A DNA stretch of 64,000 nt from the sequence record NC_103192.1; one strand, given 5' to 3'. Origin of the DNA: a phage. Of the stretch, positions 1 through 64,000 are shown one piece after another; positions within the stretch are counted from its first letter, which is position 1; every line of letters starts with the position of its first letter. Made by a program: the position numbers and the translations under genes. The notes below the pieces were generated by a model. That model saw only the letters and a program-made list of their open reading frames with translations. It had not been told where the DNA came from and did not search any database.

Positions 1-37
1 CACTATCTTCAACGAGCGAGAGTATCAACTTATTCTT

Positions 38-1351
38 ATGGCAGCATCTGTATACGCATCGCAGACGCTGTATGGGGCAGAAGGTATTTACCTGGATGAG
101 CTTCTTGGAAGACAGGGTATTTACCGAAGAGGCCGTTCTAAATCATCAGGTACCTGCCAGTTGACAATCAACACAACTGTGCCGTACAATATGATTTATG
201 ATTCCAAAACTTATACGCTGGACAGTGGCAACTTTGTTCTTAGCAACGATGTGCAAGTAGCAGGGAATCTTATTGCTCACAGAATAAATGCTCCAGACCT
301 AAGGATTGGGAAATACAACTTTCAAATTACCAACCAGACAGATGGAAGCATCAAAACAAAAAGTCTGGTTTTAACCGATAAGTCTCTGGACTCTTCTGAT
401 TTACCAAGCTTTTACGGCGAGATTAAGCAATTCATTGTAGATAATACAACCCTGTTGAACGACGATTTGATTCAGATCGATATGTTGACAGGAACGTTGT
501 GGATAGGATACAATTCGAATCTTGATCAAGTTGGGCTTAATAGCAGAGTAGATTTCAGAGTATCCCCGATTGTAGGTGAAAGAACTATCACCCTAGATGT
601 TATCGCTAACGAGGCTGGTGAGCTGTCAAGAGAGGCAGAAACCGTGACAACAATGTCGCCTACTCCCAGCGGATTTATCAAGCTTACCAACCGAGAAAGA
701 TTCAATGAGGGCAGGGATGTTGAGAAGGACTCAGAGTATCGCTTAAGAGCTTCCAGCACTAAACAGTTGACATCTAAAGCTACCCGTCCTGCAATCCTTA
801 GCGCTGTAAGCGAGGTGAAAGGTGTTGAGAAAGTAAGAGTGTTCTCTAACAACACCGATAAAACGGATGCGAAAGGTATACCACCTTATAAGTTTCAAGT
901 GGTGGTGTTTGGTGGTGCAACAGAGGATATCTGTCAGGCGCTGTATCAAACCATAGCTTGCACAAACAGAACTTATGGGAATATCTTCTACGATATTACC
1001 ACATCAGACGGTCAAACTGAAAGGATTTATTACTCCAAGGCAAATACCTACCGCCTAGATGTAAGAATTACCTACTCAGGTGCTGCGCTTTCCACAACCG
1101 AAAAAGATGCCATTACAGAGGCTCTTTTGCAGGTTGTTAACGGCTTGGATGTTGCCGATACGTTGTACAATATCCAATTGGTCGGTGCTGCATCAGCTGC
1201 TGTGTCAATAGGCAGATTTAACAGACTGGTAATTCAAGTTAAACCTGTTGGAGCCTCTGATGAAGCTTACACTACAAACGATATTGTTGCGAACATGACC
1301 GAGGTGTTTGACCTCGATGAAAGTAATATAACTTTCCAACAAACTATTTAA
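38..1351 (+). CDS. virion structural protein, putative baseplate component (may start upstream of window)
   Basis: 437-aa ORF heading a co-directional tail-fiber gene block; no stop in frame upstream to position 2, so N-terminus may be truncated by the window; product assigned by position only. Confidence 0.55.
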   Translation: MAASVYASQTLYGAEGIYLDELLGRQGIYRRGRSKSSGTCQLTINTTVPYNMIYDSKTYTLDSGNFVLSNDVQVAGNLIAHRINAPDLRIGKYNFQITNQTDGSIKTKSLVLTDKSLDSSDLPSFYGEIKQFIVDNTTLLNDDLIQIDMLTGTLWIGYNSNLDQVGLNSRVDFRVSPIVGERTITLDVIANEAGELSREAETVTTMSPTPSGFIKLTNRERFNEGRDVEKDSEYRLRASSTKQLTSKATRPAILSAVSEVKGVEKVRVFSNNTDKTDAKGIPPYKFQVVVFGGATEDICQALYQTIACTNRTYGNIFYDITTSDGQTERIYYSKANTYRLDVRITYSGAALSTTEKDAITEALLQVVNGLDVADTLYNIQLVGAASAAVSIGRFNRLVIQVKPVGASDEAYTTNDIVANMTEVFDLDESNITFQQTI

Positions 1352-1362
1352 GGCGGCGGGAT

Positions 1363-2049
1363 ATGGCAGAGATTAAGTCGGATGTTAACCACATCCACAC
1401 TCTGCCAGATTTTGTTCAGGGGGGTCTTGATTACCTCCCTGGGGATTTTCTGGCTGAGAAGGTTAATTTAGTCACATTCTTAACCGTATACCTTAAAAGG
1501 TTGGAGAATGTTGATAAAATGCTGGTAGGCTTGGCTGAAGGAAGATTGCTTAACAATGCCAGCGGGAGATACCTTGACGAAGTTGGTAATCAACTTGGTA
1601 TTCTTAGGAATGGTCTTTCAGACGCGGATTTTCGTGCTACGCTGATTATTCAGCAGGCAGCATCATCAAGAGGTGGTACTCGCGAAGATGTCATCTCCAC
1701 CTTGCGACAATTGTTCGGAAGAGACAATTTCGATACGTGGAAAGGTGACAACTTTAGATTTGACATAAATATTAGAAAAACTTGCTTCGACATATTACAG
1801 TCCATCGATCAGATCTTAGATATGCTGCCATTGCCTTGTCATTTGCGTCTTACAGAATCGCAAGGGCAAGCTTTTGGTTTTGAAGGAGACTCTACAGCTC
1901 TTGGCTTCGGATCAGTGTGGGAAGAAAACCAGTTCGGAGTTGGTGGGCTGGCTACTTTGCTGTATGTTCCTGACGTAAGACCTGATTGGGACACCACAAC
2001 TATTTATTGTGAAAGTATTACAGTAAACGCAACTAGACAGGAGGGTTAA
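1363..2049 (+). CDS. virion structural protein (baseplate/tail module)
   Basis: 228-aa ORF tightly packed between structural ORFs; no diagnostic motif. Confidence 0.5.
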   Translation: MAEIKSDVNHIHTLPDFVQGGLDYLPGDFLAEKVNLVTFLTVYLKRLENVDKMLVGLAEGRLLNNASGRYLDEVGNQLGILRNGLSDADFRATLIIQQAASSRGGTREDVISTLRQLFGRDNFDTWKGDNFRFDINIRKTCFDILQSIDQILDMLPLPCHLRLTESQGQAFGFEGDSTALGFGSVWEENQFGVGGLATLLYVPDVRPDWDTTTIYCESITVNATRQEG

Positions 2050-4121
2050 TGGCAACAGCTGTTTTTAAACCTTACCGTGATTACTCTACGATGGCTGCAC
2101 GGTTTCATTACCGCACAGTTCAGGATACTGCAGTTCCAGGTAGGGATTATGATCATGTTGAGGGAGATGTAACTATCCCGGTTGGAGCAACCAGTATTGA
2201 GATCCCTGTAGAAATTGTTGACAAATTGCCAAACAGGTTGCCAAGAAGCTTCTTTATGGAGTTTTCATCAAACTCCCAAGGGGTTATGATTGGAACACAA
2301 AGAGCGAAATGTACAATAGTTTCAGATGAGAATCTTGACAGAATATCTTGGGATACCGTTGAGGAGAGAATGTTTCACCCAAGATATTGGGTTACAACCA
2401 CACAGCAGACTGAAAGCACCTGCATTGTTGCGGATAATAACTGCTGTATTAACCGTTTAGTGTCAAGAACATATGGAGGCATGGCTGGGTGCATTTGGGA
2501 AACAGTTGACAAGTATGACCATTTCGGCATTGGATTTGATGATCACTACGAGATGAGAAACACCAAGCTTTGGTTCAGAATGTCAATAACCAATGCCAGC
2601 AACTTCTCCACCCCTGAAAAGATGATTATGACTGTAGACCTTGTTGACGGCACAATCATCTATGTTCCTTTAGCTCAATATGCTGTCAGCATCTCAGAGG
2701 ATAAGAATGTTGCAGAAATTCATATTGATTTCGAGGACTGCGTCGGGATGGACCAGAACAACAATATGATGGGTGTTGATCCTCGGCAGGTGAGAAAGAT
2801 TTTAATACCGCTTATGCCTAAAGATTGGGTAAGTAATAGCACAGACCCAAGAACGGAAAATGTAGAGTGCGAGTTGCGTCTAGATCTGCTTCAGCCGGAC
2901 ACAGGCTGGAAAATGATGCAACTTAACAATATCCAGGTGAAAGAGCACGACGTCGGGATCTGCACAGCATATGACGATATGTGGAACGTATCCCCTTTAA
3001 GGGTGTTGAGCAATATCAAGCGTCTGGGCTATACCGGAACCATAAATCATTATGTTGGTATGAGTCATTATTATGACTACACATGGTCAGGAACCCAATG
3101 GTCTATAAACAAAACAGGGGCTCTAAACGCTGCAGCTTATAAATGGCATGATGATTTTATGTACAATGCCAAACGACATGACTTCGACGTTATGCAGTCT
3201 GTAAGCTTCGAGCTTTATAGCGATGCCTGTCCGTTGGAATGGACCCAGAGAGACTGGAACGATAACTACGCTAAAACAGGATATACACCTTGTAGCTACC
3301 TCCTGTCTCCAACCATTGAAGAGGGTATGAATTTCCTTACTGCAGTATTTAAGAATTTTGCATCAGCCGCTATGAGAAACAACCTGCCAGTGATTATGCA
3401 GGTTGGTGAACCGTGGTGGTGGTACAATACCGATACTCGTAGACCTTGTATTTATGATTACCCTACAAAGCAGGCGTTTTATGATGAGACAGGTGAGTAT
3501 GCATTAGATATTGGGACTATTGACGATCCTAAAACTGGTGGTGTTTACGACAAGTATGTAGCATTTTGTCGTGGTAAGCTTGGCGCTCGTATTGCGGCTA
3601 TTTCAAAGGCAATAAAAGCACACGCTGCATCGGCTCAGATGACAGCTTTACTGTTTTTCCCCACTATTATGGAAACCGAGCTTACGCAAAAACTGAACCT
3701 TGCTGACCAATATAAAAAGGAAGCAGGCGCTCTTGATTTCTTCTGCACTGAGTGCTACGATTGGGTGATGCAGGGAGGTATTGAAAAGGCAAAAGAGTCT
3801 GTAAACATACCTATCGTTAAGTTAGGTTGGAAACCGTCTGAAATACAATACCTTGCAGGGTTCGTTCCTAGCAAAGAGCTTGCTCCGGTATATGGCTACG
3901 ACCCAACCAGGAATTACCAAGAATTTTTATGGAGATGTATTTGCGGAAACATGGCAACCATAGAGTATAGATACCCTGAGGTAAAACAGTATGTGTGGGC
4001 ATACCCGCAAGTAATGTCTGACAGCATCACTGTTACCGCCAGAGATTCTACCGTGCTTCATATGGGACAGGTTGCTCTGAAAGGGTATGTAGAAGATGTT
4101 GTCCCGCCAGACTTCTCATAA
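2049..4121 (+). CDS. virion structural protein, tail/baseplate associated
   Basis: 690-aa ORF, start overlaps previous stop (ATGA-type coupling), directly upstream of tail fiber gene. Confidence 0.6.
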   Translation: MATAVFKPYRDYSTMAARFHYRTVQDTAVPGRDYDHVEGDVTIPVGATSIEIPVEIVDKLPNRLPRSFFMEFSSNSQGVMIGTQRAKCTIVSDENLDRISWDTVEERMFHPRYWVTTTQQTESTCIVADNNCCINRLVSRTYGGMAGCIWETVDKYDHFGIGFDDHYEMRNTKLWFRMSITNASNFSTPEKMIMTVDLVDGTIIYVPLAQYAVSISEDKNVAEIHIDFEDCVGMDQNNNMMGVDPRQVRKILIPLMPKDWVSNSTDPRTENVECELRLDLLQPDTGWKMMQLNNIQVKEHDVGICTAYDDMWNVSPLRVLSNIKRLGYTGTINHYVGMSHYYDYTWSGTQWSINKTGALNAAAYKWHDDFMYNAKRHDFDVMQSVSFELYSDACPLEWTQRDWNDNYAKTGYTPCSYLLSPTIEEGMNFLTAVFKNFASAAMRNNLPVIMQVGEPWWWYNTDTRRPCIYDYPTKQAFYDETGEYALDIGTIDDPKTGGVYDKYVAFCRGKLGARIAAISKAIKAHAASAQMTALLFFPTIMETELTQKLNLADQYKKEAGALDFFCTECYDWVMQGGIEKAKESVNIPIVKLGWKPSEIQYLAGFVPSKELAPVYGYDPTRNYQEFLWRCICGNMATIEYRYPEVKQYVWAYPQVMSDSITVTARDSTVLHMGQVALKGYVEDVVPPDFS

Positions 4122-4133
4122 TCAGGAGATAAA

Positions 4134-5174
4134 ATGTCAAAACCTAGTTTTCCATTAGAGATTTGGGCAGAGGAGGATCAGGTTCTGCCTAACACCCACA
4201 GACAGAACAGGCTACGCCCGATTGATGATTTGTGGAGAAAAGGTTGGGATCTTGGTCAAAAGCCATCCTGTGAAGAACTTAACTATATTTTCAATATGCT
4301 CGGGACTTGGGCAAAATACATTGCTGACGAGCAGATCCCCGCTCAAGAAGGCCGTTATCTGGTACGTGATAATAACTTGAGTGATCTTTTGAACATCCCT
4401 GTTGCCCGTAGAAACCTTGGTATTATTACTAAGGAAGAGGCAGACGCCAGGTATGTGAAAGTTGCAGGTGATACAATGACAGGCCCATTGGGTTTGCAAC
4501 GTATCAACTTTAAAGCTGCCGATACAGATAAGGCTTGGATAGAGACAACTATTGGCCCAGATAAGACAACCCTTGACTTTGGGTTAAGTGATAATATTGG
4601 GGCGTTCGATGATGGTGGCACATCTACAGTAGATGCGTTCCGTTGGAGATTCCAGCCAACTCAGCCGGACATTAACCCAGAGTTCACTCTGATGTACCTG
4701 AACGCAATCACGGCTAATCGTGCGTTGTTGAAAGTGGTGGGCAATGTTGAAGTTGTTGATAACATGCGATGTAATAACCTCACCATTAGCAGCACAGCAA
4801 CATTCACCAACTGCAATGTAGCTAGTCAGTTGACGGCTGGGTCAGTATATGTCAATGGTGGTGCAAGTTGTGACAGTATGGTTGTAAGAAGCCAGCATTG
4901 TGTTGTCGGTAACAGAAATGTGGTGCGCTCTGTGAATGGAGTGACGGCTAACGGCAACGGAGATGTAACGATCACCATCCCGCAGACAGGTGTACAGGAT
5001 ATCAGAATCGGTGCAAGACTTGTTGACGGTGTTTCTGAATCTCCGGTTCGCAACGGTTATGTTGTCACAGGTTGGCATTTTGGTGATAAAAAAGAGATGC
5101 GTGGTTCAACCTACTGGGCAGGACCTTTACAAAAACTTGTAAATGGTCAATGGATCACTGTTAATTATGCGTAG
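4134..5174 (+). CDS. tail fiber protein (paralog A)
   Basis: 346 aa; N-terminus MSKPSFPLEIW..., GDTMTGPL collar-like motif, C-terminus QKLVNGQWITVNYA shared with ORF 6189-7232. Confidence 0.75.
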   Translation: MSKPSFPLEIWAEEDQVLPNTHRQNRLRPIDDLWRKGWDLGQKPSCEELNYIFNMLGTWAKYIADEQIPAQEGRYLVRDNNLSDLLNIPVARRNLGIITKEEADARYVKVAGDTMTGPLGLQRINFKAADTDKAWIETTIGPDKTTLDFGLSDNIGAFDDGGTSTVDAFRWRFQPTQPDINPEFTLMYLNAITANRALLKVVGNVEVVDNMRCNNLTISSTATFTNCNVASQLTAGSVYVNGGASCDSMVVRSQHCVVGNRNVVRSVNGVTANGNGDVTITIPQTGVQDIRIGARLVDGVSESPVRNGYVVTGWHFGDKKEMRGSTYWAGPLQKLVNGQWITVNYA

Positions 5175-5188
5175 ATCGGAGGACTAGC

Positions 5189-5773
5189 ATGAAAATACTT
5201 CAAGAGTTTAAACTTTACCAGCCGGGATCTGGCGAATACTACACCAACAAGGAGACCAAGGAGCTGACTCCTCAGGAGGTTGAGGATTACACAGCATACA
5301 CTGGATATTTTTTACGTAATGATGATGGCGATTGGTATGTGCAATCACGAACACTGCGACAAGAAAATCCAGGCTGTATCTTCCTACTTGTTGACGAGAA
5401 GGGTATTCTTAAGACATCTACAGAAGAACCTGATGCCTTGTGGCCTGCTCCAGGTCTTCGTGTGGTTATCGCCAAAAAAGAAGAGGTACCAGAAAACATT
5501 ATGCTCCACCACGACGCTTTGCGTTTAGTTGGTGATGAATTTGTCACAGACAATGAATTCTTTGTTCAACAGGCAGAGGGTGTCATAGAGACAGAACTTG
5601 CTTGGGCTACTGCTAGAATTGGTGCCTATCAAGACATGATTGACCTTGAATACGATCTTACTGATGACCAAAAACGCAACATCAGAGATTTGAAAATGTA
5701 CAGGGTAAAACTTCTTGAAATAGATACATCTAAAGCCCCTGACATTTTCTTCCCGGAACGACCTACCCTCTAA
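5189..5773 (+). CDS. hypothetical protein, possibly tail fiber assembly/chaperone
   Basis: 194-aa ORF immediately downstream of tail fiber gene; function by position only. Confidence 0.45.
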   Translation: MKILQEFKLYQPGSGEYYTNKETKELTPQEVEDYTAYTGYFLRNDDGDWYVQSRTLRQENPGCIFLLVDEKGILKTSTEEPDALWPAPGLRVVIAKKEEVPENIMLHHDALRLVGDEFVTDNEFFVQQAEGVIETELAWATARIGAYQDMIDLEYDLTDDQKRNIRDLKMYRVKLLEIDTSKAPDIFFPERPTL

Positions 5774-5784
5774 GAGGAGGTGTT

Positions 5785-6099
5785 GTGGAGTTGGATTTGG
5801 CGGCATTGTACGGTATCTGCATGGGTACCGTTGTCCCGATCTGTGTATGGGCTTTCAACCAGTGGCACACCAAATGGAAAGGCATTTCCAAGAGGTTGGA
5901 TGAACTGGAGAAAGACCTCATCTTAGTGAAAAACAGTATGGTTACAAAAGATAAACTTGATTCCGTTATAGAGACCCGGTTAAGCAAGCTAGAGGCCGAT
6001 ATTAACGACCTTAAGCAGGATGTCAGGACAGATGTCTCCGGTATCCGAGCCGATGTACAAAAGATTTTGCACATGCTCGTAGAGCATAGTAAAAGGTAA
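5785..6099 (+). CDS. small membrane-anchored coiled-coil protein
   Basis: GTG start 5 nt after AAGAGGAGG; hydrophobic N-terminal segment then heptad-like charged region. Confidence 0.5.
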   Translation: MELDLAALYGICMGTVVPICVWAFNQWHTKWKGISKRLDELEKDLILVKNSMVTKDKLDSVIETRLSKLEADINDLKQDVRTDVSGIRADVQKILHMLVEHSKR

Positions 6100-6188
6100 A
6101 CAAAGGTCAGAACGGAAAGGACTCCGTTCTTGCATTTTGTTCCCTAAAGTGTTAAAATAGTCCTAAGGAATTTTCTCAGGAGAACGTG

Positions 6189-7232
6189 ATGACTAAACCA
6201 GTTATCCCTCTTGATATTTGGGCCAATCAGGATGTTGTGCTTGAAAATACGGGAGAGTTGAATAAGTCTCAACCAAAAAAAGAAGAGAGATTGAAAGGTT
6301 GGGATATGACACAAAGAGTGGCATGTGAAGTTGTTAACTTTGAACTTCACATGCTTTCTGCGTGGTTAAAGCATTTAACAGAAGATGTTGTCCCAGGATG
6401 GGATAATAGATTCTTAAGGGTCACTAATAATCTAGCAGACGTTCCAGACAAAGCTGCTGCACGTCAAGTTCTCAATGTATACTCGCCTGAAGAAATGGAT
6501 GACCTTTATGTTGACAAGACTGGAGACACAATGATCCAGACTCAAACTTTAGGTCTTCAAAGAATTGAGTTTGCATCTGCGTCAACAGACAATGCGGCGA
6601 TATACACCACCATAACTCCAGACAAGACGATGATGGATTTCTGGATTATGGACAACATTGGTGGCGCTGACGGCACAGACCTTGATGATCCTTCTCACCA
6701 AATAGACGGTTTCCGTTGGAGATTTCAACCTTCTGGTGGGCAGCCTGTGTTTTCGGCTATGAAGCTCAATGCTATAACTGCCAACCGTGCAAGACTGGCT
6801 ATCCAAGGAAATCTTGAATGCAATGATGCAAAAAGCTCCTCTGCAAATGCCAATGCGGTAACGATACCAAGAGCCACTGTTAATGGACAACAATCCTGCG
6901 GCAGCGCTCAAATAGGTGGAAGAGTAGATTGTAACGATAAAACCGCCAGGGGTCAATATGCAACAGTTGGTGGAAGAAACGTGGTCCGCAGGGTAAATGG
7001 TAGTAGCGCAGATAGCAGTGGTAACCTTACCATCCCTATGCCTAGTAGAGGTGTTGAGGATGTAAGGATAGCAAACCGTTTCAGAACCACCTACAGAGAA
7101 TCGAGAGTATACCCTGGGCATGTAATGTGCTCCGGCAATTACGCCTATAAACACCCGTATCAGGGCGACTATTGGACTGGTGCTATTCAAAAATTTGTAA
7201 ACGGTCAATGGATCACTATATCTTATGCTTAA
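6189..7232 (+). CDS. tail fiber protein (paralog B)
   Basis: N-terminus MTKPVIPLDIW... parallels paralog A, GDTM motif, C-terminus QKFVNGQWITISYA; ATG at 6189 preferred over in-frame GTG at 6186. Confidence 0.75.
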   Translation: MTKPVIPLDIWANQDVVLENTGELNKSQPKKEERLKGWDMTQRVACEVVNFELHMLSAWLKHLTEDVVPGWDNRFLRVTNNLADVPDKAAARQVLNVYSPEEMDDLYVDKTGDTMIQTQTLGLQRIEFASASTDNAAIYTTITPDKTMMDFWIMDNIGGADGTDLDDPSHQIDGFRWRFQPSGGQPVFSAMKLNAITANRARLAIQGNLECNDAKSSSANANAVTIPRATVNGQQSCGSAQIGGRVDCNDKTARGQYATVGGRNVVRRVNGSSADSSGNLTIPMPSRGVEDVRIANRFRTTYRESRVYPGHVMCSGNYAYKHPYQGDYWTGAIQKFVNGQWITISYA

Positions 7233-7241
7233 AGAGGGTAA

Positions 7242-7508
7242 ATGAAATTAACTCAGTTTTTATGGGGACTGGTTGCAGCATCTGATGACCCTACAAAAGT
7301 GTCCCAATCTAAGCTATGGTCAAACATAGGCATGGCAGTGATGACTGGGGTGTTTATTCATATGGGGTATAATGATACGCTTCCTGAATGGTATGCGTGG
7401 ATATACGCACCTTCGGTAGCTTGCCCCCAGCTTATTAGCAAATTCATCTCGCTCCGGTGGGGTTGCCAACACCCTGACCACGTTAAAAACGAAGAGCAAA
7501 AAGCTTAA
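7242..7508 (+). CDS. hypothetical protein
   Basis: 88-aa ORF between tail fiber genes. Confidence 0.45.
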   Translation: MKLTQFLWGLVAASDDPTKVSQSKLWSNIGMAVMTGVFIHMGYNDTLPEWYAWIYAPSVACPQLISKFISLRWGCQHPDHVKNEEQKA

Positions 7509-7517
7509 GGAGAAATC

Positions 7518-9263
7518 ATGGCGCAAGACATGACAAGCTTCGAGCAGGCGGTAGATCAAGTAATTGTTGATTCTGAACGTTTGCACTTGATTGTCAACGG
7601 TAACGCTGTGGATGAAGTTGTCGTAGAGGATGGGACCACTATCCCTACGGTACGAAAAGCCATGCTTGACACCCTTTATTTTAAAACGCCGCCGATCCCT
7701 TGGGCGTATGGTGCATCCACAACAGTTTTTAACCAGTTGTATGAGTTTAAAGGAGATACGGGCACTCAGTGGTGGTACGCCCCAGCAGCATCAAAATCTA
7801 ACCCAGTTAGGATGCCAGCAGATCCTTCAGAATCTCCGAACTGGAGATTATATACCGATTCTGCAGTAATGGCAAAATACTACGCAAAACTTAACAGTCC
7901 AAGGTTCGAAGGTGACCCGAGAGTACCTACACCTCCAATGGACGATAAGTCCGAGTCTATAGCAAACACAGAGTTTGTTGTTGACTATGTGGATAGTATA
8001 TTCAAAGCCATGGAGGGGATGAAAGTAACTGTAGGGTCTTTGGTGGTAAAAGGTCTTACAGAACTTGCTAACACCATAGTTGGTGGCACCCTTACCTTGC
8101 ACGGGCCTGTTAATGGAGCGGATTCTACTGCACGCTTCAGGAACCTAATCCTTACTGCAAATACTTCTACATTGACTTTTGCGTGGAGCGATCCTAAGCA
8201 TGCAGACTGGAGAAGCACAGAGCTGCAACCTCATGAAGTATCCACCCACAGAGTTATAGCTGACACTATAACTTCTGGGAAACCAGTGGCTAATAACAAC
8301 GATGTGCATTTTGATGGTCTAGGTAATAACTTTTTTGACTACGTGTACATTCGTGGTAATGCCATGAAGGCAGCCACCGAACCGACATTGCAGGTTGATG
8401 GGACCACTAGGGTTAAGAACCTTGAGGTGACAGGCACCGTTACAGGGATAACCTACTCTGTAGATGGCACCATGATCTACCCTAGCTATATTGAAAGCAC
8501 GGGAGATGCACTGATCAATGGAGATTTAGAGGTTGGCGGGTCTGTAGTCATTCGTGGCACAGCATCTGTCCAGAACATATCTTTAAATACTCTGAGGGTG
8601 AATGAGCGTGCCACTTTTGAAGGAGAGGGGCTTACAGCCAACAAAGGTGTAATTACCGAGCTGACAACCACCACTCTAACTGCAACAACTGCAAACTCTG
8701 AAAACTGCAACGTTACCAGAAACTTGCAGGTAAATGGAGATGTTAGTTTAAACACAGCAGGGACGGGCACTACCCACCTTCACAACCTTGAAATATCAGG
8801 TACAGTGACTGGGTGGCTGCCAGACTTCTCTAATGTCAACTTTGTCTGTAATGGCATTAACTCCAGTGGCAAGATAACCACCTCTCAAGAAATTGAAGCT
8901 GGTAAAACTATTACTGCCCCTGCTTTCCATGCAGGGAAGGTGGAGTTTGACTTAGAGGAGGCTGACGCATCTAGTGGGACATGGACACCTAACGGGCAGG
9001 CCAATATGTATGTTGTCCACGCGAAAGGGGATTTTACAATAGGGCAATGGCCTGGAACATCGGCTGAAGATAAACCTTACCCGTTCACTGCAATCATCTA
9101 TGTCATTCAGGATGCTGTAGGCCACAACGTGACCTTACACGATAAATATGCCATACTGTCGGCTACTCCTGTTATTAACAACAAAGCCAACAGTGTCACC
9201 TTGCTACAATTGACATATTGTGGTGTTGGTGATATTGTGGATGTGGTTATTGCACAACGTTAA
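7518..9263 (+). CDS. tail fiber / tailspike-like protein
   Basis: 581 aa, repetitive T/G/N/V-rich segments (e.g. NLEVTGTVTG, NLEISGTVTG) typical of fibrous beta-structure proteins. Confidence 0.65.
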   Translation: MAQDMTSFEQAVDQVIVDSERLHLIVNGNAVDEVVVEDGTTIPTVRKAMLDTLYFKTPPIPWAYGASTTVFNQLYEFKGDTGTQWWYAPAASKSNPVRMPADPSESPNWRLYTDSAVMAKYYAKLNSPRFEGDPRVPTPPMDDKSESIANTEFVVDYVDSIFKAMEGMKVTVGSLVVKGLTELANTIVGGTLTLHGPVNGADSTARFRNLILTANTSTLTFAWSDPKHADWRSTELQPHEVSTHRVIADTITSGKPVANNNDVHFDGLGNNFFDYVYIRGNAMKAATEPTLQVDGTTRVKNLEVTGTVTGITYSVDGTMIYPSYIESTGDALINGDLEVGGSVVIRGTASVQNISLNTLRVNERATFEGEGLTANKGVITELTTTTLTATTANSENCNVTRNLQVNGDVSLNTAGTGTTHLHNLEISGTVTGWLPDFSNVNFVCNGINSSGKITTSQEIEAGKTITAPAFHAGKVEFDLEEADASSGTWTPNGQANMYVVHAKGDFTIGQWPGTSAEDKPYPFTAIIYVIQDAVGHNVTLHDKYAILSATPVINNKANSVTLLQLTYCGVGDIVDVVIAQR

Positions 9264-9270
9264 TATATCT

Positions 9271-9297
9271 GACCGCTCCTGACGGGGCGGTTTTCTT
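9271..9297 (+). terminator. stem-loop plus T-run (partial terminator/attenuator)
   Basis: accgctcctgacggggcggt followed by ttttctt right after the stop of 7518-9263. Confidence 0.5.
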
Positions 9298-9311
9298 ATC
9301 TGGAGAACACA

Positions 9312-12300
9312 ATGCTTCCAATCCCTTTGCTAAAACTTGGTCGTCATTTCCTCGATAAGAGGGGTGGAGTTAAGGAACTTGCTGTTCTGTCATACCCAAT
9401 AGACAACAGTGACGGTACAAGCACTACAGTAGCTTATGTAAATAGCTTAGCTATACTTTTTGACGACGGTCAGCTTAATATTACTGGCTATAACAAGTTC
9501 GGGGAGTGTCGCACTGGGGATCGTAACCCTATAAACTACCCGAGCGAGACGGCCTGGAATGTTGATCATGTGTGGAGAGCAGACCGTGCGTTTGTGATCC
9601 GGACTTTTGATAACCAGTTTTTCTACATCGGTTGCACTGCAGGTCTTATCGGATCCACTGCGGCAGGTGGTAACGATGTTTGCGTAAACGAGTGGACACC
9701 TCTTCCGGAACAGATTGTTCAAGGATTGCACCTTGACACCCACCCAGAGCGCCTTATCGAGGTAATGGGTGGTATTAACAACACTGTTTGGGTTATGGCA
9801 GAGGCTGAGGGTGACGGCATTTTACACCTGTACGGGTCTGGTAACAACACCTACGGATCTTTACATGTAGATAAGAACCAGCATGCAACTCCTGTAAAGA
9901 TTGGTGAAACATCAGAAAATCCTGAAACAGGCCCTTGGAAAAACCCAAGTATCAACTGCGAGGTGCATGACAACTCTGTTATTTTCGGTGGGCCTAGAGG
10001 TTTTTGGATTGCTGGATACGACTTTCTGAGAAACAACAGTAGAAACGACCTTGTTTGGCCCCCTGCTCAGATTACTCGCAACGATTTGAAAGGCATTCCT
10101 GCAGATGAGGAGTGGAAAGGATTCATGTGTGGTCCGAACGGGGCAGTGGTTGCAACACAAAGAATGCACAGACCTGATGACCAACAACTTGTTAACGTAT
10201 TTTATGGTCAAAACGTTTGGGGGGATGATACCTGGCGTGCTTTGAATATAACCTACACCCATGAGGTGATAATGGCTCGTGGGTACGGCACAAGTGGCAT
10301 TTTCTTCAACAATGGTACTAAGCAGTATCGTGGCTTCTCTCGAAACCTGTGCAACGATATTGGCGCACAATCTGCAAACAATAACCCCCGTGCCGATTTT
10401 GTTCATTACCAGGCCCTTGCTACGGCTAAATACGTTGAGCAACGCCTCCCAGTTAGCTGGACAGAGAGTGTTTATTTCCAAGGCATTCACAGAGAAGGTT
10501 TCTTAGGGACCTTTACTGTTGTTAATGGTAAACTTTGGTGGTCAGGCATCCCAAGGGGAAGTTTTGCAGGTTCTAATAACCTGTTTGGTGGCAGACTTAA
10601 TAGTCAAGGGTTCACAGAGGTTCCTGAGAATTGGTATAAAAATGTCCCAGTAGATAGTTGGGGTGTTGATGATATTTTTGACGTTAACGGTGTTAGCAGC
10701 GTTAGCAATATCTACATTGGTGACACGGTAAAGATGAAATTGAAGCCTCAGCCAGAGGGAGCTACGTTCATTATTGACAAGATTGAACTGGTAAATGCTG
10801 CAGGTACGGTTGTTACAGATGCAAATTACCAATTCTCCACCAACTGGAACCACGGCGGGGCCAACGAAGTTGTTGTTACTCAGTATAACAGGAATGTGAA
10901 CAGACGTGGCCTGTACTCTGTAAAAATAACCTATCATGACAAGCATGGCACAGGCAGAACGCACACGACAAGGAACTTGAACTGGAACACCATAGTTCCT
11001 GCGTATCCTTCTGACGGTAAGTGGCATACTGTCGGTAGAAACAAACAGTTCCATGTTAATGACACTGTATACTTCGGGCTGAATGGGACTCAGCCTGCGG
11101 TAGAAGGAGATACATCGTATATGGTCCGACTCCACAGAATGGATGGTGGATCAGTCACTTATGATGTTACCCAAGAGATTTATGATCAGAGACGAAATAC
11201 CTACAACAACTTAGTGCAGACACAGGCCGTATGGGAGTTCAACCCTAACGGCAGAGGTGGTAAAATGTTGCAGGTTAACGAGCAAAACGGAACGTCGTTG
11301 ACTGTCCACGAACACCCAGACCCTTGGCCTGATCCTGGAAAACCTCACCCAGGTGCTCGTACACTGAAAATTGTCAGCCATGATGCAGGATATTTCGGAA
11401 TACGCTGGGAAGCCACAGTAAGATATGCCGACGGGACAACAAACAACATAGGGATTACACTTGGGGGCACCAGTGAGGATAACTCACTGAAAATTGCCTA
11501 CACCCCTAGAGGCATCTCTATTGACAATATGGATGTTGTTCGCAACGGTTACGGAGATGTGAACATCAAAGTTACTCTTGGTGAACATCTTGGCGGGGAA
11601 AGGATCATCATGTACGCCTTTGATCACGACCCACGCACTGACGGAACCTATGCAGACCAAGCGTGGAGCTACCTGATAAGCGCACCTGAGCCAAATACCA
11701 AAGAATTCTACTACGGTATGAAACGGGATGTGTGCAAGAAAACAGGGACACATGACTGGATTGCAATCTGCGTTAAAGATGAACGTACCGCTTGGGACGA
11801 GCCTGTTAACAGATGGTTCATAGGAATTCCCACTCGAAGTGATAAATACGTTGAAGAATATATTGTATGCATGGGCGGCACCAACCTCAACATGTGTTGG
11901 AACGAGGATGCAAACAAATACTCTGATTACGATTATATGAGGGATTACTCTTGCAATCAATGGTTTAACCAAACCGGGTATGCTAATCGACAGTCAAGAG
12001 TAAACCCTGCAATCTTTACAGATACGCAGGTTTTCTTGACAAAACAGGCCAACGAGGTTCAGACCTTCAAGAACAAATACGACCCTAACAAGTGGTTTTA
12101 TAACTGTTATGGCGCATTTTTCTGGGGGCCAGGGGAACTGCCTAACGGGGGATCTTGCTTCGAGGCTGCAACTTACGCCAGTGACAGGTTCATGGGGCAG
12201 GTTAAGAAGTACAAGATAATCCCCGGGCCTGAAACTTTAGGCAACGCTGTTGACCCATATATCATCATGACAGCACTAAGATCGAACATGGACGGAACAT

Positions 12301-14945
12301 CCCTATCTATGCAAGTTCCAGTAACAAACGGGTACAAACGTGTTGTGATGATCATTAAGTGCGACTTAATAGGTAAGCAAGTTCTTGCAGAAAACGGAAC
12401 CTCAACACATCTATTCGAGACTGCTCTGCATTATCAGTTTGCTGATTCACCTTTTGCAGGGGATAAGAGAATATCTGATACAGACAATACTCGATGCAAG
12501 AAATTTATGCTTGGTGGTGGATGGTGGTGGTATGAATTTGATTTAACAGACAAATTCACTGACACGTCTAAAGTGGTGACAGGGCTTCGTCTAGATCTTG
12601 GCGAAAACATGCACAAAAGTGTTTGTGATGGCACCTACGGTGACCCAACAATCTACTTAAAGTATGTCTCTTTTGAGCATCCGGAAGATGTTGTTTACGG
12701 TCCAAAACTGAGATTGTTTGGCAGTTGGATTGCAAAAGACAGGGTAGGCATGGGTAAAAAGGTAAGAGGGTTCTTGGTTGATGCAGGAACAGAAGACATG
12801 CTGGTTAATGCAGTGTGGCCTGAATTACCTGGGACTCAGTGGGATAACTCAGCCAAGTCCATAAACTGGTTCAACATTCACAGAGCTATGTGGACAACTA
12901 ACTGCTACCTGTGGAAAGAGTTGAATGACGGCGCTTTCGGGTTTACAGGTGGCAGAAGAATGGCAATCATTTGCTGGACAACGCTGCAAAGATGTTATGA
13001 CCATGACTACGAGATTGGGGGTAGGGCATGGAAAAATATTAGGGATAGAATCATAACTAACTTCGCAGACCCTAATGGTGGTGGAGCGTATGGCTTCGAC
13101 TGCAGCAGGCTCATCCATTTGAACGGGTCCTCTGCATATAAGAAAGAGGGTTACTCTGGATCTATGATTGAGTGGGGCCTGGTGAAAGATGCTCGCGTAT
13201 TGATGGGTCAACAACTTGCTGCTGCAATAGGACCTAACGCAGTGCAGTCTGTTAAACCAGCGTGGTTCGATATCCCAATATGGTCATCTGGAACACCAGG
13301 AACTGCGGCAATCAACCCTACCACTGGGGATCTGGAAATCTCTTGGGAGGACTTGAAGCAGGTTGGTGGCTGGGATAAGACAGGCTACCAGGTACAATGG
13401 TGGAGATCTGACGGATCGTTAGCGGCTGATGAGTTTGTTAAGGACAATTTCTACACTATGTCCTCTGCAAAAGCACAGCAATTGTTTGGTCAGGCAACTC
13501 CGTCAACGATCACCATGTCCATGTGCTGTAAAGACAACAGGACTGGAGCCTTGGGACCGAGGGTTGCTAAAGTTTTCTCAGGTATTAAATGGAATCTCCC
13601 TGTTCAAAGTGTTTCATGGAAGCAAATAGGTGATAACAAGCTGCTGGTTACTCCTGCCTGTCAGTTCAACGCAACTCTTAACGTTGATCCTGCTGTTGCG
13701 GCAAACTCAGCTAAAGCTTCTGACTTCTCTGTGTCTAACACTGCTATGGCAGATGTGAGGAAGATTGACACACTGAACGCCAGAATTACCTGTAAAAACA
13801 CTTATGGCACATTCCAGATCATCAACAACTTCACAGATGCTGATTCTAAGGTAGTGAGGACAGCAAGCCAGACTATGCAGTTGGGCACTCTGGCATACTC
13901 TGCCCGGATCACTGAACAATCTCCTACTCTTCAGGGTGGGGGTGTTGGTAAGTTGATCACAACACCTGTGTGGAAGCCAAATGAGTGGGTTGTGTTTGAT
14001 TTGACTGTAGACTTCTCCAGTGACAATAACTGGACATGGGTAAGGAATTGCTTGTCACAGTTGATGGGTGGTCCAAGCTCTGTTAGTGATAGCCACGACT
14101 CTACTGACCCCAGCGTGTTCCAGGTTGGTAAAACTCACCCAGAGACGGGAGCAACGTTGCCTGACAGGAAGTATGCTTTGGTTTGCATCTCTTACGGAAA
14201 AGCAGATGTCACCTTCTCAGGGACGCACACTTATAACGGAACTTACAACTTCTCAAGGAAGTATAGTCTCAAGGCAGGTAACATTATAGATGAAGTTGGT
14301 GCGTTGTATAACCCAGGTAACGGCATAGGGATTGTGGGTGGTAAACTGCAGATGCAGGAACCTTCTATTACCCCTTCCAATGTGTCTGGGATTAGAAAGA
14401 CTTGGGAAAGCAGTAATACCAACATTGCAACAGTGGATGCCACCACAGGACTGGTAACATTTAAAGCTACTGGGAATGTCACCATAAAGTTTGTAGTTAC
14501 TGATGATGCAGGGCGCAAAACGTCTTCAACATCTTTTACTGTCAAACAGATGGCACCACAGTGGAGAATGTGGATAGGTACAGCAACAAACGGGGCATAC
14601 CCTAATCCGGCAGGTACTTCTGGTATGAAGACTTTCTCTACAAGCAAACCGATGGAGTACGGCAGCGGTCCTAAGGTAGGGCAGATGGTGTACTTTGGTG
14701 CGTATATTCCTGAAATTATAGGGCTTCCGAGAAGTCAGCTTCAGTTGCTGTTTGGGGCTGGTGTTGACGATCTTGCCACTTTCGGGTATAGCGACAACAT
14801 CGAGGCTGCAAGGAGTTCAGGATGGGTAGGGTTCAGAATGGAGTCTGGAAAGGAAGGCAGGATTCTAGGGACAGCCTCTATAGGTGTTATGTTCCCTGGT
14901 GACCAGCAGTATCGTCTGGGAGCCTACGCGACTTTCTCTCTTTAA
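9312..14945 (+). CDS. giant virion protein (putative long fiber/adhesin) with Ig-like Big_2 domain
   Basis: 1877-aa uninterrupted ORF; Big_2-like segment WESSNTNIATVDATTGLVTFKATGNVTIKFVVTDDAG near C-terminus; last gene of structural block. Confidence 0.75.
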   Translation: MLPIPLLKLGRHFLDKRGGVKELAVLSYPIDNSDGTSTTVAYVNSLAILFDDGQLNITGYNKFGECRTGDRNPINYPSETAWNVDHVWRADRAFVIRTFDNQFFYIGCTAGLIGSTAAGGNDVCVNEWTPLPEQIVQGLHLDTHPERLIEVMGGINNTVWVMAEAEGDGILHLYGSGNNTYGSLHVDKNQHATPVKIGETSENPETGPWKNPSINCEVHDNSVIFGGPRGFWIAGYDFLRNNSRNDLVWPPAQITRNDLKGIPADEEWKGFMCGPNGAVVATQRMHRPDDQQLVNVFYGQNVWGDDTWRALNITYTHEVIMARGYGTSGIFFNNGTKQYRGFSRNLCNDIGAQSANNNPRADFVHYQALATAKYVEQRLPVSWTESVYFQGIHREGFLGTFTVVNGKLWWSGIPRGSFAGSNNLFGGRLNSQGFTEVPENWYKNVPVDSWGVDDIFDVNGVSSVSNIYIGDTVKMKLKPQPEGATFIIDKIELVNAAGTVVTDANYQFSTNWNHGGANEVVVTQYNRNVNRRGLYSVKITYHDKHGTGRTHTTRNLNWNTIVPAYPSDGKWHTVGRNKQFHVNDTVYFGLNGTQPAVEGDTSYMVRLHRMDGGSVTYDVTQEIYDQRRNTYNNLVQTQAVWEFNPNGRGGKMLQVNEQNGTSLTVHEHPDPWPDPGKPHPGARTLKIVSHDAGYFGIRWEATVRYADGTTNNIGITLGGTSEDNSLKIAYTPRGISIDNMDVVRNGYGDVNIKVTLGEHLGGERIIMYAFDHDPRTDGTYADQAWSYLISAPEPNTKEFYYGMKRDVCKKTGTHDWIAICVKDERTAWDEPVNRWFIGIPTRSDKYVEEYIVCMGGTNLNMCWNEDANKYSDYDYMRDYSCNQWFNQTGYANRQSRVNPAIFTDTQVFLTKQANEVQTFKNKYDPNKWFYNCYGAFFWGPGELPNGGSCFEAATYASDRFMGQVKKYKIIPGPETLGNAVDPYIIMTALRSNMDGTSLSMQVPVTNGYKRVVMIIKCDLIGKQVLAENGTSTHLFETALHYQFADSPFAGDKRISDTDNTRCKKFMLGGGWWWYEFDLTDKFTDTSKVVTGLRLDLGENMHKSVCDGTYGDPTIYLKYVSFEHPEDVVYGPKLRLFGSWIAKDRVGMGKKVRGFLVDAGTEDMLVNAVWPELPGTQWDNSAKSINWFNIHRAMWTTNCYLWKELNDGAFGFTGGRRMAIICWTTLQRCYDHDYEIGGRAWKNIRDRIITNFADPNGGGAYGFDCSRLIHLNGSSAYKKEGYSGSMIEWGLVKDARVLMGQQLAAAIGPNAVQSVKPAWFDIPIWSSGTPGTAAINPTTGDLEISWEDLKQVGGWDKTGYQVQWWRSDGSLAADEFVKDNFYTMSSAKAQQLFGQATPSTITMSMCCKDNRTGALGPRVAKVFSGIKWNLPVQSVSWKQIGDNKLLVTPACQFNATLNVDPAVAANSAKASDFSVSNTAMADVRKIDTLNARITCKNTYGTFQIINNFTDADSKVVRTASQTMQLGTLAYSARITEQSPTLQGGGVGKLITTPVWKPNEWVVFDLTVDFSSDNNWTWVRNCLSQLMGGPSSVSDSHDSTDPSVFQVGKTHPETGATLPDRKYALVCISYGKADVTFSGTHTYNGTYNFSRKYSLKAGNIIDEVGALYNPGNGIGIVGGKLQMQEPSITPSNVSGIRKTWESSNTNIATVDATTGLVTFKATGNVTIKFVVTDDAGRKTSSTSFTVKQMAPQWRMWIGTATNGAYPNPAGTSGMKTFSTSKPMEYGSGPKVGQMVYFGAYIPEIIGLPRSQLQLLFGAGVDDLATFGYSDNIEAARSSGWVGFRMESGKEGRILGTASIGVMFPGDQQYRLGAYATFSL

Positions 14946-14957
14946 CAAGGGGTAAAT

Positions 14958-14987
14958 AAAAAGGGGCCAAACGGCCCCTTTCTTTTT
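14958..14987. terminator. bidirectional intrinsic terminator
   Basis: aaaaaggggccaaacggcccctttcttttt: GC stem flanked by A-run and T-run between convergent gene blocks. Confidence 0.7.
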
Positions 14988-14991
14988 ATAA

Positions 14992-15192
14992 TTAGTAGTA
15001 TTCCCAACACGACCCATCTTCAGACGGCTGGACACGCTTACCTTCATGATCGACATAGGTGTAACCACAGCCTTCACAAATAACAGGTGCTGCATAGCCT
15101 TCCTTCCACTGATCCTCAGTGATCAATCCTTTCAGATCTCCGCAGTCACTACCAAACAACTCTTCAGAACAGTCTTTACAAAAATCAGCCAT
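14992..15192 (-). CDS. small Cys-rich protein
   Basis: 66-aa ORF with paired CxxC-like cysteines (CKDC...CEGCG). Confidence 0.5.
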   Translation of the reverse strand: MADFCKDCSEELFGSDCGDLKGLITEDQWKEGYAAPVICEGCGYTYVDHEGKRVQPSEDGSCWEYY

Positions 15193-15261
15193 CTCTATCA
15201 GTCTCCATATTTAACCAATCTATATTACATATTGCCGAAGAAACAGTATTTCATTTCATCA

Positions 15262-15480
15262 TCACAGATCTCCAACAACTTCCCAAATACCCCAGTGAGC
15301 ATCTATATCCTTGATAAAGTATCTTTCTCCACGGTTTGTCCACACACCTATCCCAACTTTACCATCTATCCCATTGTATACATCTGCCTCATACTCTTTG
15401 CCCGGTGTAAAGTGTACACCCATCATAAGGGCTGTTATTCCATTAGGATTTTTAAATTTAACAAATTTTACTTTGCTCAT
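15262..15480 (-). CDS. hypothetical protein
   Basis: 72-aa ORF in minus-strand gene array. Confidence 0.5.
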   Translation of the reverse strand: MSKVKFVKFKNPNGITALMMGVHFTPGKEYEADVYNGIDGKVGIGVWTNRGERYFIKDIDAHWGIWEVVGDL

Positions 15481-15481
15481 A

Positions 15482-15811
15482 TTACTTAATCCTTGCAGTT
15501 ACAGTAGCGCTATACCCTATGTAGTTATGAGACATAAAGAATGTAAGCCCTTTAAGTTCAGGATTCTTTCTAAGAAATCGTTTCAATTTTCGAATGCAAT
15601 TAACACCATGATCATAATTTGAGAAATTAAATTTAATACCCTGCTCCATCATAGTACACACTTCTTCATGGGTATGCCATTGTCTATCGTGGTCACAAAA
15701 CCAGTAACCAATACCTTCTTTTTCTTGGATATGCAATCCCCAAAATACTTTATGCATTGGATATTTTGGTTTTCTACCATGATAATGTAGTTTAATATTC
15801 ACATGTGCCAT
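15482..15811 (-). CDS. hypothetical protein
   Basis: 109-aa ORF, His/Cys-containing, no assignable motif. Confidence 0.5.
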   Translation of the reverse strand: MAHVNIKLHYHGRKPKYPMHKVFWGLHIQEKEGIGYWFCDHDRQWHTHEEVCTMMEQGIKFNFSNYDHGVNCIRKLKRFLRKNPELKGLTFFMSHNYIGYSATVTARIK

Positions 15812-15979
15812 TTTTTGTTACTCCGTTCTGTATCTGTGATAATGAGAATAGCAAACTGGGGTGTGTGCTGTCAACAACATTTTTAAGCGTTTTGGGGAAG
15901 TTTTTTGAAAGGTGGGTGTAATCACAAGAGAGGGTGGAGTTGTTGAAGGCACAGGCCTCTTTTGAGGCCTTAAAATCGA

Positions 15980-16360
15980 TTATGACACTTTGACGTAGCG
16001 CTCTGACAGAGCTGGAAAGCCAAAAGCAGTACCTATACTACCGTATGCTACCCACCATTGAAGTTCATCGTGACACCATTTTCCGATCAGGAAGGTGCTG
16101 GGGTAGCGGGTCAGTATTTTGGCATAAGCTTTAGGATCTGCATCCTCTGGGATAATGATACTTGGAACATCTTTGTTATGACCACAGCAGCAGTTTAGAG
16201 TTTTCAATCCTGCCGCCCATAGACTCATGATAGGCTTAGCCATGCACTTATCAAGGCACACACGTTTTTTGCCGTCACGGAGCTTTTTAGGCACATCAAC
16301 GATAACATTTTGATGCTTGGCACCTTTCACTTTCCAATTATAGGATTTACACTTGCACAT
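15980..16360 (-). CDS. hypothetical Cys-rich protein
   Basis: 126-aa ORF with CCCGHN cluster; function unknown. Confidence 0.5.
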   Translation of the reverse strand: MCKCKSYNWKVKGAKHQNVIVDVPKKLRDGKKRVCLDKCMAKPIMSLWAAGLKTLNCCCGHNKDVPSIIIPEDADPKAYAKILTRYPSTFLIGKWCHDELQWWVAYGSIGTAFGFPALSERYVKVS

Positions 16361-16390
16361 TTAATCAGTCTCCATCTAGAAAGCAATACT

Positions 16391-16561
16391 TTACTTAAAG
16401 TCTTTATCACCTGCCACGATTGCATGAATCCACTCATTGTGATGCTCAATAGCGGTGAGATGTAACATGATGTAGTGATCGTCATTGCCAAACATGATAT
16501 GATAGGCTTTGGCAGCATTTTGATATAACTTCCACATCAGGTAATGATATCTTCGCCTCAT
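16391..16561 (-). CDS. small hypothetical protein (56 aa, below ORF-track cutoff)
   Basis: ATG 5 nt downstream of stop of 16567-17037 with GGAG upstream; translation MRRRYHYLMWKLYQNAAKAYHIMFGNDDHYIMLHLTAIEHHNEWIHAIVAGDKDFK. Confidence 0.4.
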   Translation of the reverse strand: MRRRYHYLMWKLYQNAAKAYHIMFGNDDHYIMLHLTAIEHHNEWIHAIVAGDKDFK

Positions 16562-16566
16562 GGCTC

Positions 16567-17037
16567 TTACTCCGGTTCAGGATCTGGGTAATCTTCGATA
16601 ATAAAGGGCCATCCGTTCCGCTTAGCCGCAGACTTATACTCGATCTCCTTCATTGCAAACTCTAACTGATTCTTAGCCGGAATACATGCCGGAGAATCAT
16701 CAATCCAGATATCTGGGTAGATATCAAACTGCGCCAGATAGGCTGCCTTCTGGACACCACCAGTATAAAACACACCAACATCGAGATCCTTACGCCAATA
16801 CTCAATGTCTACATTATCTTGAGTAATGAATCGGAAAGTCACAAGGTATACTGTCCACCCTTCCTTTTTCAAGTCCCTAATCAGGCGGGAGAAGATGAAA
16901 GGACTCGCATTAAATGTTCCATCAAAGTCAATGGCAATGATGTGTGTGCCGTGGCGTGTCTCATATGGATTGCTTGTGGTAAGATTGCTGTAGTTAAAAG
17001 GAACTTCTTCCCCGCAGTAGCTGTAGTCCATATTCAC
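16567..17037 (-). CDS. HAD-superfamily phosphatase (5'-nucleotidase-like)
   Basis: motif I IIAIDFDGT (DxDGT) near N-terminus. Confidence 0.6.
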   Translation of the reverse strand: MNMDYSYCGEEVPFNYSNLTTSNPYETRHGTHIIAIDFDGTFNASPFIFSRLIRDLKKEGWTVYLVTFRFITQDNVDIEYWRKDLDVGVFYTGGVQKAAYLAQFDIYPDIWIDDSPACIPAKNQLEFAMKEIEYKSAAKRNGWPFIIEDYPDPEPE

Positions 17038-17309
17038 ACCTTCTCGTTGATAAATTTACGGGCGGTTTGGTGAGTTGTTTCTGCTGTCTTCAGAATGATA
17101 TTAATCTTATTGTCAAGATCATTCATCTCTGCAGTTAATTCAGGAATCTCTCCGGCATGCATAGTGAAATCATACATAGACATGCCCAGAATCTCATTGA
17201 TTCGGCGGTTGCATTCTGCAGCACGCTGGTTCATTTTCCAAGCTAACACCAGAGCCTCTTGCGTAGCCTCCAGTGCAAAGTCTAATACGTCAGCTTCTTC
17301 TTTCGTCAT
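17034..17309 (-). CDS. hypothetical protein
   Basis: 91-aa ORF, stop/start overlap with next gene. Confidence 0.5.
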   Translation of the reverse strand: MTKEEADVLDFALEATQEALVLAWKMNQRAAECNRRINEILGMSMYDFTMHAGEIPELTAEMNDLDNKINIILKTAETTHQTARKFINEKV

Positions 17310-17364
17310 CTCAGTCTCTCTTGTTGTATTGTTGGTAGGTGCATGAACACCTTATATCTCACTT

Positions 17365-17931
17365 TTATTCAAACTGCAATAGCAAGTCCACCACCGCACT
17401 AGGCCTGTCAACAAATTCCCCAGGCCCACATGCCCATAGAGGGTATCCATCAACATACCGCCATATCCAACCTGCAGTGTGAAGCTCAAGCAGGGCAGTG
17501 CCGTCCTTACTGTCAACCACCCTTTCCCACAGTGTTGGGCAGCGAAGCTTGAGAATCGGGTCCCCGCCCTTATACCCGTCCATGTAGATACCCATTGCAA
17601 AGTTCAGCATCATCTTTTTGTGCACTGATCTTTTACTGAGGGTGCTCATCACTTCCTCTTTGTGAATGTTTGTAAGCTTCTCTTTGGCTACCCGCAGATC
17701 ATTGCAACCATTGTTCAGCAGATCTTCCAGACACTTGATCCGAAGGTCGTGAATGTCTTTGTCGTGTACCGTTGGCACAGGGTCGTAGCGGTATAGCACT
17801 GTTGATACAAGGTTGCTCGGGTGTGGGTCTGACAGCAACCCATAACCCCAATACTCCTCTGTATCTGAAAGGACAAGACACCCAATGTCTCTGTCAAGCT
17901 TTCCTGTGTTGTAAGCCACATTGACCGCCAT
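17365..17931 (-). CDS. hypothetical protein
   Basis: 188-aa ORF. Confidence 0.55.
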   Translation of the reverse strand: MAVNVAYNTGKLDRDIGCLVLSDTEEYWGYGLLSDPHPSNLVSTVLYRYDPVPTVHDKDIHDLRIKCLEDLLNNGCNDLRVAKEKLTNIHKEEVMSTLSKRSVHKKMMLNFAMGIYMDGYKGGDPILKLRCPTLWERVVDSKDGTALLELHTAGWIWRYVDGYPLWACGPGEFVDRPSAVVDLLLQFE

Positions 17932-17933
17932 GA

Positions 17934-18179
17934 CTATAGCTCCACTAGCAAAGTGCTTTCAAAGTGCCGTTCATGCAAACCATTGTAAGGGACCACTTCT
18001 ACAACGCCATCACGGACATATGGGGCCATCATAGTGGTATAATCTCCAAACGGGTTGGTATTGTCACTAACCACAACCACCTTCTGCCCTTCCTTGGCAG
18101 AGTGCCAAATAGATCTGCACTTCATCAGGTGTTCGAGAGCTCCAGGTAAAATTTTGTTACGTTCTTTACGAGTCTTCAT
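17934..18179 (-). CDS. hypothetical protein
   Basis: 81-aa ORF. Confidence 0.5.
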   Translation of the reverse strand: MKTRKERNKILPGALEHLMKCRSIWHSAKEGQKVVVVSDNTNPFGDYTTMMAPYVRDGVVEVVPYNGLHERHFESTLLVEL

Positions 18180-18625
18180 AACAGGTATAGCTCCTTATGA
18201 AAGTGATCTTTTAATTTCTCACTGAGAAACTTCTTGATACCTTCCTCTAAAGTGTTTTCGATGTAGTCCAGCTTAACTGCTTCGATGGACATATCATAGA
18301 TCGCCAGCTCTAAGCTGTCAAGTCCCATCATAGCATGAACCATAAGATTTTCATCTTCAGATACATTCAGGGGGCTTCCTATAACATCTGGAGGCAGAAT
18401 AGTTTCCCAATTATTCTGGGTGGTAGTTCTCCCTCCCTCTACTTTACGGCGCAGTTCGAATGTGTTCTTAGTGTAGAACACTTCATAAGAAACGATACGA
18501 CTGTCGCTCTCATAATAAACGAAGTTCAGGTAGGAGCCTAGCCGCAGTCGGCAAACTTCCACCCCAAACCATTGTTTCTTATAAGAATTCAGGCTAATGC
18601 TGTCGCATTCACGTTTGCTCAACAC
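18176..18625 (-). CDS. hypothetical protein
   Basis: 149-aa ORF overlapping the neighbouring gene by 4 nt. Confidence 0.55.
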   Translation of the reverse strand: MLSKRECDSISLNSYKKQWFGVEVCRLRLGSYLNFVYYESDSRIVSYEVFYTKNTFELRRKVEGGRTTTQNNWETILPPDVIGSPLNVSEDENLMVHAMMGLDSLELAIYDMSIEAVKLDYIENTLEEGIKKFLSEKLKDHFHKELYLL

Positions 18626-18641
18626 GGCTCTCTCCTTCTTG

Positions 18642-18875
18642 TTAATCTTCGTAAATAATGATTTCTGCTTTAGGTTTTCGTGCTTTCAGGTCCAGCTCTA
18701 TCCAGTGCACCATCGCTGTTTCAAGAAAAACAGCCTGGATGCATCCGTCTTCAGCGTGCCCTACCAGCATAACAAGATCTTCACATTCATCATCTGCATC
18801 ACGGACATACAAGATCTCTCCAGATTCAAAGTCTTTCACAACCTGATTGCTGGATAATTTACGAATTTTTGCCAT
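18642..18875 (-). CDS. hypothetical protein
   Basis: 77-aa ORF. Confidence 0.5.
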   Translation of the reverse strand: MAKIRKLSSNQVVKDFESGEILYVRDADDECEDLVMLVGHAEDGCIQAVFLETAMVHWIELDLKARKPKAEIIIYED

Positions 18876-18876
18876 A

Positions 18877-19140
18877 TCAGAAACCCTCTAAAAAGCTCTT
18901 GTAGAAAATAATCTCAGTATCCACACCAGTCACGATCTTGTCGTTCCAGATTTCATCTGTAAGATAGGTGTCAAAACGCAGCACCTGTGTGGTATTGTCA
19001 CACATCCACTCGGCTGTGACCATGGCAAAAATCTTGGCATCTTCATTATCTGGTGTGAATGTTACCACCTCGCCGCACTTAAACTTTTCGATAGGTTGAG
19101 TGTTAGCTTTCGGTTCTGCGATAGTGATTTTCGTGGTCAT
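18877..19140 (-). CDS. hypothetical protein
   Basis: 87-aa ORF. Confidence 0.5.
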   Translation of the reverse strand: MTTKITIAEPKANTQPIEKFKCGEVVTFTPDNEDAKIFAMVTAEWMCDNTTQVLRFDTYLTDEIWNDKIVTGVDTEIIFYKSFLEGF

Positions 19141-19406
19141 TACTCTTCCTCCATAGTTTCACCAAATACTTCGATACGAGCATCGAGCTCGGTTGCTTTC
19201 AGCTCACCAACAAAATCTTTTAGTTCTTTCTCGTCCAGATCGTAAGCCCACACACAAGAAGAACATGCAGATTTCACAATCAGCAGCGTAGATACACGAC
19301 CTGACTCCGTGATCATGCTCACAATGGTTCCTACAGGGAACGTGTTGATAGCTTTTTTAACTGGGCGTTCAGCTTTGATTACTACCTCTGTTGCCATAAA
19401 TAACAT
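19140..19406 (-). CDS. hypothetical protein
   Basis: 88-aa ORF. Confidence 0.5.
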   Translation of the reverse strand: MLFMATEVVIKAERPVKKAINTFPVGTIVSMITESGRVSTLLIVKSACSSCVWAYDLDEKELKDFVGELKATELDARIEVFGETMEEE

Positions 19407-19412
19407 CCTCTC

Positions 19413-20894
19413 TTATTTAGCGTACCCGATCAATTCTACAGTTTTCCCAAAGCTTGGGATATAATTTTTATTATACCCTTCGGTGAGAACCCATAAAGTA
19501 TCGTACTTTTTCCACTTGTTGTCAACAACCTTTTGTTCAAAGTTGTGCTCAAAGTAGAGGTCGGTCAGGACGATGACATCTTTTGCATTTGGTATGTTAG
19601 CGTCCAGATACTCGAACACGCAAGCGGCTGTTGTGCCCCATGTTGAGTGGACCTCGTAGTTGATCATCTCGTCGATGTTCCCGCGAGTGTATACTTTAAC
19701 CTCTCCAACCTCAGTTGACCAACAGAACATCGTAACCTTGAACTCTTTATACAGATTGCACAACCCAGTGATCTCATTGAACATTTTCTTTAAAGTTCTT
19801 TGTGAGATCGATCCAGAAACGTCTAAAGCCACCACAATATCTATAGTGTTTTCCGGATTACGACCAGGAACAACAACGTGCTGATTCTTGTTTATAGCTC
19901 CAACTTTTCGCATTGTGCTGGTCAAAGACCCAGATCGGCGACCAGGTTTTCTGTAGGTTAGTTCAGCCTTTCGTTTAGACAGCATACGTTGCTTAATGAT
20001 GTCTATATAATTGATTACAGGCTTGCCTCTGTTTTTGACAAACTCGCGCACAGCCTCAGGGCAACGACCTCCGGAAGCTTGCATTGCTGCTTCCAACATG
20101 TCACCAGAGTCCTGCATGGCCTGATCTTTATCAGATTGACTGATCACGGGTTGTGGCTGATCATACCCCATAGCCTTTCCAAGATCGTCACTTGTGCCAC
20201 CGTTCCCACTCATGTGATCATCGGTTTGTCGTTTATCTCCTTGAGAGTTCTCGCCTTTACCGTTCTTACTTTTACCACTATTCTGATCTCTTTGCTTATC
20301 AAGAACTGCATAGACGTTCTCAGCAATCCATCCATGGAACCTCATGTCACAGTAGCAACTAGCTAAGAAGCCAAAAGGCTTACCTTTTACGAACGTAGTG
20401 CTTTTCCCCTTCGGAAAGAAAACACAAGGGGGCTTGCTAAAGTCAACCACAAGACCTGTGTTGATAACATGATCACAGGCAATATTGAACAGTTCCGGCT
20501 CAAAGCTTTTACCACGGACCAGATGATCGCAGATAATATGCCCCACTTCATGCGATAGAAGAAAGGCCACCTCTTTCACAGATTTGGGGGAATAGAAAAC
20601 CTCAGCCATCTCAAACTGCTCGTCAGTCAGAGATGCTTTAAGAATGGTTTTGCGCTCATCAGCCAGTCCCATAATGAACTCGGGACTGTAATAAATGCGT
20701 TTATGGTCTGTTGCCATGGTGGAGCACCATGTGTGGTTTTCTACGAACTGCAGCCCTGACAATAGTGTGCCATAAAACGGCAGTTTTTCAAGAAGATACA
20801 TGCGTGCTGCCTGCAGCATTCGCAAGGCGTCATCTTTTTGTGCGGCAATGATTTCTGAACTTCTGCTATCCATTAAAACTCCAGAAGGGGCCAA
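19413..20894 (-). CDS. metallopeptidase-like / von Willebrand factor A domain protein (CobT-like)
   Basis: HEVGHIICDH (HExxH) in N-terminal half; vWA MIDAS-type start IVVALDVSGSIS in C-terminal half. Confidence 0.75.
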   Translation of the reverse strand: MAPSGVLMDSRSSEIIAAQKDDALRMLQAARMYLLEKLPFYGTLLSGLQFVENHTWCSTMATDHKRIYYSPEFIMGLADERKTILKASLTDEQFEMAEVFYSPKSVKEVAFLLSHEVGHIICDHLVRGKSFEPELFNIACDHVINTGLVVDFSKPPCVFFPKGKSTTFVKGKPFGFLASCYCDMRFHGWIAENVYAVLDKQRDQNSGKSKNGKGENSQGDKRQTDDHMSGNGGTSDDLGKAMGYDQPQPVISQSDKDQAMQDSGDMLEAAMQASGGRCPEAVREFVKNRGKPVINYIDIIKQRMLSKRKAELTYRKPGRRSGSLTSTMRKVGAINKNQHVVVPGRNPENTIDIVVALDVSGSISQRTLKKMFNEITGLCNLYKEFKVTMFCWSTEVGEVKVYTRGNIDEMINYEVHSTWGTTAACVFEYLDANIPNAKDVIVLTDLYFEHNFEQKVVDNKWKKYDTLWVLTEGYNKNYIPSFGKTVELIGYAK

Positions 20895-20902
20895 CGGCCC
20901 CT
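20886..20902. other. GC stem-loop between two minus-strand genes
   Basis: aggggccaacggcccct; no T-run on the minus strand, so more likely a processing/stability hairpin than a terminator. Confidence 0.4.
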
Positions 20903-20906
20903 GTCA

Positions 20907-21962
20907 TTATTTAACGTGCTTGAAAATACCAGCCAACTCGGTCATTGTCATGCGAGTGGTCTTCATAAGGTCTGTCATAGCCTTCTCCATAATTGGAGAT
21001 ACTACCATAAAGTTACCTTTGGTGAAACCTTTATTCCAGTCGGTCACTAATAACGGTTTAAGTCCTGCCCCGAAACGCTCACCAGTTAAAGCACAGCATT
21101 TTCGAATGTACGTGCTCTTAAATTGGCTGAATGACAGATCAACTTTCATACCTGCATCGTAGAACGTCTGGCAATAGAAAGTGTAGGCTTTAGCAATCTC
21201 AACATCGTCAGGCAGTGCAGGAACCTCTTCTGTAAGCCCTTCTTCGACCTTTTGAGGCTCTTTTTCCTCTTCGTGAGCCTGTTGCGTCATTTCTTCAATC
21301 TCTTCTGTTACAGGCTCATTTACGATGTCAGAAATGTGCTTGTTGGCTTCACGATTAGCCATGAAGTTTTTAAAATCCTGCATTGGTGACATATCTTCCT
21401 CCCATTCTTCGTCAAAGAGTGCCAGTTTATCCTCTTCCGTTCCATATTGCAAGATGAAATCTTCAAAAGTGTAATCACCTTTCAATTTCTCCATGCGCTC
21501 TTCGCTCAGGTGAAGCATCATCTGCTGGACAATTTTTCGATCAGTTTTGTCTTTAATCAAGACTGCGGTCTTTTTATCTACCAGACAGTCCTTCAGGGAG
21601 TTGCACCTTAACCCAACCACACAACAGTTATCAATTGCGTAAGGACCTTCATCATCTATCCGCTCTAAGGATGGATAGAAAGGATTGCCCAACCCGTTTT
21701 CATCTGTGTGCATGTCAAAAGGTATAAGGGTATAGTCGCACACCCCCTCTCCTAAAAGTTTTTTACCAAATAGGAGGTATTCTTCCCATGACAGGTTGAA
21801 CTCTATATCTCGTTTCCGTGCATTATTTTGTTTGCGTCTGTATTTTTTGAGCAGGCGCTCTAACTCTTCTGGTGTATAATATTTTTCAAGATTCATAAGT
21901 CGTCTCTTGTGCTTTGTAGGTGAAGAAATCTTATCAAGTGCCTCAACAGATGTCAACCTCAA
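20907..21962 (-). CDS. hypothetical protein with two HNH_3-like repeats
   Basis: SLERIDDEGPYAIDNCCVV resembles HNH_3 core, second degenerate copy near C-terminus; product tentative. Confidence 0.45.
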   Translation of the reverse strand: MRLTSVEALDKISSPTKHKRRLMNLEKYYTPEELERLLKKYRRKQNNARKRDIEFNLSWEEYLLFGKKLLGEGVCDYTLIPFDMHTDENGLGNPFYPSLERIDDEGPYAIDNCCVVGLRCNSLKDCLVDKKTAVLIKDKTDRKIVQQMMLHLSEERMEKLKGDYTFEDFILQYGTEEDKLALFDEEWEEDMSPMQDFKNFMANREANKHISDIVNEPVTEEIEEMTQQAHEEEKEPQKVEEGLTEEVPALPDDVEIAKAYTFYCQTFYDAGMKVDLSFSQFKSTYIRKCCALTGERFGAGLKPLLVTDWNKGFTKGNFMVVSPIMEKAMTDLMKTTRMTMTELAGIFKHVK

Positions 21963-22038
21963 AAACGTGTTGACTTTACTCTAAATCCACGATATAGTGC
22001 ACCCATTCTAAAGAAAACGAACACAGGATCACTTAATC

Positions 22039-22938
22039 ATGTCAAATCTTAACAGCTTTAGCACTCGGTGGAAACAAGATATCACAACCAATCTCTCAGC
22101 AGGGGATATCCTTTCTGCAATTTACGAGGCCTTGGATGATAAAGCTACTTCAAAATCGGTCTGTACCAACCCGCTAATTCCTATAGTAATGAAGGTGATT
22201 GAACGTAGGTTGGTATCCGGATCTGATAAGTGGACATATCTGGATAATGGAGGCCACACTTACTCCAACGGATATGTTGATATAAAAGTGGAATACGCAG
22301 TATCATATCGCCGGAGCGGCTCTGTAACTTTCAACTTCTCTGGTGGTTTCCGATCTCTGGCAACTTCACCTTTTGTTTCCTCAGAGGAGAAGTTTGAACT
22401 TCCGTTCCTTTGGATGATGGCTAACGCGACAGGCAAAACCCCTGTAAGCATTCGCGTAAAATACAACTACAACGGATCTAGTAAGATCTATGCCGAGAGT
22501 GTCTCAGCAAGTTTTTATTTTGTGATGGGAGATGGAATCCTCAAACATATAAAGATGTGTGATATGCATGATGTTATAAATGAAGTAACTGATAAGAATG
22601 TTCTAGTAAAAGACCTCAACAATTTTTATACACCTGGAGACTATTACGTCAACCGTCCACTGTGCATCTTTAATGCCGCACACCCTTTAGGTGAGTATTT
22701 GATCGCCAATAGCGATATTGCCAATAACCGCTTCGAGGTAGCAAGAGTACAGAATGAGGTGTTGACATCTTGCAAGAGTGGTGATAAGTTTACCGAAGAA
22801 GAGATGAGTGTTTTAGAAATGATGGGATATAAGTGTAGCCTTTGGGTAGATGAGGTGTTTAATGACGGCATCTATGGACAGGATATTTACCCGTTAAAGA
22901 AGTATACTGATTCCAGTTTAATTTACGCGGAGATTTGA
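22039..22938 (+). CDS. hypothetical protein
   Basis: 299-aa ORF, first gene of plus-strand block after divergent intergenic region. Confidence 0.6.
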   Translation: MSNLNSFSTRWKQDITTNLSAGDILSAIYEALDDKATSKSVCTNPLIPIVMKVIERRLVSGSDKWTYLDNGGHTYSNGYVDIKVEYAVSYRRSGSVTFNFSGGFRSLATSPFVSSEEKFELPFLWMMANATGKTPVSIRVKYNYNGSSKIYAESVSASFYFVMGDGILKHIKMCDMHDVINEVTDKNVLVKDLNNFYTPGDYYVNRPLCIFNAAHPLGEYLIANSDIANNRFEVARVQNEVLTSCKSGDKFTEEEMSVLEMMGYKCSLWVDEVFNDGIYGQDIYPLKKYTDSSLIYAEI

Positions 22939-23213
22939 CTATGATGAAGTCATGTGGTAGTGTATATTATGTTGGTGAGGATGTTCAGGCAGATAGTGTG
23001 TGGAAATCCATTAAGTCCACCACCGACGATGCCTTCTTGAGCGGGTTATGTTTCCCCAATCCAGGAGACATTCTCCCTCACCCTGGAGATTTTGTTGTCA
23101 ACAAGACGGACGGTTATACCGTGTGCCTGATGGTTGAAAAAATCTTTTTAGACACTAGACACAATCACCGTCTTGTGCTAAAATTTCAAGAATGTAAAAT
23201 GACAGTTGCCTAA
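22935..23213 (+). CDS. hypothetical protein
   Basis: 92-aa ORF. Confidence 0.45.
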   Translation: MTMMKSCGSVYYVGEDVQADSVWKSIKSTTDDAFLSGLCFPNPGDILPHPGDFVVNKTDGYTVCLMVEKIFLDTRHNHRLVLKFQECKMTVA

Positions 23214-23226
23214 GGAGGCCTTACCG

Positions 23227-23583
23227 ATGTCCAAAGTTACTTATCGTGCAGCTATTTACTGCAATGAACAACCAATCAATAATGACGGTCACTGCCTTTT
23301 TAAAGAAAATCAGTTGGGCTGTATTGTCCTCCCTGATGAAGGGGAAGGTTATCTGATTGCATTGACAGGGTTTGAGCCTGAAGCCTTGGAAGCCAATCTG
23401 GACTACCTGGTAGAGAAGGGTGCTGCAGACCTGGTTGCCAATGGCCTCTCCATAAGCCTTGAAGAAGTGGAGCGCTTCATGGGCAATTACCGTGTAGTGC
23501 GTGAGTTTACTGTCGAGGTGGAAACTCCAGAGTGGGGTAGCACTGAAACTAATGCTGAAGAAAAAGAAGAGGAGGTAGAATAA
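23227..23583 (+). CDS. hypothetical protein, acidic C-terminus
   Basis: ATG 8 nt after AAGGAGG; C-terminal EEKEEEVE. Confidence 0.5.
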   Translation: MSKVTYRAAIYCNEQPINNDGHCLFKENQLGCIVLPDEGEGYLIALTGFEPEALEANLDYLVEKGAADLVANGLSISLEEVERFMGNYRVVREFTVEVETPEWGSTETNAEEKEEEVE

Positions 23584-23840
23584 TGAAAGTGCAAATCTTG
23601 ACTAATGCCGAGAAGATGTTTATCGAAGATACGCCTTTTGAAACTGGTGAGCTACAGTTTGTATATTTTGTTGACTTAGATAAGGTTTTTCCTGCGCTGA
23701 ATCTGGGTTTGGAGAAAGTACCTTATAAAACTCTATGCCAGGTTGTCCGTGCCTTAGCGGCAGATGGGGAGTTCCGCACCCTTGAAGATATCCAGACCTG
23801 TGGGTATCTTGAACTGCAACGAGAAGAAGAGGTGGACTGA
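23583..23840 (+). CDS. hypothetical protein
   Basis: 85-aa ORF, ATGA overlap with upstream gene. Confidence 0.5.
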   Translation: MKVQILTNAEKMFIEDTPFETGELQFVYFVDLDKVFPALNLGLEKVPYKTLCQVVRALAADGEFRTLEDIQTCGYLELQREEEVD

Positions 23841-23842
23841 TA

Positions 23843-24223
23843 ATGGCCCAGTGGAAGACAACAGTTGACCTTCATGATCAGTGGTTAGGACGCATCACCG
23901 AAGACGGGAAACTAGTGGAGTGGGACAACAAGCATGTTAGCGAGTTGGCAAGCATTGTGGCTGGTAAATTACGCTCCAAGTTCCCTGAACAACTGGATCC
24001 TGATAGTTCAAAGTTCGATCCTGAGTTGGAGGATGTTGTATACTACTTCGACACCGTTGATGACTACGACGCGTGGTTTGCAGCACGGGAGCTTTACCCA
24101 CAAGGCTCTGCTATGCGCCAGATGGAAGAAGATTATCCTCCGTGTGAGCAATTCAATAGTGCAATGACTTGCCTCTATGATTGGGCAGATAAGAACCTTG
24201 TCTGGATTCGGACTGCATTTTAG
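23843..24223 (+). CDS. hypothetical protein
   Basis: 126-aa ORF. Confidence 0.5.
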   Translation: MAQWKTTVDLHDQWLGRITEDGKLVEWDNKHVSELASIVAGKLRSKFPEQLDPDSSKFDPELEDVVYYFDTVDDYDAWFAARELYPQGSAMRQMEEDYPPCEQFNSAMTCLYDWADKNLVWIRTAF

Positions 24224-24267
24224 TGGGCAGGAATGGCGGCAAGGATGCTGCTTAAGGAGTAGTAGAG

Positions 24268-24537
24268 ATGTTATACCAGCAATATGAACTTCGTGCAGAA
24301 AAAGAGTTAAATTTTGACAAAGATATTCACAGATATTATTATGGGAAAGTTAGAGGGCAAGCAAGAAAGTGTACTCCAACACTCTTTTATGCCAGCAGAC
24401 GACTAGCGCCAGAAGAGGCAACAGCAGAAAGGGTTGCATATGGCTGGAGAGTTGCGTATGATATTGACAGATCCGATGTGATGTCTGTTTTGGAAAACTT
24501 TGAAAACACTTACACACAAGTAGAGGACTTTTACTAA
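24268..24537 (+). CDS. hypothetical protein
   Basis: 89-aa ORF directly coupled to the ATPase gene. Confidence 0.5.
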   Translation: MLYQQYELRAEKELNFDKDIHRYYYGKVRGQARKCTPTLFYASRRLAPEEATAERVAYGWRVAYDIDRSDVMSVLENFENTYTQVEDFY

Positions 24538-25721
24538 TGTCAAGAAACGTATTCGAAAGTGGTCAAATCACTGTCCGCGAGTTGCCAGCTATTATTCAAT
24601 TTGCCCAGCGTCATAACCGATCTGTCCTGATTTTAGGACCGATGGGTGTGGGGAAGAGCCAGGTGATGAAGCAGATTGCTGATAATATGTTCGGTGAGCG
24701 AGATGACAACCTGGTTGACGTGCGGCTGTCAGATAAAGATCCTGCTGACTTGTCTGGACTACCTATCCCTGTAGAGGCAGATGGAACTACACGCACAGTG
24801 TTTGCAATTCCAGAATTTTGGCCTGCAGACTCGGACTGGAGCGGAATTATCTTTCTGGATGAGCTTACTCATGCAGATAACTACCTGCAGAAGGTTGCAA
24901 TGCAAATTATGCTCGACCACAAGTGCGGCACCTATGCATTTCCTAAGGGCTCTGTTTTTGTAGCTGCAGGTAACCGTTCTACAGATGGTACGGTTCTTTC
25001 GGCGCTCGAAGCTCCTCTGGCTAACCGCTTTATCATTGTAGAAGTTACAAGCAATGCAGAGGTGTTTATTGAGGACTATGCATTCCTTAATGGGGTGCAC
25101 TCCTCTGTAATTGGATATTTGAAAAGAGTTCCATCAGCTATTGATAATTATGAGGCTATGGCTGAGATTAATTGTCCATCTTTTGCCACACCGCGATCTT
25201 GGGTTGCTGCATCTGATATCTTGCACGATTTTGACAGCGGTATTATTTCTGACGCTATGGCCCGTGTTCTTCTGCAAGGTGCTATTGGTCACACTGCAGC
25301 GGTAGAGATCTGGACTTACCACACCAAGAAACGCAATTTACCGGAAATCGGTCGGATTATGGCAGGTGGCTGCAAAGAATACGTAGGTCCTAAGCAGCCA
25401 GACATTTTGTGGATTCTTGGATCTGAAGGTTGTATCGCTATTCGTAATATGATGGAAAATGCAAGTATCTCAGACGAAGATCTTGTCAGCTGCGTGGCAA
25501 ACTTCCTCGATTTCCTTTGGGAAAACTTCAAGGACGAGAACCGAGATTTTGTATTCTCAGTCTTTATGGCGATGATGAAACCTAATGCCTTAGGAAATGC
25601 CTTGCTTATCGGTAAAGGGCGTGACAAGATTGTTGCTCAGCTGATCAAAGCATACCCAAACCTGATGAAGATTGTAAAAGAGTTTGGTGAAGAGTTTAGC
25701 GCCATTTTGGCTAAAGCTTAA
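24537..25721 (+). CDS. AAA+ ATPase, MoxR/CobS-like
   Basis: Walker A GPMGVGKS, Walker B IIFLDELTHA, sensor-like AAGN. Confidence 0.8.
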   Translation: MSRNVFESGQITVRELPAIIQFAQRHNRSVLILGPMGVGKSQVMKQIADNMFGERDDNLVDVRLSDKDPADLSGLPIPVEADGTTRTVFAIPEFWPADSDWSGIIFLDELTHADNYLQKVAMQIMLDHKCGTYAFPKGSVFVAAGNRSTDGTVLSALEAPLANRFIIVEVTSNAEVFIEDYAFLNGVHSSVIGYLKRVPSAIDNYEAMAEINCPSFATPRSWVAASDILHDFDSGIISDAMARVLLQGAIGHTAAVEIWTYHTKKRNLPEIGRIMAGGCKEYVGPKQPDILWILGSEGCIAIRNMMENASISDEDLVSCVANFLDFLWENFKDENRDFVFSVFMAMMKPNALGNALLIGKGRDKIVAQLIKAYPNLMKIVKEFGEEFSAILAKA

Positions 25722-25730
25722 GGGGGTTGT

Positions 25731-26111
25731 ATGGCTAAAGTAGGTAAGCGGGGAAACTACCTGGTGGTATTGACCGAGGAGCCGGAGAAGGAGTACGAAT
25801 GCAGCTCCACTTGCGTGATCGATATCCGAGAAAAAGATGTAGATGAAATCTGGTTTAAAATATTGGACGCTTGCGATAGCAGTGATTATTTCTTCATCTA
25901 TGTCAACGATAAGGCTGGGTTCTTCCATGACGACGGAGAGTTGCCGTATGAAATCTATGAACTTGTAGAGGCTTGCCATCGTGGAGATGCGGAGTTATTT
26001 GGCTTACGGCTGAAAAGCGGTAAATTCTTCTACCAAGACGAGTGCATGAATCTTCACAACTTCGTAGAGGGAACTTGCAACGATGGAGAGATTTTGGCAC
26101 ACTACGACTAA
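25731..26111 (+). CDS. hypothetical protein
   Basis: 126-aa ORF. Confidence 0.55.
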   Translation: MAKVGKRGNYLVVLTEEPEKEYECSSTCVIDIREKDVDEIWFKILDACDSSDYFFIYVNDKAGFFHDDGELPYEIYELVEACHRGDAELFGLRLKSGKFFYQDECMNLHNFVEGTCNDGEILAHYD

Positions 26112-26123
26112 TTTCTAAGACCA

Positions 26124-26150
26124 CCCCCGCTTCGGCGGGGATTTTCTATT
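26124..26150 (+). terminator. intrinsic terminator
   Basis: cccccgcttcggcgggg (UUCG loop) followed by attttctattt. Confidence 0.6.
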
Positions 26151-26160
26151 TGGAGCTATT

Positions 26161-26661
26161 GTGAAAATTAAAATCTTTGCTATTATTTTGAGCGCATTTT
26201 TATCGCTGCCTGTTGTTGCAGCACCCAAACAAAAAGTATATCACACCTGCAAGCCATCGGATACTAAGGAGAACATTCTGGCATGCAATATCTACAGGGA
26301 AGCCAGAGGAGATGGCACGATGGGTATGCTGGCATCAGGGTTTGCCACACTAAACAGGAAATCTCACCCCAAATACCCGGACACCATAAGAAAGATTGTC
26401 TACCAACCTAACCAGTTTTCGTGGACAAACCACGGCAAAACTTTTAAGGTGACAGAAAAAGATTCATGGGATCACGCTAAAAGTCTTGCAAAGATGCTTC
26501 TAAAGGTCTATAATAACAACCATGTTGCATACATGGCTATGGATATAACAGGTGGAGCAACGCACTATCATACAACAAAAGTACGACCGAAATGGGCAAA
26601 AAAGATGCAGAGGACAGCTCAATTCGGGAGTCATATCTACTACAAGGAGCGCAATAAATGA
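26161..26661 (+). CDS. SleB-type cell wall hydrolase with signal peptide (candidate endolysin)
   Basis: N-terminal MKIKIFAIILSAFLSLPVVAAP signal-like segment; NIYREARG motif of the Hydrolase_2 family; GTG start after GGAG. Confidence 0.7.
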   Translation: MKIKIFAIILSAFLSLPVVAAPKQKVYHTCKPSDTKENILACNIYREARGDGTMGMLASGFATLNRKSHPKYPDTIRKIVYQPNQFSWTNHGKTFKVTEKDSWDHAKSLAKMLLKVYNNNHVAYMAMDITGGATHYHTTKVRPKWAKKMQRTAQFGSHIYYKERNK

Positions 26662-28640
26662 TTGTAAACAGTAATGAAACTAAAGCAGTACTAACCGGAA
26701 ATATGGAGGTCACCAGGGGCTCAATTTCTCTGAACAAAGAGACTTTTGGGCTAATCATTAAAGGGATTTACGAAGATAAGGTGCTGGCAAGCTGCCGTGA
26801 ACCAATCTTCAATGCCGTGGACTCCCATGTTGAGTCTGGACGAGGTGATGTACCGATCATTATTCACTCTCCTACAGACCTTGAACCATACTTCTTTGTG
26901 CAGGACGTTGGATTGGGCATGTCAGAAGAGATGGTCCGCAACACTTTCATGAACCTCGGGGAGTCAACCAAGCGCAACAGCAACGCTCTGGTAGGTAATA
27001 AAGGTGTAGGTTCAAAGGCCCCGTTCAGCATGGTGGACACTTTCGATGTGATCAGTGTGCACAACGGTGTTGAAAGCACATATCTGTTGTTCTTGGATCA
27101 GGGTATCCCAAACGTTACCAAGATCCGCGAGCGGAAGACTGAAGAGCACAACGGGGTAAAAGTTCAGTTCCATGTTAAGAAAGAGCATGTCCTGAAATAT
27201 CGCACTGCTATTGCATCGTGCTTACGCTATGCGAAGTTTCCGTTCACCGTCACCGACCCTATGACCAGTAAAATGCTGGAAGGTGACAAGGTTGAGGCGC
27301 AGTATCACTACGAGAAAGATGGTTGGAAAATGACTATCCTAAAGGGCTATACCAGCTCTGACGAGAGTCGTGTGGTAATGGGGCACCAACCTTACCGATC
27401 TAAATTTCTGGAAACATTGACAGACTACCCTGCAATCTGTGTAGAGATCCCTATCGGGGATTGCAATATTAACCCAGGGCGTGAATGGACTATAGAGGGT
27501 CACGACGATGGTGGATTCCAAGAGCGTCTGGAGGCTTTTGTCAAAGAGGGTATCCGCCTACGTGGGGCAGAAGTTGTTGCGGAATTAGAGACAGCAAAAA
27601 CATCCTCAGAAGCACGCGAGATGATGAAGAACAGTGGAGTGTTCGGGCACATCTTCGGTAAAAATTTTATGTGGGAACGATGGGAAGAGACAGGACTAGG
27701 AAGCTTGGGAGATTGCGAGATCTTCGCTGGCGGCTTAAATAAAGGCCGTATAGGTTACGCCTGCTACGGAAAGGTAGAATTCTTACGGGGAGTCTATTTA
27801 GTATTTAACGACGGAGACGGCAAATATAACCGAAATAAGTGTAACTACTTAAGCGAGATCACCGGACGCAACGTTTTCTATTGCCGAAACACGGATCTGG
27901 TGAAAGAGTTTAAAGAGGCGGCACACCATCCTTTCTTTGCAGATACGGTCAAATTGTTATCAGAGCTCCCTCGCCGACCTGCGAAGAAAGGTGAAACAAA
28001 AACTCATTATGAGCCAGGCTATTGGGTTAAAAAACTTGAGAAGGATGGTTACTTCCGTCGTGAGCGTATTACTAAGGCAGAGTTCAAGAAGATTAAGCAC
28101 TGCATTCCTTATGAGGGTGATATCCAACGTGGAAGTTGTTGGCTGGGACAGCTAAGTAACATCTACCAGCAAAATTATGACCGTGTGCGTGCGGCACTCC
28201 AGATTCCTGAAGGGGAAGATCTGTACCTGGTATCAGAATCTCGTCTGCTTTGGACTGATCCTGATTGCCAGTATGTTACAGAGAAAAATGTGGAACATTT
28301 GTTGAAAGAGGACGCCTGGAAATTCTTACTGACTCGCGCAGCAAATGAAACTTCATATGACAGCCTGTATAGACAATTAGGGAAAATTATCCCCATGCAA
28401 GATTTTGGAAATTATCGGCCACATTTTCACAAGTGGGAAGGTAACACCGCGTGGAAGCACAGTGAGCTAAATCATCGTGCCAAAATCTTAATCGCCAACC
28501 GAGTCAAGTGCGGGAAGGCCTATATTGCAAGATTGGAAAAGAAATATCCACTTTTGAAGCATGTGGGCTTGAAATATTGGGACACTCCTGCTATGATTGA
28601 ATACCGTGAACTGATCGACGCAAAGAATAACACCAAATAA
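26658..28640 (+). CDS. rIIA: rIIA-like protein (GHKL ATPase fold)
   Basis: DVGLGMSEEMV and GNKGVGSKAPFS match the T4 rIIA ATPase motifs; immediately followed by rIIB. Confidence 0.75.
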   Translation: MIVNSNETKAVLTGNMEVTRGSISLNKETFGLIIKGIYEDKVLASCREPIFNAVDSHVESGRGDVPIIIHSPTDLEPYFFVQDVGLGMSEEMVRNTFMNLGESTKRNSNALVGNKGVGSKAPFSMVDTFDVISVHNGVESTYLLFLDQGIPNVTKIRERKTEEHNGVKVQFHVKKEHVLKYRTAIASCLRYAKFPFTVTDPMTSKMLEGDKVEAQYHYEKDGWKMTILKGYTSSDESRVVMGHQPYRSKFLETLTDYPAICVEIPIGDCNINPGREWTIEGHDDGGFQERLEAFVKEGIRLRGAEVVAELETAKTSSEAREMMKNSGVFGHIFGKNFMWERWEETGLGSLGDCEIFAGGLNKGRIGYACYGKVEFLRGVYLVFNDGDGKYNRNKCNYLSEITGRNVFYCRNTDLVKEFKEAAHHPFFADTVKLLSELPRRPAKKGETKTHYEPGYWVKKLEKDGYFRRERITKAEFKKIKHCIPYEGDIQRGSCWLGQLSNIYQQNYDRVRAALQIPEGEDLYLVSESRLLWTDPDCQYVTEKNVEHLLKEDAWKFLLTRAANETSYDSLYRQLGKIIPMQDFGNYRPHFHKWEGNTAWKHSELNHRAKILIANRVKCGKAYIARLEKKYPLLKHVGLKYWDTPAMIEYRELIDAKNNTK

Positions 28641-28650
28641 GGAGACAGCT

Positions 28651-29856
28651 ATGATTTTCATCTACGAACATTTCAAAACTCGTAAAGAAGCACGTGACCG
28701 CCGTGCAGAGCTTGAGAAGAAGGGTTTCACATGCGCTATTGAGAAAGGTAACACAACCTGGACACTGGCAGTGGGTGCCCCAGAGTTGTTCGATCCTGAC
28801 CGTGACAGCGTCTGCTACACCCGTGAGGATTTTGAAACCCGTGAAGAGGCCCGTTTATTTCGATATGGGCTGGAAGATAACGGTAAGTACGCCATGATCT
28901 TAGACTTAGGAGAAGGTTCCGTTAAACGTTGGGGCGTGGTATATCCGCTGTGTGTTGTTCACGGTGTAGGGTTCACTGGGGTAGCAATCAAGTCAGAAGA
29001 ACCTTTAGTAGAAGTAAAAGACCCGGTGCTGGAGGTGGTGAGCAGTGTGTCTCAGCAACAGACCCGAAGCATCGAGCCTTTGGTGGTTATTTGCGGAGAA
29101 CTCCTCCAGATCACCTGTAACGAAGGCATTTTTGAAATTCGCCGCAGTGAAAGTGAGGAAGTTTACCAGAAAGTTTTCGACCATATCTCTGTTCAGGAAT
29201 ATGATGAGGCAATTGGTGAAATCCTTGTCTGGCTGGAACGCAAGAATGAGTTCACCACACTTGCAGACAACCTGATCATGAAAGATGGCAAGCTCTACTA
29301 CTACGGTGTAGAGATGCGATCCACCATTGCAAAGAAAATTGAGAAAGATTATGCAGATGGAACACTGGATGACCGCTATGTGAAATTCCTCGTTCGCCTG
29401 CTACGCAATCCTTCTGCAAAATCTGTAAACATGCTCTACGATTTTATGCAGGCCAACGATATCCAGATTGCAGAAGATGGTCGAATCATTTGCTACAAAG
29501 GGGTTCAGTTTAACGGCAGCAAATGGGTGGATTGGCACAGTGGTAAAGTTCCACAATACCAGGGTGCTTTTGTATCCATGCCTCGTAACTTTGTAGAGGA
29601 TGATCCGGAAGCTGCGTGCTCCTATGGCTTACACTGCGCCAGCAAAGAGTATGCAAAGAGCTACGGCACTGTAATGATGGTTATGGTTGATCCTGCAGAT
29701 GTGGTTAGTGTGCCATACCAACACAATAGCGCTAAGTGCCGTGCATGCCGCTATGAGATTGTGGTAGCTCCGGAAGCACGCAAAGATGGAGACCCTATCG
29801 AATATGTAGTTGATCGTGACGGTAACACTATCGACATTCTTTACGAGGAGGCGTAA
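28651..29856 (+). CDS. rIIB: rIIB-like protein
   Basis: C-terminal half (YDFMQANDIQIAEDG...SYGLHCASKEYAKSYG...VDPADVVSVPYQHNSAKCRACRYEIVV) is collinear with the T4 rIIB C-terminal region as recalled. Confidence 0.75.
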   Translation: MIFIYEHFKTRKEARDRRAELEKKGFTCAIEKGNTTWTLAVGAPELFDPDRDSVCYTREDFETREEARLFRYGLEDNGKYAMILDLGEGSVKRWGVVYPLCVVHGVGFTGVAIKSEEPLVEVKDPVLEVVSSVSQQQTRSIEPLVVICGELLQITCNEGIFEIRRSESEEVYQKVFDHISVQEYDEAIGEILVWLERKNEFTTLADNLIMKDGKLYYYGVEMRSTIAKKIEKDYADGTLDDRYVKFLVRLLRNPSAKSVNMLYDFMQANDIQIAEDGRIICYKGVQFNGSKWVDWHSGKVPQYQGAFVSMPRNFVEDDPEAACSYGLHCASKEYAKSYGTVMMVMVDPADVVSVPYQHNSAKCRACRYEIVVAPEARKDGDPIEYVVDRDGNTIDILYEEA

Positions 29857-31226
29857 TGGAAAAAGGGCAGTATGATGTAGGCACAGATGCTGCCCTCGTT
29901 GCAATCATGAGTGGTGAGAATGTCTTCGTTTCAGGACCTGCAGGTTGTGGGAAGACGTATCTCATCAACATGATCCAGTCAATGTATGGAGACTCTTGCA
30001 TAACGGTTGCCCCGACAGGGGTAGCCGCTTTAAACGTTAATGGAGCAACAGCACACCGAACATTCGATCTTGCAGCAGGTGTGAGCATGGAGTCGGACTG
30101 GACCGCAATAAGGGCAAAAACAGCAAAGCCTTTGAAAAGCAAGGCATTTACCATCCTAATTATCGATGAAATCTCTATGATCCGTGCTGATAAGTTTATA
30201 GAGATGGATAGGAAACTCCGCTTCCTTCGAAAAAATGACAAACCTTTCGGAGGCATACAGGTCATATTGTTTGGCGATTTTTACCAGGCACCTCCTGTTG
30301 TCTCTTCTATGGAGAAGGAAGCCTACTTCAACTTCTACCATACGGACCTGTGTTGCTATACCGAATCTTGGAAAGAGCTTGACCTCCACAACATAGCCCT
30401 AGTAGATCAGTTCCGACAGGAGTCTATTCGATTTGCCACAATGCTCAACTGTGTTCGTGAGGGTCGTCGCATAAAAGAGGTTGTAGCAGAACTTAATGCT
30501 CGCTGTTACAAAGGCGGTGTACCAACAGACGCTCTCACAATTTGCGCTACCAACAAACAAGCGGAGGAAGTGAACAGAAGGTTCTATGATGCCATCAACG
30601 CCCCAGAGAAGGTATACACTGGTGAAATGAAAGGTAAGTTTCCCTCCACCCTGCCAGTTGAGCAGGAGATGAAGTTGAAAATTGGCATGAAGGTCATGAT
30701 AACCGCTAACGATGTTGACCCGACTCACAAAGTACCTTATTATGTTAACGGAACACGTGCCACAATTGTTAAATTTAAGAACAAGGCGGTGGTGGTAGAG
30801 CTTGAAGATGGAACACAGGTTGACATAGAGCAGAGGTTGTGGGAGAATAACGAGTATAAGCCATCTCAGAGATACAACATTGCAGAAAGGAAGATGGAGA
30901 AGTTTATAGAGAGGGTAGTGATTGGGTCATACAAGCAACTTCCTCTGAAATCTGGGTACGCCGTAACATCTCATAAAAGTCAAGGACTTACGCTAGATTG
31001 TTACAACCTAGACCTTGGAAAGAACGGGGCTTTCTCTCCTGGGATGACGTATGTTGCTTTGAGTCGAGTTAAGACAATACAAGGAATAAACTTGTTGCGT
31101 CCACTAAGAGAAGTTGACATTATTGTTGACCCGCGAGTCGTAGAGTTTTACAATACAACATTCCCTGACTTAGACAAAATTGTCAGGAAAGATTTTGAAA
31201 CCAGAACTGAAGAGGGGGACGTATGA
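29856..31226 (+). CDS. SF1B DNA helicase, Dda/RecD-like
   Basis: Walker A GPAGCGKT, Walker B IIDEISM, GDFYQAPPV, C-terminal TSHKSQGLTLD. Confidence 0.8.
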   Translation: MEKGQYDVGTDAALVAIMSGENVFVSGPAGCGKTYLINMIQSMYGDSCITVAPTGVAALNVNGATAHRTFDLAAGVSMESDWTAIRAKTAKPLKSKAFTILIIDEISMIRADKFIEMDRKLRFLRKNDKPFGGIQVILFGDFYQAPPVVSSMEKEAYFNFYHTDLCCYTESWKELDLHNIALVDQFRQESIRFATMLNCVREGRRIKEVVAELNARCYKGGVPTDALTICATNKQAEEVNRRFYDAINAPEKVYTGEMKGKFPSTLPVEQEMKLKIGMKVMITANDVDPTHKVPYYVNGTRATIVKFKNKAVVVELEDGTQVDIEQRLWENNEYKPSQRYNIAERKMEKFIERVVIGSYKQLPLKSGYAVTSHKSQGLTLDCYNLDLGKNGAFSPGMTYVALSRVKTIQGINLLRPLREVDIIVDPRVVEFYNTTFPDLDKIVRKDFETRTEEGDV

Positions 31227-31564
31227 GTTTGTGGAGAAATATAGTTAACTACGTGTGCGGCAATCCAACTCCTGAAGAGAAGGATGTTGTGATTCACGAT
31301 TTTACTAAAAGATCTCGTGAAAAAGATCTACTGCTAACAAAGGTGACTGATAAAGATCCTGCAGTAGGGGACTGGGCAGGTTTTGCGTTCACATCGGACA
31401 AATACACCTTTAACAAAGGTGACTATCTTGTTGTGGATTTTAACGAGGACATCGAGGGTGCTGAACCTTACTATCAGACCCTTATCGTTGCAGGGTGTGT
31501 TAATCTCTCTGCAGGTATGCACAGTTTGATTCTTTTTGAGCTTGACTCTGAAGACCTCCAGTAG
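31223..31564 (+). CDS. hypothetical protein
   Basis: 113-aa ORF. Confidence 0.5.
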   Translation: MSLWRNIVNYVCGNPTPEEKDVVIHDFTKRSREKDLLLTKVTDKDPAVGDWAGFAFTSDKYTFNKGDYLVVDFNEDIEGAEPYYQTLIVAGCVNLSAGMHSLILFELDSEDLQ

Positions 31565-31625
31565 TAAGATGTGAGTATAAAGGGGAGGCACTCCTCCCCA
31601 CAAAAACTAAGGAGAGCACCAAACG

Positions 31626-32951
31626 ATGAGTAAAACCAAATTAGAACTTACCTGGATAGGTAAAAACGAGCGCAAAAAGTTAGAGCCGCACATTTTGTTA
31701 GAAGATTCTAGCAAGTCTTACCACAGCCAGAAAGTGACCGAAAACGATATTTTTGATAATAAACTGATTTTTGGAGATAACTTATTAGCATTGAAGGCGC
31801 TAGAGCAAGAGTATGCAGGCAAAGTGAAGTGTGTTTACATAGACCCACCATTCAATACTGGAAGGGCTTTTGAGCACTACGATGATAGCCTTGAGCATTC
31901 CATTTGGCTGGGCTTAATGAGGGATAGGTTAGAAATAATTCGTAATCTTCTAAGTGATGATGGGGTAATATTCGTTCACTTAGATGATTGCGAGATGGCG
32001 TATTTAAAAGTTTTGATGGACGAGATTTTTGGTCGTGCAAATCAGTTAAATACCATATCGATGACCACAAATTCCCCTTCGGGATTTAAGGCAACAGGAG
32101 CCACAGTTTTCTCCACAGCAAACTTTTTGCTAGTATATGCAAAAGATCGCACCCAGAAACCGCTTAACAAAATCTATATACCTAAAGGGTATGATACAGG
32201 ATATAACAAATACCTATTAAACCCGGATGACCATTATAAAAATTGGACGTGGTGCGGTATTGCCGATGCGTTTGCAAAGGCCAATGGCTATAAAGATGCA
32301 AAAGAAGCCAAGAAAAAACTGCCTGATACATTCGATGATGAATTAGCACAATTCGCAATTGATAATGCAGAACGTGTATTTCAATCTGTTGCAATTGGCG
32401 GTGGTGCTAAAATAAAGAGAAAAGAAACTATCGAGAAGTCAAAGAAAGACAGGGATAAGGTTTATGTACATCCAAATGAAGATGTTGAAGGATTTTATAT
32501 CGCAAATGGTAGGCAAATGGTCTTTTACTCCAACAGGCTTTTGGAAATTGACGGTGAGATGCAACCTGCGGAACTAATAACTGATGTTTGGACAGACATT
32601 AGTTGGAATGGGATAGCAAATGAAGGTGGCGTTAGTTTCAAAAATGGGAAAAAACCAGAAGCGCTTTTGAAGCGAATTTTCGAAATGTGTACGCGAGAAG
32701 GTGATTTGGTATTGGATTCATTCGGTGGTTCGGGAACTACTGCTGCTGTAGCTCACAAGATGAAAAGACGTTGGATCTCAATCGAGCTAGGTGATCATTG
32801 TCATACCCATATTATTCCGCGCTTGGAAAAAGTGATCGATGGTGAAGATCAAGGTGGTATTTCTAAGTCTGTAAACTGGCAAGGTGGTGGTGGCTTCCGT
32901 TATTACAAACTTGCCCCGACCTTAATTGCGAAAGATAAGTCTGACCAATAA
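31626..32951 (+). CDS. DNA N6-adenine (or N4-cytosine) methyltransferase, beta-class
   Basis: catalytic motif IV DPPF (VYIDPPFNTG) precedes AdoMet motif I DSFGGSGTTAAVA. Confidence 0.8.
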   Translation: MSKTKLELTWIGKNERKKLEPHILLEDSSKSYHSQKVTENDIFDNKLIFGDNLLALKALEQEYAGKVKCVYIDPPFNTGRAFEHYDDSLEHSIWLGLMRDRLEIIRNLLSDDGVIFVHLDDCEMAYLKVLMDEIFGRANQLNTISMTTNSPSGFKATGATVFSTANFLLVYAKDRTQKPLNKIYIPKGYDTGYNKYLLNPDDHYKNWTWCGIADAFAKANGYKDAKEAKKKLPDTFDDELAQFAIDNAERVFQSVAIGGGAKIKRKETIEKSKKDRDKVYVHPNEDVEGFYIANGRQMVFYSNRLLEIDGEMQPAELITDVWTDISWNGIANEGGVSFKNGKKPEALLKRIFEMCTREGDLVLDSFGGSGTTAAVAHKMKRRWISIELGDHCHTHIIPRLEKVIDGEDQGGISKSVNWQGGGGFRYYKLAPTLIAKDKSDQ

Positions 32952-33270
32952 AGAGTACAATCAAATGATGAAACGTTATAAACCATACACTTTTGAAATC
33001 GATTTCGAACTTGACGATATGTTCACTGTGGAAGCTCAGGCAGTTGTCCAGTTGCCAGACCCAGAGTGCCGTGATTCTGATGTTGACTATTACGGATTTA
33101 GACAAATTACCGATGTGCATGTTTACCACAACGGTGAAGAGGTTGACTTTCACCAACTGCCAAACGATATGCGCCACTCAATTTACAAACGTGCAGCCCG
33201 TGAACTAGAGTCCTATCTGGATGCAGCGACGACAGCAGCTGCATTTGCTGAAGAAGTGGGAGGTTTCTGA
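32926..33270 (+). CDS. hypothetical protein (start uncertain)
   Basis: 114-aa ORF; alternative ATG at about 32965. Confidence 0.45.
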   Translation: MRKISLTNKEYNQMMKRYKPYTFEIDFELDDMFTVEAQAVVQLPDPECRDSDVDYYGFRQITDVHVYHNGEEVDFHQLPNDMRHSIYKRAARELESYLDAATTAAAFAEEVGGF

Positions 33271-33668
33271 TGATTACAGGTGTGAAGATTATCCAATACC
33301 ACTTAACCAAATTGGAAGATGCTGAAAAAGAGCTTGCAGAAGTTCTGAATAGTGGATATACTTTACTATCATGCGCCTGCTCAGACACCTACGTTGTGTG
33401 GACACTTATCCGGAAGGAAGAGCCTGCAGGGATCTTGGTGCCAAACCCTAAGATTATTAGTGAGGTGGATGACTATTCCCAGGACGGCCTGCCAGAAGGC
33501 TGGGAAGTATGGGAAGGTGGTGAAAACCCTGCACCAGGTAAGTGGGTAAAATATAAACTACGTAGTGGTGCACAGTACGCTGACTACTCTGATGACCTAG
33601 ACTGGAGTCATTCTTCACCAGGATCGTCTGCAAGTTCATATGATATCGTTGCTTTTCAGGAAGAATAA
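33270..33668 (+). CDS. hypothetical protein
   Basis: 132-aa ORF. Confidence 0.5.
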   Translation: MITGVKIIQYHLTKLEDAEKELAEVLNSGYTLLSCACSDTYVVWTLIRKEEPAGILVPNPKIISEVDDYSQDGLPEGWEVWEGGENPAPGKWVKYKLRSGAQYADYSDDLDWSHSSPGSSASSYDIVAFQEE

Positions 33669-33680
33669 GGAGATAGTGTT

Positions 33681-34163
33681 ATGTCAGATTTTATGTGGAA
33701 AGTAGGTTACGCAGCTCCTGAAATGTGTGAGGCTTGCTTTGTGAAAATAGGCCGCGAGGATATCGACAAAGTGATCCTTAAGTTTCGTGATGTGGCTGTG
33801 ATCGGCAACCGAGTGCTTAAGCACTTAAAGAATCTGAAGCTCACCAAAAAGAAGTTCTTCGGACTTTTCGAAGAGAAAGTCGATGCTTGGACCCATTGCA
33901 TTCAGGAAGCTAAATCTCACTACAGTGCTATCGTTACCCCAGAACGGGTAGCCAAGATGGAAGGATTTATCAACAGCACAGAGTTTGAGTGCTTAAAGGC
34001 GGCTCTTGATAGTTATCCAAAGTGCCTCAAACACCTTGACAAGTATGTGGAAAAGGATGGGGAAATGTATCTCACCCTGGACGCATACTATGAGATGCAA
34101 GAAATTTTAAATTTAGATTTGACATTGGTATCCACCGAGTATACAATAGGTATCCGGGTTTAA
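33681..34163 (+). CDS. hypothetical protein
   Basis: 160-aa ORF. Confidence 0.55.
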   Translation: MSDFMWKVGYAAPEMCEACFVKIGREDIDKVILKFRDVAVIGNRVLKHLKNLKLTKKKFFGLFEEKVDAWTHCIQEAKSHYSAIVTPERVAKMEGFINSTEFECLKAALDSYPKCLKHLDKYVEKDGEMYLTLDAYYEMQEILNLDLTLVSTEYTIGIRV

Positions 34164-34169
34164 CACTAG

Positions 34170-34196
34170 GCCCTGCCCGAAAGGGTGGGGCTTTTT
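34170..34196 (+). terminator. intrinsic terminator (repeated hairpin, copy 1)
   Basis: ccctgcccgaaagggtgggg (GAAA loop) followed by cttttt; near-identical copy at 46250-46277. Confidence 0.6.
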
Positions 34197-34214
34197 GCAT
34201 TAGGAGACAGCAAA

Positions 34215-34979
34215 TTGAAATTTATCTACAAAGAACACCACCACAAAGGTGTTGTGTGGAGTCTATTTGACGGGTCTGGTGGTGCAGTCATTGACTGGGC
34301 TAAAGCTGGGTATCTGTGCCTGTGCTTTAACGCAGAAGGTGCTGACCATGGTAGTTATGCAGAGGTGATAACCGATCATCCTAACATTCACTACGTTGAT
34401 TATTGGATTGACCCGTGGTTCCCTCAAGAAACTTTTTGCATGTACCCAGCTCCAGACTTTATTCTTGCATTTCCTCCGTGCACGCATTTAGCAGTATCAG
34501 GTGCTGCACATTTTAAGAAAAAGCTGGCTAAGGACCCTCTGATTCAAATTAATGCTGTAAAAGATGCTCGGGTTGCAGAAGAGTTGGGAGAGATTTACGA
34601 TTGCCCGTGGCATGTAGAGAACCCTGTAGGGGTTATGTCCACACTGTGGCGAAAACCTGATTACCGTTTTCATCCTTCTGATTATGGCGGGTATTTACCA
34701 GAAGATGATGTAAACCCGTGGTTTCCTGAATTTATAGCTCCACGTGATGCCTACCCAAAAATAACTTGCGGTTGGATAGGCAATGGATTTATAATCCCAG
34801 CCACAAAACCTGTCCCGCAAATAGTGGATGCGGTTAGTGGTTATTCTATGCAACACGCTAAGCTAGGTGGAAAGAGTGCAAGGACGAAGATGATTCGAAG
34901 CCTTACACCACGTGGCTGGGCAAGAGCTGTATTCTTAGCAAACGAGACTGTAGTAAGGAGCAGAATTAATGGGCAGTAA
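34215..34979 (+). CDS. DNA (cytosine-5)-methyltransferase-like protein
   Basis: motif I LFDGSGG, PC motif AFPPCTHLAVSG, ENV-like HVENPVG; TTG start 7 nt after AGGAGA, because the upstream in-frame GTG lies inside the terminator stem. Confidence 0.5.
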   Translation: MKFIYKEHHHKGVVWSLFDGSGGAVIDWAKAGYLCLCFNAEGADHGSYAEVITDHPNIHYVDYWIDPWFPQETFCMYPAPDFILAFPPCTHLAVSGAAHFKKKLAKDPLIQINAVKDARVAEELGEIYDCPWHVENPVGVMSTLWRKPDYRFHPSDYGGYLPEDDVNPWFPEFIAPRDAYPKITCGWIGNGFIIPATKPVPQIVDAVSGYSMQHAKLGGKSARTKMIRSLTPRGWARAVFLANETVVRSRINGQ

Positions 34980-37047
34980 ATTCATGGCATCTGCATATAA
35001 CCGCTATGGAGAGCCTAACCCAGTTGCAACAAGATACAAAAGCGGAGGCAGTATGAAACGAGACTATCGTGATGAAAAAGAGGTCGAAACTGTAGAAGCT
35101 GTTTTAGAAAATACTAAAATTGTCCCTGTTCCACAACAAAATATCGGACTGATGGCTGCACAATATTTTGGGGTGCGATCAGCATTGTCTCAAGAAGACG
35201 GGGTAACGGTCACTGCAACATATTTCCCATATTACGACCGCTACGGTAATCTATCCGGTTTCAAAAAGCGCGATTGGTCTAAGCCGAAAGAGCAGAAAGG
35301 GCACTGGTCTGTAGTAGGGATCGTGAAGGCCAGCTCCCAGATGTTCGGTCAAAAGCTGTGTGCATCCTCCAACAACCGTAAACAGATTAACGTTTGCGAG
35401 GGGGAGGGTGATGTTATTGCAGCATGGCAGGCTGCATATCAGATACAAGTAAAAGGGATTCTCACCAATGCTAAAGCCCCAGCGAAGGTGAAGCAGTGGG
35501 CTAAAGAAGTCCAGGATGGGATCGATGCAGTTATCAACGGCGGCGATCTGGCAGGAAAACCCTGCCTGCCTTTTGTTGGAATTAACTGCGGGTGTGCAAA
35601 CGCCGTAGACACTTTTGCGAACAATGAGAAATTTATCCGTAGCTACGGAACAGTGGTCCTTGCAATGGACAACGATGCAGCTAACGAGGTAGAGAAGCAA
35701 AAACACGTTATCAAAGGTGTTGAAGCCACACATAATATCGCAGCATTTTTGATGGCTGATAACGTTTACCACGTGGAATACCCAGGTGAGGTAAACGACC
35801 CTGATGGTGTAAAAGATATCCGTGACATGCTGAAGGCTAAAAAGCTGGAAGATATTGTCAACATGTTCCGTCACCCAGTCAAATATGTGCCTGATGCTGT
35901 ATCTGATTTAGAAGACTTCTCCATTGAATCTCTTCGTAAGAAGACTTCTAATGGCGTAGATATCAGTGCGGAGTTCCCTAAATTGCAGAAGATGCTGAAA
36001 GGACTCCACAAAGGCACCTTGATGATGCTGACAGGACCATCTGGTGGCGGTAAAACAACTGTAGCCAAGAAGCTGGAACACTGTATTGCAAGATACTTGA
36101 TGGATCCAACATGCCCTAAAGCTGATGATTATGAAGAGGATGATCGCCTGTGCCTGATTCACCTTGAAGAGGATCCAGAGGAAGCAATCAACTCTCTATA
36201 TGCTAACCAGTTAGGGTTTGATGTTAAAGAGTTTGTTGAAGACCCCAGTCAGTTCCTGACCGATCAGGAGCATGCTGAGATTCATCAATCTTGGGCCAAG
36301 GCCGGAAAAATCAAAGTGTTCAAACATTTCGGTTCTATCCCTGTAGATGAACTGATTACCAAGCTTAAACAAATGGTATGTCTGTATCATTGCCGTTACA
36401 TTGTGCTGGATCACCTGTCCATGGTGATTTCAGGGCTTAATGTTAAGGATGAGCGCAAAGAACTTGACATGGCTATGACTCAACTAGCCGCGTTCTGTAA
36501 GCAGTTTAATGTGTTTATCCTGGTGATTGCTCACCTGAAGCGCACAGAGATTGTACCTCCGAAGGATAAGGATGGAAATCCGTTACCTTTCTGGTACCCT
36601 GTACGAAAAGAGAACCTTCGCGGTAGTGCCGGATTGGAGCAACTTAGCTGGGTGGTTGTCGGGGTAGAGGCAGAGGAGATGGTGGATCGTTCCCGTGGAC
36701 GTGTCCGACTGGTAGGTCTTAAAAACCGCCCAGCAAAAACCTTAGGTATTGCAGACACTCTAGTTATGGATCCCCACACAGGCAAGTTCCATGATGCCAG
36801 CAACTGGTACTGGGACAAAGAAATGCAGATGTTTACAGACGGGGAAGGTGGGGAGGTTGTTTGGAGACCTCAGGCTATGTTTGAGGATCAGGAGCATGCA
36901 GTTGTAGAAACACCTGTGGGCAAGGTTGTGGCTGATAAGGTTATAACTCCTGCTGTTAACCCTGTTGACACACAGGAAGATCTTCAGTACGATGATCCAT
37001 CCTCTGACCCGGTCCCTGGTTTTGAGGATGATGAAACGCCTTTTTAA
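34969..37047 (+). CDS. bifunctional primase-helicase (Toprim + DnaB-like)
   Basis: Toprim-like CEGEGD, Walker A GPSGGGKTT, DnaB-type VLDHLSMV. Confidence 0.8.
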   Translation: MGSKFMASAYNRYGEPNPVATRYKSGGSMKRDYRDEKEVETVEAVLENTKIVPVPQQNIGLMAAQYFGVRSALSQEDGVTVTATYFPYYDRYGNLSGFKKRDWSKPKEQKGHWSVVGIVKASSQMFGQKLCASSNNRKQINVCEGEGDVIAAWQAAYQIQVKGILTNAKAPAKVKQWAKEVQDGIDAVINGGDLAGKPCLPFVGINCGCANAVDTFANNEKFIRSYGTVVLAMDNDAANEVEKQKHVIKGVEATHNIAAFLMADNVYHVEYPGEVNDPDGVKDIRDMLKAKKLEDIVNMFRHPVKYVPDAVSDLEDFSIESLRKKTSNGVDISAEFPKLQKMLKGLHKGTLMMLTGPSGGGKTTVAKKLEHCIARYLMDPTCPKADDYEEDDRLCLIHLEEDPEEAINSLYANQLGFDVKEFVEDPSQFLTDQEHAEIHQSWAKAGKIKVFKHFGSIPVDELITKLKQMVCLYHCRYIVLDHLSMVISGLNVKDERKELDMAMTQLAAFCKQFNVFILVIAHLKRTEIVPPKDKDGNPLPFWYPVRKENLRGSAGLEQLSWVVVGVEAEEMVDRSRGRVRLVGLKNRPAKTLGIADTLVMDPHTGKFHDASNWYWDKEMQMFTDGEGGEVVWRPQAMFEDQEHAVVETPVGKVVADKVITPAVNPVDTQEDLQYDDPSSDPVPGFEDDETPF

Positions 37048-37105
37048 TGTTTAACAAAGAGTGGGAGGGGTAGTACAACCGCCTCCCCTTTAAGGAGAAC
37101 TGTAT

Positions 37106-40100
37106 ATGAGCATGTATAGCTTCGATTTTGAGGCCTCCGGGCTTTTGGAAGATCCAGATCTTTATTATCACTGCGGCCTGTTTAAAGAGCTGAATAAGAA
37201 CCGTTTTATGCTGTTCCTCCCTCTAAATGACCGCACACACTACTCCGAGGAGGATATAGAGAAGGCTAAGAACTTTATTCTGGCAAAGAAAACTCTTTAT
37301 AAAGATTTTGAAGTTCGCATAGCAGATTTTTCAGAGTTGGAAGGTTGGCTTACAGGCAATTCTGACTGGTCACCAACAGCTTTGAACTGCCATAACTGCT
37401 ACAGTTATGACTTTATGCTGATGGAGAGATTATCCGGTATTCATTTTGATATGTTCCGTGATCCTAAATGCATGGGTACTATCAACGATCACCAGGTTAA
37501 CCTGTTTGATACGTTGGCGATGAGCCGAATCTTGTGGCCTGATCGCCCTTTACCAAAAGGTTGCCCGGACGCTGTATTCAACCCGGTTACTAAGAAAATG
37601 CAGCCTGTTGGTCCTCACGGCCTTATGGCATGGGGCTACGCTCTTGGTAACCAGAAAGTTCAAATTGATGACTGGCGCGATCTTCCGCTGTGGAAGTATG
37701 TGGATCGTGTATTTGAGGACGTTATCATCCAGGAGCTGCTCTGGAAAGAGCTAGTAGCGGAATCAAAAGGTGTATTCTACGGCAAATCTGACATGCAGAA
37801 CTTCATGTATGACCCTGCCAAAGAGAAGCCTAAAGGATTCAAGAAGATTACCTGGAAGAATGCATTACGCCGAGGCATGCTGCAGCACTTCCTGATGGAG
37901 CTGCAGGCCCGTCAGGGTGTGTATTTCGACATAGATGGGGCTATTGCTTTACGTGACCGTTGCGATGCGTGGATGAAAGAGATCGCTGATCGTGTTGAAC
38001 CTCAACTCCCTTTAAAAGAGTTGTCAATATCTCAGCGGCCCAAGTTCCCTGAAAAGCCGTTTAACCAAGATGGGACAATCTCCAATAATGGTTGGAAATG
38101 GTTAAAAGATAAGCTTGGCTACCCTGTGGACATGAGCGCTTTAGATTTCAAAGCCCCACCTAAGCGAGCATTTACCTCCACAGGAGATGTCAGTAAGATG
38201 GGGATAAAATGGTGTGAAGAGATGGGCTGCAAAGACCCCGATAAGATGGCTGCTTTCTTGAGAGGCTATATTAAGGGCACTTCCACACCACAACCTTTAC
38301 CTAAAGAGCTGATGGATCAGGCAATAAGTGATCTACAGCAGAAGCGAATGCCTGACTGCAAGATACCTATGAAAATCAGCAATCAGGACGACATTAAGCG
38401 ATACCTGATCAGTGCTGGTTGGCTTCCGACAATGTGGAGAACTAAGGATGTAACTAAAGACAGCAAGAAGAAAGCTCTACCTGATGCAGATGTTGATGCA
38501 CGAGTATATGCATATATGGACGAGCTTTTAGAGTCAGAGTATTGTGACCTAATTATCAACTTCTGGAACAAAACTGATGCTAAGTTTCAGACAACAGTGC
38601 ACAAGTTCCGAAGCTTTCCTAACTCCGAAAGGATTAAAAAGGAAGTATTCGGGAAAATACGCAGAAAAGCTAGGGCACTTATTACTTCCCCGCAACTGAA
38701 AGATACGTTTGGACACCTATGCCCGAATCTTGAAAGATTGAACGGAGAGATGGCTAAAGATATCGTCTTGTGGTTATCATTGCGAAACCGCAGATCGGTA
38801 CTTGATCCAATCAAGGAGGATAAGGTTGATACTGGTCTTCTTAATCACCCACGTTTGAAGATTGACCATAAGCTTCCTGCTAAAAGCTCTGGATTAACAA
38901 ACACTTCCCGACAGAAACACAGTATTTGTGCAAACATGCCTAAACCATCTCCTAAAGTGGTTATGGGTAAAGAGATGCGTAGTCTGTGGGGTGTTCCTCC
39001 AGGATACTTTGAGATCGGTATTGACGGGTCTAACTTGGAGCAGCTTATCGGGGCTTGGGGTGCCTTTGAGTTCGACAACGGCCTGTATTACGATGTTGTA
39101 AGTAACGGCGATGCACACTGTTATTCAGGAGATACACAAATTCTCACGGAGAAAGGGTGGGTGAGGTTTGAAGATCTTGATCCGGGAACACAAGTGTTCC
39201 AGTACGATCACAACACCTCGTCGATGAACCTTGTTACTCCATTAAATTACGTTAAGCGTAGTTATTGTGGGGATATGTATCATTTCCACAACAGCGGTGT
39301 GGATTTTATGGTTACAGATCAACACAGGATGCTGACCGTGGATCACAGAAGCAATAAATTGTTTGAAGATTTGGCAAAAGACCTGAAAGCAGGTAAAGGG
39401 TCTAATTCAGGAAGAAGGTTTATCCATGCGGCAGAGTTTTATGGGAATACAACCTTATCTCCTGCCCAGGTTAATTTGCTTATTGCTATTCACGATGATG
39501 GGCACTTGCATACAAATAAGGACGGCAGCATCGTGTGCAGGATTCAGGTCGGGAAGGGCAGAAAAGTTGCAACGCTTTTAGATACTTTTTCTGCTCTAAG
39601 CCTTAGTTATGTAGAGCAGAGCGGGAAAACCACAAAAGGGGGCTTACTGGCGAGAAGGTTCCAATTCCACGTTCCGTCCTGGGTATTTGAGTTTTTGGAC
39701 AGCAATAAGGATTTCACCTACAACCTGATGGACCTTGATAAAGAATCTAAAAACCTGTTTATAGCTTCTTTATCTAACTGGGACGGGTGGGTATCTTCCG
39801 AAGGTGGAAAAGTTGCCTACTACTCTCAGGCCGAGTGCAGGAAGAAATCTGTAGAGGTTGTGTCTGCGCTGGCTACTCAGTGTGGTTTACGGAATAATAC
39901 GGTAGCGATTCACAAAAAAGGTCGTTCCGTACAGCACAGAATCACGATTGGTAGCAAACAGAGAGCAGGGTTGCTGACACTATCTAAAGAGTCTGTCGAG
40001 GTGAGCGGTTCTTTGGTTTATTGCGTTACCGTCCCTTCTGGAGCAATCATTGTGAGAAGGAATGGTAAAGTGGCAGTGTGCGGTAACTGTAATAACGCCA

Positions 40101-41180
40101 AAGCTTACTCTTCTGTAGCAGGCAAGGAGATTTCCCGTAACGATGGTAAGCCTGTCACGTACGGTGTTATGTACGGGGCACAAAAAGATAAAGTTGCAGA
40201 TATGCTGGACATCTCTCCAGAGTTGGGACAAAGGGTAATCGATGCGCTTTGGGATGCCAACCCCGGTCTTAAGGGGCGTAAAGAGGATCTGGAGAAATTC
40301 TGGGAAGCAACTGGTAAGAAGTTTATCTACTCTTTTGATGGTCATGCCATCTGGACCCGATCTAAACACTCTTTACTTAATGCATACCAACAAAATGGTG
40401 GTGCATCGTTGTGTGACTTAGTTGGGATACTCATGCACCACCAAATGGTGAAGCGTGGGTGGTACGATGAAGGTGTTCGCCGTATTATCTATTACCATAA
40501 ATAACATTGTGGCTTCGTGCAGTGATGCACGTCGAAAACCTCTTTAATTGACGGGAAGGCTAAGTTGACTTTTACACCTAAACATGGTAAAAGCTCGATA
40601 TGCTAATCCGCAGCGAAGCATCCGAGAGGATGAACGTTCAGAGACTATCGAAAGCATAGCTCCAGCATAGTTTGGTGTGAAGAAGCGAGTAGAGTAGGCC
40701 AGCAAGTGCGGTCGAAATGAGAGGTGCCTTGGTAACAAGGCAGTGAGATAGTCCGATCCATACGGGAAACTGTATGGCTATGCACGTAATGGTGCGGGGT
40801 AGCTTAACGACCTACCTGAACTATTGGATGAGTACCAACTTCAAGTACCTGACACACCGAAGTATAAGACTGTGTACACCTTCGACACAATCGAAGAACT
40901 GGAAGCATTTAAGGCAGAGCAGGAGGCCAAACTTCATGTGTTCGACGGTCATAAGTACAAAAAGGCACGCAAGGATGAGGACGGAAACGAAGTGGTTGAC
41001 AGAGACGGAAACACGGTGTACGATCCTATCCTGAACGATGACGGAAAGCTTGAACTTATCTGGAGCCCTGTGGGTGAAATGGTGGTGCATTGCTTCTGGC
41101 AAGCTTCTAAAATGATGGGCGTCCCATTCCAGATCACAGGTGAATACTTGTGTGGGGCTAATTGGGGTAGTTGTCACTAA
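37106..41180 (+). CDS. family A DNA polymerase, exons 37106-40498 and 40827-41180, containing an intein
   Basis: N-terminal exo motif FDFEASGL; motif A IDGSNLEQL; KPVTYGVMYGAQ (motif B region); HDE motif split across the intron (YYH | DEYQL); C-terminus GANWGSCH. Confidence 0.85.
39119..40087 (+). mobile_element. intein (323 aa) with LAGLIDADG-like homing endonuclease domain
   Basis: begins CYSGDTQILTEKGW (block A), block B TDQH, LAGLIDADG-like LLIAIHDDGHL and LFIASLSNWDGW, ends ...VCGN followed by Cys +1; extein flanks GDAH/CNNAK fit the family A pol O-helix region. Confidence 0.7.
40499..40826 (+). ncRNA. group I self-splicing intron (ORF-less)
   Basis: core elements P aattgacgggaagg (40546-40559), Q aatccgcagc (40605-40614), R gttcagagacta (40636-40647), S agatagtcc (40746-40754); 5' exon ends in U, intron ends in G; restores the HDE motif in frame. 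Confidence 0.8.
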
Positions 41181-41229
41181 TGTAAACTATCAACACATGG
41201 AAGTGTTGTTGAGCAAAGAGGAGACTTTT

Positions 41230-41514
41230 ATGGTAGTAGAACCAACAAAAACATTTACATCCATGACTATCCCTGTTATTATGCAGGTGGAGTGTGTTCA
41301 GGTATCTCAAGTGTGGCCTGGCACTAAAATCCCAACAGGGCCTGATTTCTTTCAGGTTGGGAAAGTGTATAATGTCTGGAAGGCACCAGATTGTTACCCT
41401 TTCATTAAAGATGACCGTGGGATGCTGTGGTATCTTGGAAATGATTTGACACTGCACCTTGGGAATGCTATTATTGCAGTATTCAGACTTAACAAGAAGG
41501 AGACCGATCAATGA
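41230..41514 (+). CDS. hypothetical protein (small paralog family)
   Basis: ATG 6 nt after AGAGGAG; shares a KDD.G..W(Y/F)L motif with the next two ORFs. Confidence 0.5.
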   Translation: MVVEPTKTFTSMTIPVIMQVECVQVSQVWPGTKIPTGPDFFQVGKVYNVWKAPDCYPFIKDDRGMLWYLGNDLTLHLGNAIIAVFRLNKKETDQ

Positions 41515-41738
41515 CAACTTTGGTTAAAGCTACTTTTGTAGAAGAAAAGATGACAGACCTGTCCTTCTTTAAAGAAGGAAAGACCTACGAGGTTTATTAC
41601 GATAAAAATCGTGCAAACAAGATGATTAAAGACGAGGAAGGGATTGCCTGGTTTATCTCCCATCTGGCAAACGGTGAGTATCATATCTACGGAACCACCC
41701 TGCTTGCCAAGTTTGTAGCTGTTGAAGAGGATCTATGA
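41511..41738 (+). CDS. hypothetical protein (small paralog family)
   Basis: 75 aa, motif IKDEEGIAWFISH. Confidence 0.5.
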   Translation: MTTLVKATFVEEKMTDLSFFKEGKTYEVYYDKNRANKMIKDEEGIAWFISHLANGEYHIYGTTLLAKFVAVEEDL

Positions 41739-41929
41739 AAGTAAAGTATCTGGCTGAAGGTATGAGTAGGTATTTTACCCTCGGAGAGGAGTATTGGCCC
41801 TTTACGGAAAATGGAGATGTATACGTGAAGGATGACCAAGGTGTGCCGTGGTTTCTGCACCATAATGGGTTGGGGTATTCCATCTACTGTGGTGCAGTGA
41901 ACAATACAACCCTTGCAGAGTTTGTCTAG
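41735..41929 (+). CDS. hypothetical protein (small paralog family)
   Basis: 64 aa, motif VKDDQGVPWFLHH. Confidence 0.5.
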   Translation: MKVKYLAEGMSRYFTLGEEYWPFTENGDVYVKDDQGVPWFLHHNGLGYSIYCGAVNNTTLAEFV

Positions 41930-41939
41930 AGGAGGCAGA

Positions 41940-42311
41940 ATGTTAGTAAAAGGTACCCACACAGTCAAGCAACGTATTGAAGTTGAGATCGATGATTGTG
42001 AGCTGAAGCATATTTTGCGGTCATGCTCCAACGTTTTGCTCCTTAGTGTTCTCCAGGAGCGAGCGGAGAACGAGTTCTTAAATGCACTGGCAGGCCGTCC
42101 TGGTGACTTCTGTGTACGTAAACGTGGAAATAACAAACCGTGGCTATGGGAAATCGATGCCAGCTGGGATTACCACAAAAATGAGGGTATAGATGAGCCT
42201 ATTCGCGAACTGACTGAAAACGAAGTTCAGATGTACGAAGATGTTTGCCAGTGGGCAAAAAGTCAACAAACCTACCTTGATCCTTGGTGGATGATTGAAA
42301 ATAGTCGTTGA
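41940..42311 (+). CDS. hypothetical protein
   Basis: ATG after AGAGGAGG. Confidence 0.5.
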   Translation: MLVKGTHTVKQRIEVEIDDCELKHILRSCSNVLLLSVLQERAENEFLNALAGRPGDFCVRKRGNNKPWLWEIDASWDYHKNEGIDEPIRELTENEVQMYEDVCQWAKSQQTYLDPWWMIENSR

Positions 42312-42387
42312 CAACAGGTCGGGGTAGATGTAAGATACCCCACACAAACAGAGCGTTGATTTTTAAATAACTAAGGAGACTGCCAAG

Positions 42388-42642
42388 ATGAAAATTACTT
42401 TGAAGCCAGAATGCGTTGCAAATGACCTAGCTTTTAAGGATTGCACAGTCGGTGCAATTTATGAAGCAGAGTTTTGTGAGAACCCTCTGGTAAAAGCCCT
42501 TCTGGAAGAAGGGGCCCCTTTATCACAAGAAGAGATTGATGAGCTGGAAAACTCAGCCCAGTGCCTTACCTTTAAAGATGATGAAGGAGACTCTGTCTGG
42601 TGCACTGTTAATGAAGTAGTTTTTGTAAAACCTGAGCATTAA
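42388..42642 (+). CDS. hypothetical protein (paralog of 42673-42966)
   Basis: 84 aa; KPECVANDLAFKDCTVGAIY parallels KPDYLEKDSAFRDCTADKVY in the next ORF. Confidence 0.5.
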   Translation: MKITLKPECVANDLAFKDCTVGAIYEAEFCENPLVKALLEEGAPLSQEEIDELENSAQCLTFKDDEGDSVWCTVNEVVFVKPEH

Positions 42643-42672
42643 TACTTGACAACATCGATAGGGCCTAATACA

Positions 42673-42966
42673 ATGGCTCTATCAAAACGGAAGGGGACCA
42701 CAGCAATGACCAAACAATATCAACGAATTAAAGCCAAGGTTAAGCCAGACTACTTGGAGAAGGACTCTGCTTTTCGGGACTGCACCGCAGACAAAGTTTA
42801 CACAGGTGCTGTTCTGTTAAACGATGAATTTGAAGTGGATGTTCTTGGCAAAGAGGCCGTTATCGAAGATGACAACGGGGACTGTGTTTTCTGCACCACC
42901 CGTGAGCTGGAAGTCTTAGAATACTTCGGTGAAATCTTCAACTCATTAGATGACGAGGAAGTGTGA
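42673..42966 (+). CDS. hypothetical protein (paralog of 42388-42642; start uncertain)
   Basis: conserved motif as above; ATG at 42673 or 42706. Confidence 0.4.
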   Translation: MALSKRKGTTAMTKQYQRIKAKVKPDYLEKDSAFRDCTADKVYTGAVLLNDEFEVDVLGKEAVIEDDNGDCVFCTTRELEVLEYFGEIFNSLDDEEV

Positions 42967-43367
42967 TGAAAAACATTTGGGATATTAGTATCTTTGAAGC
43001 CTCTGAGCTTGACGGTGCCGATGGGGTTATTATAGTTTCTGATGGAAAGGCAACATTGACCTCTGGACTGACCTATGAGGACACTACCTACGCATTGGGC
43101 GATCTTGCCTTGTTGAAATCAACAGGTGACTCTCTGGAAGAACGTCTGCAAGGATTTGCCTTTAAAGAAGGCACAAGCACCACACTGATGTGCACTACAC
43201 GCACTGTTCAGTTGGGCAACGGGGTCTATATGGTCATTGCTGTGTGCCCCAAATTCAGCAACATTAATAAAGATGATGCTGACGCTGTCAACGACGTGGT
43301 TGTCCTCTTCGTTGGTGACGCTATGGCAGATCTGATGAATGCAGGAGAAGCAGCAAATGAAGACTGA
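42966..43367 (+). CDS. hypothetical protein
   Basis: 133-aa ORF. Confidence 0.5.
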   Translation: MKNIWDISIFEASELDGADGVIIVSDGKATLTSGLTYEDTTYALGDLALLKSTGDSLEERLQGFAFKEGTSTTLMCTTRTVQLGNGVYMVIAVCPKFSNINKDDADAVNDVVVLFVGDAMADLMNAGEAANED

Positions 43368-43659
43368 AAACATCAACCCAACAGGATTCTTGAAAGTATA
43401 CCGTGAACTGCTATATACTACAGAGGACAGTGTTCTAGAGTACCCAGAATACCTTTTGCTGTATAAGTATCTACAGGAAGCTGGTGAAAATCTACCAGTT
43501 AGTGCAGAAGGCGGTCCAAACTGGGTCTACAGCGCATGGAGAAAGGTTGACATTCTCCCAGATCCAGGAAAAGATATGGTAGTTTGGCAGCTTATCAACA
43601 ACATCGGGATTCCAATCTTCGACGAAGCTGTTAAAATCTATTTTGAACTTGACGATTAA
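43357..43659 (+). CDS. hypothetical protein
   Basis: ATG after AGGAGA. Confidence 0.5.
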   Translation: MKTENINPTGFLKVYRELLYTTEDSVLEYPEYLLLYKYLQEAGENLPVSAEGGPNWVYSAWRKVDILPDPGKDMVVWQLINNIGIPIFDEAVKIYFELDD

Positions 43660-43676
43660 TATCAGGAGACCTTAAG

Positions 43677-43922
43677 ATGACTGAAGTAGTTGCTCGCGCA
43701 GGACAGAAAGTACGTTGTGTTGAAGTGGGTTTTGGTGGCAAAGGGTGTCAAAACTTGACTCAAGGTAAGGAATACACTGTTGTTTCTGGCGGTGGTGACA
43801 AAAGTATTGTGTTCGATGACCATATTCTGGATGTTGAAAACTTTGAAATAATTGATGATGATGGTGATCCGATCACCTGCCTGCTGGACGGGAATTGGGG
43901 AACTTTTGAAGTGATTGGCTAA
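43677..43922 (+). CDS. hypothetical protein
   Basis: 81-aa Gly-rich ORF. Confidence 0.5.
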   Translation: MTEVVARAGQKVRCVEVGFGGKGCQNLTQGKEYTVVSGGGDKSIVFDDHILDVENFEIIDDDGDPITCLLDGNWGTFEVIG

Positions 43923-44005
43923 CAAATACCTATTGTAATTTGCAGAAGGGGATGCTAAAATAGTGTCTCCTTCTATGTTGTTCAAATAAAATCGGAGATT
44001 CCATA

Positions 44006-44371
44006 ATGGAACAAATGAACGATCAAACGTCGGTTGCGATGAACGAGCAAGAACAACCTCAAGAATTTTTCTTAGGGTTAAGTAAAGATCAAGTGTCTCT
44101 TCTGCTAGTGCTTTCTTCTTTCATGGGAAGACTTCAGGAGCTTACACAACAGCCAGAGGCTGAACAATTATTCCAGGCGCTGCGTGAAGAAGAAAAATAT
44201 CGTCGTTTGGACTATGCCTTAGGTTGGGTAGCTCAACAACGAGATATGCTGATGGCCCTCTCTGGGACCACAAGTTTTGCAATGGGCCTGTTGGCTCAAG
44301 TTCAGGACAAATTAATTCAAGCAGGGTTTGCACACACAGCAAACACCAACGAAGAACAAGGAGACAAATAA
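44006..44371 (+). CDS. hypothetical protein
   Basis: 121-aa ORF, TAATG overlap with the next gene. Confidence 0.5.
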   Translation: MEQMNDQTSVAMNEQEQPQEFFLGLSKDQVSLLLVLSSFMGRLQELTQQPEAEQLFQALREEEKYRRLDYALGWVAQQRDMLMALSGTTSFAMGLLAQVQDKLIQAGFAHTANTNEEQGDK

Positions 44372-45639
44372 TGAGTGTTATTCAACAATTTGCCAACCCG
44401 ATGAATCCGCGTGAGACTGTTTTACTGGCTCACGGCATGATTAAACGTGTTAGCATCAAGCCTATCAAAGGTGCTGATCCTACAACAGGTATTAAAACCA
44501 CTGTGTGGCAAGGTAAGAAAATTGAATCCAGCCACACCATTTCTTTACTGATTTCTGAACTGGATTCCTCTGATAACCTGCTTCAAGGTGGTGAAGAAGT
44601 CTGGATCAGCATGGGTGATAAGCTGCTTAAGCCTGGTCATCAAGACTCCGTCTCTGTTAAAATTGATGACAAGTGGGAAACAGTAACGCCAGGATGGATC
44701 GTAAATATCCCTTTAAAGGCAAATGAGCATAACGGTAAGACCTACTACAAAGGCTCACTGGCTAAAATGGTTAAGTTGGGGGCAGGAGAGGCTCCAGCAG
44801 CGACTCAGCAGCAAAAACAGCAACAAGGTGCACAATCACAAGGTCAGAAGCAGAAACCTCAGCAGAATGCCAATCAGGACGTTTTACGCATCTATGGCGA
44901 TGTGACTCAGATTGTTGGCAACGTGGTTACTGTTAATGACCACAAGATTGGCGAAGGTGCCATGGTTGTCACTGATGAGCAGCTTAAAGATCTGGTGGTA
45001 GGTGGTCGTGTTGCAGCCATTGTTGACAAAGACACCGGAAACATTATCAGTGGTTTCAAAGCCTATCCACCTAAGGCAGAGAACGGCACTCAAGGCTCTG
45101 GTGGCAAGCGTAAATCCTCTTACGACCCTATTGGTGTAGAGACGGGGCACAGCATTAATGCGTTGCAGATCATCTTGGATCGCGGGTTTAAGGTAGACAA
45201 TCCTTTAGACGTAGCTAAAACACTACACGTGGTCACCATTGAGCTTAAGAAAGAGTACGCTCAAGCCACCAACCGAACCGAAGATGAAGTGGGTGCCAGT
45301 GTCGGTAATGCGGTGTTGAACGCTTGTCGCCGTATTGACAAGAAAACGAAAGTTGATGATTTTGCAGCGGCAATTACTGCAGAAGCAAAAGATGTCTTGA
45401 CTAATCTGGCTGAGCCGTTGTACGATTGGATCAAGAACGGTGCTGGAGCCACTGACCATCAAGAGCCTCAAGCTGCCAAACAGGAAGCCACCCCACAGCA
45501 AAACACTGTAGACGCTCCTCCTGTAGATGATGCGGAAGACGACCCGATGGATCAGAATCCGGCACAGTATGAGTTCGATGACATACCTTTCGCTCCGGTG
45601 GGTTTGCAATATGGCAAAAGTAGAATCCACGCATTGTAA
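44371..45639 (+). CDS. putative single-stranded DNA-binding protein (acidic DDIPF tail)
   Basis: ATG after AAGGAGA; Q-rich linker, acidic C-terminal region ...[22 protein letters not shown] resembling bacterial SSB tips; assignment tentative. Confidence 0.5.
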
Positions 45640-46234
45640 GAGGTGCATCAAGTGTGGAGAGGTGAAAAACCTCTCCGAGTTCTACAAACATCCAAAGATG
45701 TCTGACGGTCATCTTAATAAGTGCAAAGAGTGTTGCAAGAAGGCCAGCAGGGAGGCTGACCAATTTTCCCACGACTCTTCAGAAAAAGGTGTGATCCGCG
45801 TGTTGTACAAGACTCAAAAGTGCAACAGTAAGAAGAGAGGTCACCCACCTCCGACTTACACCAAAAAAGAGTTTAAGGAGTGGCTATACCTAAACGGTTA
45901 CAAAGAGTTGTATGACCAATGGGTAGCCAGCGGATACGACAAAAGGAAAAAGCCTTCTTGTGACAGGATAGATGATTTCAAAGGGTACTCTTTTGATAAT
46001 ATCCGTTTAACGACTTGGGGAGAAAATAAAGACAAGCAGACAGAGGATATTCTGTTACATAGAAGCACCAGCGGTAGACGGTGTAAAAATGTAAGGAGGC
46101 TGGACATGAATGGCAACGTTCTTAAAGAATGGGTATCCCACAATTCTTGTAGAAGAGAAACCGGAATATGTGTTGATTACTACATTCATGAAAAAATTCC
46201 AGCCCCAGATGGATACCTCTACGAATACTTTTAG
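45611..46234 (+). CDS. HNH homing endonuclease
   Basis: zinc-binding cysteines [10 protein letters not shown]...KCKECC and HNH_3-type [18 protein letters not shown]; start overlaps the 3' end of the SSB-like gene. Confidence 0.7.
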
Positions 46235-46249
46235 CACCTAACTAACATA

Positions 46250-46277
46250 GCCCTGCCCGAAAGGGTGGGGCATTTTT
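46250..46277 (+). terminator. intrinsic terminator (repeated hairpin, copy 2)
   Basis: ccctgcccgaaagggtgggg followed by catttttg. Confidence 0.6.
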
Positions 46278-46296
46278 GTATAAGGAGATCTGAAAA

Positions 46297-46713
46297 ATGA
46301 CATTAGAAGATATCATTGTTAAACCTGAGAACTATGACCAATACAACCTGTCAACTCAATCTGTAGACCTCGGATGCGCCACAGTCAGTGCATGGCTGGT
46401 TAACGGAAAAGAGCTTGACGAGTGCCTGGAAGCTCACATGTCTATTAACAAGTTTCTGGATGAAAATACTCACTGGCTTGAGGGTGCAGGAGTATATGCT
46501 TCATGGTTGGAAAGTATGGGATTCGACTACCAATCTGAAGAAGGGTGGTGGAGCTATTTAGCTATCTGCCCAGAGACGCTGCAATGCTTCATGAAATATT
46601 CTGAAGATTTGGAGTACCGGGCGGTGGTTGATAGTGCTATTGCCCGTTATAGCCGTAAACCTTTTTCCCACGACATTAAAACTGTGGAAGAATTTGTTGA
46701 AGTTTTCTGTTGA
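46297..46713 (+). CDS. hypothetical protein
   Basis: 138-aa ORF after AAGGAGA. Confidence 0.55.
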   Translation: MTLEDIIVKPENYDQYNLSTQSVDLGCATVSAWLVNGKELDECLEAHMSINKFLDENTHWLEGAGVYASWLESMGFDYQSEEGWWSYLAICPETLQCFMKYSEDLEYRAVVDSAIARYSRKPFSHDIKTVEEFVEVFC

Positions 46714-46809
46714 CACAGGTTGGAAGGTGTGTAATTATAACCTTGTAGAGCTGGAGGACGTGATGAACGAAGAAAACTGGGATGTATAACTAACAGGAGG
46801 CCACTGCCC

Positions 46810-47007
46810 ATGATTTATCGAATCCGTGTAAGAGAAGATGCACCAGGCTGTTACTTTGACTGGCGTGGGTGGTGGTTTCTCCACCCAATGGATGGACTCA
46901 CAGATAGAATGCTAGATGCTGCCCTTTACACAGATACTGACATAGAGTATAATCTTTACTTGAAGGATGGTATCGATAACGGCCTGTTTGAAGCAATTCC
47001 TGCGTAA
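46810..47007 (+). CDS. hypothetical protein
   Basis: 65-aa ORF after AGGAGG. Confidence 0.45.
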   Translation: MIYRIRVREDAPGCYFDWRGWWFLHPMDGLTDRMLDAALYTDTDIEYNLYLKDGIDNGLFEAIPA

Positions 47008-47075
47008 GAGAATGTGATCGCCATGTTTTATGATCTCCCTGTAGCACCACCACCTGTTGAACCTGGAGAACCAAG

Positions 47076-47501
47076 ATGATTTATGAAATGCCAAAACTGA
47101 TTCGTGACGATGCACGAAACGCCCACACCTTTATTATGGGCAAGCGCATGGATATTATTTGCCACAAAGATTTCTGGGAAGGGAGCTACTTCACAGAATA
47201 TTTTGGAAAAATGGATGATGGCCTACTGATCCAGTTCTACACCGATGCGGAAAACAACATTAATTGGGAGTTCGAGACCGAAGATATCCATAAACTTTTC
47301 ACCTTCCTCAATATTAAGGTTAAGGCCAAGTTTGAAGAGGGTGAGTGCGACGATTGTGGATTTTATGAGGTAACAGATTTCTATCTTCCTAGTGGTAAAA
47401 ACCTTTACTATGAAAGCCACTTCGGTAACTCCAATATGCCACAGTGCTGGACTGAGTTTTTTGAAGTTGTGGAAGAGGAGCTGGAATATCGTGATTATTG
47501 A
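47076..47501 (+). CDS. hypothetical protein
   Basis: 141-aa ORF. Confidence 0.55.
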   Translation: MIYEMPKLIRDDARNAHTFIMGKRMDIICHKDFWEGSYFTEYFGKMDDGLLIQFYTDAENNINWEFETEDIHKLFTFLNIKVKAKFEEGECDDCGFYEVTDFYLPSGKNLYYESHFGNSNMPQCWTEFFEVVEEELEYRDY

Positions 47502-47949
47502 TACTGTAGAGGGAGATTTAATCTCCCTTTTTAAGAGCGGTGCTGGTCACCTGATCCACGGTTGTAACTGCTTCCACACAATGGGTAAGGGGATAGCAAA
47601 ACAGATTGCCCGTGAGTTCCCTCAAGCATTGGCAGCTGACAAAGAGACCAGATATGGTTGCCTAAGTAAACTGGGTGCGTTCTCCCGCTGGGAGCACTTA
47701 TCTCCGAGAGGTATTGTCTACGGAATCAATCTGTATACTCAGTTCTACCCAGGACCTAATGCTGAATATTTCTCAATCCTGAAAGGCTTTGAGCTAGTCA
47801 ATAAGGTATTCAGTGGATCGACTTTACCATTCTACATCCCTAAGATCGGGTGCGGCATAGGCGGTTTGAAGTGGGAGCACGTAGAGGACGTTATTAACCT
47901 TGCCACTTTTGATATAGATATTATCGTGGTGGAGTACAAAGAGTGTTGA
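47491..47949 (+). CDS. macro domain protein, TARG1/DarG (Macro_2) type ADP-ribosyl hydrolase-like
   Basis: GDLISLF...AGHLIHGCNCFHTMGKGIAKQIAREFP and PKIGCGIGGLKWEHVEDVI align with the TARG1 motifs (GDLF...AHCIS.DCRMGAGIA; PRIGCGLDRLQWENV) as recalled; GTG start inferred. Confidence 0.7.
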   Translation: MIIDTVEGDLISLFKSGAGHLIHGCNCFHTMGKGIAKQIAREFPQALAADKETRYGCLSKLGAFSRWEHLSPRGIVYGINLYTQFYPGPNAEYFSILKGFELVNKVFSGSTLPFYIPKIGCGIGGLKWEHVEDVINLATFDIDIIVVEYKEC

Positions 47950-48003
47950 CAGATATATTTTAAGGTGGTATAGTCACCACAACGATTAAGACAGAGGAGC
48001 ACT

Positions 48004-48198
48004 ATGGAGACTAAAATCTTAATTCTAGCTGTGATAGATACAACAGAAGGAGCCATGTTTGAATCTGCAGGAGGGTATTTCTACCTGCCCTACGGAAAAA
48101 GAACTTCCGAGCCGAGTAAAGATTCAATCCTCAAAGTGTTCCCGTGTGCTTTCTGGCTGGAGATTCTGGTAGAAGATTGCAGAGGACTAGGGAGATAA
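48004..48198 (+). CDS. hypothetical protein
   Basis: 64-aa ORF after AGAGGAG. Confidence 0.4.
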   Translation: METKILILAVIDTTEGAMFESAGGYFYLPYGKRTSEPSKDSILKVFPCAFWLEILVEDCRGLGR

Positions 48199-48200
48199 TT

Positions 48201-48395
48201 ATGAGAAACAAGAAAGAGCTTTACTCTGGTGAGTGGATAAACGATCAACAGGTAGGAGAGGTAACCTGCTTCCGGTGCTTTACTCGGTACAATCTTAAAA
48301 CTGCACCAAAAAGTGTTCCAAAGACTGATGGTTATTACATAAAAGAACCTCATTGCCCAAAATGTAAATGCCGATTGTACTGGAGCAATCTGTAA
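48201..48395 (+). CDS. small zinc-ribbon protein
   Basis: CFRC...CPKCKC cysteine pairs; ATG after GGGAGA. Confidence 0.5.
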   Translation: MRNKKELYSGEWINDQQVGEVTCFRCFTRYNLKTAPKSVPKTDGYYIKEPHCPKCKCRLYWSNL

Positions 48396-48458
48396 GAGGT
48401 TGACATCTGAAAACTGTAGTGTATAATATACGCATAAACTAACAGAGAGTGATGTATT

Positions 48459-48650
48459 ATGGTAATTTTTAACCGAGATGGTATCATAGTTAGACAGCAC
48501 CCGTTCCTTGAATACTATCAAATTGAGCAATGGTGTTATGGTGATTGCAGCCATTCTTATGGGCAAAGTTGGGGATATCGTACAGTTTTTGAATCAACAG
48601 ACATTGATAAGGTAAGACAGAAAGTTTTAGAACTTATTAACAACAAGTGA
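48459..48650 (+). CDS. hypothetical protein
   Basis: 63-aa ORF downstream of a TTGACA/TATAAT promoter at 48400-48427. Confidence 0.45.
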   Translation: MVIFNRDGIIVRQHPFLEYYQIEQWCYGDCSHSYGQSWGYRTVFESTDIDKVRQKVLELINNK

Positions 48651-48657
48651 GTATGAT

Positions 48658-48990
48658 ATGGTAACATTAGAAAGACGTAAAGCTATCGCCGCCACACTGG
48701 CAGACATCTTTTGGGATTGCAACTTAAAAGATACCCGAAATTGTGGCGCATCTGTAGATGTATTATTCCCACGGCCCACCATTGTTGCAATGGGAAACCT
48801 GTTAAACGTGGTGTACGGAGCATGGGACAAAGAAGGTGGATTCTATATCTGGCAACCTGACTACGGGGCCTGGAAAGAGGTAAGGGGTGCGGATGACTTT
48901 GGGCCTACAGTTGCTAAGATGGATGGCTGGGAAATTTATGTTGGAAATGACATGAAGCTGAAAGGCGAGATTGTTTACTGGCTACCTTAA
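48658..48990 (+). CDS. hypothetical protein
   Basis: 110-aa ORF. Confidence 0.5.
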   Translation: MVTLERRKAIAATLADIFWDCNLKDTRNCGASVDVLFPRPTIVAMGNLLNVVYGAWDKEGGFYIWQPDYGAWKEVRGADDFGPTVAKMDGWEIYVGNDMKLKGEIVYWLP

Positions 48991-48999
48991 GGGTAAAGT

Positions 49000-49245
49000 A
49001 TGAACACAGAGTGGACATTTGTAGACGGCGTTAAAAACATGCCTCTTGGAAAGTATATCGTAGCCATGGCTGATAAGGATGGCAATGTGGATTTCGGAGC
49101 TTGCGAGGTTGTTCTTGCAGGATCTGGTAACTATGTGGACAAAACCGGGATAATTAACGGTCAGTTCTACTTTGATCACAACCCTGTTGTAGCGTATATG
49201 GCTATGCCAGAGTTTAAGTTCCCAAAGGAGGGTGCTGATGTTTAA
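49000..49245 (+). CDS. hypothetical protein
   Basis: 81-aa ORF. Confidence 0.5.
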   Translation: MNTEWTFVDGVKNMPLGKYIVAMADKDGNVDFGACEVVLAGSGNYVDKTGIINGQFYFDHNPVVAYMAMPEFKFPKEGADV

Positions 49246-49435
49246 GCTTAAATCCGCATGGAACATTGCTGTGGGTGATGAGATCCGTATCCCAGGGGGA
49301 AAGACCATTATGAAGATATCTCGTATCGAGTACGAAGGTGATCGTGTATTTCATATCTTTGCAGAAGATGGTCGAGAAATTTATATACAGGCAGGCTCTC
49401 ACATCTATATTCGTAAGAAAGGGGACGACAAATGA
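49238..49435 (+). CDS. hypothetical protein
   Basis: ATG 5 nt after AAAGGAGG. Confidence 0.45.
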   Translation: MFKLKSAWNIAVGDEIRIPGGKTIMKISRIEYEGDRVFHIFAEDGREIYIQAGSHIYIRKKGDDK

Positions 49436-49761
49436 CAGAGATCATCGTTTCAACTGCAGGGTATGTATTCCTGACAATCATTGCACTGACTATTTTGGTG
49501 ACAGTGTATGGGTTTGTTATCCTTCCTATCCTTGAGACATTTAGTTTGTGTCGGTGTTGGAGAAAAGCTTACGGTCCACAACCATGGAAGGACTGGCCCC
49601 ACCTGGTGCGCTTAGCGTTCTCTTATGCTTACGATCACTCCAGCAGTGCATGCATAACCGGATACCACGCCCACAACTGGAGCTGGGAAGGGTTGAGGAA
49701 ATGGAATGTTACAAAGACCATACCTCTGCGCATGTACAAACCTAAAAACAAAGACAGCTGA
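49432..49761 (+). CDS. hypothetical membrane protein
   Basis: N-terminal hydrophobic stretch VFLTIIALTILVTVYGFVILPIL. Confidence 0.5.
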   Translation: MTEIIVSTAGYVFLTIIALTILVTVYGFVILPILETFSLCRCWRKAYGPQPWKDWPHLVRLAFSYAYDHSSSACITGYHAHNWSWEGLRKWNVTKTIPLRMYKPKNKDS

Positions 49762-49799
49762 TACTTGAAAATTCCTGGCATATCAAGTATAAGGGGGAT

Positions 49800-50265
49800 T
49801 TCTAAAATGGATTTCCTCCTTTTGATATTTCACCAGGCTGGATATTTTAAAATCCTTAGAAAATCAGAAAATGGATCGAAAACTAAAATGGATTTTTTCA
49901 AGACAGGCACGATAAGCTGCGCTGCTCATTCTATCATTCGCACCGTACTTCAAATCACAGTTCCAGATTTTCCACACACACTCTCGCCCATCTAACAGGA
50001 CTTTCCCAACTTACCTTCGACCTTTTATGACAATAAGTTAATTATTATCAGTAAGTTTTGATACATCTCTCTCAGTACTCGATCTGTTTTTCATTTCAAA
50101 GATTGGATTTTCTGAAAATTTTTCTCGATAAATTTCTCAGTACTCGATCTGTTTTTCGTTTTCTGAATTGGATTTTCTGGAAATCGTTCCAGCTCTCGAC
50201 CTGAAATTTTTGGGGACGAAATCGATTTTTCGTTTTCAGAAATGGATTTTTAAAATTTCTATATG
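49800..50265. repeat. iteron-like AT-rich repeat array
   Basis: about 6 copies of (a)aatggattt(t); three imperfect tandem copies of a ~65-bp unit from 50071 containing ctcagtactcgatctgtttttc and ttggattttctg(a/g)aaat. Confidence 0.6.
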
Positions 50266-50365
50266 GGAATATTTTAGTGGATACTATTTTATAGGAAATT
50301 GTTACGGAGGGTAATTAGCATGCTAACTAAATTTATTAAATGCGAAAAGTTCTCATTTAGAATTT

Positions 50366-50690
50366 TGAATGATAATCATTCTCGTTTGCAGAATAACGGG
50401 CACCCCCGGTGATTGTCTCCCGGCCCCTGTTGCCCCGGCTTGTTATTATAGTATCACACAGGACAAAGAAAGCAAAGACTTTTTGCATAAATTTTTAAAT
50501 GATAATGATAACCGTTCTCATTTTATGCAGCGCCCATCCCCGGTGGTTGTCTCCCCCGTCACCGGTGCCTGCCGTCCTTTCGATAGGTATATTGTGCCAC
50601 CTGGCGGGGCCGCTGTCAACACTTTTCAAAAAAAAAAAATTCTAACCTGATGCGCTAACCGTTGCAACCTGGCGGGGCCAGCCTGGCAGG
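50366..50690. repeat. GC-rich repeat family (copies A1, A2 plus acctggcgggg motifs)
   Basis: aatgataat...gttctc...cccccggtg(a/g)ttgtctccc repeated at about 50366 and 50495; acctggcgggg at 50598, 50667, 50863; inverted copy at 59727-59767. Confidence 0.5.
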
Positions 50691-50986
50691 TCCGCGCTAT
50701 AAAGTAAGCAGCTACAGAAGAGGTACAAAAATGAAAAGTAATATAATCCCCTGGAAAATGTAGCGATCAATGCCGCTGAAGTTATCGCCCTGGTTGAAAA
50801 GGCTATGGCGGGAGCGTTGGAACATAAAGAAGAGTACGAAAAAATGGTGGTTAACCTGGCGGGGGGCGGCAGGTGGATTCTATCATAAAAATAATTTAAA
50901 ATAGTCGTTGACAACAAGGTTAATCATGGTATTATTACCCTACAAGGTGAACAACACCACACTAATTAACAGAGAGGATAAAAATC

Positions 50987-51184
50987 ATGAACGCCTACGG
51001 AATTAAAGTACGTCGCAACACTCGCCAGGTGGTCACCGATCAAATGGTTTGCCGGGTGGATGTAACCATCAACAACGGGCAAGGCCTTTATAAATTCTGT
51101 CGCGGTCAGAGCTATACCCTGCAACAGCTTAATCGTTGCGCCCTGACAAAAGGTCAGATCAACCACTGGTTTAATAAAAAATAA
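50987..51184 (+). CDS. hypothetical protein
   Basis: 65-aa ORF with GAGAGGA upstream and a TTGACA-type promoter at about 50907. Confidence 0.5.
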   Translation: MNAYGIKVRRNTRQVVTDQMVCRVDVTINNGQGLYKFCRGQSYTLQQLNRCALTKGQINHWFNKK

Positions 51185-51248
51185 ATATTGACATGTAGTC
51201 TGAAACAAAACATACTGAAAGCACAAAAGGCACTAAGAGGATAAAATC

Positions 51249-51647
51249 ATGAAAACCACAACCTTTAATTTTGACAATGCTGACTTCTCTTTTTCTGATG
51301 TTAAAAGCTGCCGCCGTGATCGCGGATTCTACAAGGCCTATAATCTGGTTGGCCTGGACGATGATAATAATTTGCACGAAGTAGCGGAGATCCGGTACTA
51401 TGCCGCCGCCAGCGGTAACACTCACTACTGCGTTTTTTGGATACACGACAACAAGAACAATAAGTACGGTTATACTGGCGGCAAGGCGAGCGGTCACGGT
51501 TATGATAAAGCTAACGCAGCACTTGAGAGCGCATTAAATGCTATGGGGATCACTGCCGACGGCTGGATCTACGAAGAAGGGTTTTTGTCGGCACTTGCTG
51601 ACCACCTAGGCTATAAAAAGCACATTGTAACATGTGCCCACGAATAA
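51249..51647 (+). CDS. hypothetical protein
   Basis: 132-aa ORF after AGAGGA. Confidence 0.55.
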   Translation: MKTTTFNFDNADFSFSDVKSCRRDRGFYKAYNLVGLDDDNNLHEVAEIRYYAAASGNTHYCVFWIHDNKNNKYGYTGGKASGHGYDKANAALESALNAMGITADGWIYEEGFLSALADHLGYKKHIVTCAHE

Positions 51648-51735
51648 AAAAAAAAATTATTGACACGCTGCAAAATTCAAGTAAACTATGCACAAAAGGC
51701 GGGAATGTTTCCCGCCAACACAAAGGAAAAAGATC

Positions 51736-52131
51736 ATGAATAAGAACGTACGCCGCATCATGAACGAACTGGCAAACGATGAAAAAATTATTGACATGCA
51801 TTTAGTCAACATTTGCCGCCGTTGTGTAACATATAACAACCGCGCCGCAAAAGCGCGTGAGATGAACGCAAAAGGCACCTTAAAGCCCTTTCAGGTGGTT
51901 GTAAAATCTATAACTAATGCAGCAGGCCAGGCGCATGACCACAACAACGAGAGCGCTAATATTGATCCGTCTTACGTAATGAAACGGATCCGGACTTGCA
52001 AGAATAAAGAGCAGGTGTATAACGTCATAGATTGGCTGGACTCCCTGGGCGATGTGGTTTACAATAGGTTTTCTGCAGCTATCGAGATCCAGCTTGACAG
52101 ATTGGACGGGAAAGTACTAAAAACTTATTGA
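51736..52131 (+). CDS. hypothetical protein
   Basis: ATG after AAGGAAAAAG; preceded by promoter and hairpin ggcgggaatgtttcccgcc. Confidence 0.55.
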   Translation: MNKNVRRIMNELANDEKIIDMHLVNICRRCVTYNNRAAKAREMNAKGTLKPFQVVVKSITNAAGQAHDHNNESANIDPSYVMKRIRTCKNKEQVYNVIDWLDSLGDVVYNRFSAAIEIQLDRLDGKVLKTY

Positions 52132-52178
52132 GTTTATTTTTAGATGGCCTTGACACCAGGGCCATCAATAAAGTAAAC
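52132..52178 (+). promoter_or_regulatory. repeated promoter/operator cassette, copy 1
   Basis: tttatttttagATGGCCttgacaccagGGCCATcaataaagtaaac: -35 TTGACA inside a 6-bp-arm inverted repeat. Confidence 0.5.
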
Positions 52179-52210
52179 TAATCTCAGTTAGGCTAAAAGG
52201 AGGCTTGAAG

Positions 52211-52330
52211 ATGAGCACTACACGCCAGCACACAAAGGTAACCATCATCGTTTGCATCATTGGTTACATCCTGGCGCAAATGTTGATGGGTAGCGCCAAT
52301 GATTTCGCAAAATTTTTCTTAAACTTCTAA
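52211..52330 (+). CDS. small hydrophobic peptide (39 aa, below ORF-track cutoff)
   Basis: ATG after AAAAGGAGG; MSTTRQHTKVTIIVCIIGYILAQMLMGSANDFAKFFLNF. Confidence 0.4.
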   Translation: MSTTRQHTKVTIIVCIIGYILAQMLMGSANDFAKFFLNF

Positions 52331-52358
52331 TTGACAAGCTAACTTAAATCAGTATAAT
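52331..52358 (+). promoter_or_regulatory. sigma70-type promoter
   Basis: TTGACA (52331-52336), 16-nt spacer, TATAAT (52353-52358); followed by leader hairpin and the gene at 52411. Confidence 0.6.
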
Positions 52359-52410
52359 ACTAAGCACATAAACGGGAAAACTTCCCAGAACACCAAAAGG
52401 AGAAAACATT

Positions 52411-52761
52411 ATGAATACTTCCATCACTATGACCGCCGAAGAAAAAGCCCTGCAGATCGCCGCTCTGAAAAAACAGATTGCAGAACTTGAAGACAAGATC
52501 GACAATTTTGAAATCGACGAAGACAAACACGACGATAAATATGATGAATGGTTAGACGAGATCTACGGCGAAATCATGATCGGAAACATTTCTTTTCTTC
52601 CGTCGCGTATCCTCAAGGAGCTAGATCCTATCGCTTACCGCTGCGGATTTAGCGACTACATCGACAGCCTAGATATTGAGGACGATGAAGAATACCAGGA
52701 ATTGCAGACAGAGCTCGAAGAAGTGAAAGAGGAGCTTTCAGAGCTGGAAGAAAACGAGTAA
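52411..52761 (+). CDS. highly acidic coiled-coil protein (candidate DNA mimic)
   Basis: 116 aa, rich in D/E (IEDDEEYQELQTELEEVKEELSELEENE). Confidence 0.6.
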   Translation: MNTSITMTAEEKALQIAALKKQIAELEDKIDNFEIDEDKHDDKYDEWLDEIYGEIMIGNISFLPSRILKELDPIAYRCGFSDYIDSLDIEDDEEYQELQTELEEVKEELSELEENE

Positions 52762-52808
52762 ATTTATTTTTAGATGGCCTTGACACCAGGGCCATCAATA
52801 AAGTAAAC
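52762..52808 (+). promoter_or_regulatory. repeated promoter/operator cassette, copy 2
   Basis: identical to copy 1 over about 47 nt; immediately follows a stop codon. Confidence 0.5.
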
Positions 52809-52850
52809 TTTATACTGTTAACACTTAACCAATACAGAGGAGTTAAAACC

Positions 52851-53096
52851 ATGGCCGCACTAATTACCAAATATTATGCCCCTACCAACACCAAAAGCGC
52901 CCGTATCATGGTAAAAGGCTTCGGACGTAAAAAGGTGTACACCTGGGATTATTCCCTAGACATGGAAGACAACTACACCAACGCGATGACAGATTTTATT
53001 AATGAGCTGAACACGCGGATCTTGACAAATTATAAAATTACCGATATTGCCTATGTAGGGGAAGGCGGGATCTGTTTTGTCGGTATCGTCAAATAA
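52851..53096 (+). CDS. hypothetical protein
   Basis: 81-aa ORF after AGAGGAG. Confidence 0.5.
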   Translation: MAALITKYYAPTNTKSARIMVKGFGRKKVYTWDYSLDMEDNYTNAMTDFINELNTRILTNYKITDIAYVGEGGICFVGIVK

Positions 53097-53172
53097 ACTG
53101 TTTTTTCGGTGGTCCTGGTAGCAGGGCCATCTATAAAGATAGTTTATCAACACAATGAAAGGAGAAAGTAAC

Positions 53173-53520
53173 ATGATCAGCGGGGCAAGTTTTATTATTG
53201 GCGCTATTGCTACGGCTTTAATTGTAAACAAGATCCAGGATAAAAAGGAAAGTACCGCCCTTGCAGAATATCCATTTTGGACATTCAACGATAATGAAGA
53301 TTATATTGTAAAGTATAAAAATAAAGAAGGTGACCAAGTAACACCGCGACCGATCCCGGCTTACAAAATGCAGGAAACACTGTACCGCCTGGAAGCGGGG
53401 GGCGCAAAAATTGTAGACTTTTGGGGATACGATCACACAGATCAGGAAGTTATAAAGCGCCGTATCCGGGCTATTCAGGCCAATATCGAAGTTAGTAAGG
53501 GGGGAATATATGAAGATTAA
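53173..53520 (+). CDS. hypothetical membrane protein
   Basis: ATG after AAAGGAGAAAG; N-terminal hydrophobic segment. Confidence 0.5.
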   Translation: MISGASFIIGAIATALIVNKIQDKKESTALAEYPFWTFNDNEDYIVKYKNKEGDQVTPRPIPAYKMQETLYRLEAGGAKIVDFWGYDHTDQEVIKRRIRAIQANIEVSKGGIYED

Positions 53521-53707
53521 TTTTGAAAAGATTGTAAAGCGATCTCATGATTCCGAAGAGCTGCCGGAACGCCGCCAGCGTAACAATAAACTGAATAAGC
53601 CAAAAAGATTTGGGAAGATCTGGCGGAATCATTATGATCGCAAATTACCGGGCCTGCTTTTGGAACGTGAACGACAGGCGGAACGATACCGCCACAAAGG
53701 CAAATAA
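53510..53707 (+). CDS. small basic protein
   Basis: 65-aa Arg/Lys-rich ORF. Confidence 0.45.
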   Translation: MKINFEKIVKRSHDSEELPERRQRNNKLNKPKRFGKIWRNHYDRKLPGLLLERERQAERYRHKGK

Positions 53708-53715
53708 CAACCAAC

Positions 53716-53741
53716 GCCCCGCCATTGTGCGGGGCTTTTTA
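53716..53741 (+). terminator. intrinsic terminator
   Basis: gccccgccattgtgcggggc followed by tttttatttc. Confidence 0.65.
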
Positions 53742-53952
53742 TTTCTATCCTACGAATAGCGCCCCTGGTTGGCCCCACAAACGCCACAAAAGCCCCTACC
53801 TATGCAATCCCCTTTCTTAATCTGAAAACATCACCCAGGGCCGTTTTATGGCGTTAAAAATATTATTGACAGTTATTTTATTTAAAGCTTGACACCTTGG
53901 AATAGTCCGGATATACTAGCCACATCAAAGCAAGAAGGAAGGAGTAAACGCC

Positions 53953-54213
53953 ATGCGTAAATTGAAAAATTTTGATAAGGTCGATGCAGTACTAAATAAT
54001 TTTTACTACTGCAATAATAAAGCCGTTTGGTGGCGTGATAGTTCCACCGATAAAGTTAAAGCGCGCTTTCTCCAGGGGCACTGGCAAGGCCGCCCAGTGA
54101 TTAAAATCTTGGGGCAATTGGTAGCGTTTAAAAATTGCCGCCGTGTTGATGACGTTGAAGAGATTTTAAACATTTTGCGCCACAATAATTTAAAAAATAG
54201 TGTTGACAAGTAA
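53953..54213 (+). CDS. hypothetical protein
   Basis: 86-aa ORF after GGAAGGAG. Confidence 0.5.
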   Translation: MRKLKNFDKVDAVLNNFYYCNNKAVWWRDSSTDKVKARFLQGHWQGRPVIKILGQLVAFKNCRRVDDVEEILNILRHNNLKNSVDK

Positions 54214-54285
54214 GTATCAATAAGTATACTTAAACACAGGCGGGAAAACTTCCCGCCACTAACAAAGAAAATAGGAGAAAATATC

Positions 54286-54909
54286 ATGACCACCGTTAAC
54301 ATTACCACAGGTTACAATTTAGCTTTCGACGTGCTGACCGACGAACAAAAAGAAAAAGCCGTTGAAATGGTCCGAGAAAGAGAAGAACACAGCGGGGATA
54401 ACTTTTTTGCAGAAAGTGTAATTGAAGACTATAAAGAATATGTCTTTCCAGAGTATGGCCTTGAAGATACCAAGGTACATTGGTCCGGCTTTTGGTGTCA
54501 GGGTGACGGCGCGTCAATCAGTGCGGAAAACGTGGATTTAGAAAAATTCTTGCGTAAAGTCAAGTCTCTGACTAAATTTCGCTCAATTCGTCACTTGTTC
54601 GGCACAATGCACGATGGCGAACTATCCGCAAGTGTTGAGCGTGATCCATATAGCCGCTATAGCCACGAAAACACTGTAAACGGGTACATCGATACTACAT
54701 GGCTAGACCTGACCGCCAAACAAGAAGATAAAGTGGAAGATTTGGAAGAACTGATCACCGAGACGGTACGGGAGCTATCCCGCAAGGTTTACGTAGACTT
54801 GGAAGCGGCCTATTTGGAGCAATTCACATCTGAAAACCTGATCAACCTTATTAAGGACAATGATTGGCGGTTTGATGTAGATGAACATGGCGAGATGACT
54901 TTTTCATAA
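54286..54909 (+). CDS. hypothetical protein
   Basis: 207-aa ORF after ATAGGAGA; preceded by promoter and hairpin ggcgggaaaacttcccgcc. Confidence 0.55.
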   Translation: MTTVNITTGYNLAFDVLTDEQKEKAVEMVREREEHSGDNFFAESVIEDYKEYVFPEYGLEDTKVHWSGFWCQGDGASISAENVDLEKFLRKVKSLTKFRSIRHLFGTMHDGELSASVERDPYSRYSHENTVNGYIDTTWLDLTAKQEDKVEDLEELITETVRELSRKVYVDLEAAYLEQFTSENLINLIKDNDWRFDVDEHGEMTFS

Positions 54910-54998
54910 ATAAAGTGTTGCAATAACCTAAAAACCTGCTATATTAAAACTCAAGGGGGCAAGACGTTTGCCCCACACAAAACAAAGAGGAAAACATT

Positions 54999-55379
54999 AT
55001 GAAAAACACTACTAAAGCTATTGACACCGTTATGTTTAACCTGGTTACCTTTCGCGAGGATATGAAAGATCTTCCACGTGAAACAGTGTGCGATCACATT
55101 GAAAACTATCGCAAACTAATCAAAGAGTTGCCTTTAAAACGTGACCAGTATGCGGCTAACGCTATGCTCAACGCCATGATCAAAAAGATGATTCAGTGTG
55201 ATTTAACCCTGGCCTATGATTATGCAGGTGGTCGTTTTGCAGTATATAATCAGCCCGTGCCTGGTATGGGCACCACCGAAGAATTGCACGCGCTCAATCT
55301 AAAACAAGACGTGTGGGATAGTATGCCTCGCGTGGTGGTGTGGGCAGAAAGCGGAAAGATTTACGGCGATAATTTTTAA
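54999..55379 (+). CDS. hypothetical protein
   Basis: 126-aa ORF after AAAGAGGA. Confidence 0.55.
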   Translation: MKNTTKAIDTVMFNLVTFREDMKDLPRETVCDHIENYRKLIKELPLKRDQYAANAMLNAMIKKMIQCDLTLAYDYAGGRFAVYNQPVPGMGTTEELHALNLKQDVWDSMPRVVVWAESGKIYGDNF

Positions 55380-55445
55380 TCAAGAACAGACGGCGGCATA
55401 TTTGCCGCCTTATTGTTAAACAGAACTGCAAAAGAGGTACATAGA

Positions 55446-55817
55446 ATGGAATTTATTATTTTGGCTGTATTAGTTGCCTTGTTTAACGCCTGGATCGCTG
55501 GCAAGATGGGTAGATCCGCCTTTTTATGGTTTATTATATCTATTTTCCTGGGGGTGGTTGCAACTATTGTATTAGTTATCCTTGCAATTGTTGACAAGGG
55601 CGATAATAGAAAGGGTAAAGTATTTTCAGACCTGTACGACGCTCAAACGTTTGTCAACGCATATTATAGTGATCTTCCAGTCTCCCTACGCTGCAGCCTG
55701 GCACAACAAGTTTTCGATGAGGCTAAAACCAGAGATCAAGCCCATGAGATATGTTTAACTGAGGCGGATCGCCTATTTGAGAGGAATAGAAAATATGTGG
55801 GCCAACCGTTTAAATAA
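55446..55817 (+). CDS. hypothetical membrane protein
   Basis: two hydrophobic segments at N-terminus; ATG after AGAGG. Confidence 0.5.
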   Translation: MEFIILAVLVALFNAWIAGKMGRSAFLWFIISIFLGVVATIVLVILAIVDKGDNRKGKVFSDLYDAQTFVNAYYSDLPVSLRCSLAQQVFDEAKTRDQAHEICLTEADRLFERNRKYVGQPFK

Positions 55818-56040
55818 TGCCACGTTAATTAATCCCTTTAGTGAAGATTTGAAGCCAGCCGCCTGGCGTGATGGATTCAATACCGAACGCTTTATTTTCA
55901 GGCCTGATCTTGAGGAATTTTATAACAATGGATCGAACAACGACAGAGATAATTTTTCTTGTGATGTGCGTAGTGATGGTACTCCTGGGGGCCATTGTAA
56001 ACCACGTCACTACTACCAGGAGGAAAGGGGGAGACGATGA
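55795..56040 (+). CDS. hypothetical protein
   Basis: ATG after GAGAGGAA. Confidence 0.45.
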   Translation: MWANRLNNATLINPFSEDLKPAAWRDGFNTERFIFRPDLEEFYNNGSNNDRDNFSCDVRSDGTPGGHCKPRHYYQEERGRR

Positions 56041-56156
56041 CACCCAAGGATAAGCCACGCACCGATAAGGCGCGCCGTGTTATGGTGTGGCTGGAGATCA
56101 TCGCCCTTGAAATATTGTTAGGCGTAGGGATGTACTTTATCGCTATAAGTAACTAA
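56037..56156 (+). CDS. small membrane peptide (39 aa, below ORF-track cutoff)
   Basis: ATG overlaps upstream stop (ATGA) after GGAGG; hydrophobic C-terminal half; followed by a hairpin plus T-run at 56161-56190. Confidence 0.35.
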   Translation: MTPKDKPRTDKARRVMVWLEIIALEILLGVGMYFIAISN

Positions 56157-56295
56157 GAACGGCCCCCGATCATGGGGCTTATCTTTTTAAAAAATTTTTC
56201 TTCTAGGGTGTTGCAATCCGGTCCGAGATGTGGATAATGACAATCAACGGGGAGCCAATCCCCACCAACACAAAAAACCAGAAAGGAGAAACAAA

Positions 56296-56496
56296 ATGAG
56301 CAACAATATCCGCGTTATTAACTTCAAAAAAGAAGAAAAAATTGCCGTGCTGATTGACGGTCAAGAAATCTTCAAGGGCGATTATGAAGATCATCAAACG
56401 GCGATTAGTATCACTCGCGTGATCGGTTACCATAATTTCTACCCCCAAGGCGCTGAGGCAGCAGTTAAACGAATCAAAGAGATTGTAGGCCTGTAA
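56296..56496 (+). CDS. hypothetical protein
   Basis: ATG after AAAGGAGAAA. Confidence 0.5.
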   Translation: MSNNIRVINFKKEEKIAVLIDGQEIFKGDYEDHQTAISITRVIGYHNFYPQGAEAAVKRIKEIVGL

Positions 56497-56545
56497 AATT
56501 TATTTTTAGATGGCCTTGACATCAGGGCCATCAATAAAGTAAATT
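56497..56545 (+). promoter_or_regulatory. repeated promoter/operator cassette, copy 3
   Basis: aatttatttttagATGGCCttgacatcagGGCCATcaataaagtaaat; one substitution in the spacer. Confidence 0.5.
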
Positions 56546-56581
56546 TAAACCCTGTTAAAATAATCAGTGCAAAAAGGAGTA

Positions 56582-56887
56582 ATGATCATGTTTATACCCG
56601 CCAATAATCTTTATTTCTTTGATGGTCAGATCGTAGACGGTGTGGAAGTCGAGATCACTGGATGTCAAGGCGGTCAGGCAATGATCTTTCGCAATAGTGC
56701 CTTTAACGATCAATTCATTACAATGACCATGGAAGTTAAAAAGCTGGACGATAAGAAAACGCTCATTGACTATTCCGTGAAAGATCATCCAGACTACCAC
56801 ATGATCTATGGTGATTTGTGCATTGTTGACCGTGACAAGGTGGGCGGCATTGTGATCGCTATTGTGAACGATGTTTTCTCAAACTAA
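56582..56887 (+). CDS. hypothetical protein
   Basis: ORF after AAAAAGGAG; start 56582 or 56588. Confidence 0.5.
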   Translation: MIMFIPANNLYFFDGQIVDGVEVEITGCQGGQAMIFRNSAFNDQFITMTMEVKKLDDKKTLIDYSVKDHPDYHMIYGDLCIVDRDKVGGIVIAIVNDVFSN

Positions 56888-56904
56888 TTTCAGCAGGTGA
56901 TTTT

Positions 56905-57255
56905 ATGAAAGTAAAACTATATTACCTTAATGAGCTTAACCCCCTTGCCCAGGTCCGCGCCCTGGCTAATACCTTGATTTGTGAGAAATCTGCATATTGT
57001 GTTGAGCTTAACGCCATGCGTGAACGTCTTAAAGGGGGTTACTTTGACATCCATGCTGCAATCAACGGCCTGAATATGGGATTTATACGCTTACGTAACA
57101 GCCGCCGGAATCTGGCAAGAATGGAACAAGATCCGGCCCACCTTCGTAAGCTGGTTATTGAAAACCATCTGATGTTTAATGCCGAGGGTGATTATTACCA
57201 TTTTCACCGCAAACGCTGGTACCGTGGCGGCAATACAGGCAAGAGTGCAAAATAA
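56905..57255 (+). CDS. hypothetical protein
   Basis: 116-aa ORF. Confidence 0.5.
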   Translation: MKVKLYYLNELNPLAQVRALANTLICEKSAYCVELNAMRERLKGGYFDIHAAINGLNMGFIRLRNSRRNLARMEQDPAHLRKLVIENHLMFNAEGDYYHFHRKRWYRGGNTGKSAK

Positions 57256-57290
57256 GGCCCCAGGCAGGGCCTGCAGCGATATAATCACAT

Positions 57291-57324
57291 AAAGGCTATG
57301 CGGTTGCATGGCCTTTATTATTTT
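57291..57324 (+). terminator. intrinsic terminator
   Basis: aaaggctatgcggttgcatggccttt followed by attatttt. Confidence 0.55.
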
Positions 57325-57456
57325 AGCGTTACAGCGGCCTCCAAGGCGCTTAAAAATTTTTAAAGAAGTACTTGCATCAAGCCCTACAATATGGATAATA
57401 GGACGTGTCAGGGGGGCGGCCCCCAATCATTAACCAGATAGATAGGAGTTAAAACC

Positions 57457-57741
57457 ATGGCTATTGTTACCGCTGGCGATGTAGTAGAAATGGAAGCAAA
57501 ATACTTAAAAGCTGGTATGCATATCATCCGCAATGATCTTGATCTGGTCCTCACTATGGTTGATTATAACCCTGGTCAAGATTATCCAAGCGTTGACTAC
57601 TTTTTCCAGTATGTTGATGAAGAATTAAAAGAGGATGAGGCTTATCGGGGTGAATTTTGTAATTTCTTTTGCCCTGATGAGGTTGTAAAAGTTATTTATC
57701 AACCTGGCGTACCTTTCCCGTTGCACGCTATCAATAAATAA
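57457..57741 (+). CDS. hypothetical protein
   Basis: 94-aa ORF after ATAGGAG. Confidence 0.5.
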   Translation: MAIVTAGDVVEMEAKYLKAGMHIIRNDLDLVLTMVDYNPGQDYPSVDYFFQYVDEELKEDEAYRGEFCNFFCPDEVVKVIYQPGVPFPLHAINK

Positions 57742-57807
57742 ACCTGGAGGGGCCGATAAGGCCCCCACCCAACCTGAGATTATGAAAATAAAGAGAGACA
57801 AATCATC

Positions 57808-58041
57808 ATGATGGAACAAATTAAACGCGCTGAGGCTATTAATGGCAATGTGATCTATTTTGTCAGCAAAAACGAAAAAGGCGTACCATATGCGGCGGTA
57901 ATAGTACAGCCTGACGGCAATTATTGGTTTACTGTATACGGATCTTATTCTTTCGGGCGTCCGGTGCATGATAGAATTTTGAAAGTAGCGAACCCCACCG
58001 GGAAGAATATCACGGCAGAAAAATTTTTTGAAAATAATTGA
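57808..58041 (+). CDS. hypothetical protein
   Basis: 77-aa ORF. Confidence 0.5.
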   Translation: MMEQIKRAEAINGNVIYFVSKNEKGVPYAAVIVQPDGNYWFTVYGSYSFGRPVHDRILKVANPTGKNITAEKFFENN

Positions 58042-58119
58042 CAACGTTTTAAATTAGTTTAAGATGTATCACGTAGGGGCAAGCGCCCTATTAAACGCAA
58101 CAAGAAGAGGATAAACACC

Positions 58120-58359
58120 ATGAAAAGCAGTAAAGGTTATAACGGTTGGAAAAACTTTAATCAGTGGAACGTTGTTCTGTGGATCAATAATGACGAAAGT
58201 ATGTACTTTTTCGCCCTGGGCCTGATTAATGAGTGTGGTAATAAAGGTGCGGCGGCTGATTTGATGTGCTACCGTTTGAAACAGGAAGGGATCACCCATA
58301 CCCCTGACGGTGTGCCTTATACTAAAACCAATATCCGCGCCGCTATGGTTGGAATGTGA
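58120..58359 (+). CDS. hypothetical protein
   Basis: 79-aa ORF after AGAAGAGGA. Confidence 0.5.
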   Translation: MKSSKGYNGWKNFNQWNVVLWINNDESMYFFALGLINECGNKGAAADLMCYRLKQEGITHTPDGVPYTKTNIRAAMVGM

Positions 58360-58448
58360 TAAAATAGCTTGACACTGTTTTTTATTCTGGTATAGTTTAT
58401 CACATAGGGCGGCAATAGTGCCGCTCACAACTAAAAAGGGAAATCATC

Positions 58449-58643
58449 ATGGCGCTTAAAAAACTAACAAGCAATACTCGTTGGGATGAAATCGACGGGG
58501 AAGTTTACATTTTTGCCCGTAAACCAGGGGATCAAAAATGGTCAAAGGCTTTTACTTGCCACCCTGCAACAATAGATCTAATAAAAAGTAAAGGTTTACG
58601 TGAAGCAGTAGCGAGAAGTTTACTGATCCCTTATAAAAAATAG
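58449..58643 (+). CDS. hypothetical protein
   Basis: 64-aa ORF after AAAAAGGGAAA. Confidence 0.45.
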   Translation: MALKKLTSNTRWDEIDGEVYIFARKPGDQKWSKAFTCHPATIDLIKSKGLREAVARSLLIPYKK

Positions 58644-58703
58644 TTTGACAATATCGCACTAACCTTTAAAATGTTCTCTGTTACGTATCTTTAAAGGTGT
58701 AAC

Positions 58704-58883
58704 ATGTTCCAATCAATCATTGATGTTCTATCAGTCGCTAACAACGTGATGAACGTCATTACAATGATTAAACTTGTTGCGTGGTTTGTTTCTGGGGATT
58801 ATCGCTATACTAAGTGGCGCAAGCCAACCATAAAAGACGTAGCAAAGATCTTGTTTGAAGCAATGACAGAATATTATCTATAA
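58704..58883 (+). CDS. small hypothetical protein (59 aa, below ORF-track cutoff)
   Basis: ATG after AAAGGTG; promoter-like TTGACA at about 58644. Confidence 0.35.
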   Translation: MFQSIIDVLSVANNVMNVITMIKLVAWFVSGDYRYTKWRKPTIKDVAKILFEAMTEYYL

Positions 58884-58979
58884 CGATTATTTTTTGTTGA
58901 CATCTTGGGATTGCTCTTTTACTATTAACGTGACTCGAAGGCCGTAACTGGTACGGCCTGATTCGAAAGGTGAATTAAT

Positions 58980-59180
58980 ATGAAACGTTTTACTTATGGC
59001 GTTGTTGGTGGGTATGTATCTAACCGTTTTTACAATACCGAGCGTGGTGCTAAAAATGCCGCTACCCGTGAACATGGCAATAGTGTGAATTTACAAATTG
59101 GTTATATTAGCAACATTAGTGGTATGTTTATTCCGGTTGCTCAACGCGGCATGTATTGCATAAACTGGATGCCAATGTAA
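58980..59180 (+). CDS. hypothetical protein
   Basis: 66-aa ORF. Confidence 0.45.
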   Translation: MKRFTYGVVGGYVSNRFYNTERGAKNAATREHGNSVNLQIGYISNISGMFIPVAQRGMYCINWMPM

Positions 59181-59195
59181 AAAGGAGTAATAAAA

Positions 59196-59387
59196 ATGAA
59201 TGCCGAACAAGTTAGAAAGGTATTGGCGGTACTGCGTTATCATAATCATAGAAAGGTCATAGACGATCCTGATTATGTTGATTCAAGCCTGGAAGAAGGC
59301 ACATTGCAAGCTATAAGCCATATGCAAGAATTGCTTAAGCGTATGACAGAGAAAAACAGATCTGATTATATAGGTGACGAGATCTAA
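59196..59387 (+). CDS. hypothetical protein
   Basis: 63-aa ORF after AAAAGGAG. Confidence 0.45.
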   Translation: MNAEQVRKVLAVLRYHNHRKVIDDPDYVDSSLEEGTLQAISHMQELLKRMTEKNRSDYIGDEI

Positions 59388-59471
59388 AATAGCTTGCACA
59401 ATGTATCTGATAGTGTAAGATGTATCACGTAGGGCGGCAATGGTGCCGCTCACAACTGGAAGGAAAACACC

Positions 59472-59675
59472 ATGACTACAGCTAACCGCCTGATCGCCGT
59501 CCTGAACAAAGCAAAGGCTAACCGCCTGGATGTTCAAATCAAAGATCAAGCAAATGGCGAGATCCTTGCTACGGTGTCCGATGGCGGTTATGTATCGGAA
59601 TCATTTTTATCAGGGAGCTTAGATCATCTTGTTTGGAAATTAGAAATTATCGTGGAGGATATGCAGATCATCTAA
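59472..59675 (+). CDS. hypothetical protein
   Basis: 67-aa ORF. Confidence 0.5.
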   Translation: MTTANRLIAVLNKAKANRLDVQIKDQANGEILATVSDGGYVSESFLSGSLDHLVWKLEIIVEDMQII

Positions 59676-59684
59676 TCTTTACAA

Positions 59685-59712
59685 AACAGGGCTTGCAATG
59701 GTCCTGTTTTTT
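59685..59712 (+). terminator. intrinsic terminator
   Basis: acagggcttgcaatggtcctgt followed by tttttt. Confidence 0.65.
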
Positions 59713-59726
59713 GTTATACTTATTCT

Positions 59727-59767
59727 ACGGCAGGCACCTGGCGACGGGGGGAGACAATCACCGGGCC
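59727..59767. repeat. inverted copy (A3) of the GC-rich repeat seen at 50533-50576
   Basis: cggcaggcacctggcgacggggggagacaatcaccgggcctgcc is approximately the reverse complement of ccccggtggttgtctcccccgtcaccggtgcctgccg. Confidence 0.5.
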
Positions 59768-59879
59768 TGCCTGTCATATAAGAACTATAAAAACCGTTGA
59801 CATCTGCCATGGGGTGGGGTAACATTTATCTTGAAGGGGCAAAAGTGCCCACACAACAACCAGGAGAGAGGAAAACATT

Positions 59880-60152
59880 ATGTCAAGCTGGATTAATCAA
59901 GAAGTCGAATCACGTTTTAACGCTATTTGGGATCTCATCGAAAAAGAAGACGGAACATCAAGCCCCTACCTCAACAATTTGGAATTCCATTTTGTGGAAG
60001 CGATGAACGCAGAACATGATCACGAAGGTGGTGCGGATGAGTTCGCTAAAGGTTATGGCTTCAACAGCGCCAACGAAATGATCGAGGCGGTTGTACTCCA
60101 GGCTGAGGAAGATTATCAATTAAAAACGCTTGAATTTTGCCGCCGTAAGTAA
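59880..60152 (+). CDS. hypothetical protein
   Basis: 90-aa ORF after AGGAGAGAGGAAAA. Confidence 0.5.
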   Translation: MSSWINQEVESRFNAIWDLIEKEDGTSSPYLNNLEFHFVEAMNAEHDHEGGADEFAKGYGFNSANEMIEAVVLQAEEDYQLKTLEFCRRK

Positions 60153-60211
60153 TAAGATAATGACACGGGCCAAAAGGCCCACCAAACCAGAACCGCATAG
60201 AGGTAAACATC

Positions 60212-60475
60212 ATGAAACGTCTTGACCAGCTCAAACTAGTTCAATATATGGCTTATCGTGTTCTTGAAGTACAGAAAGGTAGCAAAAAAGAGGTTTGCGA
60301 AAAAGCGTACAAGATCTTTACTCGTAAAAAAGATGATTGGATGTTACGCCAGACCAAAAAAGCCGATATCCTGGGGTACCTGGAAGAAGAGATCCGACTT
60401 GAAGAGCAAGAAGAGATCCGCCGTAGTGAGGCAGATTATCAGGCAGCTTGGGAAAACTGGATGAGCAACAAATAA
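60212..60475 (+). CDS. hypothetical protein
   Basis: 87-aa Lys/Glu-rich ORF. Confidence 0.5.
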   Translation: MKRLDQLKLVQYMAYRVLEVQKGSKKEVCEKAYKIFTRKKDDWMLRQTKKADILGYLEEEIRLEEQEEIRRSEADYQAAWENWMSNK

Positions 60476-60618
60476 TACAACAAGTTACGGTCAGGGGGTA
60501 ATAAAGCCCCTTGATCACATAAAAATTATGCTATCCCTGGTTGACAGGGATCGGCAGTTTTGCTATATTCTTTTTTGAAGGGAAGTTGTAAGAAAATTAA
60601 CTAAGAGGTAAAAACACC

Positions 60619-61038
60619 ATGAACATTAAATCTAATAATCCGGCATATAGCTTTGATAACGCTTTTTGTCACGGTCCGGCGGCGAAAGGATTCGAAATCG
60701 ATGGTAAACTAATTATTGTCAATGTTGACGGGGAAGAGGTTGCAGTATATCCGGTGGCAGACGTTAAAAGCCGTTTGCAATGCCGCATGGATGTTACCGC
60801 CTACCAGCTTGATCCGGTCCGCATAGTTGCCCTGGTCCTGGAGGAAGAGATCAAAGCAATGCACCACAGCAACAAGTTTATTGGTGACGCTCAAGATAAT
60901 ATGAAGGTGTGCCGCCATAAAGTTAATGAAGTGCTTAAAGAATATGGCTTTAAAGATCTGATGATCAAACGTGAGGAAAAATTCCGCTACCGTAACGACC
61001 TGGCAAATCGGATTTTTGAAATATACGAATCATTATAA
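60619..61038 (+). CDS. hypothetical protein
   Basis: 139-aa ORF after AAGAGG. Confidence 0.55.
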   Translation: MNIKSNNPAYSFDNAFCHGPAAKGFEIDGKLIIVNVDGEEVAVYPVADVKSRLQCRMDVTAYQLDPVRIVALVLEEEIKAMHHSNKFIGDAQDNMKVCRHKVNEVLKEYGFKDLMIKREEKFRYRNDLANRIFEIYESL

Positions 61039-61057
61039 TTTCTTAACTGAATTATCA

Positions 61058-61083
61058 AGGGGCTTAAAGGCCCCTTTCTTTTT
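61058..61083 (+). terminator. intrinsic terminator closing the small-gene module
   Basis: aggggcttaaaggcccct followed by ttcttttt. Confidence 0.65.
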
Positions 61084-61099
61084 GTCTGCTCTTCTCCTA

Positions 61100-63600
61100 C
61101 CATAAACGGCCCCACCCGGCAAGTGGAATAATTGACTAGCCAGCAATTGCCTGCACTGTACAAACATACAGGTAAAATAGTTATTGCATAACCTTTCATT
61201 GTGTGGTAGCAGTGCCATTTTTACACGTTTTTCCTTCCAAAATTGCACGTAATGCCGCTATTGCATAAATTTTAACCTGATGCATATCTTCAATATCTTG
61301 TCAACAACTAAAAATCTTTATAAGTCATACACTTACACCACCACAAAAGCGTGTTCTACGTGAAAAATCGGGTGTAACTATAGCCGCCAGATCTCAGAAT
61401 TTACGTACGCTCACCAGTCTATAGCCTGCTAAGTATTTATTCCAACCATAGAATAACGGAATAGTCAATACCTGCATAAAATAATTATTCGTGTAAACTG
61501 CATAACATAAATCAGCCAGGGTGTCAACATTTTTCGTAAACATCTCGAAATTATCACGATGAGTTATCATAAACAGAGAAATCTTTAGTCGTCTAATGTT
61601 TACTGTACATTACTATACTGGCTGGAATCATTAGATGACTAAGAGAAAGATAAGAAATAGTTAACAATGTAATTGTTTTACCTGTAACAATAAGGCAACT
61701 ATGCAAACGAATGGCATGGCGCGACGGAGTCGCGACATAATATAAAAGCAGTAACCATCACCCCCGTGATAGTTTGTCTGCAAACTATTAATCAGATCAT
61801 AGTTGCCTTGTAGTTAGTTAATCATGACACAATAAGCAAGGCAACTATAGATCTGCTAATAGTTGCCCTGCTTTTATATTATGTCATAGAAACACCCGAA
61901 GGGGTGACCGAAGGTCACCTGGCCTAGCCAGTGAAAGATTATTAACTTGTTAATTGTTAACTTGCTAATTGTTTTCATGCAAACGAATGTCATGGCTTAT
62001 CATATCTGCGTGAACAGTGAAACATGGAAATGATAAATATGTGAACAGTTATCCATGTAAACTATTAGACATGCAAACAATCAGGTGTGCAAAAGTGACA
62101 TAGTATGTCACCAGTATGTCATAGTATGTCAGACAAGTTTTTCTCCTCTTTGTCAAGTGCTGCATGGAAAATTTACAAACTGGTATGGTAGCATTTTTGC
62201 GGCCCTGTTTACATTCAGGAGTGTATGTATAATCCTTGTTGTGTGGGCGTTTAGACGTCTGGACGGTCAGAAGTCCGCAGGTTAATATCTAATCTATTGG
62301 TTGCTAACTATATCCCACACAAATAGTAAGAAATATAATTGTTATATGCGTAAACAGTAACTCATGTTATCAATCCATGTATGGATCGCCAGTGGTGCGC
62401 ATAATGGGTATTATGTTAAATTGCCCGTAATGATAACCATTCCCACAATGATAGGTATTCTCATTCACCCCCACAAGATAGGTTGCAAATGTTGTGCCAC
62501 TGTGTGAACGGCCTCACCTATTAATTTGCCCCACTGCCTCGATATTTGAGAATTGTTATAAGAATGAGAAGTATTCCCATTCCGTCCGCCTGGCAGCACT
62601 CCAGTCGCTAACGCTCTCGGGCTGAGAGCTATGCTCGATGCTACCGGCTCCTGACAGGGAGGCACTCCTGTAGGACAGGTCAAAATCGGGGCATAACTGG
62701 ACCCCCCTTCAGATATTTCTGGCTGACTCTTCAGGTCTGTGTGGGAAAAGCCAACCTCTCCGGCAGAGGGGAGGGGGTCAATTAAAAAATTTACGTGGTG
62801 TATGAAGCGCTCTTCAGGCAAGGTGTGTATTATGGGAGGAATCACTCTTCAGGTGATGATATTTGTGGGTGTGATATTTGCTGGAAAGCCAGATATGACG
62901 GGACTCCCGGCGGGGCAGGGGTAGTACAGACAGGGAAAATGTGGAGAATGTGGTGGGTAAATTGATCAGGCAGGTAGAGTATGAAATATGTTACAGGTAT
63001 GTTAAATATGGAGGGTGAATATCTGTAAGATTTGTGTGTAAAATCAAAGACTTAAGTGGTGTTGTGGTATTTTCTATAAATAATTCAAGTTTAATAGGTA
63101 ATATTTGTCTCTATCCACTTTGTGTGGTAACCAGATTCAGATGAAATTGGTTTACAAGTGTATACATAATATACAAATTAAAGATACAAGAAACCCCCCT
63201 CCCCCTTCGGCTACCATTCACCTTTTCCTCTGACTGGTACTTAAACACTTATTCAGACTCTTCAGGTTATCACCCATATATCATATGGCAGTGACTGGTG
63301 TCCTCCGGCCCCTCTTTCGTCACCCGTCCGCTTCGCCATGCTAATGCCATAGCCAAAGGTTCGGTTGTTCACCCTGTTCACTCAGGTGTATCTCCATACC
63401 CCTTCAAACCGAAGAGAACAGAAAACCCGAATTACTCGGTAAAAGAAAAGAGAAGAACTTAATTTTATCAGGATAGGCAAGAATGTCAAGGCATGACTGC
63501 TCACTAAACAAGCAAACAGTCATGTGTGGGAGGTAAGTGATTGTGGTGGTAGGAAATTTAGTTGAAAGATGTGTTATAGGTGCTTCCAGCACTTTAGCCG
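61100..63600. repeat. 2.5-kb non-coding, repeat-dense region
   Basis: no convincing ORF; ggcaactat/atagttgcc x4 in alternating orientation (61691-61879); 18-bp inverted repeat gacataatataaaagcag / ctgcttttatattatgtc; agtatgtca x3 (62098-62135); ctcttcagg x4; attgcataa x3. Confidence 0.5.
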
Positions 63601-63616
63601 GGCAGCTAATTGTGTG

Positions 63617-63832
63617 TCAGTCCAGCGGTTCATCTACTACTTCACTGAAATCAATGTTCAGAGTCTCTTCCCAACCATCGATCTCAGCACAAGAGTGGAG
63701 TTCTTTAGGGTTTACTCCCAAAGCCTCAGCAACAGAGTCTATATTTAACACCTCTGGCAGGTATGATTCATCGAATTCAAGGTAAATCAGGCCACGAGTG
63801 TTGTCAGCTCCACCAAATATTTCTATCTTCAT
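63617..63832 (-). CDS. hypothetical acidic protein
   Basis: 71-aa ORF with AGAGGAG 5 nt upstream of ATG on the minus strand. Confidence 0.5.
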   Translation of the reverse strand: MKIEIFGGADNTRGLIYLEFDESYLPEVLNIDSVAEALGVNPKELHSCAEIDGWEETLNIDFSEVVDEPLD

Positions 63833-64000
63833 AAAATCTCCTCTGGAAATGAGAGTGTGAACAGGGTTATACGTTCCAATGCACTGGAATTTATATACGT
63901 TTGCCTCTTCAGGCCATGCTTTAGCATGATAAACTTGTGTGGGCTCGGTACTTCATAGTCTGCCACCTCTGAACTCTTCGTTCTCAGGCATGATAGAGAA

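Follow-up and report, generated by a model that had tools for sequence, protein, structure and literature searches.

A conserved three-unit repeat array in Vequintavirus phages is probably a protein-binding control site and perhaps a replication origin

What role does a short array of direct repeats play in an AT-rich gap among the small genes of a virulent phage? We addressed this question in a 64-kb stretch of DNA (hereafter the window) from a Vequintavirus, a virulent E. coli phage of the rV5/FV3 type. The array lies in an ORF-poor gap of ~970 bp (49762-50730) that is flanked by co-directional small genes. As a preliminary description of this DNA had stated, the gap is AT-rich (66-68% AT, compared with 56% for the window) and non-coding. 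Small ORFs annotated within it, among them one of 93 aa at 50369-50650 and BIS47_205, which runs across the array, vary from genome to genome and are broken up in other genera, and a protein-coding role for the gap was therefore rejected. The same description placed the array at the boundary with the replication genes, which holds only loosely: the primase-helicase gene ends at 37047 and the DNA polymerase gene at 40504, and ~9 kb of small genes of unknown function separate the replication genes from the gap. The ORFs neighbouring the array are of unknown function as well, and the genes flanking it are not conserved between genera. In the literature on rV5-like, PVP-SE1-like and phi92-like phages we found this region undescribed, with no mention of Fur boxes or an origin either. 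Judged by its sequence and conservation, the array probably serves as a control site to which a protein binds, and this site is perhaps an origin of replication.

The repeats themselves are real. A repeat search identified a 55-nt pair, 50070-50124 and 50135-50189, with 84% identity at an offset of 65 bp, and a 47-nt family whose third copy (50204-50250, 77% identity) lies 74 bp further on; when the gap was compared by BLAST with the 64-kb window itself, the offset alignment had E = 4.8e-15. With a unit profile built from the units of five genera, nhmmer returned exactly three matches in the window, all on the + strand and with E values of 1e-7 to 1e-6, while the fourth-ranked match (E = 0.5) is likewise inside the gap. 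Tandem Repeats Finder did not call the array. Its units are as follows.

50075-50113, + strand: repeat unit 1 core, with box A GTACTCGATCTG, T-tract TTTTTCATTTC and box B TTGGATTTTC (nhmmer E = 1.4e-7); on its 3′ side an A/T tract, then TCGATAAATT at 50124-50133
50140-50178, + strand: repeat unit 2 core, 65 bp past unit 1 (nhmmer E = 1.3e-7); 84% identical to unit 1 over 55 nt
50214-50251, + strand: repeat unit 3 core, 74 bp past unit 2 (nhmmer E = 1.4e-6); degenerate box A GGGGACGAAATCGA and box B AAATGGATTTT, as aligned with the units of other genera

Three ~65-bp units had been proposed, and both their number and the first spacing of 65 bp stand; the third unit is shifted, its core starting at 50214 after a spacing of 74 bp instead of occupying 50196-50265 in a 65-bp register. 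Two strings thought to be shared by all, ctcagtactcgatctgtttttc and ttggattttctgRaaat, are found in units 1 and 2 but not in unit 3, the left box of which is degenerate (GACGAAATCGA in place of TACTCGATCTG). The units are mutually only 65-85% alike, and the intervening stretches are fixed and conserved. Each unit contains A/T tracts such as GAAAAAATTTTTC, and the TCGATAAATT in the 3′ flank of unit 1 is an exact copy of the published high-affinity H-NS motif.

Left of the units is a cluster of a shorter motif, AAATGGATTT, and to their right lies the least stable DNA of the window.

49799-49898, + strand: left AAATGGATTT cluster, with exact copies at 49805-49814 and 49886-49895 and a near copy, AAATGGATCG, at 49868-49877
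49901-50069: variable spacer between the motif clusters, C-rich and G-poor (GC skew -0.25 to -0.39)
50241-50340: lowest-stability 100 bp of the 64-kb window (nearest-neighbour stability), abutting the right side of unit 3

Exact copies of AAATGGATTT in the 64 kb number three (49805, 49886 and 50240), all of them in the gap. The 'about six' copies counted earlier are reached only when mismatches are allowed: as read from the sequence, the copies at 50166 and 50219 have one mismatch, and those at 49868 and 50101 have two. Over the whole window, 14 matches with ≤1 mismatch against a shuffle mean of 9.3 represent no excess, and the signal is one of clustering rather than copy number. The left cluster is nearly invariant in the genus (mean pairwise identity 0.94), and clusters of the related AAATGG(A/T)TTT hold the equivalent position in Seunavirus, Mydovirus and Henunavirus. 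For the spacer, mean pairwise identity within the genus is 0.73, with 41% invariant columns. A single DnaA-like box, TTTTCCACA, lies in it at 49968-49976; close relatives carry substitutions in this box, and comparison with them revealed no conserved DnaA box at the array. The low-stability segment ranks first in the window at both 60-bp and 100-bp sizes, starting at 50241-50245, and in its predicted stability resembles a DNA-unwinding element. Its conservation does not extend to Seunavirus or Certrevirus, in which Fur boxes closely follow the array; the counterpart of the segment in SSE121 and CR8 is either short or GC-containing.

The repeats are neither missing nor unconserved in relatives, an outcome that would have counted against the preliminary reading: each of 116 Vequintavirus records out of 116 carries the array, at 92-99% identity, and its conservation exceeds that of the flanking genes. 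Within-genus identity is 0.90-0.97 for the units (0.97 for unit 3), compared with 0.73 for the spacer beside them and 0.85-0.89 for coding DNA on the flanks, a pattern that points to strong purifying selection on the units. Conservation within the genus is uniformly high over 50070-50600, also between the unit cores, and drops sharply at 50070. Three same-orientation units are found in Vequintavirus, Mydovirus, Seunavirus, Certrevirus and Henunavirus, and the distance from unit 1 to unit 3 is 139-145 bp in all these genera, although the middle unit shifts. Unit spacings by lineage are 65/74, 74/67, 75/67, 78/63 and 76/69 bp, with no constant helical phase. Phage phi92, a member of the Stephanstirmvirinae, also has three units with a spacing of 67 + 75 bp, and their sequence is unrelated; this would fit co-evolution with a lineage-specific binding protein. 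The array is kept in all 116 Vequintavirus records and its architecture recurs elsewhere, and we therefore regard it as a functional cis-element.

We found no conserved neighbouring gene for a DNA-binding or initiator protein. A small - strand ORF with a WQGGTVHQV motif in phi92, phiTE and anhysbys has no homologue in the window, nor does a ~280-aa upstream protein of Certrevirus, Seunavirus and Mydovirus. A host-derived sequence was also rejected: there was no match among 5,426 E. coli genomes, and the one E. coli 'plasmid' record with the array, CP057073.1 (137.6 kb), is really such a phage genome. When bacterial genomes were searched for three spaced CTCGATCG motifs, the matches listed were noise from GC-rich genomes, uninformative on satellites or plasmids borrowing the array.

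Right of the array, between 50330 and 50700, are near-consensus Fur boxes, promoter-like sites on both strands and a conserved GC hairpin, of which a further copy lies at 59.7 kb. These neighbours, the most informative ones, are absent from the preliminary description.

50365-50394, + strand: Fur box 1 (predicted), with the 7-1-7 motif TGATAATCATTCTCG at 50370-50384, one mismatch to TGAKAATNATTMTCA
50398-50438: GC-rich hairpin 1, with the invariant motif CGGTGATTGTCTCC (GGAGACAATCACCG on the - strand), from repeats, invariant columns and fold
50448-50456, - strand: extended -10-like element TGaTACTAT, just upstream of hairpin 1 in the - sense, read from the sequence and the alignment consensus
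50501-50519: Fur box 2 (predicted), GATAATGATAACCGTTCTC, 16/19 against the 19-bp consensus, in a second Fur-box-plus-hairpin module
50533-50577: GC-rich hairpin 2, second copy of the GAGACAAYCACCG hairpin, from repeat search, BLAST and fold
50591-50619, - strand: sigma-70-like promoter, TTGACA-17 nt-CACAAT with TG preceding the second hexamer, 10/12 matches
50639-50667, - strand: second sigma-70-like promoter, TTGCAA-17 nt-TAGAAT, 9/12 matches
59727-59777, + strand: third copy of the GAGACAATCACCG hairpin, in opposite genomic orientation, just 3′ of a + strand TTGCAA-16-TATACT

Fur boxes were defined by the 19-bp consensus GATAATGATAATCATTATC or the 7-1-7 motif TGATAATnATTATCA. Both predicted boxes come close to the consensus, box 1 matching it at 15/19 over 50365-50383. 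Allowing ≤2 mismatches, TGAKAATNATTMTCA has 10 matches in the window where 1.4 are expected, a number that none of 100 shuffles reached. Other genera carry the perfect 7-1-7 palindrome TGAGAATCATTCTCA, a string also present, in a context that is unchecked, in two papers on iron/TonB-dependent receptor regulation in other proteobacteria. Fur box 1 fills the 18-nt spacer between the hexamers TTGAAT (50365-50370) and CAGAAT (50389-50394), which were assigned by eye; this TTGAAT-18-CAGAAT arrangement is kept across genera, and CAGAAT might alternatively represent a further Fur hexamer. The array stands directly upstream of 1-5 Fur boxes together with this site in every lineage. TTGCAT (50483-50488)-17 nt-TGATAA overlaps Fur box 2, and the second Fur-box-plus-hairpin module is cleanly deleted in phage AlexBoehm.

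The promoter at 50591-50619 is directed left, toward hairpin 2, the Fur boxes and the array. Both this site and the one at 50639-50667 are conserved in the genus, and near-consensus - strand counterparts were seen by eye in SSE121, CR8, BIS47 and phi92. The promoter scan did not list the TGaTACTAT element, an assignment that we infer; other genera have TTGCAA-17-TATATT as its counterpart. The region holds no excess of promoter-like sites (6, compared with 5.7 in shuffles), and sigma-70 promoters inside the units were rejected, as neither the eye nor the scan gave an acceptable -35/-10 pair on either strand. The hairpin at 59727-59777 shares 39 nt with 50539-50575 at 89.7% identity on the reverse strand. 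In non-Vequintavirus genera, a conserved candidate RNA of ~210 nt follows downstream (357 phage records) and ends in a long + strand hairpin, with G.U pairs that are valid on the + strand only, and a U/C-rich tail. In Vequintavirus, the duplicated Fur-box-plus-hairpin module replaces this long RNA.

Does the array work as DNA or as RNA? It most likely acts at the DNA level, because it has no excess RNA structure: fold z-scores of -0.04 and +0.17 on the two strands are those of shuffled sequence. We consider it very unlikely that the array functions as RNA, be it as a type III antitoxin mimic, an RNA anti-CRISPR or mini-array, a protein sponge or the 3′ domain of a ~500-nt leftward ncRNA. Uniform conservation up to a sharp fall at 50070 is what a transcript end would leave, and the - strand promoters aim into the array. 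Short dyads inside the units nevertheless vary in position, and in the window units 1 and 2 have none; the spacers between units are of different length in different genera, and Rfam gave no match to 48.5-52 kb of the window or to the loci of four other genera. The 63-78-nt period resembles CRISPR repeat-plus-spacer geometry, but the units are too dissimilar and the inter-unit 'spacers' too well conserved for a CRISPR array or repeat mimic, and by eye we know of no likeness to E. coli type I-E or I-F CRISPR repeats. The related phage phiTE has an RNA repeat decoy elsewhere in its genome (PMC3475682). ToxI-type repeats are structured and run head to tail at 34-40 nt, whereas the array has periods of 63-78 nt with variable spacers, and no ToxI repeat was found in any fetched locus.

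If the array is a DNA site, what would take place there? Our tentative answer is that the units and the AAATGGATTT cluster form a unique cis-site, most likely an iron-gated, transcription-activated origin of phage replication. In the mechanism that we infer, which joins protein binding and the identity of the binder, transcription from the promoters, Fur occupancy and a link to replication, the three units would be double-stranded DNA sites recognised by a sequence-specific protein or complex. Host RNA polymerase would start at the - strand promoters (50619→50591, and the extended -10 near 50456), and leftward transcription would cross the G-rich hairpin leader and the Fur boxes into 50241-50340, beside the protein-loaded array. 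DNA opening or an RNA-DNA hybrid at this segment would then allow the phage DnaB-like primase-helicase to load. Fe-Fur on the boxes would block or modulate leftward transcription and/or repress the opposing + strand promoter.

Several features speak for an origin. The array is a single, conserved cis-site in one orientation and of fixed geometry, the lowest-stability DNA abuts unit 3, and conserved predicted sigma-70-like promoters point at the array from the right. The + strand GC skew is -0.16 at 50400-50600, and a - sense transcript would be G-rich; R-loops are favoured by such G-rich transcripts at the origins of ColE1 and mitochondria. A DnaB-like primase-helicase, a PIF1 helicase and a DNA polymerase are encoded by the phage itself, and no origin of replication is known in the literature for the rV5-like/phi92-like group. 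The authors of the rV5 paper sought one by skew analysis and found none, and marked only an unlabelled 'non-coding' box (PMC3606486), which is probably the region at 61-64 kb. This larger, repeat-rich non-coding region is a competing and equally plausible candidate origin. GC skew tracks gene orientation, shows no switch at the array beyond that effect, and lends the origin no support. The array also departs from classical iteron origins in several defining features: cores of ~38 bp lie 63-78 bp apart, there is no adjacent initiator gene, and the replication genes are 9-20 kb off (13 kb for the primase-helicase). 'Origin or regulatory array' was thus the right shortlist in the preliminary description, but its 'classic signature' of an origin was overstated in view of core size, spacing, initiator gene, unconserved flanking genes, DnaA, skew and the rival region at 61-64 kb.

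The constant linkage of array, Fur box and promoter fits purely transcriptional control equally well. The units and the AAATGGATTT cluster would then bind a phage or host regulator or an architectural protein, which would set the activity of the adjacent Fur-controlled promoter(s) and small RNA(s) and have no replication role. We hold this regulatory reading to be possible if somewhat doubtful, and nearly as likely as an origin. The association with Fur boxes and TTGAAT-18-CAGAAT in every lineage outlasts full replacement of the unit sequence in phi92; the downstream candidate RNA, with its strand-specific terminal hairpin and tail, argues in the same direction, and the A/T tracts and exact TCGATAAATT suggest bent DNA or nucleoid-protein binding. 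The units are, however, 150-330 bp upstream of the predicted + strand start, which is far for sigma-70 activation, and no sigma-54-type promoter was noticed in a by-eye reading. Operators of phage regulators usually occur at several promoters, yet the unit motif is nowhere else in the 64 kb, and regulation leaves the constant 139-145-bp span unexplained.

That span and the single copy per genome would also suit another unique cis-site, such as a pac site, a topoisomerase/gyrase wrapping site, a partition-like site or a decoy for a host defence or silencing protein, all of which together we find distinctly unlikely. The array's full extent, ~140 bp plus one unit, is close to the length of DNA that gyrase wraps. 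Its GATC-containing boxes and bent A/T tracts recall the pac sites of P1 and SPP1, but there are only 2 GATC in the window's array and none in box A of Hena1; a Dam/GATC cluster was rejected, GATC being neither enriched in the window's array nor universal across genera. P1-type pac is marked by methylation-sensitive clusters of GATC-containing hexamers in or near the small terminase gene, a pattern that the array does not show. Small genes without an assigned function surround the locus, in what is probably the early region, with no terminase gene seen nearby, and by our estimate GenBank records start near it at about the chance share. No partition genes were seen. Packaging in this group is by a headful mechanism, with circularly permuted genomes (PMC3475682), and this and the phage identity of CP057073.1 would agree with a cis-site of this kind.

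More broadly, the ~1-kb gap could be an iron-sensing control hub of virulent phages in the Vequintavirinae and Stephanstirmvirinae (>350 genomes). Host Fur would directly gate transcription into or out of a three-site nucleoprotein array of fixed ~140-bp geometry, coupling replication start or a developmental switch to iron status, and Fur-repressed + strand RNAs would act as ~45-nt antisense regulators of GAGACAAYCACCG leader hairpins, in cis on the opposing transcript and in trans on the mRNA leader at 59.7 kb. This scheme is, as a whole, unlikely. Phages of the rV5-like and phi92-like groups, for which no origin or master control region is known, are common in phage therapy and biocontrol collections, and the array offers a precise, conserved, single-copy target. 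As an origin it would be unusual, with three ~40-bp sites across ~140 bp instead of short phased iterons. Fur-box coupling, if true, would mean that a strictly lytic phage directly reads host iron status, with a bearing on phage performance in the iron-limited gut or infected tissue. If the array is regulatory, the adjacent Fur-controlled RNA (>350 genomes) would define a novel family of iron-responsive RNAs encoded by phages.

How does the locus compare with known systems? Pseudo-ToxI of the Pectobacterium phage phiTE, which belongs to the same subfamily, is likewise a tandem repeat in non-coding DNA, but it lies at 106.7 kb (PMC3475682), and the locus homologous to the array at 38.9-39.8 kb. 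Its 36-nt repeats run head to tail and fold as pseudoknots, whereas the array has no ToxI similarity and no excess structure. Fur-repressed promoters and sRNAs (ryhB, the iucA promoter) resemble the region, in which predicted boxes match the consensus at 15-16/19, with TGAGAATCATTCTCA in other genera, and are flanked by hexamers that resemble -35 and -10 elements; tandem boxes at an interval of 29 bp are frequent. As with Fur-regulated sRNAs, an RNA candidate of ~210 nt with a terminator-like hairpin follows in most genera. Unlike enterobacterial Fur sites, the predicted boxes are encoded by virulent phages and not by the host, and the region has no match in the 5,426 E. coli genomes and no Rfam family.

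Iteron origins (lambda ori, P1 oriR, SPP1 oriL, P4 ori/crr) are similar in their same-orientation direct repeats, in non-coding AT-rich DNA with, in the window, a neighbour predicted to melt easily, at a unique genomic site, and in repeat sequences that change between lineages while the architecture is kept. Iterons are 17-22 bp direct repeats placed one or two helical turns apart (about 11 or 22 bp). In contrast, the array has ~38-bp cores 63-78 bp apart, always exactly three; no initiator gene contains or adjoins the units, there is no conserved DnaA site, and no conserved IHF site came to notice. Transcription-activated origins (T4 oriF/oriG, the T7 primary origin, ColE1 RNA II, lambda ori from pR) lack both a three-unit protein-site array and Fur boxes, and differ also in that promoters are predicted here on both strands. 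What the locus has in common with these origins are predicted host-type promoters aimed at an AT-rich, low-stability segment, a predicted transcript that is G-rich near its start and a phage-encoded helicase-primase.

The presence of a repeat array in this region, proposed in the preliminary description, is confirmed by a direct-repeat search, by self-BLAST (E = 4.8e-15) and by a profile of the repeat unit. The direct-repeat search returned a 55-nt pair (50070-50124 and 50135-50189; 84% identity, 65 bp apart) and a third, weaker copy 74 bp further on (50204-50250); Tandem Repeats Finder did not call the array. The profile, which has 41 conserved columns and was built from aligned units of five genera, matched at exactly three places in 64 kb, all on the + strand with E values of 1e-7 to 1e-6, and no further match with E < 0.5 was found anywhere in the window:

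Unit 1: 50075-50113, + strand, profile match
Unit 2: 50140-50178, + strand, profile match
Unit 3: 50214-50251, + strand, profile match

The third unit had originally been drawn in the wrong register, its core being placed at 50214-50251 by the profile. Exact copies of AAATGGATTT are confined to the gap (49805, 49886 and 50240), two of the three forming a separate left-hand cluster at 49799-49898, and near copies occur at 49868, 50101, 50166 and 50219. Between units 1 and 2 lies TCGATAAATT (50124-50133), identical to the motif published as a high-affinity nucleation site for H-NS; other genera carry TCGAAAAAATTTTT at the equivalent position.

The array sits inside an ORF-poor gap of ~970 bp (49762-50730). 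Megablast with 49700-50800 matched 121 phage records, almost all of which belong to Escherichia phages in the genus Vequintavirus (rV5/FV3 type), with 92.8% identity for the best match. Between about 22 kb and 61 kb of the window every gene is on the + strand, and the location first assigned to the array, at the boundary of the replication module, is only loosely true: the replication genes are well upstream, and the gap is flanked on either side by small genes without assigned function.

PIF1 helicase: 29856-31226
DNA methylase: 31626-32951
DnaB-like primase-helicase: 34969-37047
DNA polymerase: 37106-40504

The polymerase ORF (1132 aa) matched polymerase profiles at both ends and unrelated profiles (PhoH-like, ribonucleotide reductase) at residues ~664-1000, which suggests an intein or other inserted domain. 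In the window, the first small gene past the gap (50731-50763) differs from its relatives by a 1-nt indel that leaves it 10 codons, where the FV3 annotation has 177 nt; the gene may be variable or not real.

Annotated small ORFs of the gap vary between genomes. When eleven Vequintavirus genomes were aligned, their mean pairwise identity was 0.90-0.97 in the three units, 0.94 in the left cluster and 0.96-0.98 in the Fur-box and hairpin modules right of the array, compared with 0.73 in the spacer at 49901-50069 and 0.85-0.89 in flanking coding DNA. The array by itself was 92-99% identical in 116/116 records, with no indels inside it in the aligned Vequintavirus genomes. On this evidence, the array is non-coding and under strong selection. 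Plasmid record CP057073.1 (137,565 bp, E. coli from cattle faeces, filed as non-mobilizable) covers 96% of 49780-50720 at 89.6% identity and is clearly the genome of a Vequintavirus, present through a carrier state or as a contaminant.

Unannotated gaps of ~1 kb at a similar position among small + strand genes were found in BIS47 (Klebsiella phage, Mydovirus), CR8 (Cronobacter phage, Certrevirus), SSE121 (Salmonella phage, Seunavirus), Hena1 (Erwinia phage, Henunavirus) and IMG/VR relatives. The flanking genes are not conserved between genera; each gap in these genera holds three units in one orientation. Aligned across five genera, the unit resolves into four elements:

Box A: (G)G-K-W-CTCGATCG; ACTYGAR in Hena1
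T-tract: TTTTTC..TTTC
Box B: CGTATTYT or TGGATTTT
A6T5 tract, usually present: GAAAAAATTTTTC

Distances from unit 1 to unit 2 and from unit 2 to unit 3
Vequintavirus: 65 and 74 bp
Mydovirus: 74 and 67 bp
Seunavirus: 75-76 and 67 bp
Certrevirus: 78 and 63 bp
Henunavirus: 76 and 69 bp

The distance from unit 1 to unit 3 stays within 139-145 bp, and it is the middle unit that shifts. Seunavirus and Mydovirus units are orthologous by position, and the triplication is therefore ancient. Phi92 (Stephanstirmvirinae) likewise carries a set of three, at spacings of 67 and 75 bp, whose sequence is unrelated (ATTTAAAGTTTTT...TTTTGAAAATGAAAAGTTCAA). Constant unit number and span, combined with lineage-specific sequence, point to a predicted nucleoprotein complex whose binding protein would co-evolve with its sites. 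Two IMG/VR relatives (L022, 2560-2745; L025, 860-1000) share ~70% identity with the window over the array; in their lineage, an extra four to five repeats spaced ~40 bp (AACTATTAATCACCGTGCGTTACTATTTT) separate the three units from the Fur box, and the large non-coding region of the window has a similar motif, AACTATTAATCA, at 61783 and 61843.

Immediately right of unit 3, at 50241-50245, start the least stable 60-bp and 100-bp segments of the whole window. Next come two ~135-bp modules, each consisting of a near-consensus Fur box and a GC-rich hairpin with the invariant motif CGGTGRTTGTCTCC. The 7-1-7 Fur-box pattern has 10 matches in the window against 1.4 expected.

Fur box 1: 50365-50383, 15/19 positions of the 19-bp consensus
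Fur box 2: 50501-50519, 16/19 positions of the 19-bp consensus
Extended -10 element TGaTACTAT: 50448-50456, - strand, read by eye
Sigma-70-like promoter TTGACA-17-(TG)CACAAT: 50619->50591, - strand, pointing leftwards
Sigma-70-like promoter TTGCAA-17-TAGAAT: 50667->50639, - strand, pointing leftwards
GAGACAAYCACCG hairpin copy: 50398-50438, promoter-like site on - strand
GAGACAAYCACCG hairpin copy: 50533-50577, promoter-like site on - strand
GAGACAAYCACCG hairpin copy: 59727-59777, + strand, opposite genomic orientation

The 18 nt that separate TTGAAT from CAGAAT (50365-50394) are taken up by Fur box 1, a layout kept across genera: near-consensus Fur boxes, in the window at 50365-50394 and 50483-50520, lie in the non-coding gap in virulent phages of two subfamilies, the last box being between these hexamers. 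In other genera the number of boxes ranges from one to five; they are often spaced at 29 bp and are typically the perfect palindrome TGAGAATCATTCTCA (L002, 2450-2557; L033, 1411-1521; L005, 1898-2030, all loci of related phages). The literature searched makes no mention of Fur boxes in these phages; as a text match only, TGAGAATCATTCTCA also appears in two papers on iron and TonB-dependent receptor regulation in other proteobacteria. Near-consensus - strand promoters are likewise present in SSE121, CR8, BIS47 and phi92. AlexBoehm has a clean 134-bp deletion (window equivalent 50413-50546) that fuses the two GC hairpins and removes one Fur-box module; one module is therefore dispensable, and the duplicated module is prone to recombination. 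A strong Shine-Dalgarno-like GGAGGG stands 8 nt ahead of an ATG at 50320, opening a 30-codon ORF through Fur box 1 (50306-50412); GGAGGG is weakened in FV3-type relatives, the ORF is missing from other genera, and it is probably no gene.

In Seunavirus, Mydovirus, Certrevirus and Henunavirus, and also in Stephanstirmvirinae, a conserved segment of ~210 nt, absent from the window, comes after the putative Fur-box promoter (L006, 2026-2239; L005, 2026-2237; L004, 2059-2271; L033, 1523-1743). It occurs in 357 phage records, is almost never annotated and has no Rfam family. The segment ends in a long hairpin, with U.G and G.U pairs valid on the + strand only, and then a U/C-rich tail, and the opposite strand carries a near-consensus promoter that converges on the segment. 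It looks like a candidate Fur-repressed small RNA. In the window, read in the transcript sense, each of the three GAGACAAYCACCG hairpins directly follows a promoter-like site. Because the 59.7-kb copy is in the opposite genomic orientation, + strand RNAs from 50.4-50.6 kb would be ~45-nt near-perfect antisense to the leader belonging to the gene at 59880; duplex energies of -68 and -80 kcal/mol are predicted.

More than 3 kb at 61040-64000 contains no convincing ORFs and probably corresponds to the "non-coding" box noted in the rV5 paper. Direct and inverted repeats abound in it, among them a perfect inverted repeat of 18 bp (61734-61751 with 61868-61885) and CATAGTATGT three times at 62099-62131, and it holds several of the least stable segments in the window. 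A second Fur-box-like cluster (62431-62579) has four 7-1-7 motifs, TGATAACCATTCCCA, TGATAGGTATTCTCA, TGAGAATTGTTATAA and TGAGAAGTATTCCCA, in two pairs 116 bp apart with 18 bp within each pair. The region is a candidate origin or control region.

We interpret the array as a unique, ancient, geometry-constrained site of predicted protein binding, tied to a putative iron-responsive transcription unit. The original reading as an origin or regulatory array is plausible and unproven. We tentatively favor a Fur-gated replication origin that would be activated by transcription: the array is single-copy with lineage-specific repeats, melt-prone DNA adjoins it, predicted promoters are aimed at it and would yield a G-rich transcript, and the phage has its own helicase-primase and no known origin, the authors of the rV5 study having sought one by skew analysis and found none (PMC3606486). 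However, unit size and spacing are unlike those of iterons, none of the neighboring genes examined encodes an initiator, the locus has no conserved DnaA box, skew does not switch at the array, other genera do not keep the melt-prone segment, and the larger repeat-rich region at 61-64 kb is a rival to it.

A purely transcriptional control array serving the predicted Fur-regulated promoters is almost as likely as an origin, and draws its strongest support from the linkage of array, Fur box and promoter, which is invariable even where unit sequence has been replaced. Other cis-acting roles, as a pac site, topoisomerase site or decoy, are unlikely, and a role at the RNA level is more doubtful still. 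Folded as RNA, the array showed no added stability over dinucleotide shuffles (z = -0.04 on the + strand, +0.17 on the - strand), short dyads within units change position from unit to unit and are poor in window units 1 and 2, and Rfam gave no match for 48.5-52 kb of the window or for four loci from other genera; we therefore conclude that it acts as double-stranded DNA. Pseudo-ToxI, the RNA repeat decoy of phiTE, was rejected as a counterpart: its locus is at 106.7 kb, and the array-region homologue at 38.9-39.8 kb.

Our searches found no array homologues in E. coli genomes or true plasmids and no description of the array in the literature. Two features add to its interest: the conserved three-site geometry, and the link to host Fur boxes in phages that are strictly virulent. 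In its mode of action the array would come closest, of the known systems, to an iteron array or origin enhancer, but it departs from iteron origins in three defining features: the size and phasing of the repeats, an initiator next to them, and sites for host factors.

Follow-up and report, generated by a model that had tools for sequence, protein, structure and literature searches.

A conserved GC-rich block between predicted opposing promoters in rV5-like phages, possibly a face-to-face promoter and operator module

Coliphages 186 (pR/pL) and P2 (Pe/Pc) carry face-to-face sigma-70 promoters whose starts lie close together and whose transcripts overlap and are complementary. PeSL (promoter-early stem-loop) cassettes are dispersed regulatory elements of T4-type phages. 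The consensus of the E. coli Fur box is written either as a 19-mer, GATAATGATAATCATTATC, or in a 7-1-7 form, TGATAATnATTATCA, and boxA of phage lambda as CGCUCUUA. Sigma-70 promoters and a 'non-coding' box have been described for rV5 (PMC3606486) and CB7 (PMC7344957); the module considered here is absent from both descriptions, and no regulator, origin or non-coding RNA is described there for the hypervariable early region. In a full-text literature search, with subscription journals mostly outside its coverage, Fur, small RNAs or these repeats were never tied to rV5-like or phi92-like phages, and no transcript, start-site or Fur-binding data were reported for these phages.

The window analyzed here is a stretch of 64,000 nucleotides of phage DNA (NC_103192.1), in which an earlier note had pointed out a GC-rich repeat family present in both orientations. 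Positions 50000-51000 are matched by 121 phage records at 90-95% identity, nearly all of them rV5/FV3-like Vequintaviruses; judged by these matches, the source of the window is a Vequintavirus, i.e. an rV5/FV3-like coliphage. At the repeat locus, the nearest relative is Mangalyan (96%). By reference to the rV5 genome (PMC3606486), the locus lies inside a long rightward early-gene unit (rV5 ORFs 164-208). The G+C content is 0.45-0.56 across 50350-50700 vs. 0.26-0.36 immediately upstream, in agreement with the contrast to AT-rich surroundings perceived earlier. The GC skew does not switch at 50 kb, and an origin at this position, considered from the skew, was rejected for that reason. The ORFs flanking the module have no Pfam match and fall into PHROG families of unknown function; no recombinase gene was recognised beside the module, and no regulator gene adjoins it.

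The 16-mer CCGGTGRTTGTCTCCC has three exact matches in the 64 kb, at 50406-50421 (+), 50540-50555 (+) and 59749-59764 (−), compared to a shuffle expectation of 0.52 even with three mismatches permitted. Independently, an nhmmer profile built from other phages only recovered exactly these copies, A (E = 4e-11), C (E = 2e-9) and B (E = 1e-4). Thus, the repeat family is real and occurs in both orientations. What the copies have in common is a 38-nt block, nCAGAATAGCGGGCA(GG/CC)yCCGGTGnTTGTCTCC, and the family is defined by the sequence of this block and not by a hairpin. Copies B and C additionally share the extension CCCGTCACCGGTGCCTGCCGT, the right half of copy B being similar to copy C (CCGGTGRTTGTCTCCCCCGTCRCCRGGTGCCTGCCGT), and block B contains a local CCGGTG/CACCGG inverted repeat with arms at 50540-50545 and 50560-50565. 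The upstream part reported as common to the two direct repeats (aatgataat..gttctc) is likewise genuine, and corresponds to a Fur-box-like palindrome; this character of the AT-rich half, the promoters on the G-rich strand and the conservation across genera had escaped the earlier note. The setting proposed for copy C, between a predicted terminator and the next promoter, also holds. The features of the two sites are as follows.

50365..50394, plus strand: weak C-strand promoter-like sequence of unit A, TTGAAT-18-CAGAAT, score 7.5/12
50388..50423, plus strand: block A, a copy of the 38-nt block with its core at 50406-50421
50448..50475, minus strand: G-strand promoter of unit A, TTGCTT-16-TACTAT overlapping a TATAAT, start predicted at ~50441
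50501..50519, plus strand: Fur-box-like site of unit B, GATAATGATAACCGTTCTC, matching 16/19 positions of the E. coli consensus 19-mer
50525..50575, plus strand: block B and its extension, core at 50540-50555
50591..50619, minus strand: G-strand promoter of unit B, TTGACA-17-CACAAT, 10/12 with extended -10
50599-50609: first copy of a second motif, inside the unit-B promoter between its hexamers; varies among relatives, as spacers do
50639..50677, minus strand: third leftward promoter-like site, TTGCAA-17-TAGAAT (hexamers 50667 to 50639), conserved to ~50690
50667-50677: second copy of the second motif, abutting the -35 of the third leftward promoter-like site; conserved
50854..50864, plus strand: third copy of the second motif, in a small ORF that is frameshifted in the window
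59683..59710, plus strand: predicted terminator of the upstream 67-aa gene
59693..59720, plus strand: G-strand promoter of unit C, TTGCAA-16-TATACT, overlapping this terminator
59729..59781, minus strand: copy C, block at 59747-59781 and core at 59749-59764
59797..59825, plus strand: canonical early promoter TTGACA-17-TAACAT for the next gene, which starts at 59880

The earlier note held that a lack of conservation would speak against the repeats; the block is conserved across genera, at the nucleotide level and in unannotated DNA. It was found in five Vequintavirinae genera (Vequinta-, Certre-, Seuna-, Mydo- and Henunavirus-like) and in Stephanstirmvirinae. In a sensitive BLAST search, window positions 50332-50423 showed 80-90% identity to Mydovirus, Seunavirus, Certrevirus, Hena1 and others, where the matching DNA is mostly unannotated, and positions 59684-59764 were similarly conserved in Stephanstirmvirinae (phi92 and phAPEC8 groups). 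The 54-nt core of copy C matched 178 phage records, at 2-4 places per Vequintavirus genome, indicating a low-copy element and not a dispersed repeat. Among seven Vequintaviruses, the sequence between 50290 and 50685 is almost invariant, the flanks break down, and conservation collapses just past 50690.

We compared regions of 13-26 kb each from rV5, PBES 02, 4MG, Mydo, phiWec179, F4M1E, PsgM04F, POP18 and SSE121. Two sites, corresponding to A and C, are present in eight of the nine regions, on opposite strands and 7.3-11.9 kb apart, the SSE121 region containing the A-site only. The C-rich strands of the pair converge, and a run of small early genes lies between them; copy B is an extra tandem unit found in Vequintavirus only. 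In all genomes listed, the bracketed segment points the same way with respect to its flanks, i.e. no inversion was seen. Crossover sites of the gix/hix type were considered for the inverted pair and dismissed, given the single orientation throughout and the absence of a recombinase nearby. In 5,426 complete E. coli genomes, the motif search suggested earlier gave no match. Among species-representative bacterial genomes, a 22-mer pattern matched at about chance level, in unrelated MAGs and never in Enterobacterales; one repeated Oscillospiraceae element is among these MAG matches. A host repeat of the REP, BIME or MITE type was accordingly rejected. A 15-mer scan of IMG/VR was set aside as evidence on distribution, being swamped by chance matches in apparent protein-coding sequences, and the pseudo-ToxI of phiTE (PMC3475682) is a different repeat, with no similarity to this one.

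Around the core, several units are mosaics. A CACCC/CAGGC dimorphism is seen at A and C sites alike, L155 is a hybrid with a left half of Vequintavirus type and a right half of another kind, and Vequintavirus and Justusliebigvirus share the cassette formed by the 67-aa gene, terminator and block at 97-99% protein and ~88% DNA identity. Such units are compatible with exchange at the core, and would fit a block that acts as DNA, either as a site for a phage or host protein or as a homology patch by which promoter-plus-gene cassettes are swapped, as in the PeSL of T4-type phages. The asymmetry of the block, its inverted pairing around variable gene content and the conservation of sequence and not of fold would fit as well. 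However, the copies are just 2-4 per genome and not dispersed, there is no adjacent recombinase, the segment is not inverted among the genomes listed, and no known binding-site consensus was recognised: the FecI-dependent fecA promoter shares only GATTGTC with the block, with GAAT misplaced by 4 nt relative to it. We consider a purely DNA-level role distinctly unlikely.

The two ORFs that overlap the repeats had been called spurious. For the ORF at 50369-50650, the data agree: among the seven Vequintaviruses, variable columns in 50369-50647 are distributed 9/5/11 by codon position, with no third-position bias, and their density (9%) is that of the upstream non-coding stretch (10%). The invariant stretch includes 79 nt ahead of the ATG, and the ATG itself lies inside a Fur-like box. 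This ORF is annotated inconsistently among relatives (in rV5 and other phages, and not in most records from other genera, where no ORF is present). It matches phrog_14993, and this match only mirrors earlier ORF annotations. The region is non-coding, and the annotation is best corrected, given that the ORF and phrog_14993 most likely mark non-coding DNA in more than 100 genomes. The second ORF, 50642-50917 on the minus strand, overlaps a variable, indel-rich stretch.

Hairpin formation had been put forward as a property of the cores, along with a role as small structured RNAs; the comparison supports neither as a common property. Copy C is the only copy in the window with a significantly stable hairpin (59729-59775; z = −4.06 on the minus strand and −2.46 on the plus strand vs. 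dinucleotide shuffles), whereas copies A (z = +0.35/−0.33) and B (z = −0.52/−0.88) fold no better than shuffled sequences. Across 31 units from many phages, the mean folding z is −0.6 on either strand, and RNAalifold, run on 15 A-type and 14 C-type units, produced no consensus structure, the energies lying around −2 to −4 kcal whichever strand was folded. Covariation, recommended earlier as a check, was sought in the best-structured subgroup, a small sample of seven Certrevirus-type A units: of 13 pairs, none was changed on both sides, i.e. there were no compensatory pairs. In these units, 91% of cells are paired on the C strand vs. 90% on the G strand; the asymmetry of G-U vs. A-C favours the G strand in the outer helix and the C strand in the inner one, so that it yields no verdict on the strand. 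The locus gave no hit to tRNA or tmRNA (ARAGORN) or to Rfam 15, whether the gathering threshold was applied or E was allowed to rise to 10, and three related loci had no Rfam match. The second motif resembles the 5' end of 5S rRNA; this candidate was rejected, with no Rfam 5S match even at E up to 10. Also rejected was a GUG-initiated G-strand peptide of 16-17 codons, the ORF being lost in the CAGG variant of the block.

A scan found no intrinsic terminator at A or B. The hairpin of copy C is followed by UCAUAUAAG on the plus strand and GUAGAAUAAG on the minus strand, and a U-tract is absent from all three copies in the window. A rho-independent terminator was thus discarded as the identity of the block. 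More generally, if the repeats were plain intrinsic terminators, hairpins for processing, or duplicated coding sequence in decay, with no function of their own, this would account for the strong hairpin of copy C beside a terminator, and for an ORF that is annotated in rV5 and others and has a PHROG family of its own. Yet the shuffle-like folding of A and B, the missing U-tracts, the lack of codon-position bias, the absence of the ORF from other genera and nucleotide conservation across subfamilies that exceeds that of the neighbouring genes leave this explanation only a very slim chance.

On the G-rich strand, a sigma-70 promoter is predicted in all 23 of the 23 units, in a fixed register that places the -10 hexamer 7-8 nt ahead of the block. 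The promoter score is at least 8.5 in 14 of the 23, the background probability being 0.046 per 60-nt window. The hexamers are kept across units and the spacers differ completely; examples of the register are TTGACA-16-TATTAT in L084, TTGACC-17-GATAAT in Hena1 and TTGCAA-17-TATATT in Certre- and Mydovirus. In the window, the promoter of unit A is predicted to fire leftward into block A and is conserved among Vequintaviruses. That of unit B, predicted to fire leftward into block B, has a TG ahead of the -10 and an upstream T-run, and both its hexamers are conserved among the seven Vequintaviruses, with a variable spacer. In unit C, the -35 hexamer is located in the loop of the terminator of the 67-aa gene, and the -10 hexamer comes after the T-run. 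The same arrangement, TTGnnn in the terminator loop and TATnCT at 16-18 nt, was seen in PD06, EspYZU08, DU_PP_IV, 4MG, Mydo and L112.

The second motif, ACCTGGCGGGG, pointed out by the earlier note, is real, with exact copies at 50599, 50667 and 50854; with one mismatch permitted, there are four matches vs. 0.47 expected, and none of 100 shuffles reaches four. The first two copies coincide with leftward promoter elements. In the third, the length of the G-run varies, the partner arm CAGGT is changed to CTGGA in rV5 and the fold is unremarkable (z = −1.45); this copy probably lies outside the module. ACCTGGCG(AC)GGGG is also present inside copy C, on the plus strand, i.e. the motif resembles the far arm of the B- and C-type units in the opposite orientation. 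The resemblance by itself falls short of demonstrating common descent of the two.

On the C-rich strand, the weak promoter-like sequence of unit A has an 18-nt spacer and a -10 hexamer that varies at position 2 (CAGAAT, CTGAAT or CGGAAT). Its spacer is filled by the box TGATAATCATTCTCG (50370-50384), which matches the 7-1-7 Fur consensus at 12 of 14 positions, and the 19-mer at 50365-50383 matches the Fur consensus at 15 of 19. A box inside the spacer, as in TTGAAT-18-CAGAAT, is the classical geometry of a Fur-repressed promoter. The box of unit B is the sole match in the 64 kb at up to three mismatches, and none of 100 shuffles gives any; its gap to the core is 18-24 nt. Every A-type unit, and likewise the C-type units of 4MG and Mydo, has a 7-1-7 box at a fixed distance of 20-21 nt to the core; extra 7-1-7 boxes occur at 49 and 78 nt. 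The boxes are found on one side of the core only, always the same side, compared to a background of one per 1,758 nt. Against shuffles, they are enriched 3- to 100-fold in related loci and 2.6-fold in the window. A perfect box, TGATAATGATTATCA (14/14), is present in 4MG, and relatives reach 13/14 and 14/14.

This pattern varies among C-sites. In C-type units of Certre- and Seunavirus, an inserted partial duplicate of the block start, 30 nt long, widens the gap between box and core to 50 nt; copy C of the window has no Fur-like box within 130 nt and no convincing C-strand promoter. The C-sites of Stephanstirmvirinae have a palindrome, TTGATAG-N7-CTATCAA, at the position of the box, flanked by TTGATA and TATATA. 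A different palindrome at the same position is what would be expected of a regulated promoter after a change of operator. Further Fur-box-like arrays are present at 62431-62561 of the window and in equivalent places of other genera, in early and non-coding regions. Other candidate sites were rejected: the spacings of sigma-54 and sigma-E promoters do not fit the block, and sites for IHF, CRP, DnaA, Ter, chi, OxyR and IscR show no convincing fit to it.

Taken together, a copy lies between opposed predicted promoters and usually beside Fur-like sites, suggesting that the module is probably a regulatory switch. The weak arm might instead be the promoter of a trans-acting small RNA gene on the C-rich strand, repressed by Fur according to the logic of RyhB; the block would supply its 5' seed, GGGCAGGUCCGGUGAUUGUCUCC, which carries a C-rich, anti-Shine-Dalgarno-like stretch, and the G-strand promoter would produce a silencing antisense RNA. 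The Fur-like box is exactly within the TTGAAT-18-CAGAAT spacer, and the conserved part starts at the predicted +1 and is followed by a variable 3' part, the pattern of small RNAs with a 5' seed. Clean C-strand terminators are seen in L112 (GGGGCGAAAGUCAACCCCUUUUCUU) and L160 (a TACAAT -10 and GGCUUCACUAGAAGCCUUUUU), and copy C of the window is followed by a bidirectional terminator on the minus strand. However, window copies A and B have no downstream terminator. A C-strand U-tail after C-type sites is present in some genera and missing in others; in Certrevirus, 4MG and Mydo, the C-strand hairpin after these sites has no U-tail, and the terminator serves the G-strand gene. The promoter is weak and its -10 hexamer variable, and neither RyhB nor any other Rfam family matches. 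In the window, a search for trans targets found no 9-mer complementarity except with the copies themselves and one ordinary ribosome-binding site. We regard a small RNA gene of this kind as improbable.

Equally, the G strand alone could be what matters. A leader or short RNA made from the early-type promoter would then begin at the block, and the tandem Fur-like boxes just downstream would form a roadblock that, together with a UAUUCUG tract, decides whether transcription stops; read-through would enter the next early genes at the C-site or, at the A-site, the iterons, where it could prime or activate an origin. Consistent with this, a strong promoter is predicted on the G strand of every unit, GCCCGCUAUUCnG invariably comes after the block, with boxes beyond it at 20, 49 and 78 nt, and three leftward promoter-like sites are stacked between 50441 and 50667 although the local genes are all rightward. 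Moreover, conserved iteron-like repeats are located just past the Fur-like boxes at the A-site. (A 270-aa protein encoded upstream of the A-site in other genera was considered as an iteron binder and rejected, having no ortholog in the window and belonging to no known family.) However, no case is known in which Fur acts as an elongation roadblock in such a way, at 50 kb neither a canonical terminator nor a switch in GC skew is present, copy C of Vequintavirus and that of Stephanstirmvirinae have no Fur-like boxes, and, taken overall, the G strand is not favoured by the asymmetry of wobble pairs. We doubt, rather strongly, that this is the function of the module.

Among the roles suggested by the earlier note, transcription signals are favoured by the comparative data, with promoters on both sides in fixed registers in all genera examined. 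The reading that we prefer, tentatively and at somewhat less than an even chance, is that the repeats are cis-regulatory modules of face-to-face promoters with an operator, similar to those of 186 and P2 and possibly responsive to iron. The GC-rich block of ~40-50 bp would be the overlap of two promoters that point at each other. One of them, an ordinary early-type sigma-70 promoter on the G-rich strand, would start transcription 7-8 nt ahead of the block; the other, the weak sigma-70-like TTGAAT-18-CAGAAT on the C-rich strand, would start at the opposite edge, with a palindromic operator close to the host Fur box occupying its spacer. With predicted starts only ~40 bp apart, RNA polymerase on either arm should exclude or collide with polymerase on the other, and the two short transcripts would be mutually complementary. 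Iron-bound Fur would keep the weak arm closed until iron became scarce; its opening would then shift the balance. Inverted copies of the module flank the small early genes on either side, 7-12 kb apart, such that the strong arms would fire outward and the operator-guarded arms inward; in Vequintaviruses, unit B is a second, tandem unit. The sequence family, its conservation, its fixed geometry and its non-coding character are observed directly, and promoter firing, Fur binding and interference are inferred. The face-to-face model leaves the sequence conservation of the 38-nt overlap unexplained. Against it speak the weak C-strand promoter with its variable -10, the boxes of Certrevirus-type C-sites, at 50 nt and outside any promoter spacer, the lack of both a box and a convincing C-strand promoter at copy C of the window, and the missing regulator gene next to the module.

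A broader conjecture, which we think rather unlikely, is that virulent phages of the rV5 and phi92 groups might read the iron status of the host through a Fur-guarded arm at both ends of the early block. With genome replication, the arrays of boxes could also titrate Fur away from host promoters, and iron limitation would re-route early or antisense transcription and de-repress host iron uptake to the benefit of the phage. If the boxes bind Fur, these would be strictly lytic phages with a host metal sensor wired into their early programme. These phages are used for therapy or typing against E. coli, Salmonella, Klebsiella, Cronobacter and Pectobacterium; since iron limitation is normal in the infected host, such a circuit, if true, could affect phage performance in vivo. 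The module also marks the borders of the hypervariable early region and would offer a regulatory handle there.

Each of the described systems resembles the module in part. Coupled terminator-promoter elements are reported to be widespread in bacteria in a 2026 bioRxiv preprint (10.64898/2026.08.19.745784); copy C is similar in that the -35 of its G-strand promoter is in the terminator loop and the -10 follows the T-run, and the fit extends to the left edge of copy C only, not to the block or the Fur-like boxes. As in lambda nut and HK022 put, conserved elements that would be transcribed lie just past outward early promoters, inverted on two sides. However, unlike lambda nut, there is no boxA or boxB and no conserved loop (CGCUAUUC agrees with the boxA of lambda, CGCUCUUA, in just 6 of 8 positions), and, unlike nut and put, the A-site has no leftward operon for an antiterminator to serve.

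The likeness to RyhB and other Fur-repressed promoters consists in a Fur-box-like palindrome between -35-like and -10-like hexamers, followed by a short non-coding sequence with a conserved 5' part. Unlike RyhB, the element is phage-borne, its Fur site is predicted, an opposing promoter is present, and there is neither sequence or Rfam similarity nor a conserved terminator. Like PeSL, the module has an early sigma-70 promoter with a GC-rich element behind it, is found where regions of small variable early genes begin or end, and shows signs of exchange between phage lineages; it differs in its low number (three copies in 64 kb, 2-4 places per genome), in the adjacent operators and in a stem-loop that is not conserved.

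The promoters of 186 and P2 differ from the module in several respects. The phage here is virulent, with no decision between lysis and lysogeny, there is no adjacent repressor gene, and the putative operator resembles the Fur box of the host. A GC-rich block of conserved sequence forms the overlap, and the module occurs twice, inverted, 7-12 kb apart. What the module would share with 186 and P2 is the overall plan: opposed promoters with predicted starts ~40 bp apart in this case, one strong and one weak arm, a palindromic operator on one arm, and short transcripts that overlap and are complementary.

The segment of the window at 59472-59764, a cassette that comprises a 67-aa ORF, a terminator and copy C of the block (the conserved 38-nt GC-rich non-coding sequence), is 97-99% identical at the protein level and approximately 88% identical at the DNA level to contigs of Justusliebigvirus (PD06-like). 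This likeness far exceeds the overall closeness of the two subfamilies, which suggests that the cassette has been exchanged laterally between them.

Further features of the window are as follows:
40489-40776, + strand: group I catalytic intron, matching the Rfam model RF00028 over its full length (73.7 bits, E 8e-17)
49799-50250: iteron-like direct repeats
50732-50904: small ORF with an ATG at 50732 and a good ribosome-binding site
62200-64000: ORF-poor region of approximately 1.8 kb, with three Fur-like boxes (predicted palindromes resembling the E. coli Fur operator) at 62431-62561

Within the iteron-like region, TTTCTAAAATGGATTT is present four times, and between 50065 and 50250 the repeat units are 47-55 nt long, with spacings of 65 and 74 nt. 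At the equivalent position, Certrevirus and Mydovirus carry at least three repeats with the core GGkTCTCGATCG, suggesting that the region is a conserved protein-binding array and, possibly, a replication origin.

The small ORF is disrupted in the window by a 1-nt deletion that causes a frameshift and is intact in phage Gotham (F10B_0201); the length of the G-run at its 3' end differs among relatives. Between 16 and 18 GenBank records titled 'Campylobacter phage' (MG0656xx) are rV5-like coliphage genomes with 85-100% identity to the 50-kb locus, and their attribution to a Campylobacter host looks doubtful.

By coordinate mapping, the ORF-poor region appears to be the counterpart of the 'non-coding' box of the rV5 genome paper (PMC3606486). 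Arrays of Fur-like boxes beyond the C-site, the site bearing copy C in the window, are also found in phiTE (L133 2039-2850), POP18 (L141 1265-1853) and L132.

In one Oscillospiraceae MAG, a dozen contigs (L182-L203) carry at their start, at about 116-137, the repeated sequence ...TTCGCTCCACC followed by GGCATAGCCGGTGGTTGTCTCC. This repeat matches the search pattern by chance and looks like one that adjoins a tRNA or tmRNA-like gene at its 3' end.

Directly after the A-site, the other block-bearing site, an element of approximately 130 nt (CTACCGGCGATCCACCTTCC...GTTAGCCCCGCCTTTTCGCCGTGGGGTGGCGTCTC) is conserved in Certrevirus, Mydovirus, Seunavirus and Phapecoctavirus:
L135, 1455-1600
L137, 1690-1810
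L138, - strand, adjoining its A-site

The element is not in the window and has no match in Rfam. It is preceded by CTTTAC-N4-CTTTAC, which reads on the opposite strand as GTAAA-N5-GTAAA, an arrangement that we take to be reminiscent of a CpxR box.

What the first reader, a model, noticed from the sequence alone, without database searches (positions are those of the whole stretch)
50950..61083. Small-gene module with stereotyped promoter, hairpin and CA-rich leader units
From about 50.9 to 61.1 kb nearly every small ORF has its own TTGACA-N16/17-TAtAaT-like promoter (for example 52331-52358 is near-consensus). Most are followed by a short perfect GC hairpin at the predicted 5' end of the transcript (ggcgggaaaacttcccgcc at 54247; gggcaaaagtgccc at 59826; gggccaaaaggccc at 60165), then a CA-rich leader (acacaaaacaaag, caccaacacaaaaaacc) and a Shine-Dalgarno sequence. 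This looks like host-RNA-polymerase-driven, individually expressed early or host-takeover genes with 5' stability or translation-enhancer elements. The unannotated small proteins here (acidic, membrane, zinc-ribbon, macro domain) are prime candidates for anti-defence or host-shutoff factors.
Basis: partly seen in the sequence, partly recalled or inferred. Interest (0 to 1): 0.55.

Follow-up and report, generated by a model that had tools for sequence, protein, structure and literature searches.

The report
Phage promoter-hairpin-leader gene cassettes
This 10-kb stretch of an rV5-like E. coli phage is a string of small genes of unknown function, each carried in a compact, repeated "promoter, RNA hairpin, A/C-rich leader, ribosome site" cassette; related phages swap these cassettes, much like elements already described in T4-like phages.

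Summary
The window is a Vequintavirus (rV5-like) genome, and 50.9-61.1 kb corresponds to rV5 ORF196-164. Of 28 plus-strand small genes, 20 have their own sigma-70-type promoter: 17 matches of at least 10/12 versus 2.0 expected, none on the minus strand. Twelve of those 20 carry a GC hairpin that starts 9-16 nt after the -10 element, at about +3 to +5 of the predicted transcript. After the hairpin comes a spacer poor in U and G (82% A+C versus 52% background), then a stereotyped Shine-Dalgarno site. No U-tract follows these hairpins, so they are not intrinsic terminators; six separate true terminators divide the module. A second cassette type is a 51-nt repeat whose 10-bp hairpin embraces the -35. 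The same architecture occurs in Av-05 (Avunavirus) and KKE7M (Justusliebigvirus). Segments shared between these phages, and several indels, begin and end in the cassettes. The closest known kind is the PeSL cassette of T4-like phages. This is a variant in which the hairpin lies inside the transcript, most likely as a 5' stabiliser followed by an ACA-type translation enhancer. Those functions, and early timing, are inferred. No macro domain or zinc ribbon lies in the interval, and nothing supports an anti-defence role.

The parts
50908..61076 (+). Whole module: 28 small plus-strand genes (rV5 ORF196..ORF164 equivalents), 20 promoter cassettes and 6 terminators
50908..50986 (+). Cassette g1: TTGACA-N16-TATTAT, A/C-rich leader, no GC hairpin
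51188..51248 (+). Cassette g2: TTGACA-N17-CATACT, short leader, no hairpin
51660..51735 (+). Type A cassette g3: promoter, hairpin 51698-51716 (GGCGGGAA-TGT-TTCCCGCC, -14.6 kcal/mol), aacac leader, Shine-Dalgarno site
52130..52210 (+). Type B cassette g4: 51-nt repeat; 10-bp hairpin 52143-52166 enclosing the -35 TTGACA; -10 TAAACT
52331..52410 (+). Type A cassette g5: 12/12 consensus promoter, weaker hairpin 52374-52386 (GGGAA-AAC-TTCCC), A/C leader
52760..52850 (+). Type B cassette g6: repeat copy, hairpin 52773-52796
53095..53172 (+). Degenerate type B copy before g7: hairpin 53108-53131 kept as 10 bp with two G.U pairs; the -35 is lost
53868..53952 (+). Cassette g9: tandem TTGACA boxes, TTGACA-N17-TATACT, no hairpin; site of a 537-bp insertion in L003/L124
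54203..54285 (+). Type A cassette g10: promoter, hairpin 54239-54257 (GGCGGGAA-AAC-TTCCCGCC), actaacaaag leader
54918..54998 (+). Type A cassette g11: TTGCAA-N16-TATATT, hairpin 54956-54974, acacaaaacaaa leader
56211..56295 (+). Type A cassette g15: TTGCAA-N16-GATAAT, hairpin 56249-56263, accaacacaaaaaacc leader
56496..56587 (+). Type B cassette g16: repeat copy, hairpin 56509-56532
57372..57456 (+). Type A cassette g18: TTGCAT-N16-GATAAT, hairpin 57411-57424
57749..57765 (+). GC hairpin with cacccaacc tail before g19; no recognisable promoter
58038..58119 (+). Type A cassette g20: promoter, hairpin 58076-58089; the -35 is a breakpoint shared by seven related loci
58369..58448 (+). Type A cassette g21: promoter, hairpin 58407-58426 (GGGCGGCA-ATAG-TGCCGCTC, with one G.U pair), tcacaact leader; shared at 91% with KKE7M
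58645..58703 (+). Cassette g22: TTGACA-N16-TAAAAT, no GC hairpin; the -35 is the left edge of the 743-bp segment shared with Av-05
58897..58979 (+). Type A cassette g23: promoter, hairpin 58939-58959
59393..59471 (+). Type A cassette g25: TTGCAC-N16-TAAGAT, hairpin 59432-59451 (paralogue of the g21 unit, 94% over 35 nt)
59797..59879 (+). Type A cassette g26: promoter, hairpin 59837-59850, acacaacaacc leader
60130..60211 (+). Type A cassette g27: TTGAAT-N17-TAAGAT (inside the end of g26), hairpin 60167-60180, accaaaccagaacc leader; the leader is the junction of the ORF166 indel
60541..60618 (+). Cassette g28: TTGACA-N17-TATATT, no hairpin after the -10
53716..53735 (+). Intrinsic terminator (7 GC pairs plus T run) after g8
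55392..55409 (+). Terminator-like hairpin plus T-rich tail after g11
56161..56179 (+). Terminator after g14
57289..57318 (+). Terminator after g17
59683..59710 (+). Terminator after g25; also a mosaic breakpoint
61057..61076 (+). Terminator closing the module after g28
31542..31625 (+). Only other type A unit found in the window: TTGACT-N17-TAAGAT, hairpin 31582-31599, acaaaaactaaggag leader

Best explanation
The interval is the hyperplastic accessory-gene module at the far end of the long plus-strand transcription unit of an rV5-like phage. It is built from about 20 self-contained expression cassettes of roughly 80-90 nt each.

A cassette consists of:
- an A/T-rich tract that often overlaps the stop codon of the preceding gene;
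- a near-consensus sigma-70 promoter read by unmodified host RNA polymerase;
- in 12 of the 20 cassettes, a GC-rich stem-loop that starts about 10 nt after the -10 element, which leaves only about 3-5 unpaired nucleotides at the predicted 5' end of the RNA;
- a U- and G-poor, A-rich spacer of 5-20 nt containing ACA motifs;
- a strong Shine-Dalgarno site with a stereotyped A-rich spacing to the ATG.

Most likely mechanism (inferred): the stem-loop acts in the plus-strand RNA as a 5'-proximal barrier against 5'-end-dependent decay by RppH and RNase E. It would protect primary transcripts, and also read-through transcripts cut in the AU-rich promoter sequence just upstream. The U-free tail keeps the hairpin from acting as a terminator. 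The A/C-rich tail serves as a translation enhancer or ribosome standby site.

A second cassette type (type B) places a 10-bp RNA hairpin around the -35, directly after the upstream stop codon. It probably works as a 3'-end or attenuator structure combined with a promoter.

Because the cassettes are repeated, they also serve as recombination seams. Genes are deleted, inserted and exchanged as 'cassette plus gene' units among Vequintavirus, Avunavirus and Justusliebigvirus phages.
For: Shown by sequence analysis:
- Promoter excess and strand bias: 17 versus 2.0 expected, 0 on the minus strand.
- A/T-rich tracts upstream of the -35: 78% versus 58% for the region.
- Hairpin excess directly after promoters: z = -9.9, and 11 of 20 units versus 9.8% of control windows.
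- Narrow spacing of the hairpin from the -10: mode 11 nt over 43 distinct hairpins in 15 sequences, always on the coding strand.
- No U-tract after type A hairpins (0-3 T in 9 nt), whereas the six true terminators have 6-8 T in 10.
- A/C-rich spacer: p = 2e-15.
- The same layout with different stem sequences in Av-05 and KKE7M.
- At least eight unrelated stem sequences. Loops vary freely, and two loops are replaced by their reverse complement: aac to gtt in L011, tgt to aca in L003.
- Non-Watson-Crick stem positions that would still pair in plus-strand RNA number 9 G.U against 0 A.C, pooling type A and type B.
- The type B stem is invariant while its loop, which is the 3' half of the -35, varies. 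A copy that has lost the -35 keeps all 10 pairs.

Mosaic evidence:
- KKE7M shares 52330-52813 (from the -35 of P5 to the -10 of P6, 90%) and 58357-58654 (91%).
- Av-05 shares 58645-59387 starting at a -35 (91%), while its other shared genes are 70-75% identical.
- Deletion of g4-g5 in L002 lies exactly between two type B repeats.
- The ORF166 indel lies between two leaders.
- The g28 deletion lies between two hairpins.

Literature:
- 5'-terminal stem-loops stabilise E. coli mRNA (Emory/Bouvet/Belasco references listed in PMC3997798).
- A 5' hairpin stabilises T4 gene 32 mRNA (cited in PMC8948821).
- ACA motifs and CA repeats strongly enhance translation (PMC3879156, PMC5934652).
Against: - No transcript data exist. 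The start site is placed only by the usual rule of about 7 nt after the -10.
- The predicted unpaired 5' tail of 3-5 nt is at the upper limit of what is known to protect against RppH and RNase E.
- Eight of the 20 promoter cassettes have no hairpin, so the hairpin is not required for expression.
- Replacing native A/C spacers with random ones does not lower the predicted accessibility of the ribosome site: 0.642 versus 0.637, p = 0.34.
- The ACA count is explained by base composition alone (derived from the counts).
- Breakpoints are enriched in non-coding DNA generally, as selection for intact genes would predict. Among non-coding classes they are not significantly concentrated in promoters.
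- Single stem-disrupting substitutions are tolerated in three orthologues.
Confidence: 0.55

Rival explanations
1. PeSL-style attenuators. The hairpins mainly stop or dampen transcription arriving from upstream promoters. Each cassette would then be transcriptionally insulated, and the position after the -10 would be incidental.
For: In RB49/phi1 a PeSL stem-loop reduced lacZ expression about as much as rrnB T1 (PMC2839356). The hairpins here are GC-rich and stable at -8 to -15 kcal/mol. Type B hairpins sit right after stop codons.
Against: Type A hairpins lie downstream of their own -10, so they would attenuate their own transcripts. No U-tract follows them (0-3 T in 9 nt), while the module has six separate canonical terminators. 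The tight spacing to the -10 is not needed for an attenuator; in T4-like phages the stem-loop position varies or lies upstream of the promoter.
Confidence: 0.15
2. Protein-binding sites. The palindromes would be operators centred near +12 for a phage repressor that shuts off early genes. Alternatively they would be RNA hairpins recognised by a phage regulator, such as an N/boxB-like antiterminator or a translational repressor.
For: Perfect inverted repeats centred about +12 resemble the position of lacO1 (own knowledge). One stem family (GCGGGAA...TTCCCGC) recurs in the window and many times in KKE7M. Some loops are A-rich like boxB (own knowledge).
Against: At least eight unrelated stem sequences share the same position. 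Loops differ in length and sequence, and two are flipped. G.U pairs occur but A.C never does, which argues for RNA rather than duplex DNA. No boxA-like sequence lies near the hairpins. In IMG/VR the same GGCGGGAA hairpin is mostly terminator-like, and it is promoter-proximal only in relatives of these phages.
Confidence: 0.1
3. Recombination elements without an expression role. The hairpins and repeats would persist because they promote their own spread, through cruciform or template-switch events and mini-circle formation, or simply as scars of cassette shuffling.
For: Three indels have the same repeated element on both sides. Loop inversions are typical of palindrome-templated events. PeSL mini-circles were shown in RB49/phi1 (PMC2839356).
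Against: This does not explain the fixed distance from the -10, the strand-specific G.U pattern, the U-poor A-rich tail, or the conservation of position across genera with unrelated stems.
Confidence: 0.1
4. Terminators for antisense (minus-strand) transcription that enters from the convergent neighbouring unit.
For: The scan flags three of the hairpins as terminator-like on the minus strand. Minus-strand tails have 2-5 T in 9 nt.
Against: The T runs are short and interrupted. No minus-strand promoter of at least 10/12 lies in the module. G.U pairs on the plus strand become C.A mismatches on the minus strand, and type B folds more weakly there: -13.6 versus -17.8 kcal/mol.
Confidence: 0.03

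Closest known systems
PeSL (promoter-early stem-loop) cassettes of T4-like phages RB49/phi1, PST/T4 and nt-1/KVP40 (Arbiol 2010, PMC2839356; Comeau 2014, PMC4122927)
   Same: An A/T-rich tract, a near-consensus sigma-70 promoter, a stem-loop, and a Shine-Dalgarno site with start codon, all within an intergenic unit of about 100 nt or less. The units are repeated many times in a hyperplastic region full of genes without known relatives. Indels and replacements between relatives have junctions in the elements. G.U pairs occur in the stems. JSE, an RB49-like phage, also has A/C-rich leaders after its PeSLs. Type B here corresponds to the PeSL subclass whose stem-loop overlaps the -35.
   Different: These cassettes are in non-T4 phages (Vequintavirinae and Stephanstirmvirinae), where I found no published description. 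The dominant type here has its stem-loop at a fixed position after the -10, inside the transcript, with no U-tract. In T4-likes the stem-loop lies upstream of or within the promoter and is read as a terminator. There is no DNA similarity to Krischvirus PeSLs. Terminator activity and mini-circles were not tested here.
5'-terminal stem-loop mRNA stabilisers: ompA and papA 5' UTRs (Emory, Bouvet, Belasco), the T4 gene 32 leader, and the 5' hairpin of T7 phi10 transcripts (own knowledge)
   Same: A stable hairpin within a few nucleotides of the 5' end of the mRNA, with no sequence requirement, followed by an unstructured leader and a ribosome-binding site.
   Different: Here the element is used serially on about a dozen neighbouring small genes and sits inside a portable cassette. 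The predicted 5' tail of 3-5 nt is longer than the optimum. Function was not tested.
ACA / CA-rich translation enhancers and ribosome standby sites (Yang 2014, PMC3879156; Sterk 2018, PMC5934652)
   Same: An A/C-rich, unstructured stretch of 5-20 nt immediately upstream of the Shine-Dalgarno site that contains ACA motifs.
   Different: The leaders here are more A-rich than CA-repeat-like, and their ACA frequency follows from composition. U depletion could equally serve to avoid termination or RNase E sites. No accessibility benefit appeared in silico.
Morons of lambdoid phages (promoter-gene-terminator units)
   Same: Single accessory genes that carry their own promoter.
   Different: Morons have no conserved flanking repeats and are usually transcribed against the surrounding genes. 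Here all units are co-oriented, repeated and mostly lack their own terminator.
Lambda nut sites (boxA plus boxB hairpin) and other promoter-proximal antitermination RNAs
   Same: A short GC stem with an A-rich loop shortly after an early promoter.
   Different: No boxA is present, the loop and stem are not conserved, and there is one hairpin per gene rather than one per operon.

Membership tests
PeSL cassette (class defined by features, not by homology) | Near-consensus sigma-70 promoter in the intergenic unit | tested here: met
   17 sites of at least 10/12 versus 2.0 expected; 20 of 28 genes have a correctly placed promoter
PeSL cassette (class defined by features, not by homology) | A/T-rich tract upstream of the -35 | tested here: met
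   Mean 78% A+T in the 20 nt upstream of the -35, versus 58% for the region
PeSL cassette (class defined by features, not by homology) | Stable stem-loop adjacent to or overlapping the promoter | tested here: met
   Type B: a 10-bp stem around the -35. Type A: a stem starting 9-16 nt after the -10. This lies further downstream than the PeSL subclass described as 'just before the start site'.
PeSL cassette (class defined by features, not by homology) | Repeated elements concentrated in a hyperplastic region of genes without known relatives | tested here: met
   Repeat families D1, D3, D9-D12 and D17. Type A units are almost confined to 51.6-60.2 kb. The proteins have no known function.
PeSL cassette (class defined by features, not by homology) | Indels and replacements between related phages with junctions in the elements | tested here: met
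   L002 deletion between two type B repeats; leader-to-leader and hairpin-to-hairpin indels; cross-genus shared segments that start and end at -35 or -10 boxes. Caveat: junctions are enriched in intergenic DNA in general.
PeSL cassette (class defined by features, not by homology) | The stem-loop works as a terminator or attenuator | not testable with these tools
   The sequence argues against it for type A, which has no U-tract. A read-through assay is needed.
PeSL cassette (class defined by features, not by homology) | Formation of mini-circles by recombination between neighbouring elements | not testable with these tools
   Needs inverse PCR on phage DNA
Intrinsic (rho-independent) terminator | GC hairpin followed directly by a U-tract on the transcribed strand | tested here: not met
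   The 12 type A hairpins have 0-3 T in the next 9 nt. The six real terminators in the module have 6-8 T in 10.
5'-terminal stabilising stem-loop | Hairpin within about 2-4 unpaired nucleotides of the RNA 5' end | tested here: inconclusive
   The hairpin starts 9-14 nt after the -10 in most units. This predicts a tail of 3-5 nt if the start lies 6-8 nt after the -10. No start-site data exist.
5'-terminal stabilising stem-loop | Acts as RNA on the coding strand, independent of sequence | tested here: met
   Always on the coding strand; at least 8 unrelated stems; 9 G.U versus 0 A.C; loops free to vary and flip
5'-terminal stabilising stem-loop | Lengthens mRNA half-life | not testable with these tools
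   Needs rifampicin chase of reporter mRNAs with and without the stem
Lambda-type nut site | boxA sequence next to a boxB hairpin with a conserved loop | tested here: not met
   No boxA lies near any hairpin. The only near-matches are 52461 (in coding sequence), 56682 (in coding sequence) and 58912 (in a promoter spacer). The loops are not conserved.
Any Rfam RNA family | Match reaching the family's gathering score | tested here: not met
   Two sub-threshold chance matches only, in 49.5-64 kb

The most novel reading that the evidence does not exclude
The position-locked 5' hairpin could be a 'self' mark. These phages encode an Srd-like protein (window 20910-21962, minus strand; PHROG 1400 'Srd anti-sigma factor' and PHROG 4592, although the best PHROG match is phrog_3118, labelled HNH endonuclease). 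T4 Srd stimulates RNase E to destroy host mRNA (Qi 2015, cited in PMC7430671). A portable cassette that caps each accessory-gene mRNA with a 5' stem-loop and a U-poor leader lacking RNase E sites would let phage messages escape the phage-boosted decay. Any newly acquired gene would gain immediate expression and protection. The shared cassette would then be a cross-family plug-and-play expression standard that drives gene exchange between rV5-like and phi92-like phages.
Probability: 0.15. Interest if true: 0.75.

Novelty: new variant of a known kind. Interest (0 to 1): 0.45.

Why it matters
If confirmed, this would extend the PeSL idea beyond T4-like phages. It would also add a distinct design in which the stem-loop belongs to the message rather than acting as a terminator. 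That would give a compact natural 'promoter, 5' cap-like hairpin, enhancer, ribosome site' unit of about 85 nt that works on host machinery. It would explain how rV5-like and phi92-like phages, which are widely used in therapy collections, gain, lose and trade accessory genes of unknown function. It would also mark precisely which small genes are independently expressed, which helps when designing screens for host-takeover or anti-defence functions. The cassettes could be useful parts for synthetic biology. As it stands, only the architecture and the mosaic pattern are solid; the functions are inferred.

Tried and rejected
1. Intrinsic terminators for type A hairpins: rejected, because no U-tract follows them.
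2. Nut/boxB-like antitermination sites: rejected, because there is no boxA and the loops are not conserved.
3. A known RNA family: none in Rfam.
4. 'The A/C spacer keeps the ribosome site unpaired': tested by replacing native spacers with random ones. There was no difference, 0.642 versus 0.637, p = 0.34. That rationale is not supported. U depletion may instead avoid termination or RNase E sites.
5. ACA motif enrichment beyond composition: not found (derived from the counts).
6. Breakpoints specifically enriched in promoters relative to other non-coding DNA: not significant. Only three indels, each with the same repeat on both sides, and the cross-genus segment edges are specific evidence.
7. 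DNA homology of the cassettes to Krischvirus PeSLs: none. Only the ORF of the rV5 ORF205 homologue is shared with JSE.
8. The GGCGGGAA hairpin as a widespread promoter-proximal motif: in 120 IMG/VR stretches it is mostly terminator-like, and it is promoter-proximal only in relatives.
9. Protein function: Pfam, PHROGs, NCBIfam and a PDB sequence search (the last for g10 only) gave nothing useful beyond the T7 gp1.1 family (g8) and DUF7249 (g20). No zinc ribbon or Macro domain lies in the interval.
10. Literature searches for transcript data or a description of these units in rV5-like phages found none.

Full report
IDENTITY AND CONTEXT. The window is a Vequintavirus (rV5-like E. coli myophage). 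The interval matches about 240 phage records at roughly 92-95% identity and corresponds to rV5 ORF196 down to ORF164. The rV5 genome paper places these genes at the distal end of the transcription unit '10-1-238-164'. With stringent criteria it annotated 33 sigma-70 promoters and 20 terminators genome-wide, and it says nothing about hairpins after promoters (PMC3606486). I defined 28 plus-strand genes of 39-207 aa with Shine-Dalgarno sites. All nine that I scanned against PHROGs fall in families of unknown function. Pfam recognises only g8 (T7 gp1.1 family) and g20 (DUF7249). NCBIfam, and a PDB sequence search run for g10 only, add nothing.

The plus strand of 50880-61100 has 17 promoter matches of at least 10/12. 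Dinucleotide shuffles give 2.0 +/- 1.45, and the minus strand has none. Including 8-9/12 sites that sit correctly before a Shine-Dalgarno site and ATG, 20 of 28 genes have their own promoter. The other eight are overlapping, tightly coupled or promoterless. The 20 nt upstream of the -35 are 78% A+T, against 58% for the region.

Twelve of the 20 units carry a GC hairpin just after the -10. Eleven of them have an MFE of -8 kcal/mol or lower within 35 nt, a value reached by only 9.8% of control windows; from these figures I calculate a binomial probability of about 5e-7. The summed MFE is -157 against -81.5 +/- 7.6 for shuffles, z = -9.9. The 5' base of the hairpin lies 9-16 nt after the -10.

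The spacer between hairpin and Shine-Dalgarno site is 82% A+C (57% A, 25% C, 8% G, 9% T), against 52% background (p = 2e-15) and 61% in units without a hairpin (Fisher p = 3.5e-5). The distance from the -10 to the ATG is 48-57 nt in hairpin units, and the sequence from Shine-Dalgarno site to ATG is itself a repeat family.

TWO HAIRPIN CLASSES AND A SECOND CASSETTE TYPE. Six hairpins with T runs are ordinary terminators: 53716, 55392, 56161, 57289, 59683 and 61057. They divide the module into blocks that contain internal promoters, so the genes are not all independent. The promoter-proximal (type A) hairpins have 0-3 T in the following 9 nt and cannot be classical terminators.

A different unit (type B) is a 51-nt repeat found at 52130, 52760 and 56496, with a degenerate copy at 53095. 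It folds as a 10-bp plus-strand RNA hairpin, GAUGGCCUUG-ACAC-CAGGGCCAUC (-17.8 kcal/mol), which holds the -35 in its stem and loop. Across ten loci the stem never varies, while the loop, which is the 3' half of the -35, does. The degenerate copy has lost the -35 but keeps all ten pairs through two G.U pairs, and one genome restores one of these to G-C. The hairpin, not the promoter, is therefore the constrained part of type B.

LOCALISATION. My strict detector finds one further type A unit in the window (31542-31599). In the remaining 75.5 kb of the rV5 genome it finds one plausible unit (before the RaiA-like gene) and one false positive that is an annotated terminator. Promoters at 40-49 kb of the same transcription unit have no hairpins. 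The architecture is therefore specific to this module.

CONSERVATION. Orthologous hairpins are kept in eight Vequintavirus loci. Structure-preserving multi-base changes occur: g11 in L011 becomes an 8-bp stem with a G.U pair, and g15 in L014 gains a sixth pair. Two loops are replaced by their reverse complement (g10 in L011, g3 in L003). Three single disruptive changes are also tolerated.

Av-05 (Avunavirus) and KKE7M (Justusliebigvirus, a different subfamily) have the same layout with partly different stems. Over 15 sequences I collected 43 distinct promoter-proximal hairpins, all on the coding strand, with a modal offset of 11 nt. Non-Watson-Crick stem positions that could still pair as RNA number 9 G.U against 0 A.C, pooling type A and type B. 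A sign test gives about 0.002, but the sample is small and the sites were chosen post hoc. The result points to function in plus-strand RNA rather than in duplex DNA or antisense RNA.

The GGCGGGAA...TTCCCGCC hairpin is generic in itself. In 120 IMG/VR stretches it is mostly terminator-like, and it is promoter-proximal only in relatives of these phages.

MOSAIC STRUCTURE.
- Seven related loci lose similarity to the window exactly at 58043, the -35 of P20.
- KKE7M shares 52330-52813 (from the -35 of P5 to the -10 of P6) at 90% and 58357-58654 (P21 plus g21, up to the -35 of P22) at 91%, although its g11 homologue is only 74% identical and carries a different hairpin.
- Av-05 shares 58645-59387, starting at the -35 of P22, at 91%, while g10 and g11 are 71-75% identical.
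- At sequence level, L002 lacks g4-g5 through recombination between two type B repeats.
- rV5, L002 and L010 have an extra ORF166 whose indel junction lies in two similar A/C-rich leaders.
- L002 lacks P28-g28 through a junction inside two similar GC hairpins.

A systematic count gives 31 breakpoint clusters. Eight fall in promoter zones (9% of the sequence), two in 5' UTRs and five in terminator or other hairpins (2.5% of the sequence). Several of the 12 'coding' ends are merely places where alignments to distant homologues fade out. The enrichment is for non-coding DNA in general rather than for promoters in particular. The g17 indel shows no repeat at its edges.

COMPARISON WITH WHAT IS KNOWN. 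The closest described kind is the PeSL cassette of T4-like phages: an A/T tract, a sigma-70 promoter, a stem-loop and a Shine-Dalgarno/ATG, repeated in hyperplastic regions and mediating indels (PMC2839356, PMC4122927). All sequence-level defining features are met here. PeSLs have so far been reported only in T4-like phages. There the stem-loop lies upstream of or within the promoter and is read as a terminator. My searches found no description of such elements in rV5-like or phi92-like phages. In JSE (RB49-like) I saw the classical arrangement, followed by A/C-rich leaders like those here, but no DNA homology of the cassettes.

For the likely function of the type A hairpin, the precedents are 5'-terminal stem-loops that stabilise E. 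coli and T4 mRNAs (references in PMC3997798; PMC8948821). For the leader, the precedents are ACA motifs and CA repeats, which are strong translation enhancers or standby sites (PMC3879156; PMC5934652).

MECHANISM AND ITS LIMITS. Shown here: the promoter excess, the strand bias, the hairpin excess and its spacing, the composition of the tail, conservation across genera, the signature of RNA-level pairing, and cassette-bounded mosaicism. Inferred: the start site (from the usual rule of about 7 nt after the -10), protection against RppH and RNase E, translation enhancement and early timing. The T7 gp1.1-family gene is only a weak hint of early expression.

Three points argue for caution. The predicted 3-5 nt tail is at the edge of what protects an mRNA. 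Eight units lack hairpins. My accessibility simulation gave no benefit from the native spacers. Depletion of U in the leader could serve to avoid termination after the hairpin, or to avoid RNase E sites.

The attenuator, operator or RNA-binding-protein, recombination-only and antisense-terminator readings are ranked lower, for the reasons given under rival explanations.

VERDICT. This is a real, statistically strong and module-specific regulatory architecture. The main addition is that these are PeSL-like, exchangeable expression cassettes in two non-T4 phage subfamilies. They are a new variant of a known kind and of moderate interest.

Noticed in passing
window 59747-59765 (+), 50539-50557 (-), 50393-50421 (-): Three copies of a roughly 19-nt core, GGGAGACAA(T/C)CACCGGGG, set in GC-rich hairpin-like sequence. 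One lies between the terminator after g25 and promoter P26; two lie in opposite orientation in the non-coding stretch upstream of the module. No Rfam match; function unknown.
   Followed up: partly
window 50600, 50668, 50855 (+): The motif CCTGGCGGGG(C/G)C occurs three times in the non-coding stretch 50.5-50.9 kb. rV5 has ACCTGGCGGGGCC in the hairpin before ORF175.
   Followed up: no
window 50065-50250: Three tandem copies of a 65-74-nt repeat (77-84% identical) in an apparently non-coding stretch, 49.8-50.9 kb (families D2 and D6).
   Followed up: no
window 61100-64000: No convincing ORF. This corresponds to the 'non-coding' box drawn in the rV5 genome paper, between two convergent transcription units. 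No Rfam match above threshold.
   Followed up: partly
window 48459-48650: A small gene (rV5 ORF205 homologue) behind a 12/12 consensus promoter at 48400-48427 is about 90% identical in protein to genes of RB49-like Krischvirus phages (JSE, GEC-3S). DNA similarity (84.5%) is confined to the ORF itself, which indicates recent gene exchange between rV5-like and T4-like phages.
   Followed up: partly
window 20910-21962 (-): A 351-aa ORF matches PHROGs labelled 'HNH endonuclease' (best match), 'decoy of host sigma70' and 'Srd anti-sigma factor'. T4 Srd stimulates RNase E, which could link to the 5' hairpins (PMC7430671).
   Followed up: partly
window 47410-47949 (+): A Macro-domain ORF (Pfam PF01661, E = 3.7e-6; the rV5 Tk.4-like 'phosphatase') lies about 3 kb upstream of the finding, not inside it.
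   Followed up: yes
window 54286-54909 (g10): The largest protein of the module (207 aa, pI 4.5) has homologues in jumbo phages (121Q, PBECO4, RaK2, GAP32) and even in Caulobacter and Bacillus phages. Some records label it 'YeeU-like antitoxin'. No Pfam or PDB match.
   Followed up: partly
L016 (KKE7M) 4009-4069 and 3586-4059: A Justusliebigvirus carries the type B repeat at about 95% identity together with the g5 cassette. IMG/VR holds the type B element only in two Vequintavirus contigs.
   Followed up: yes
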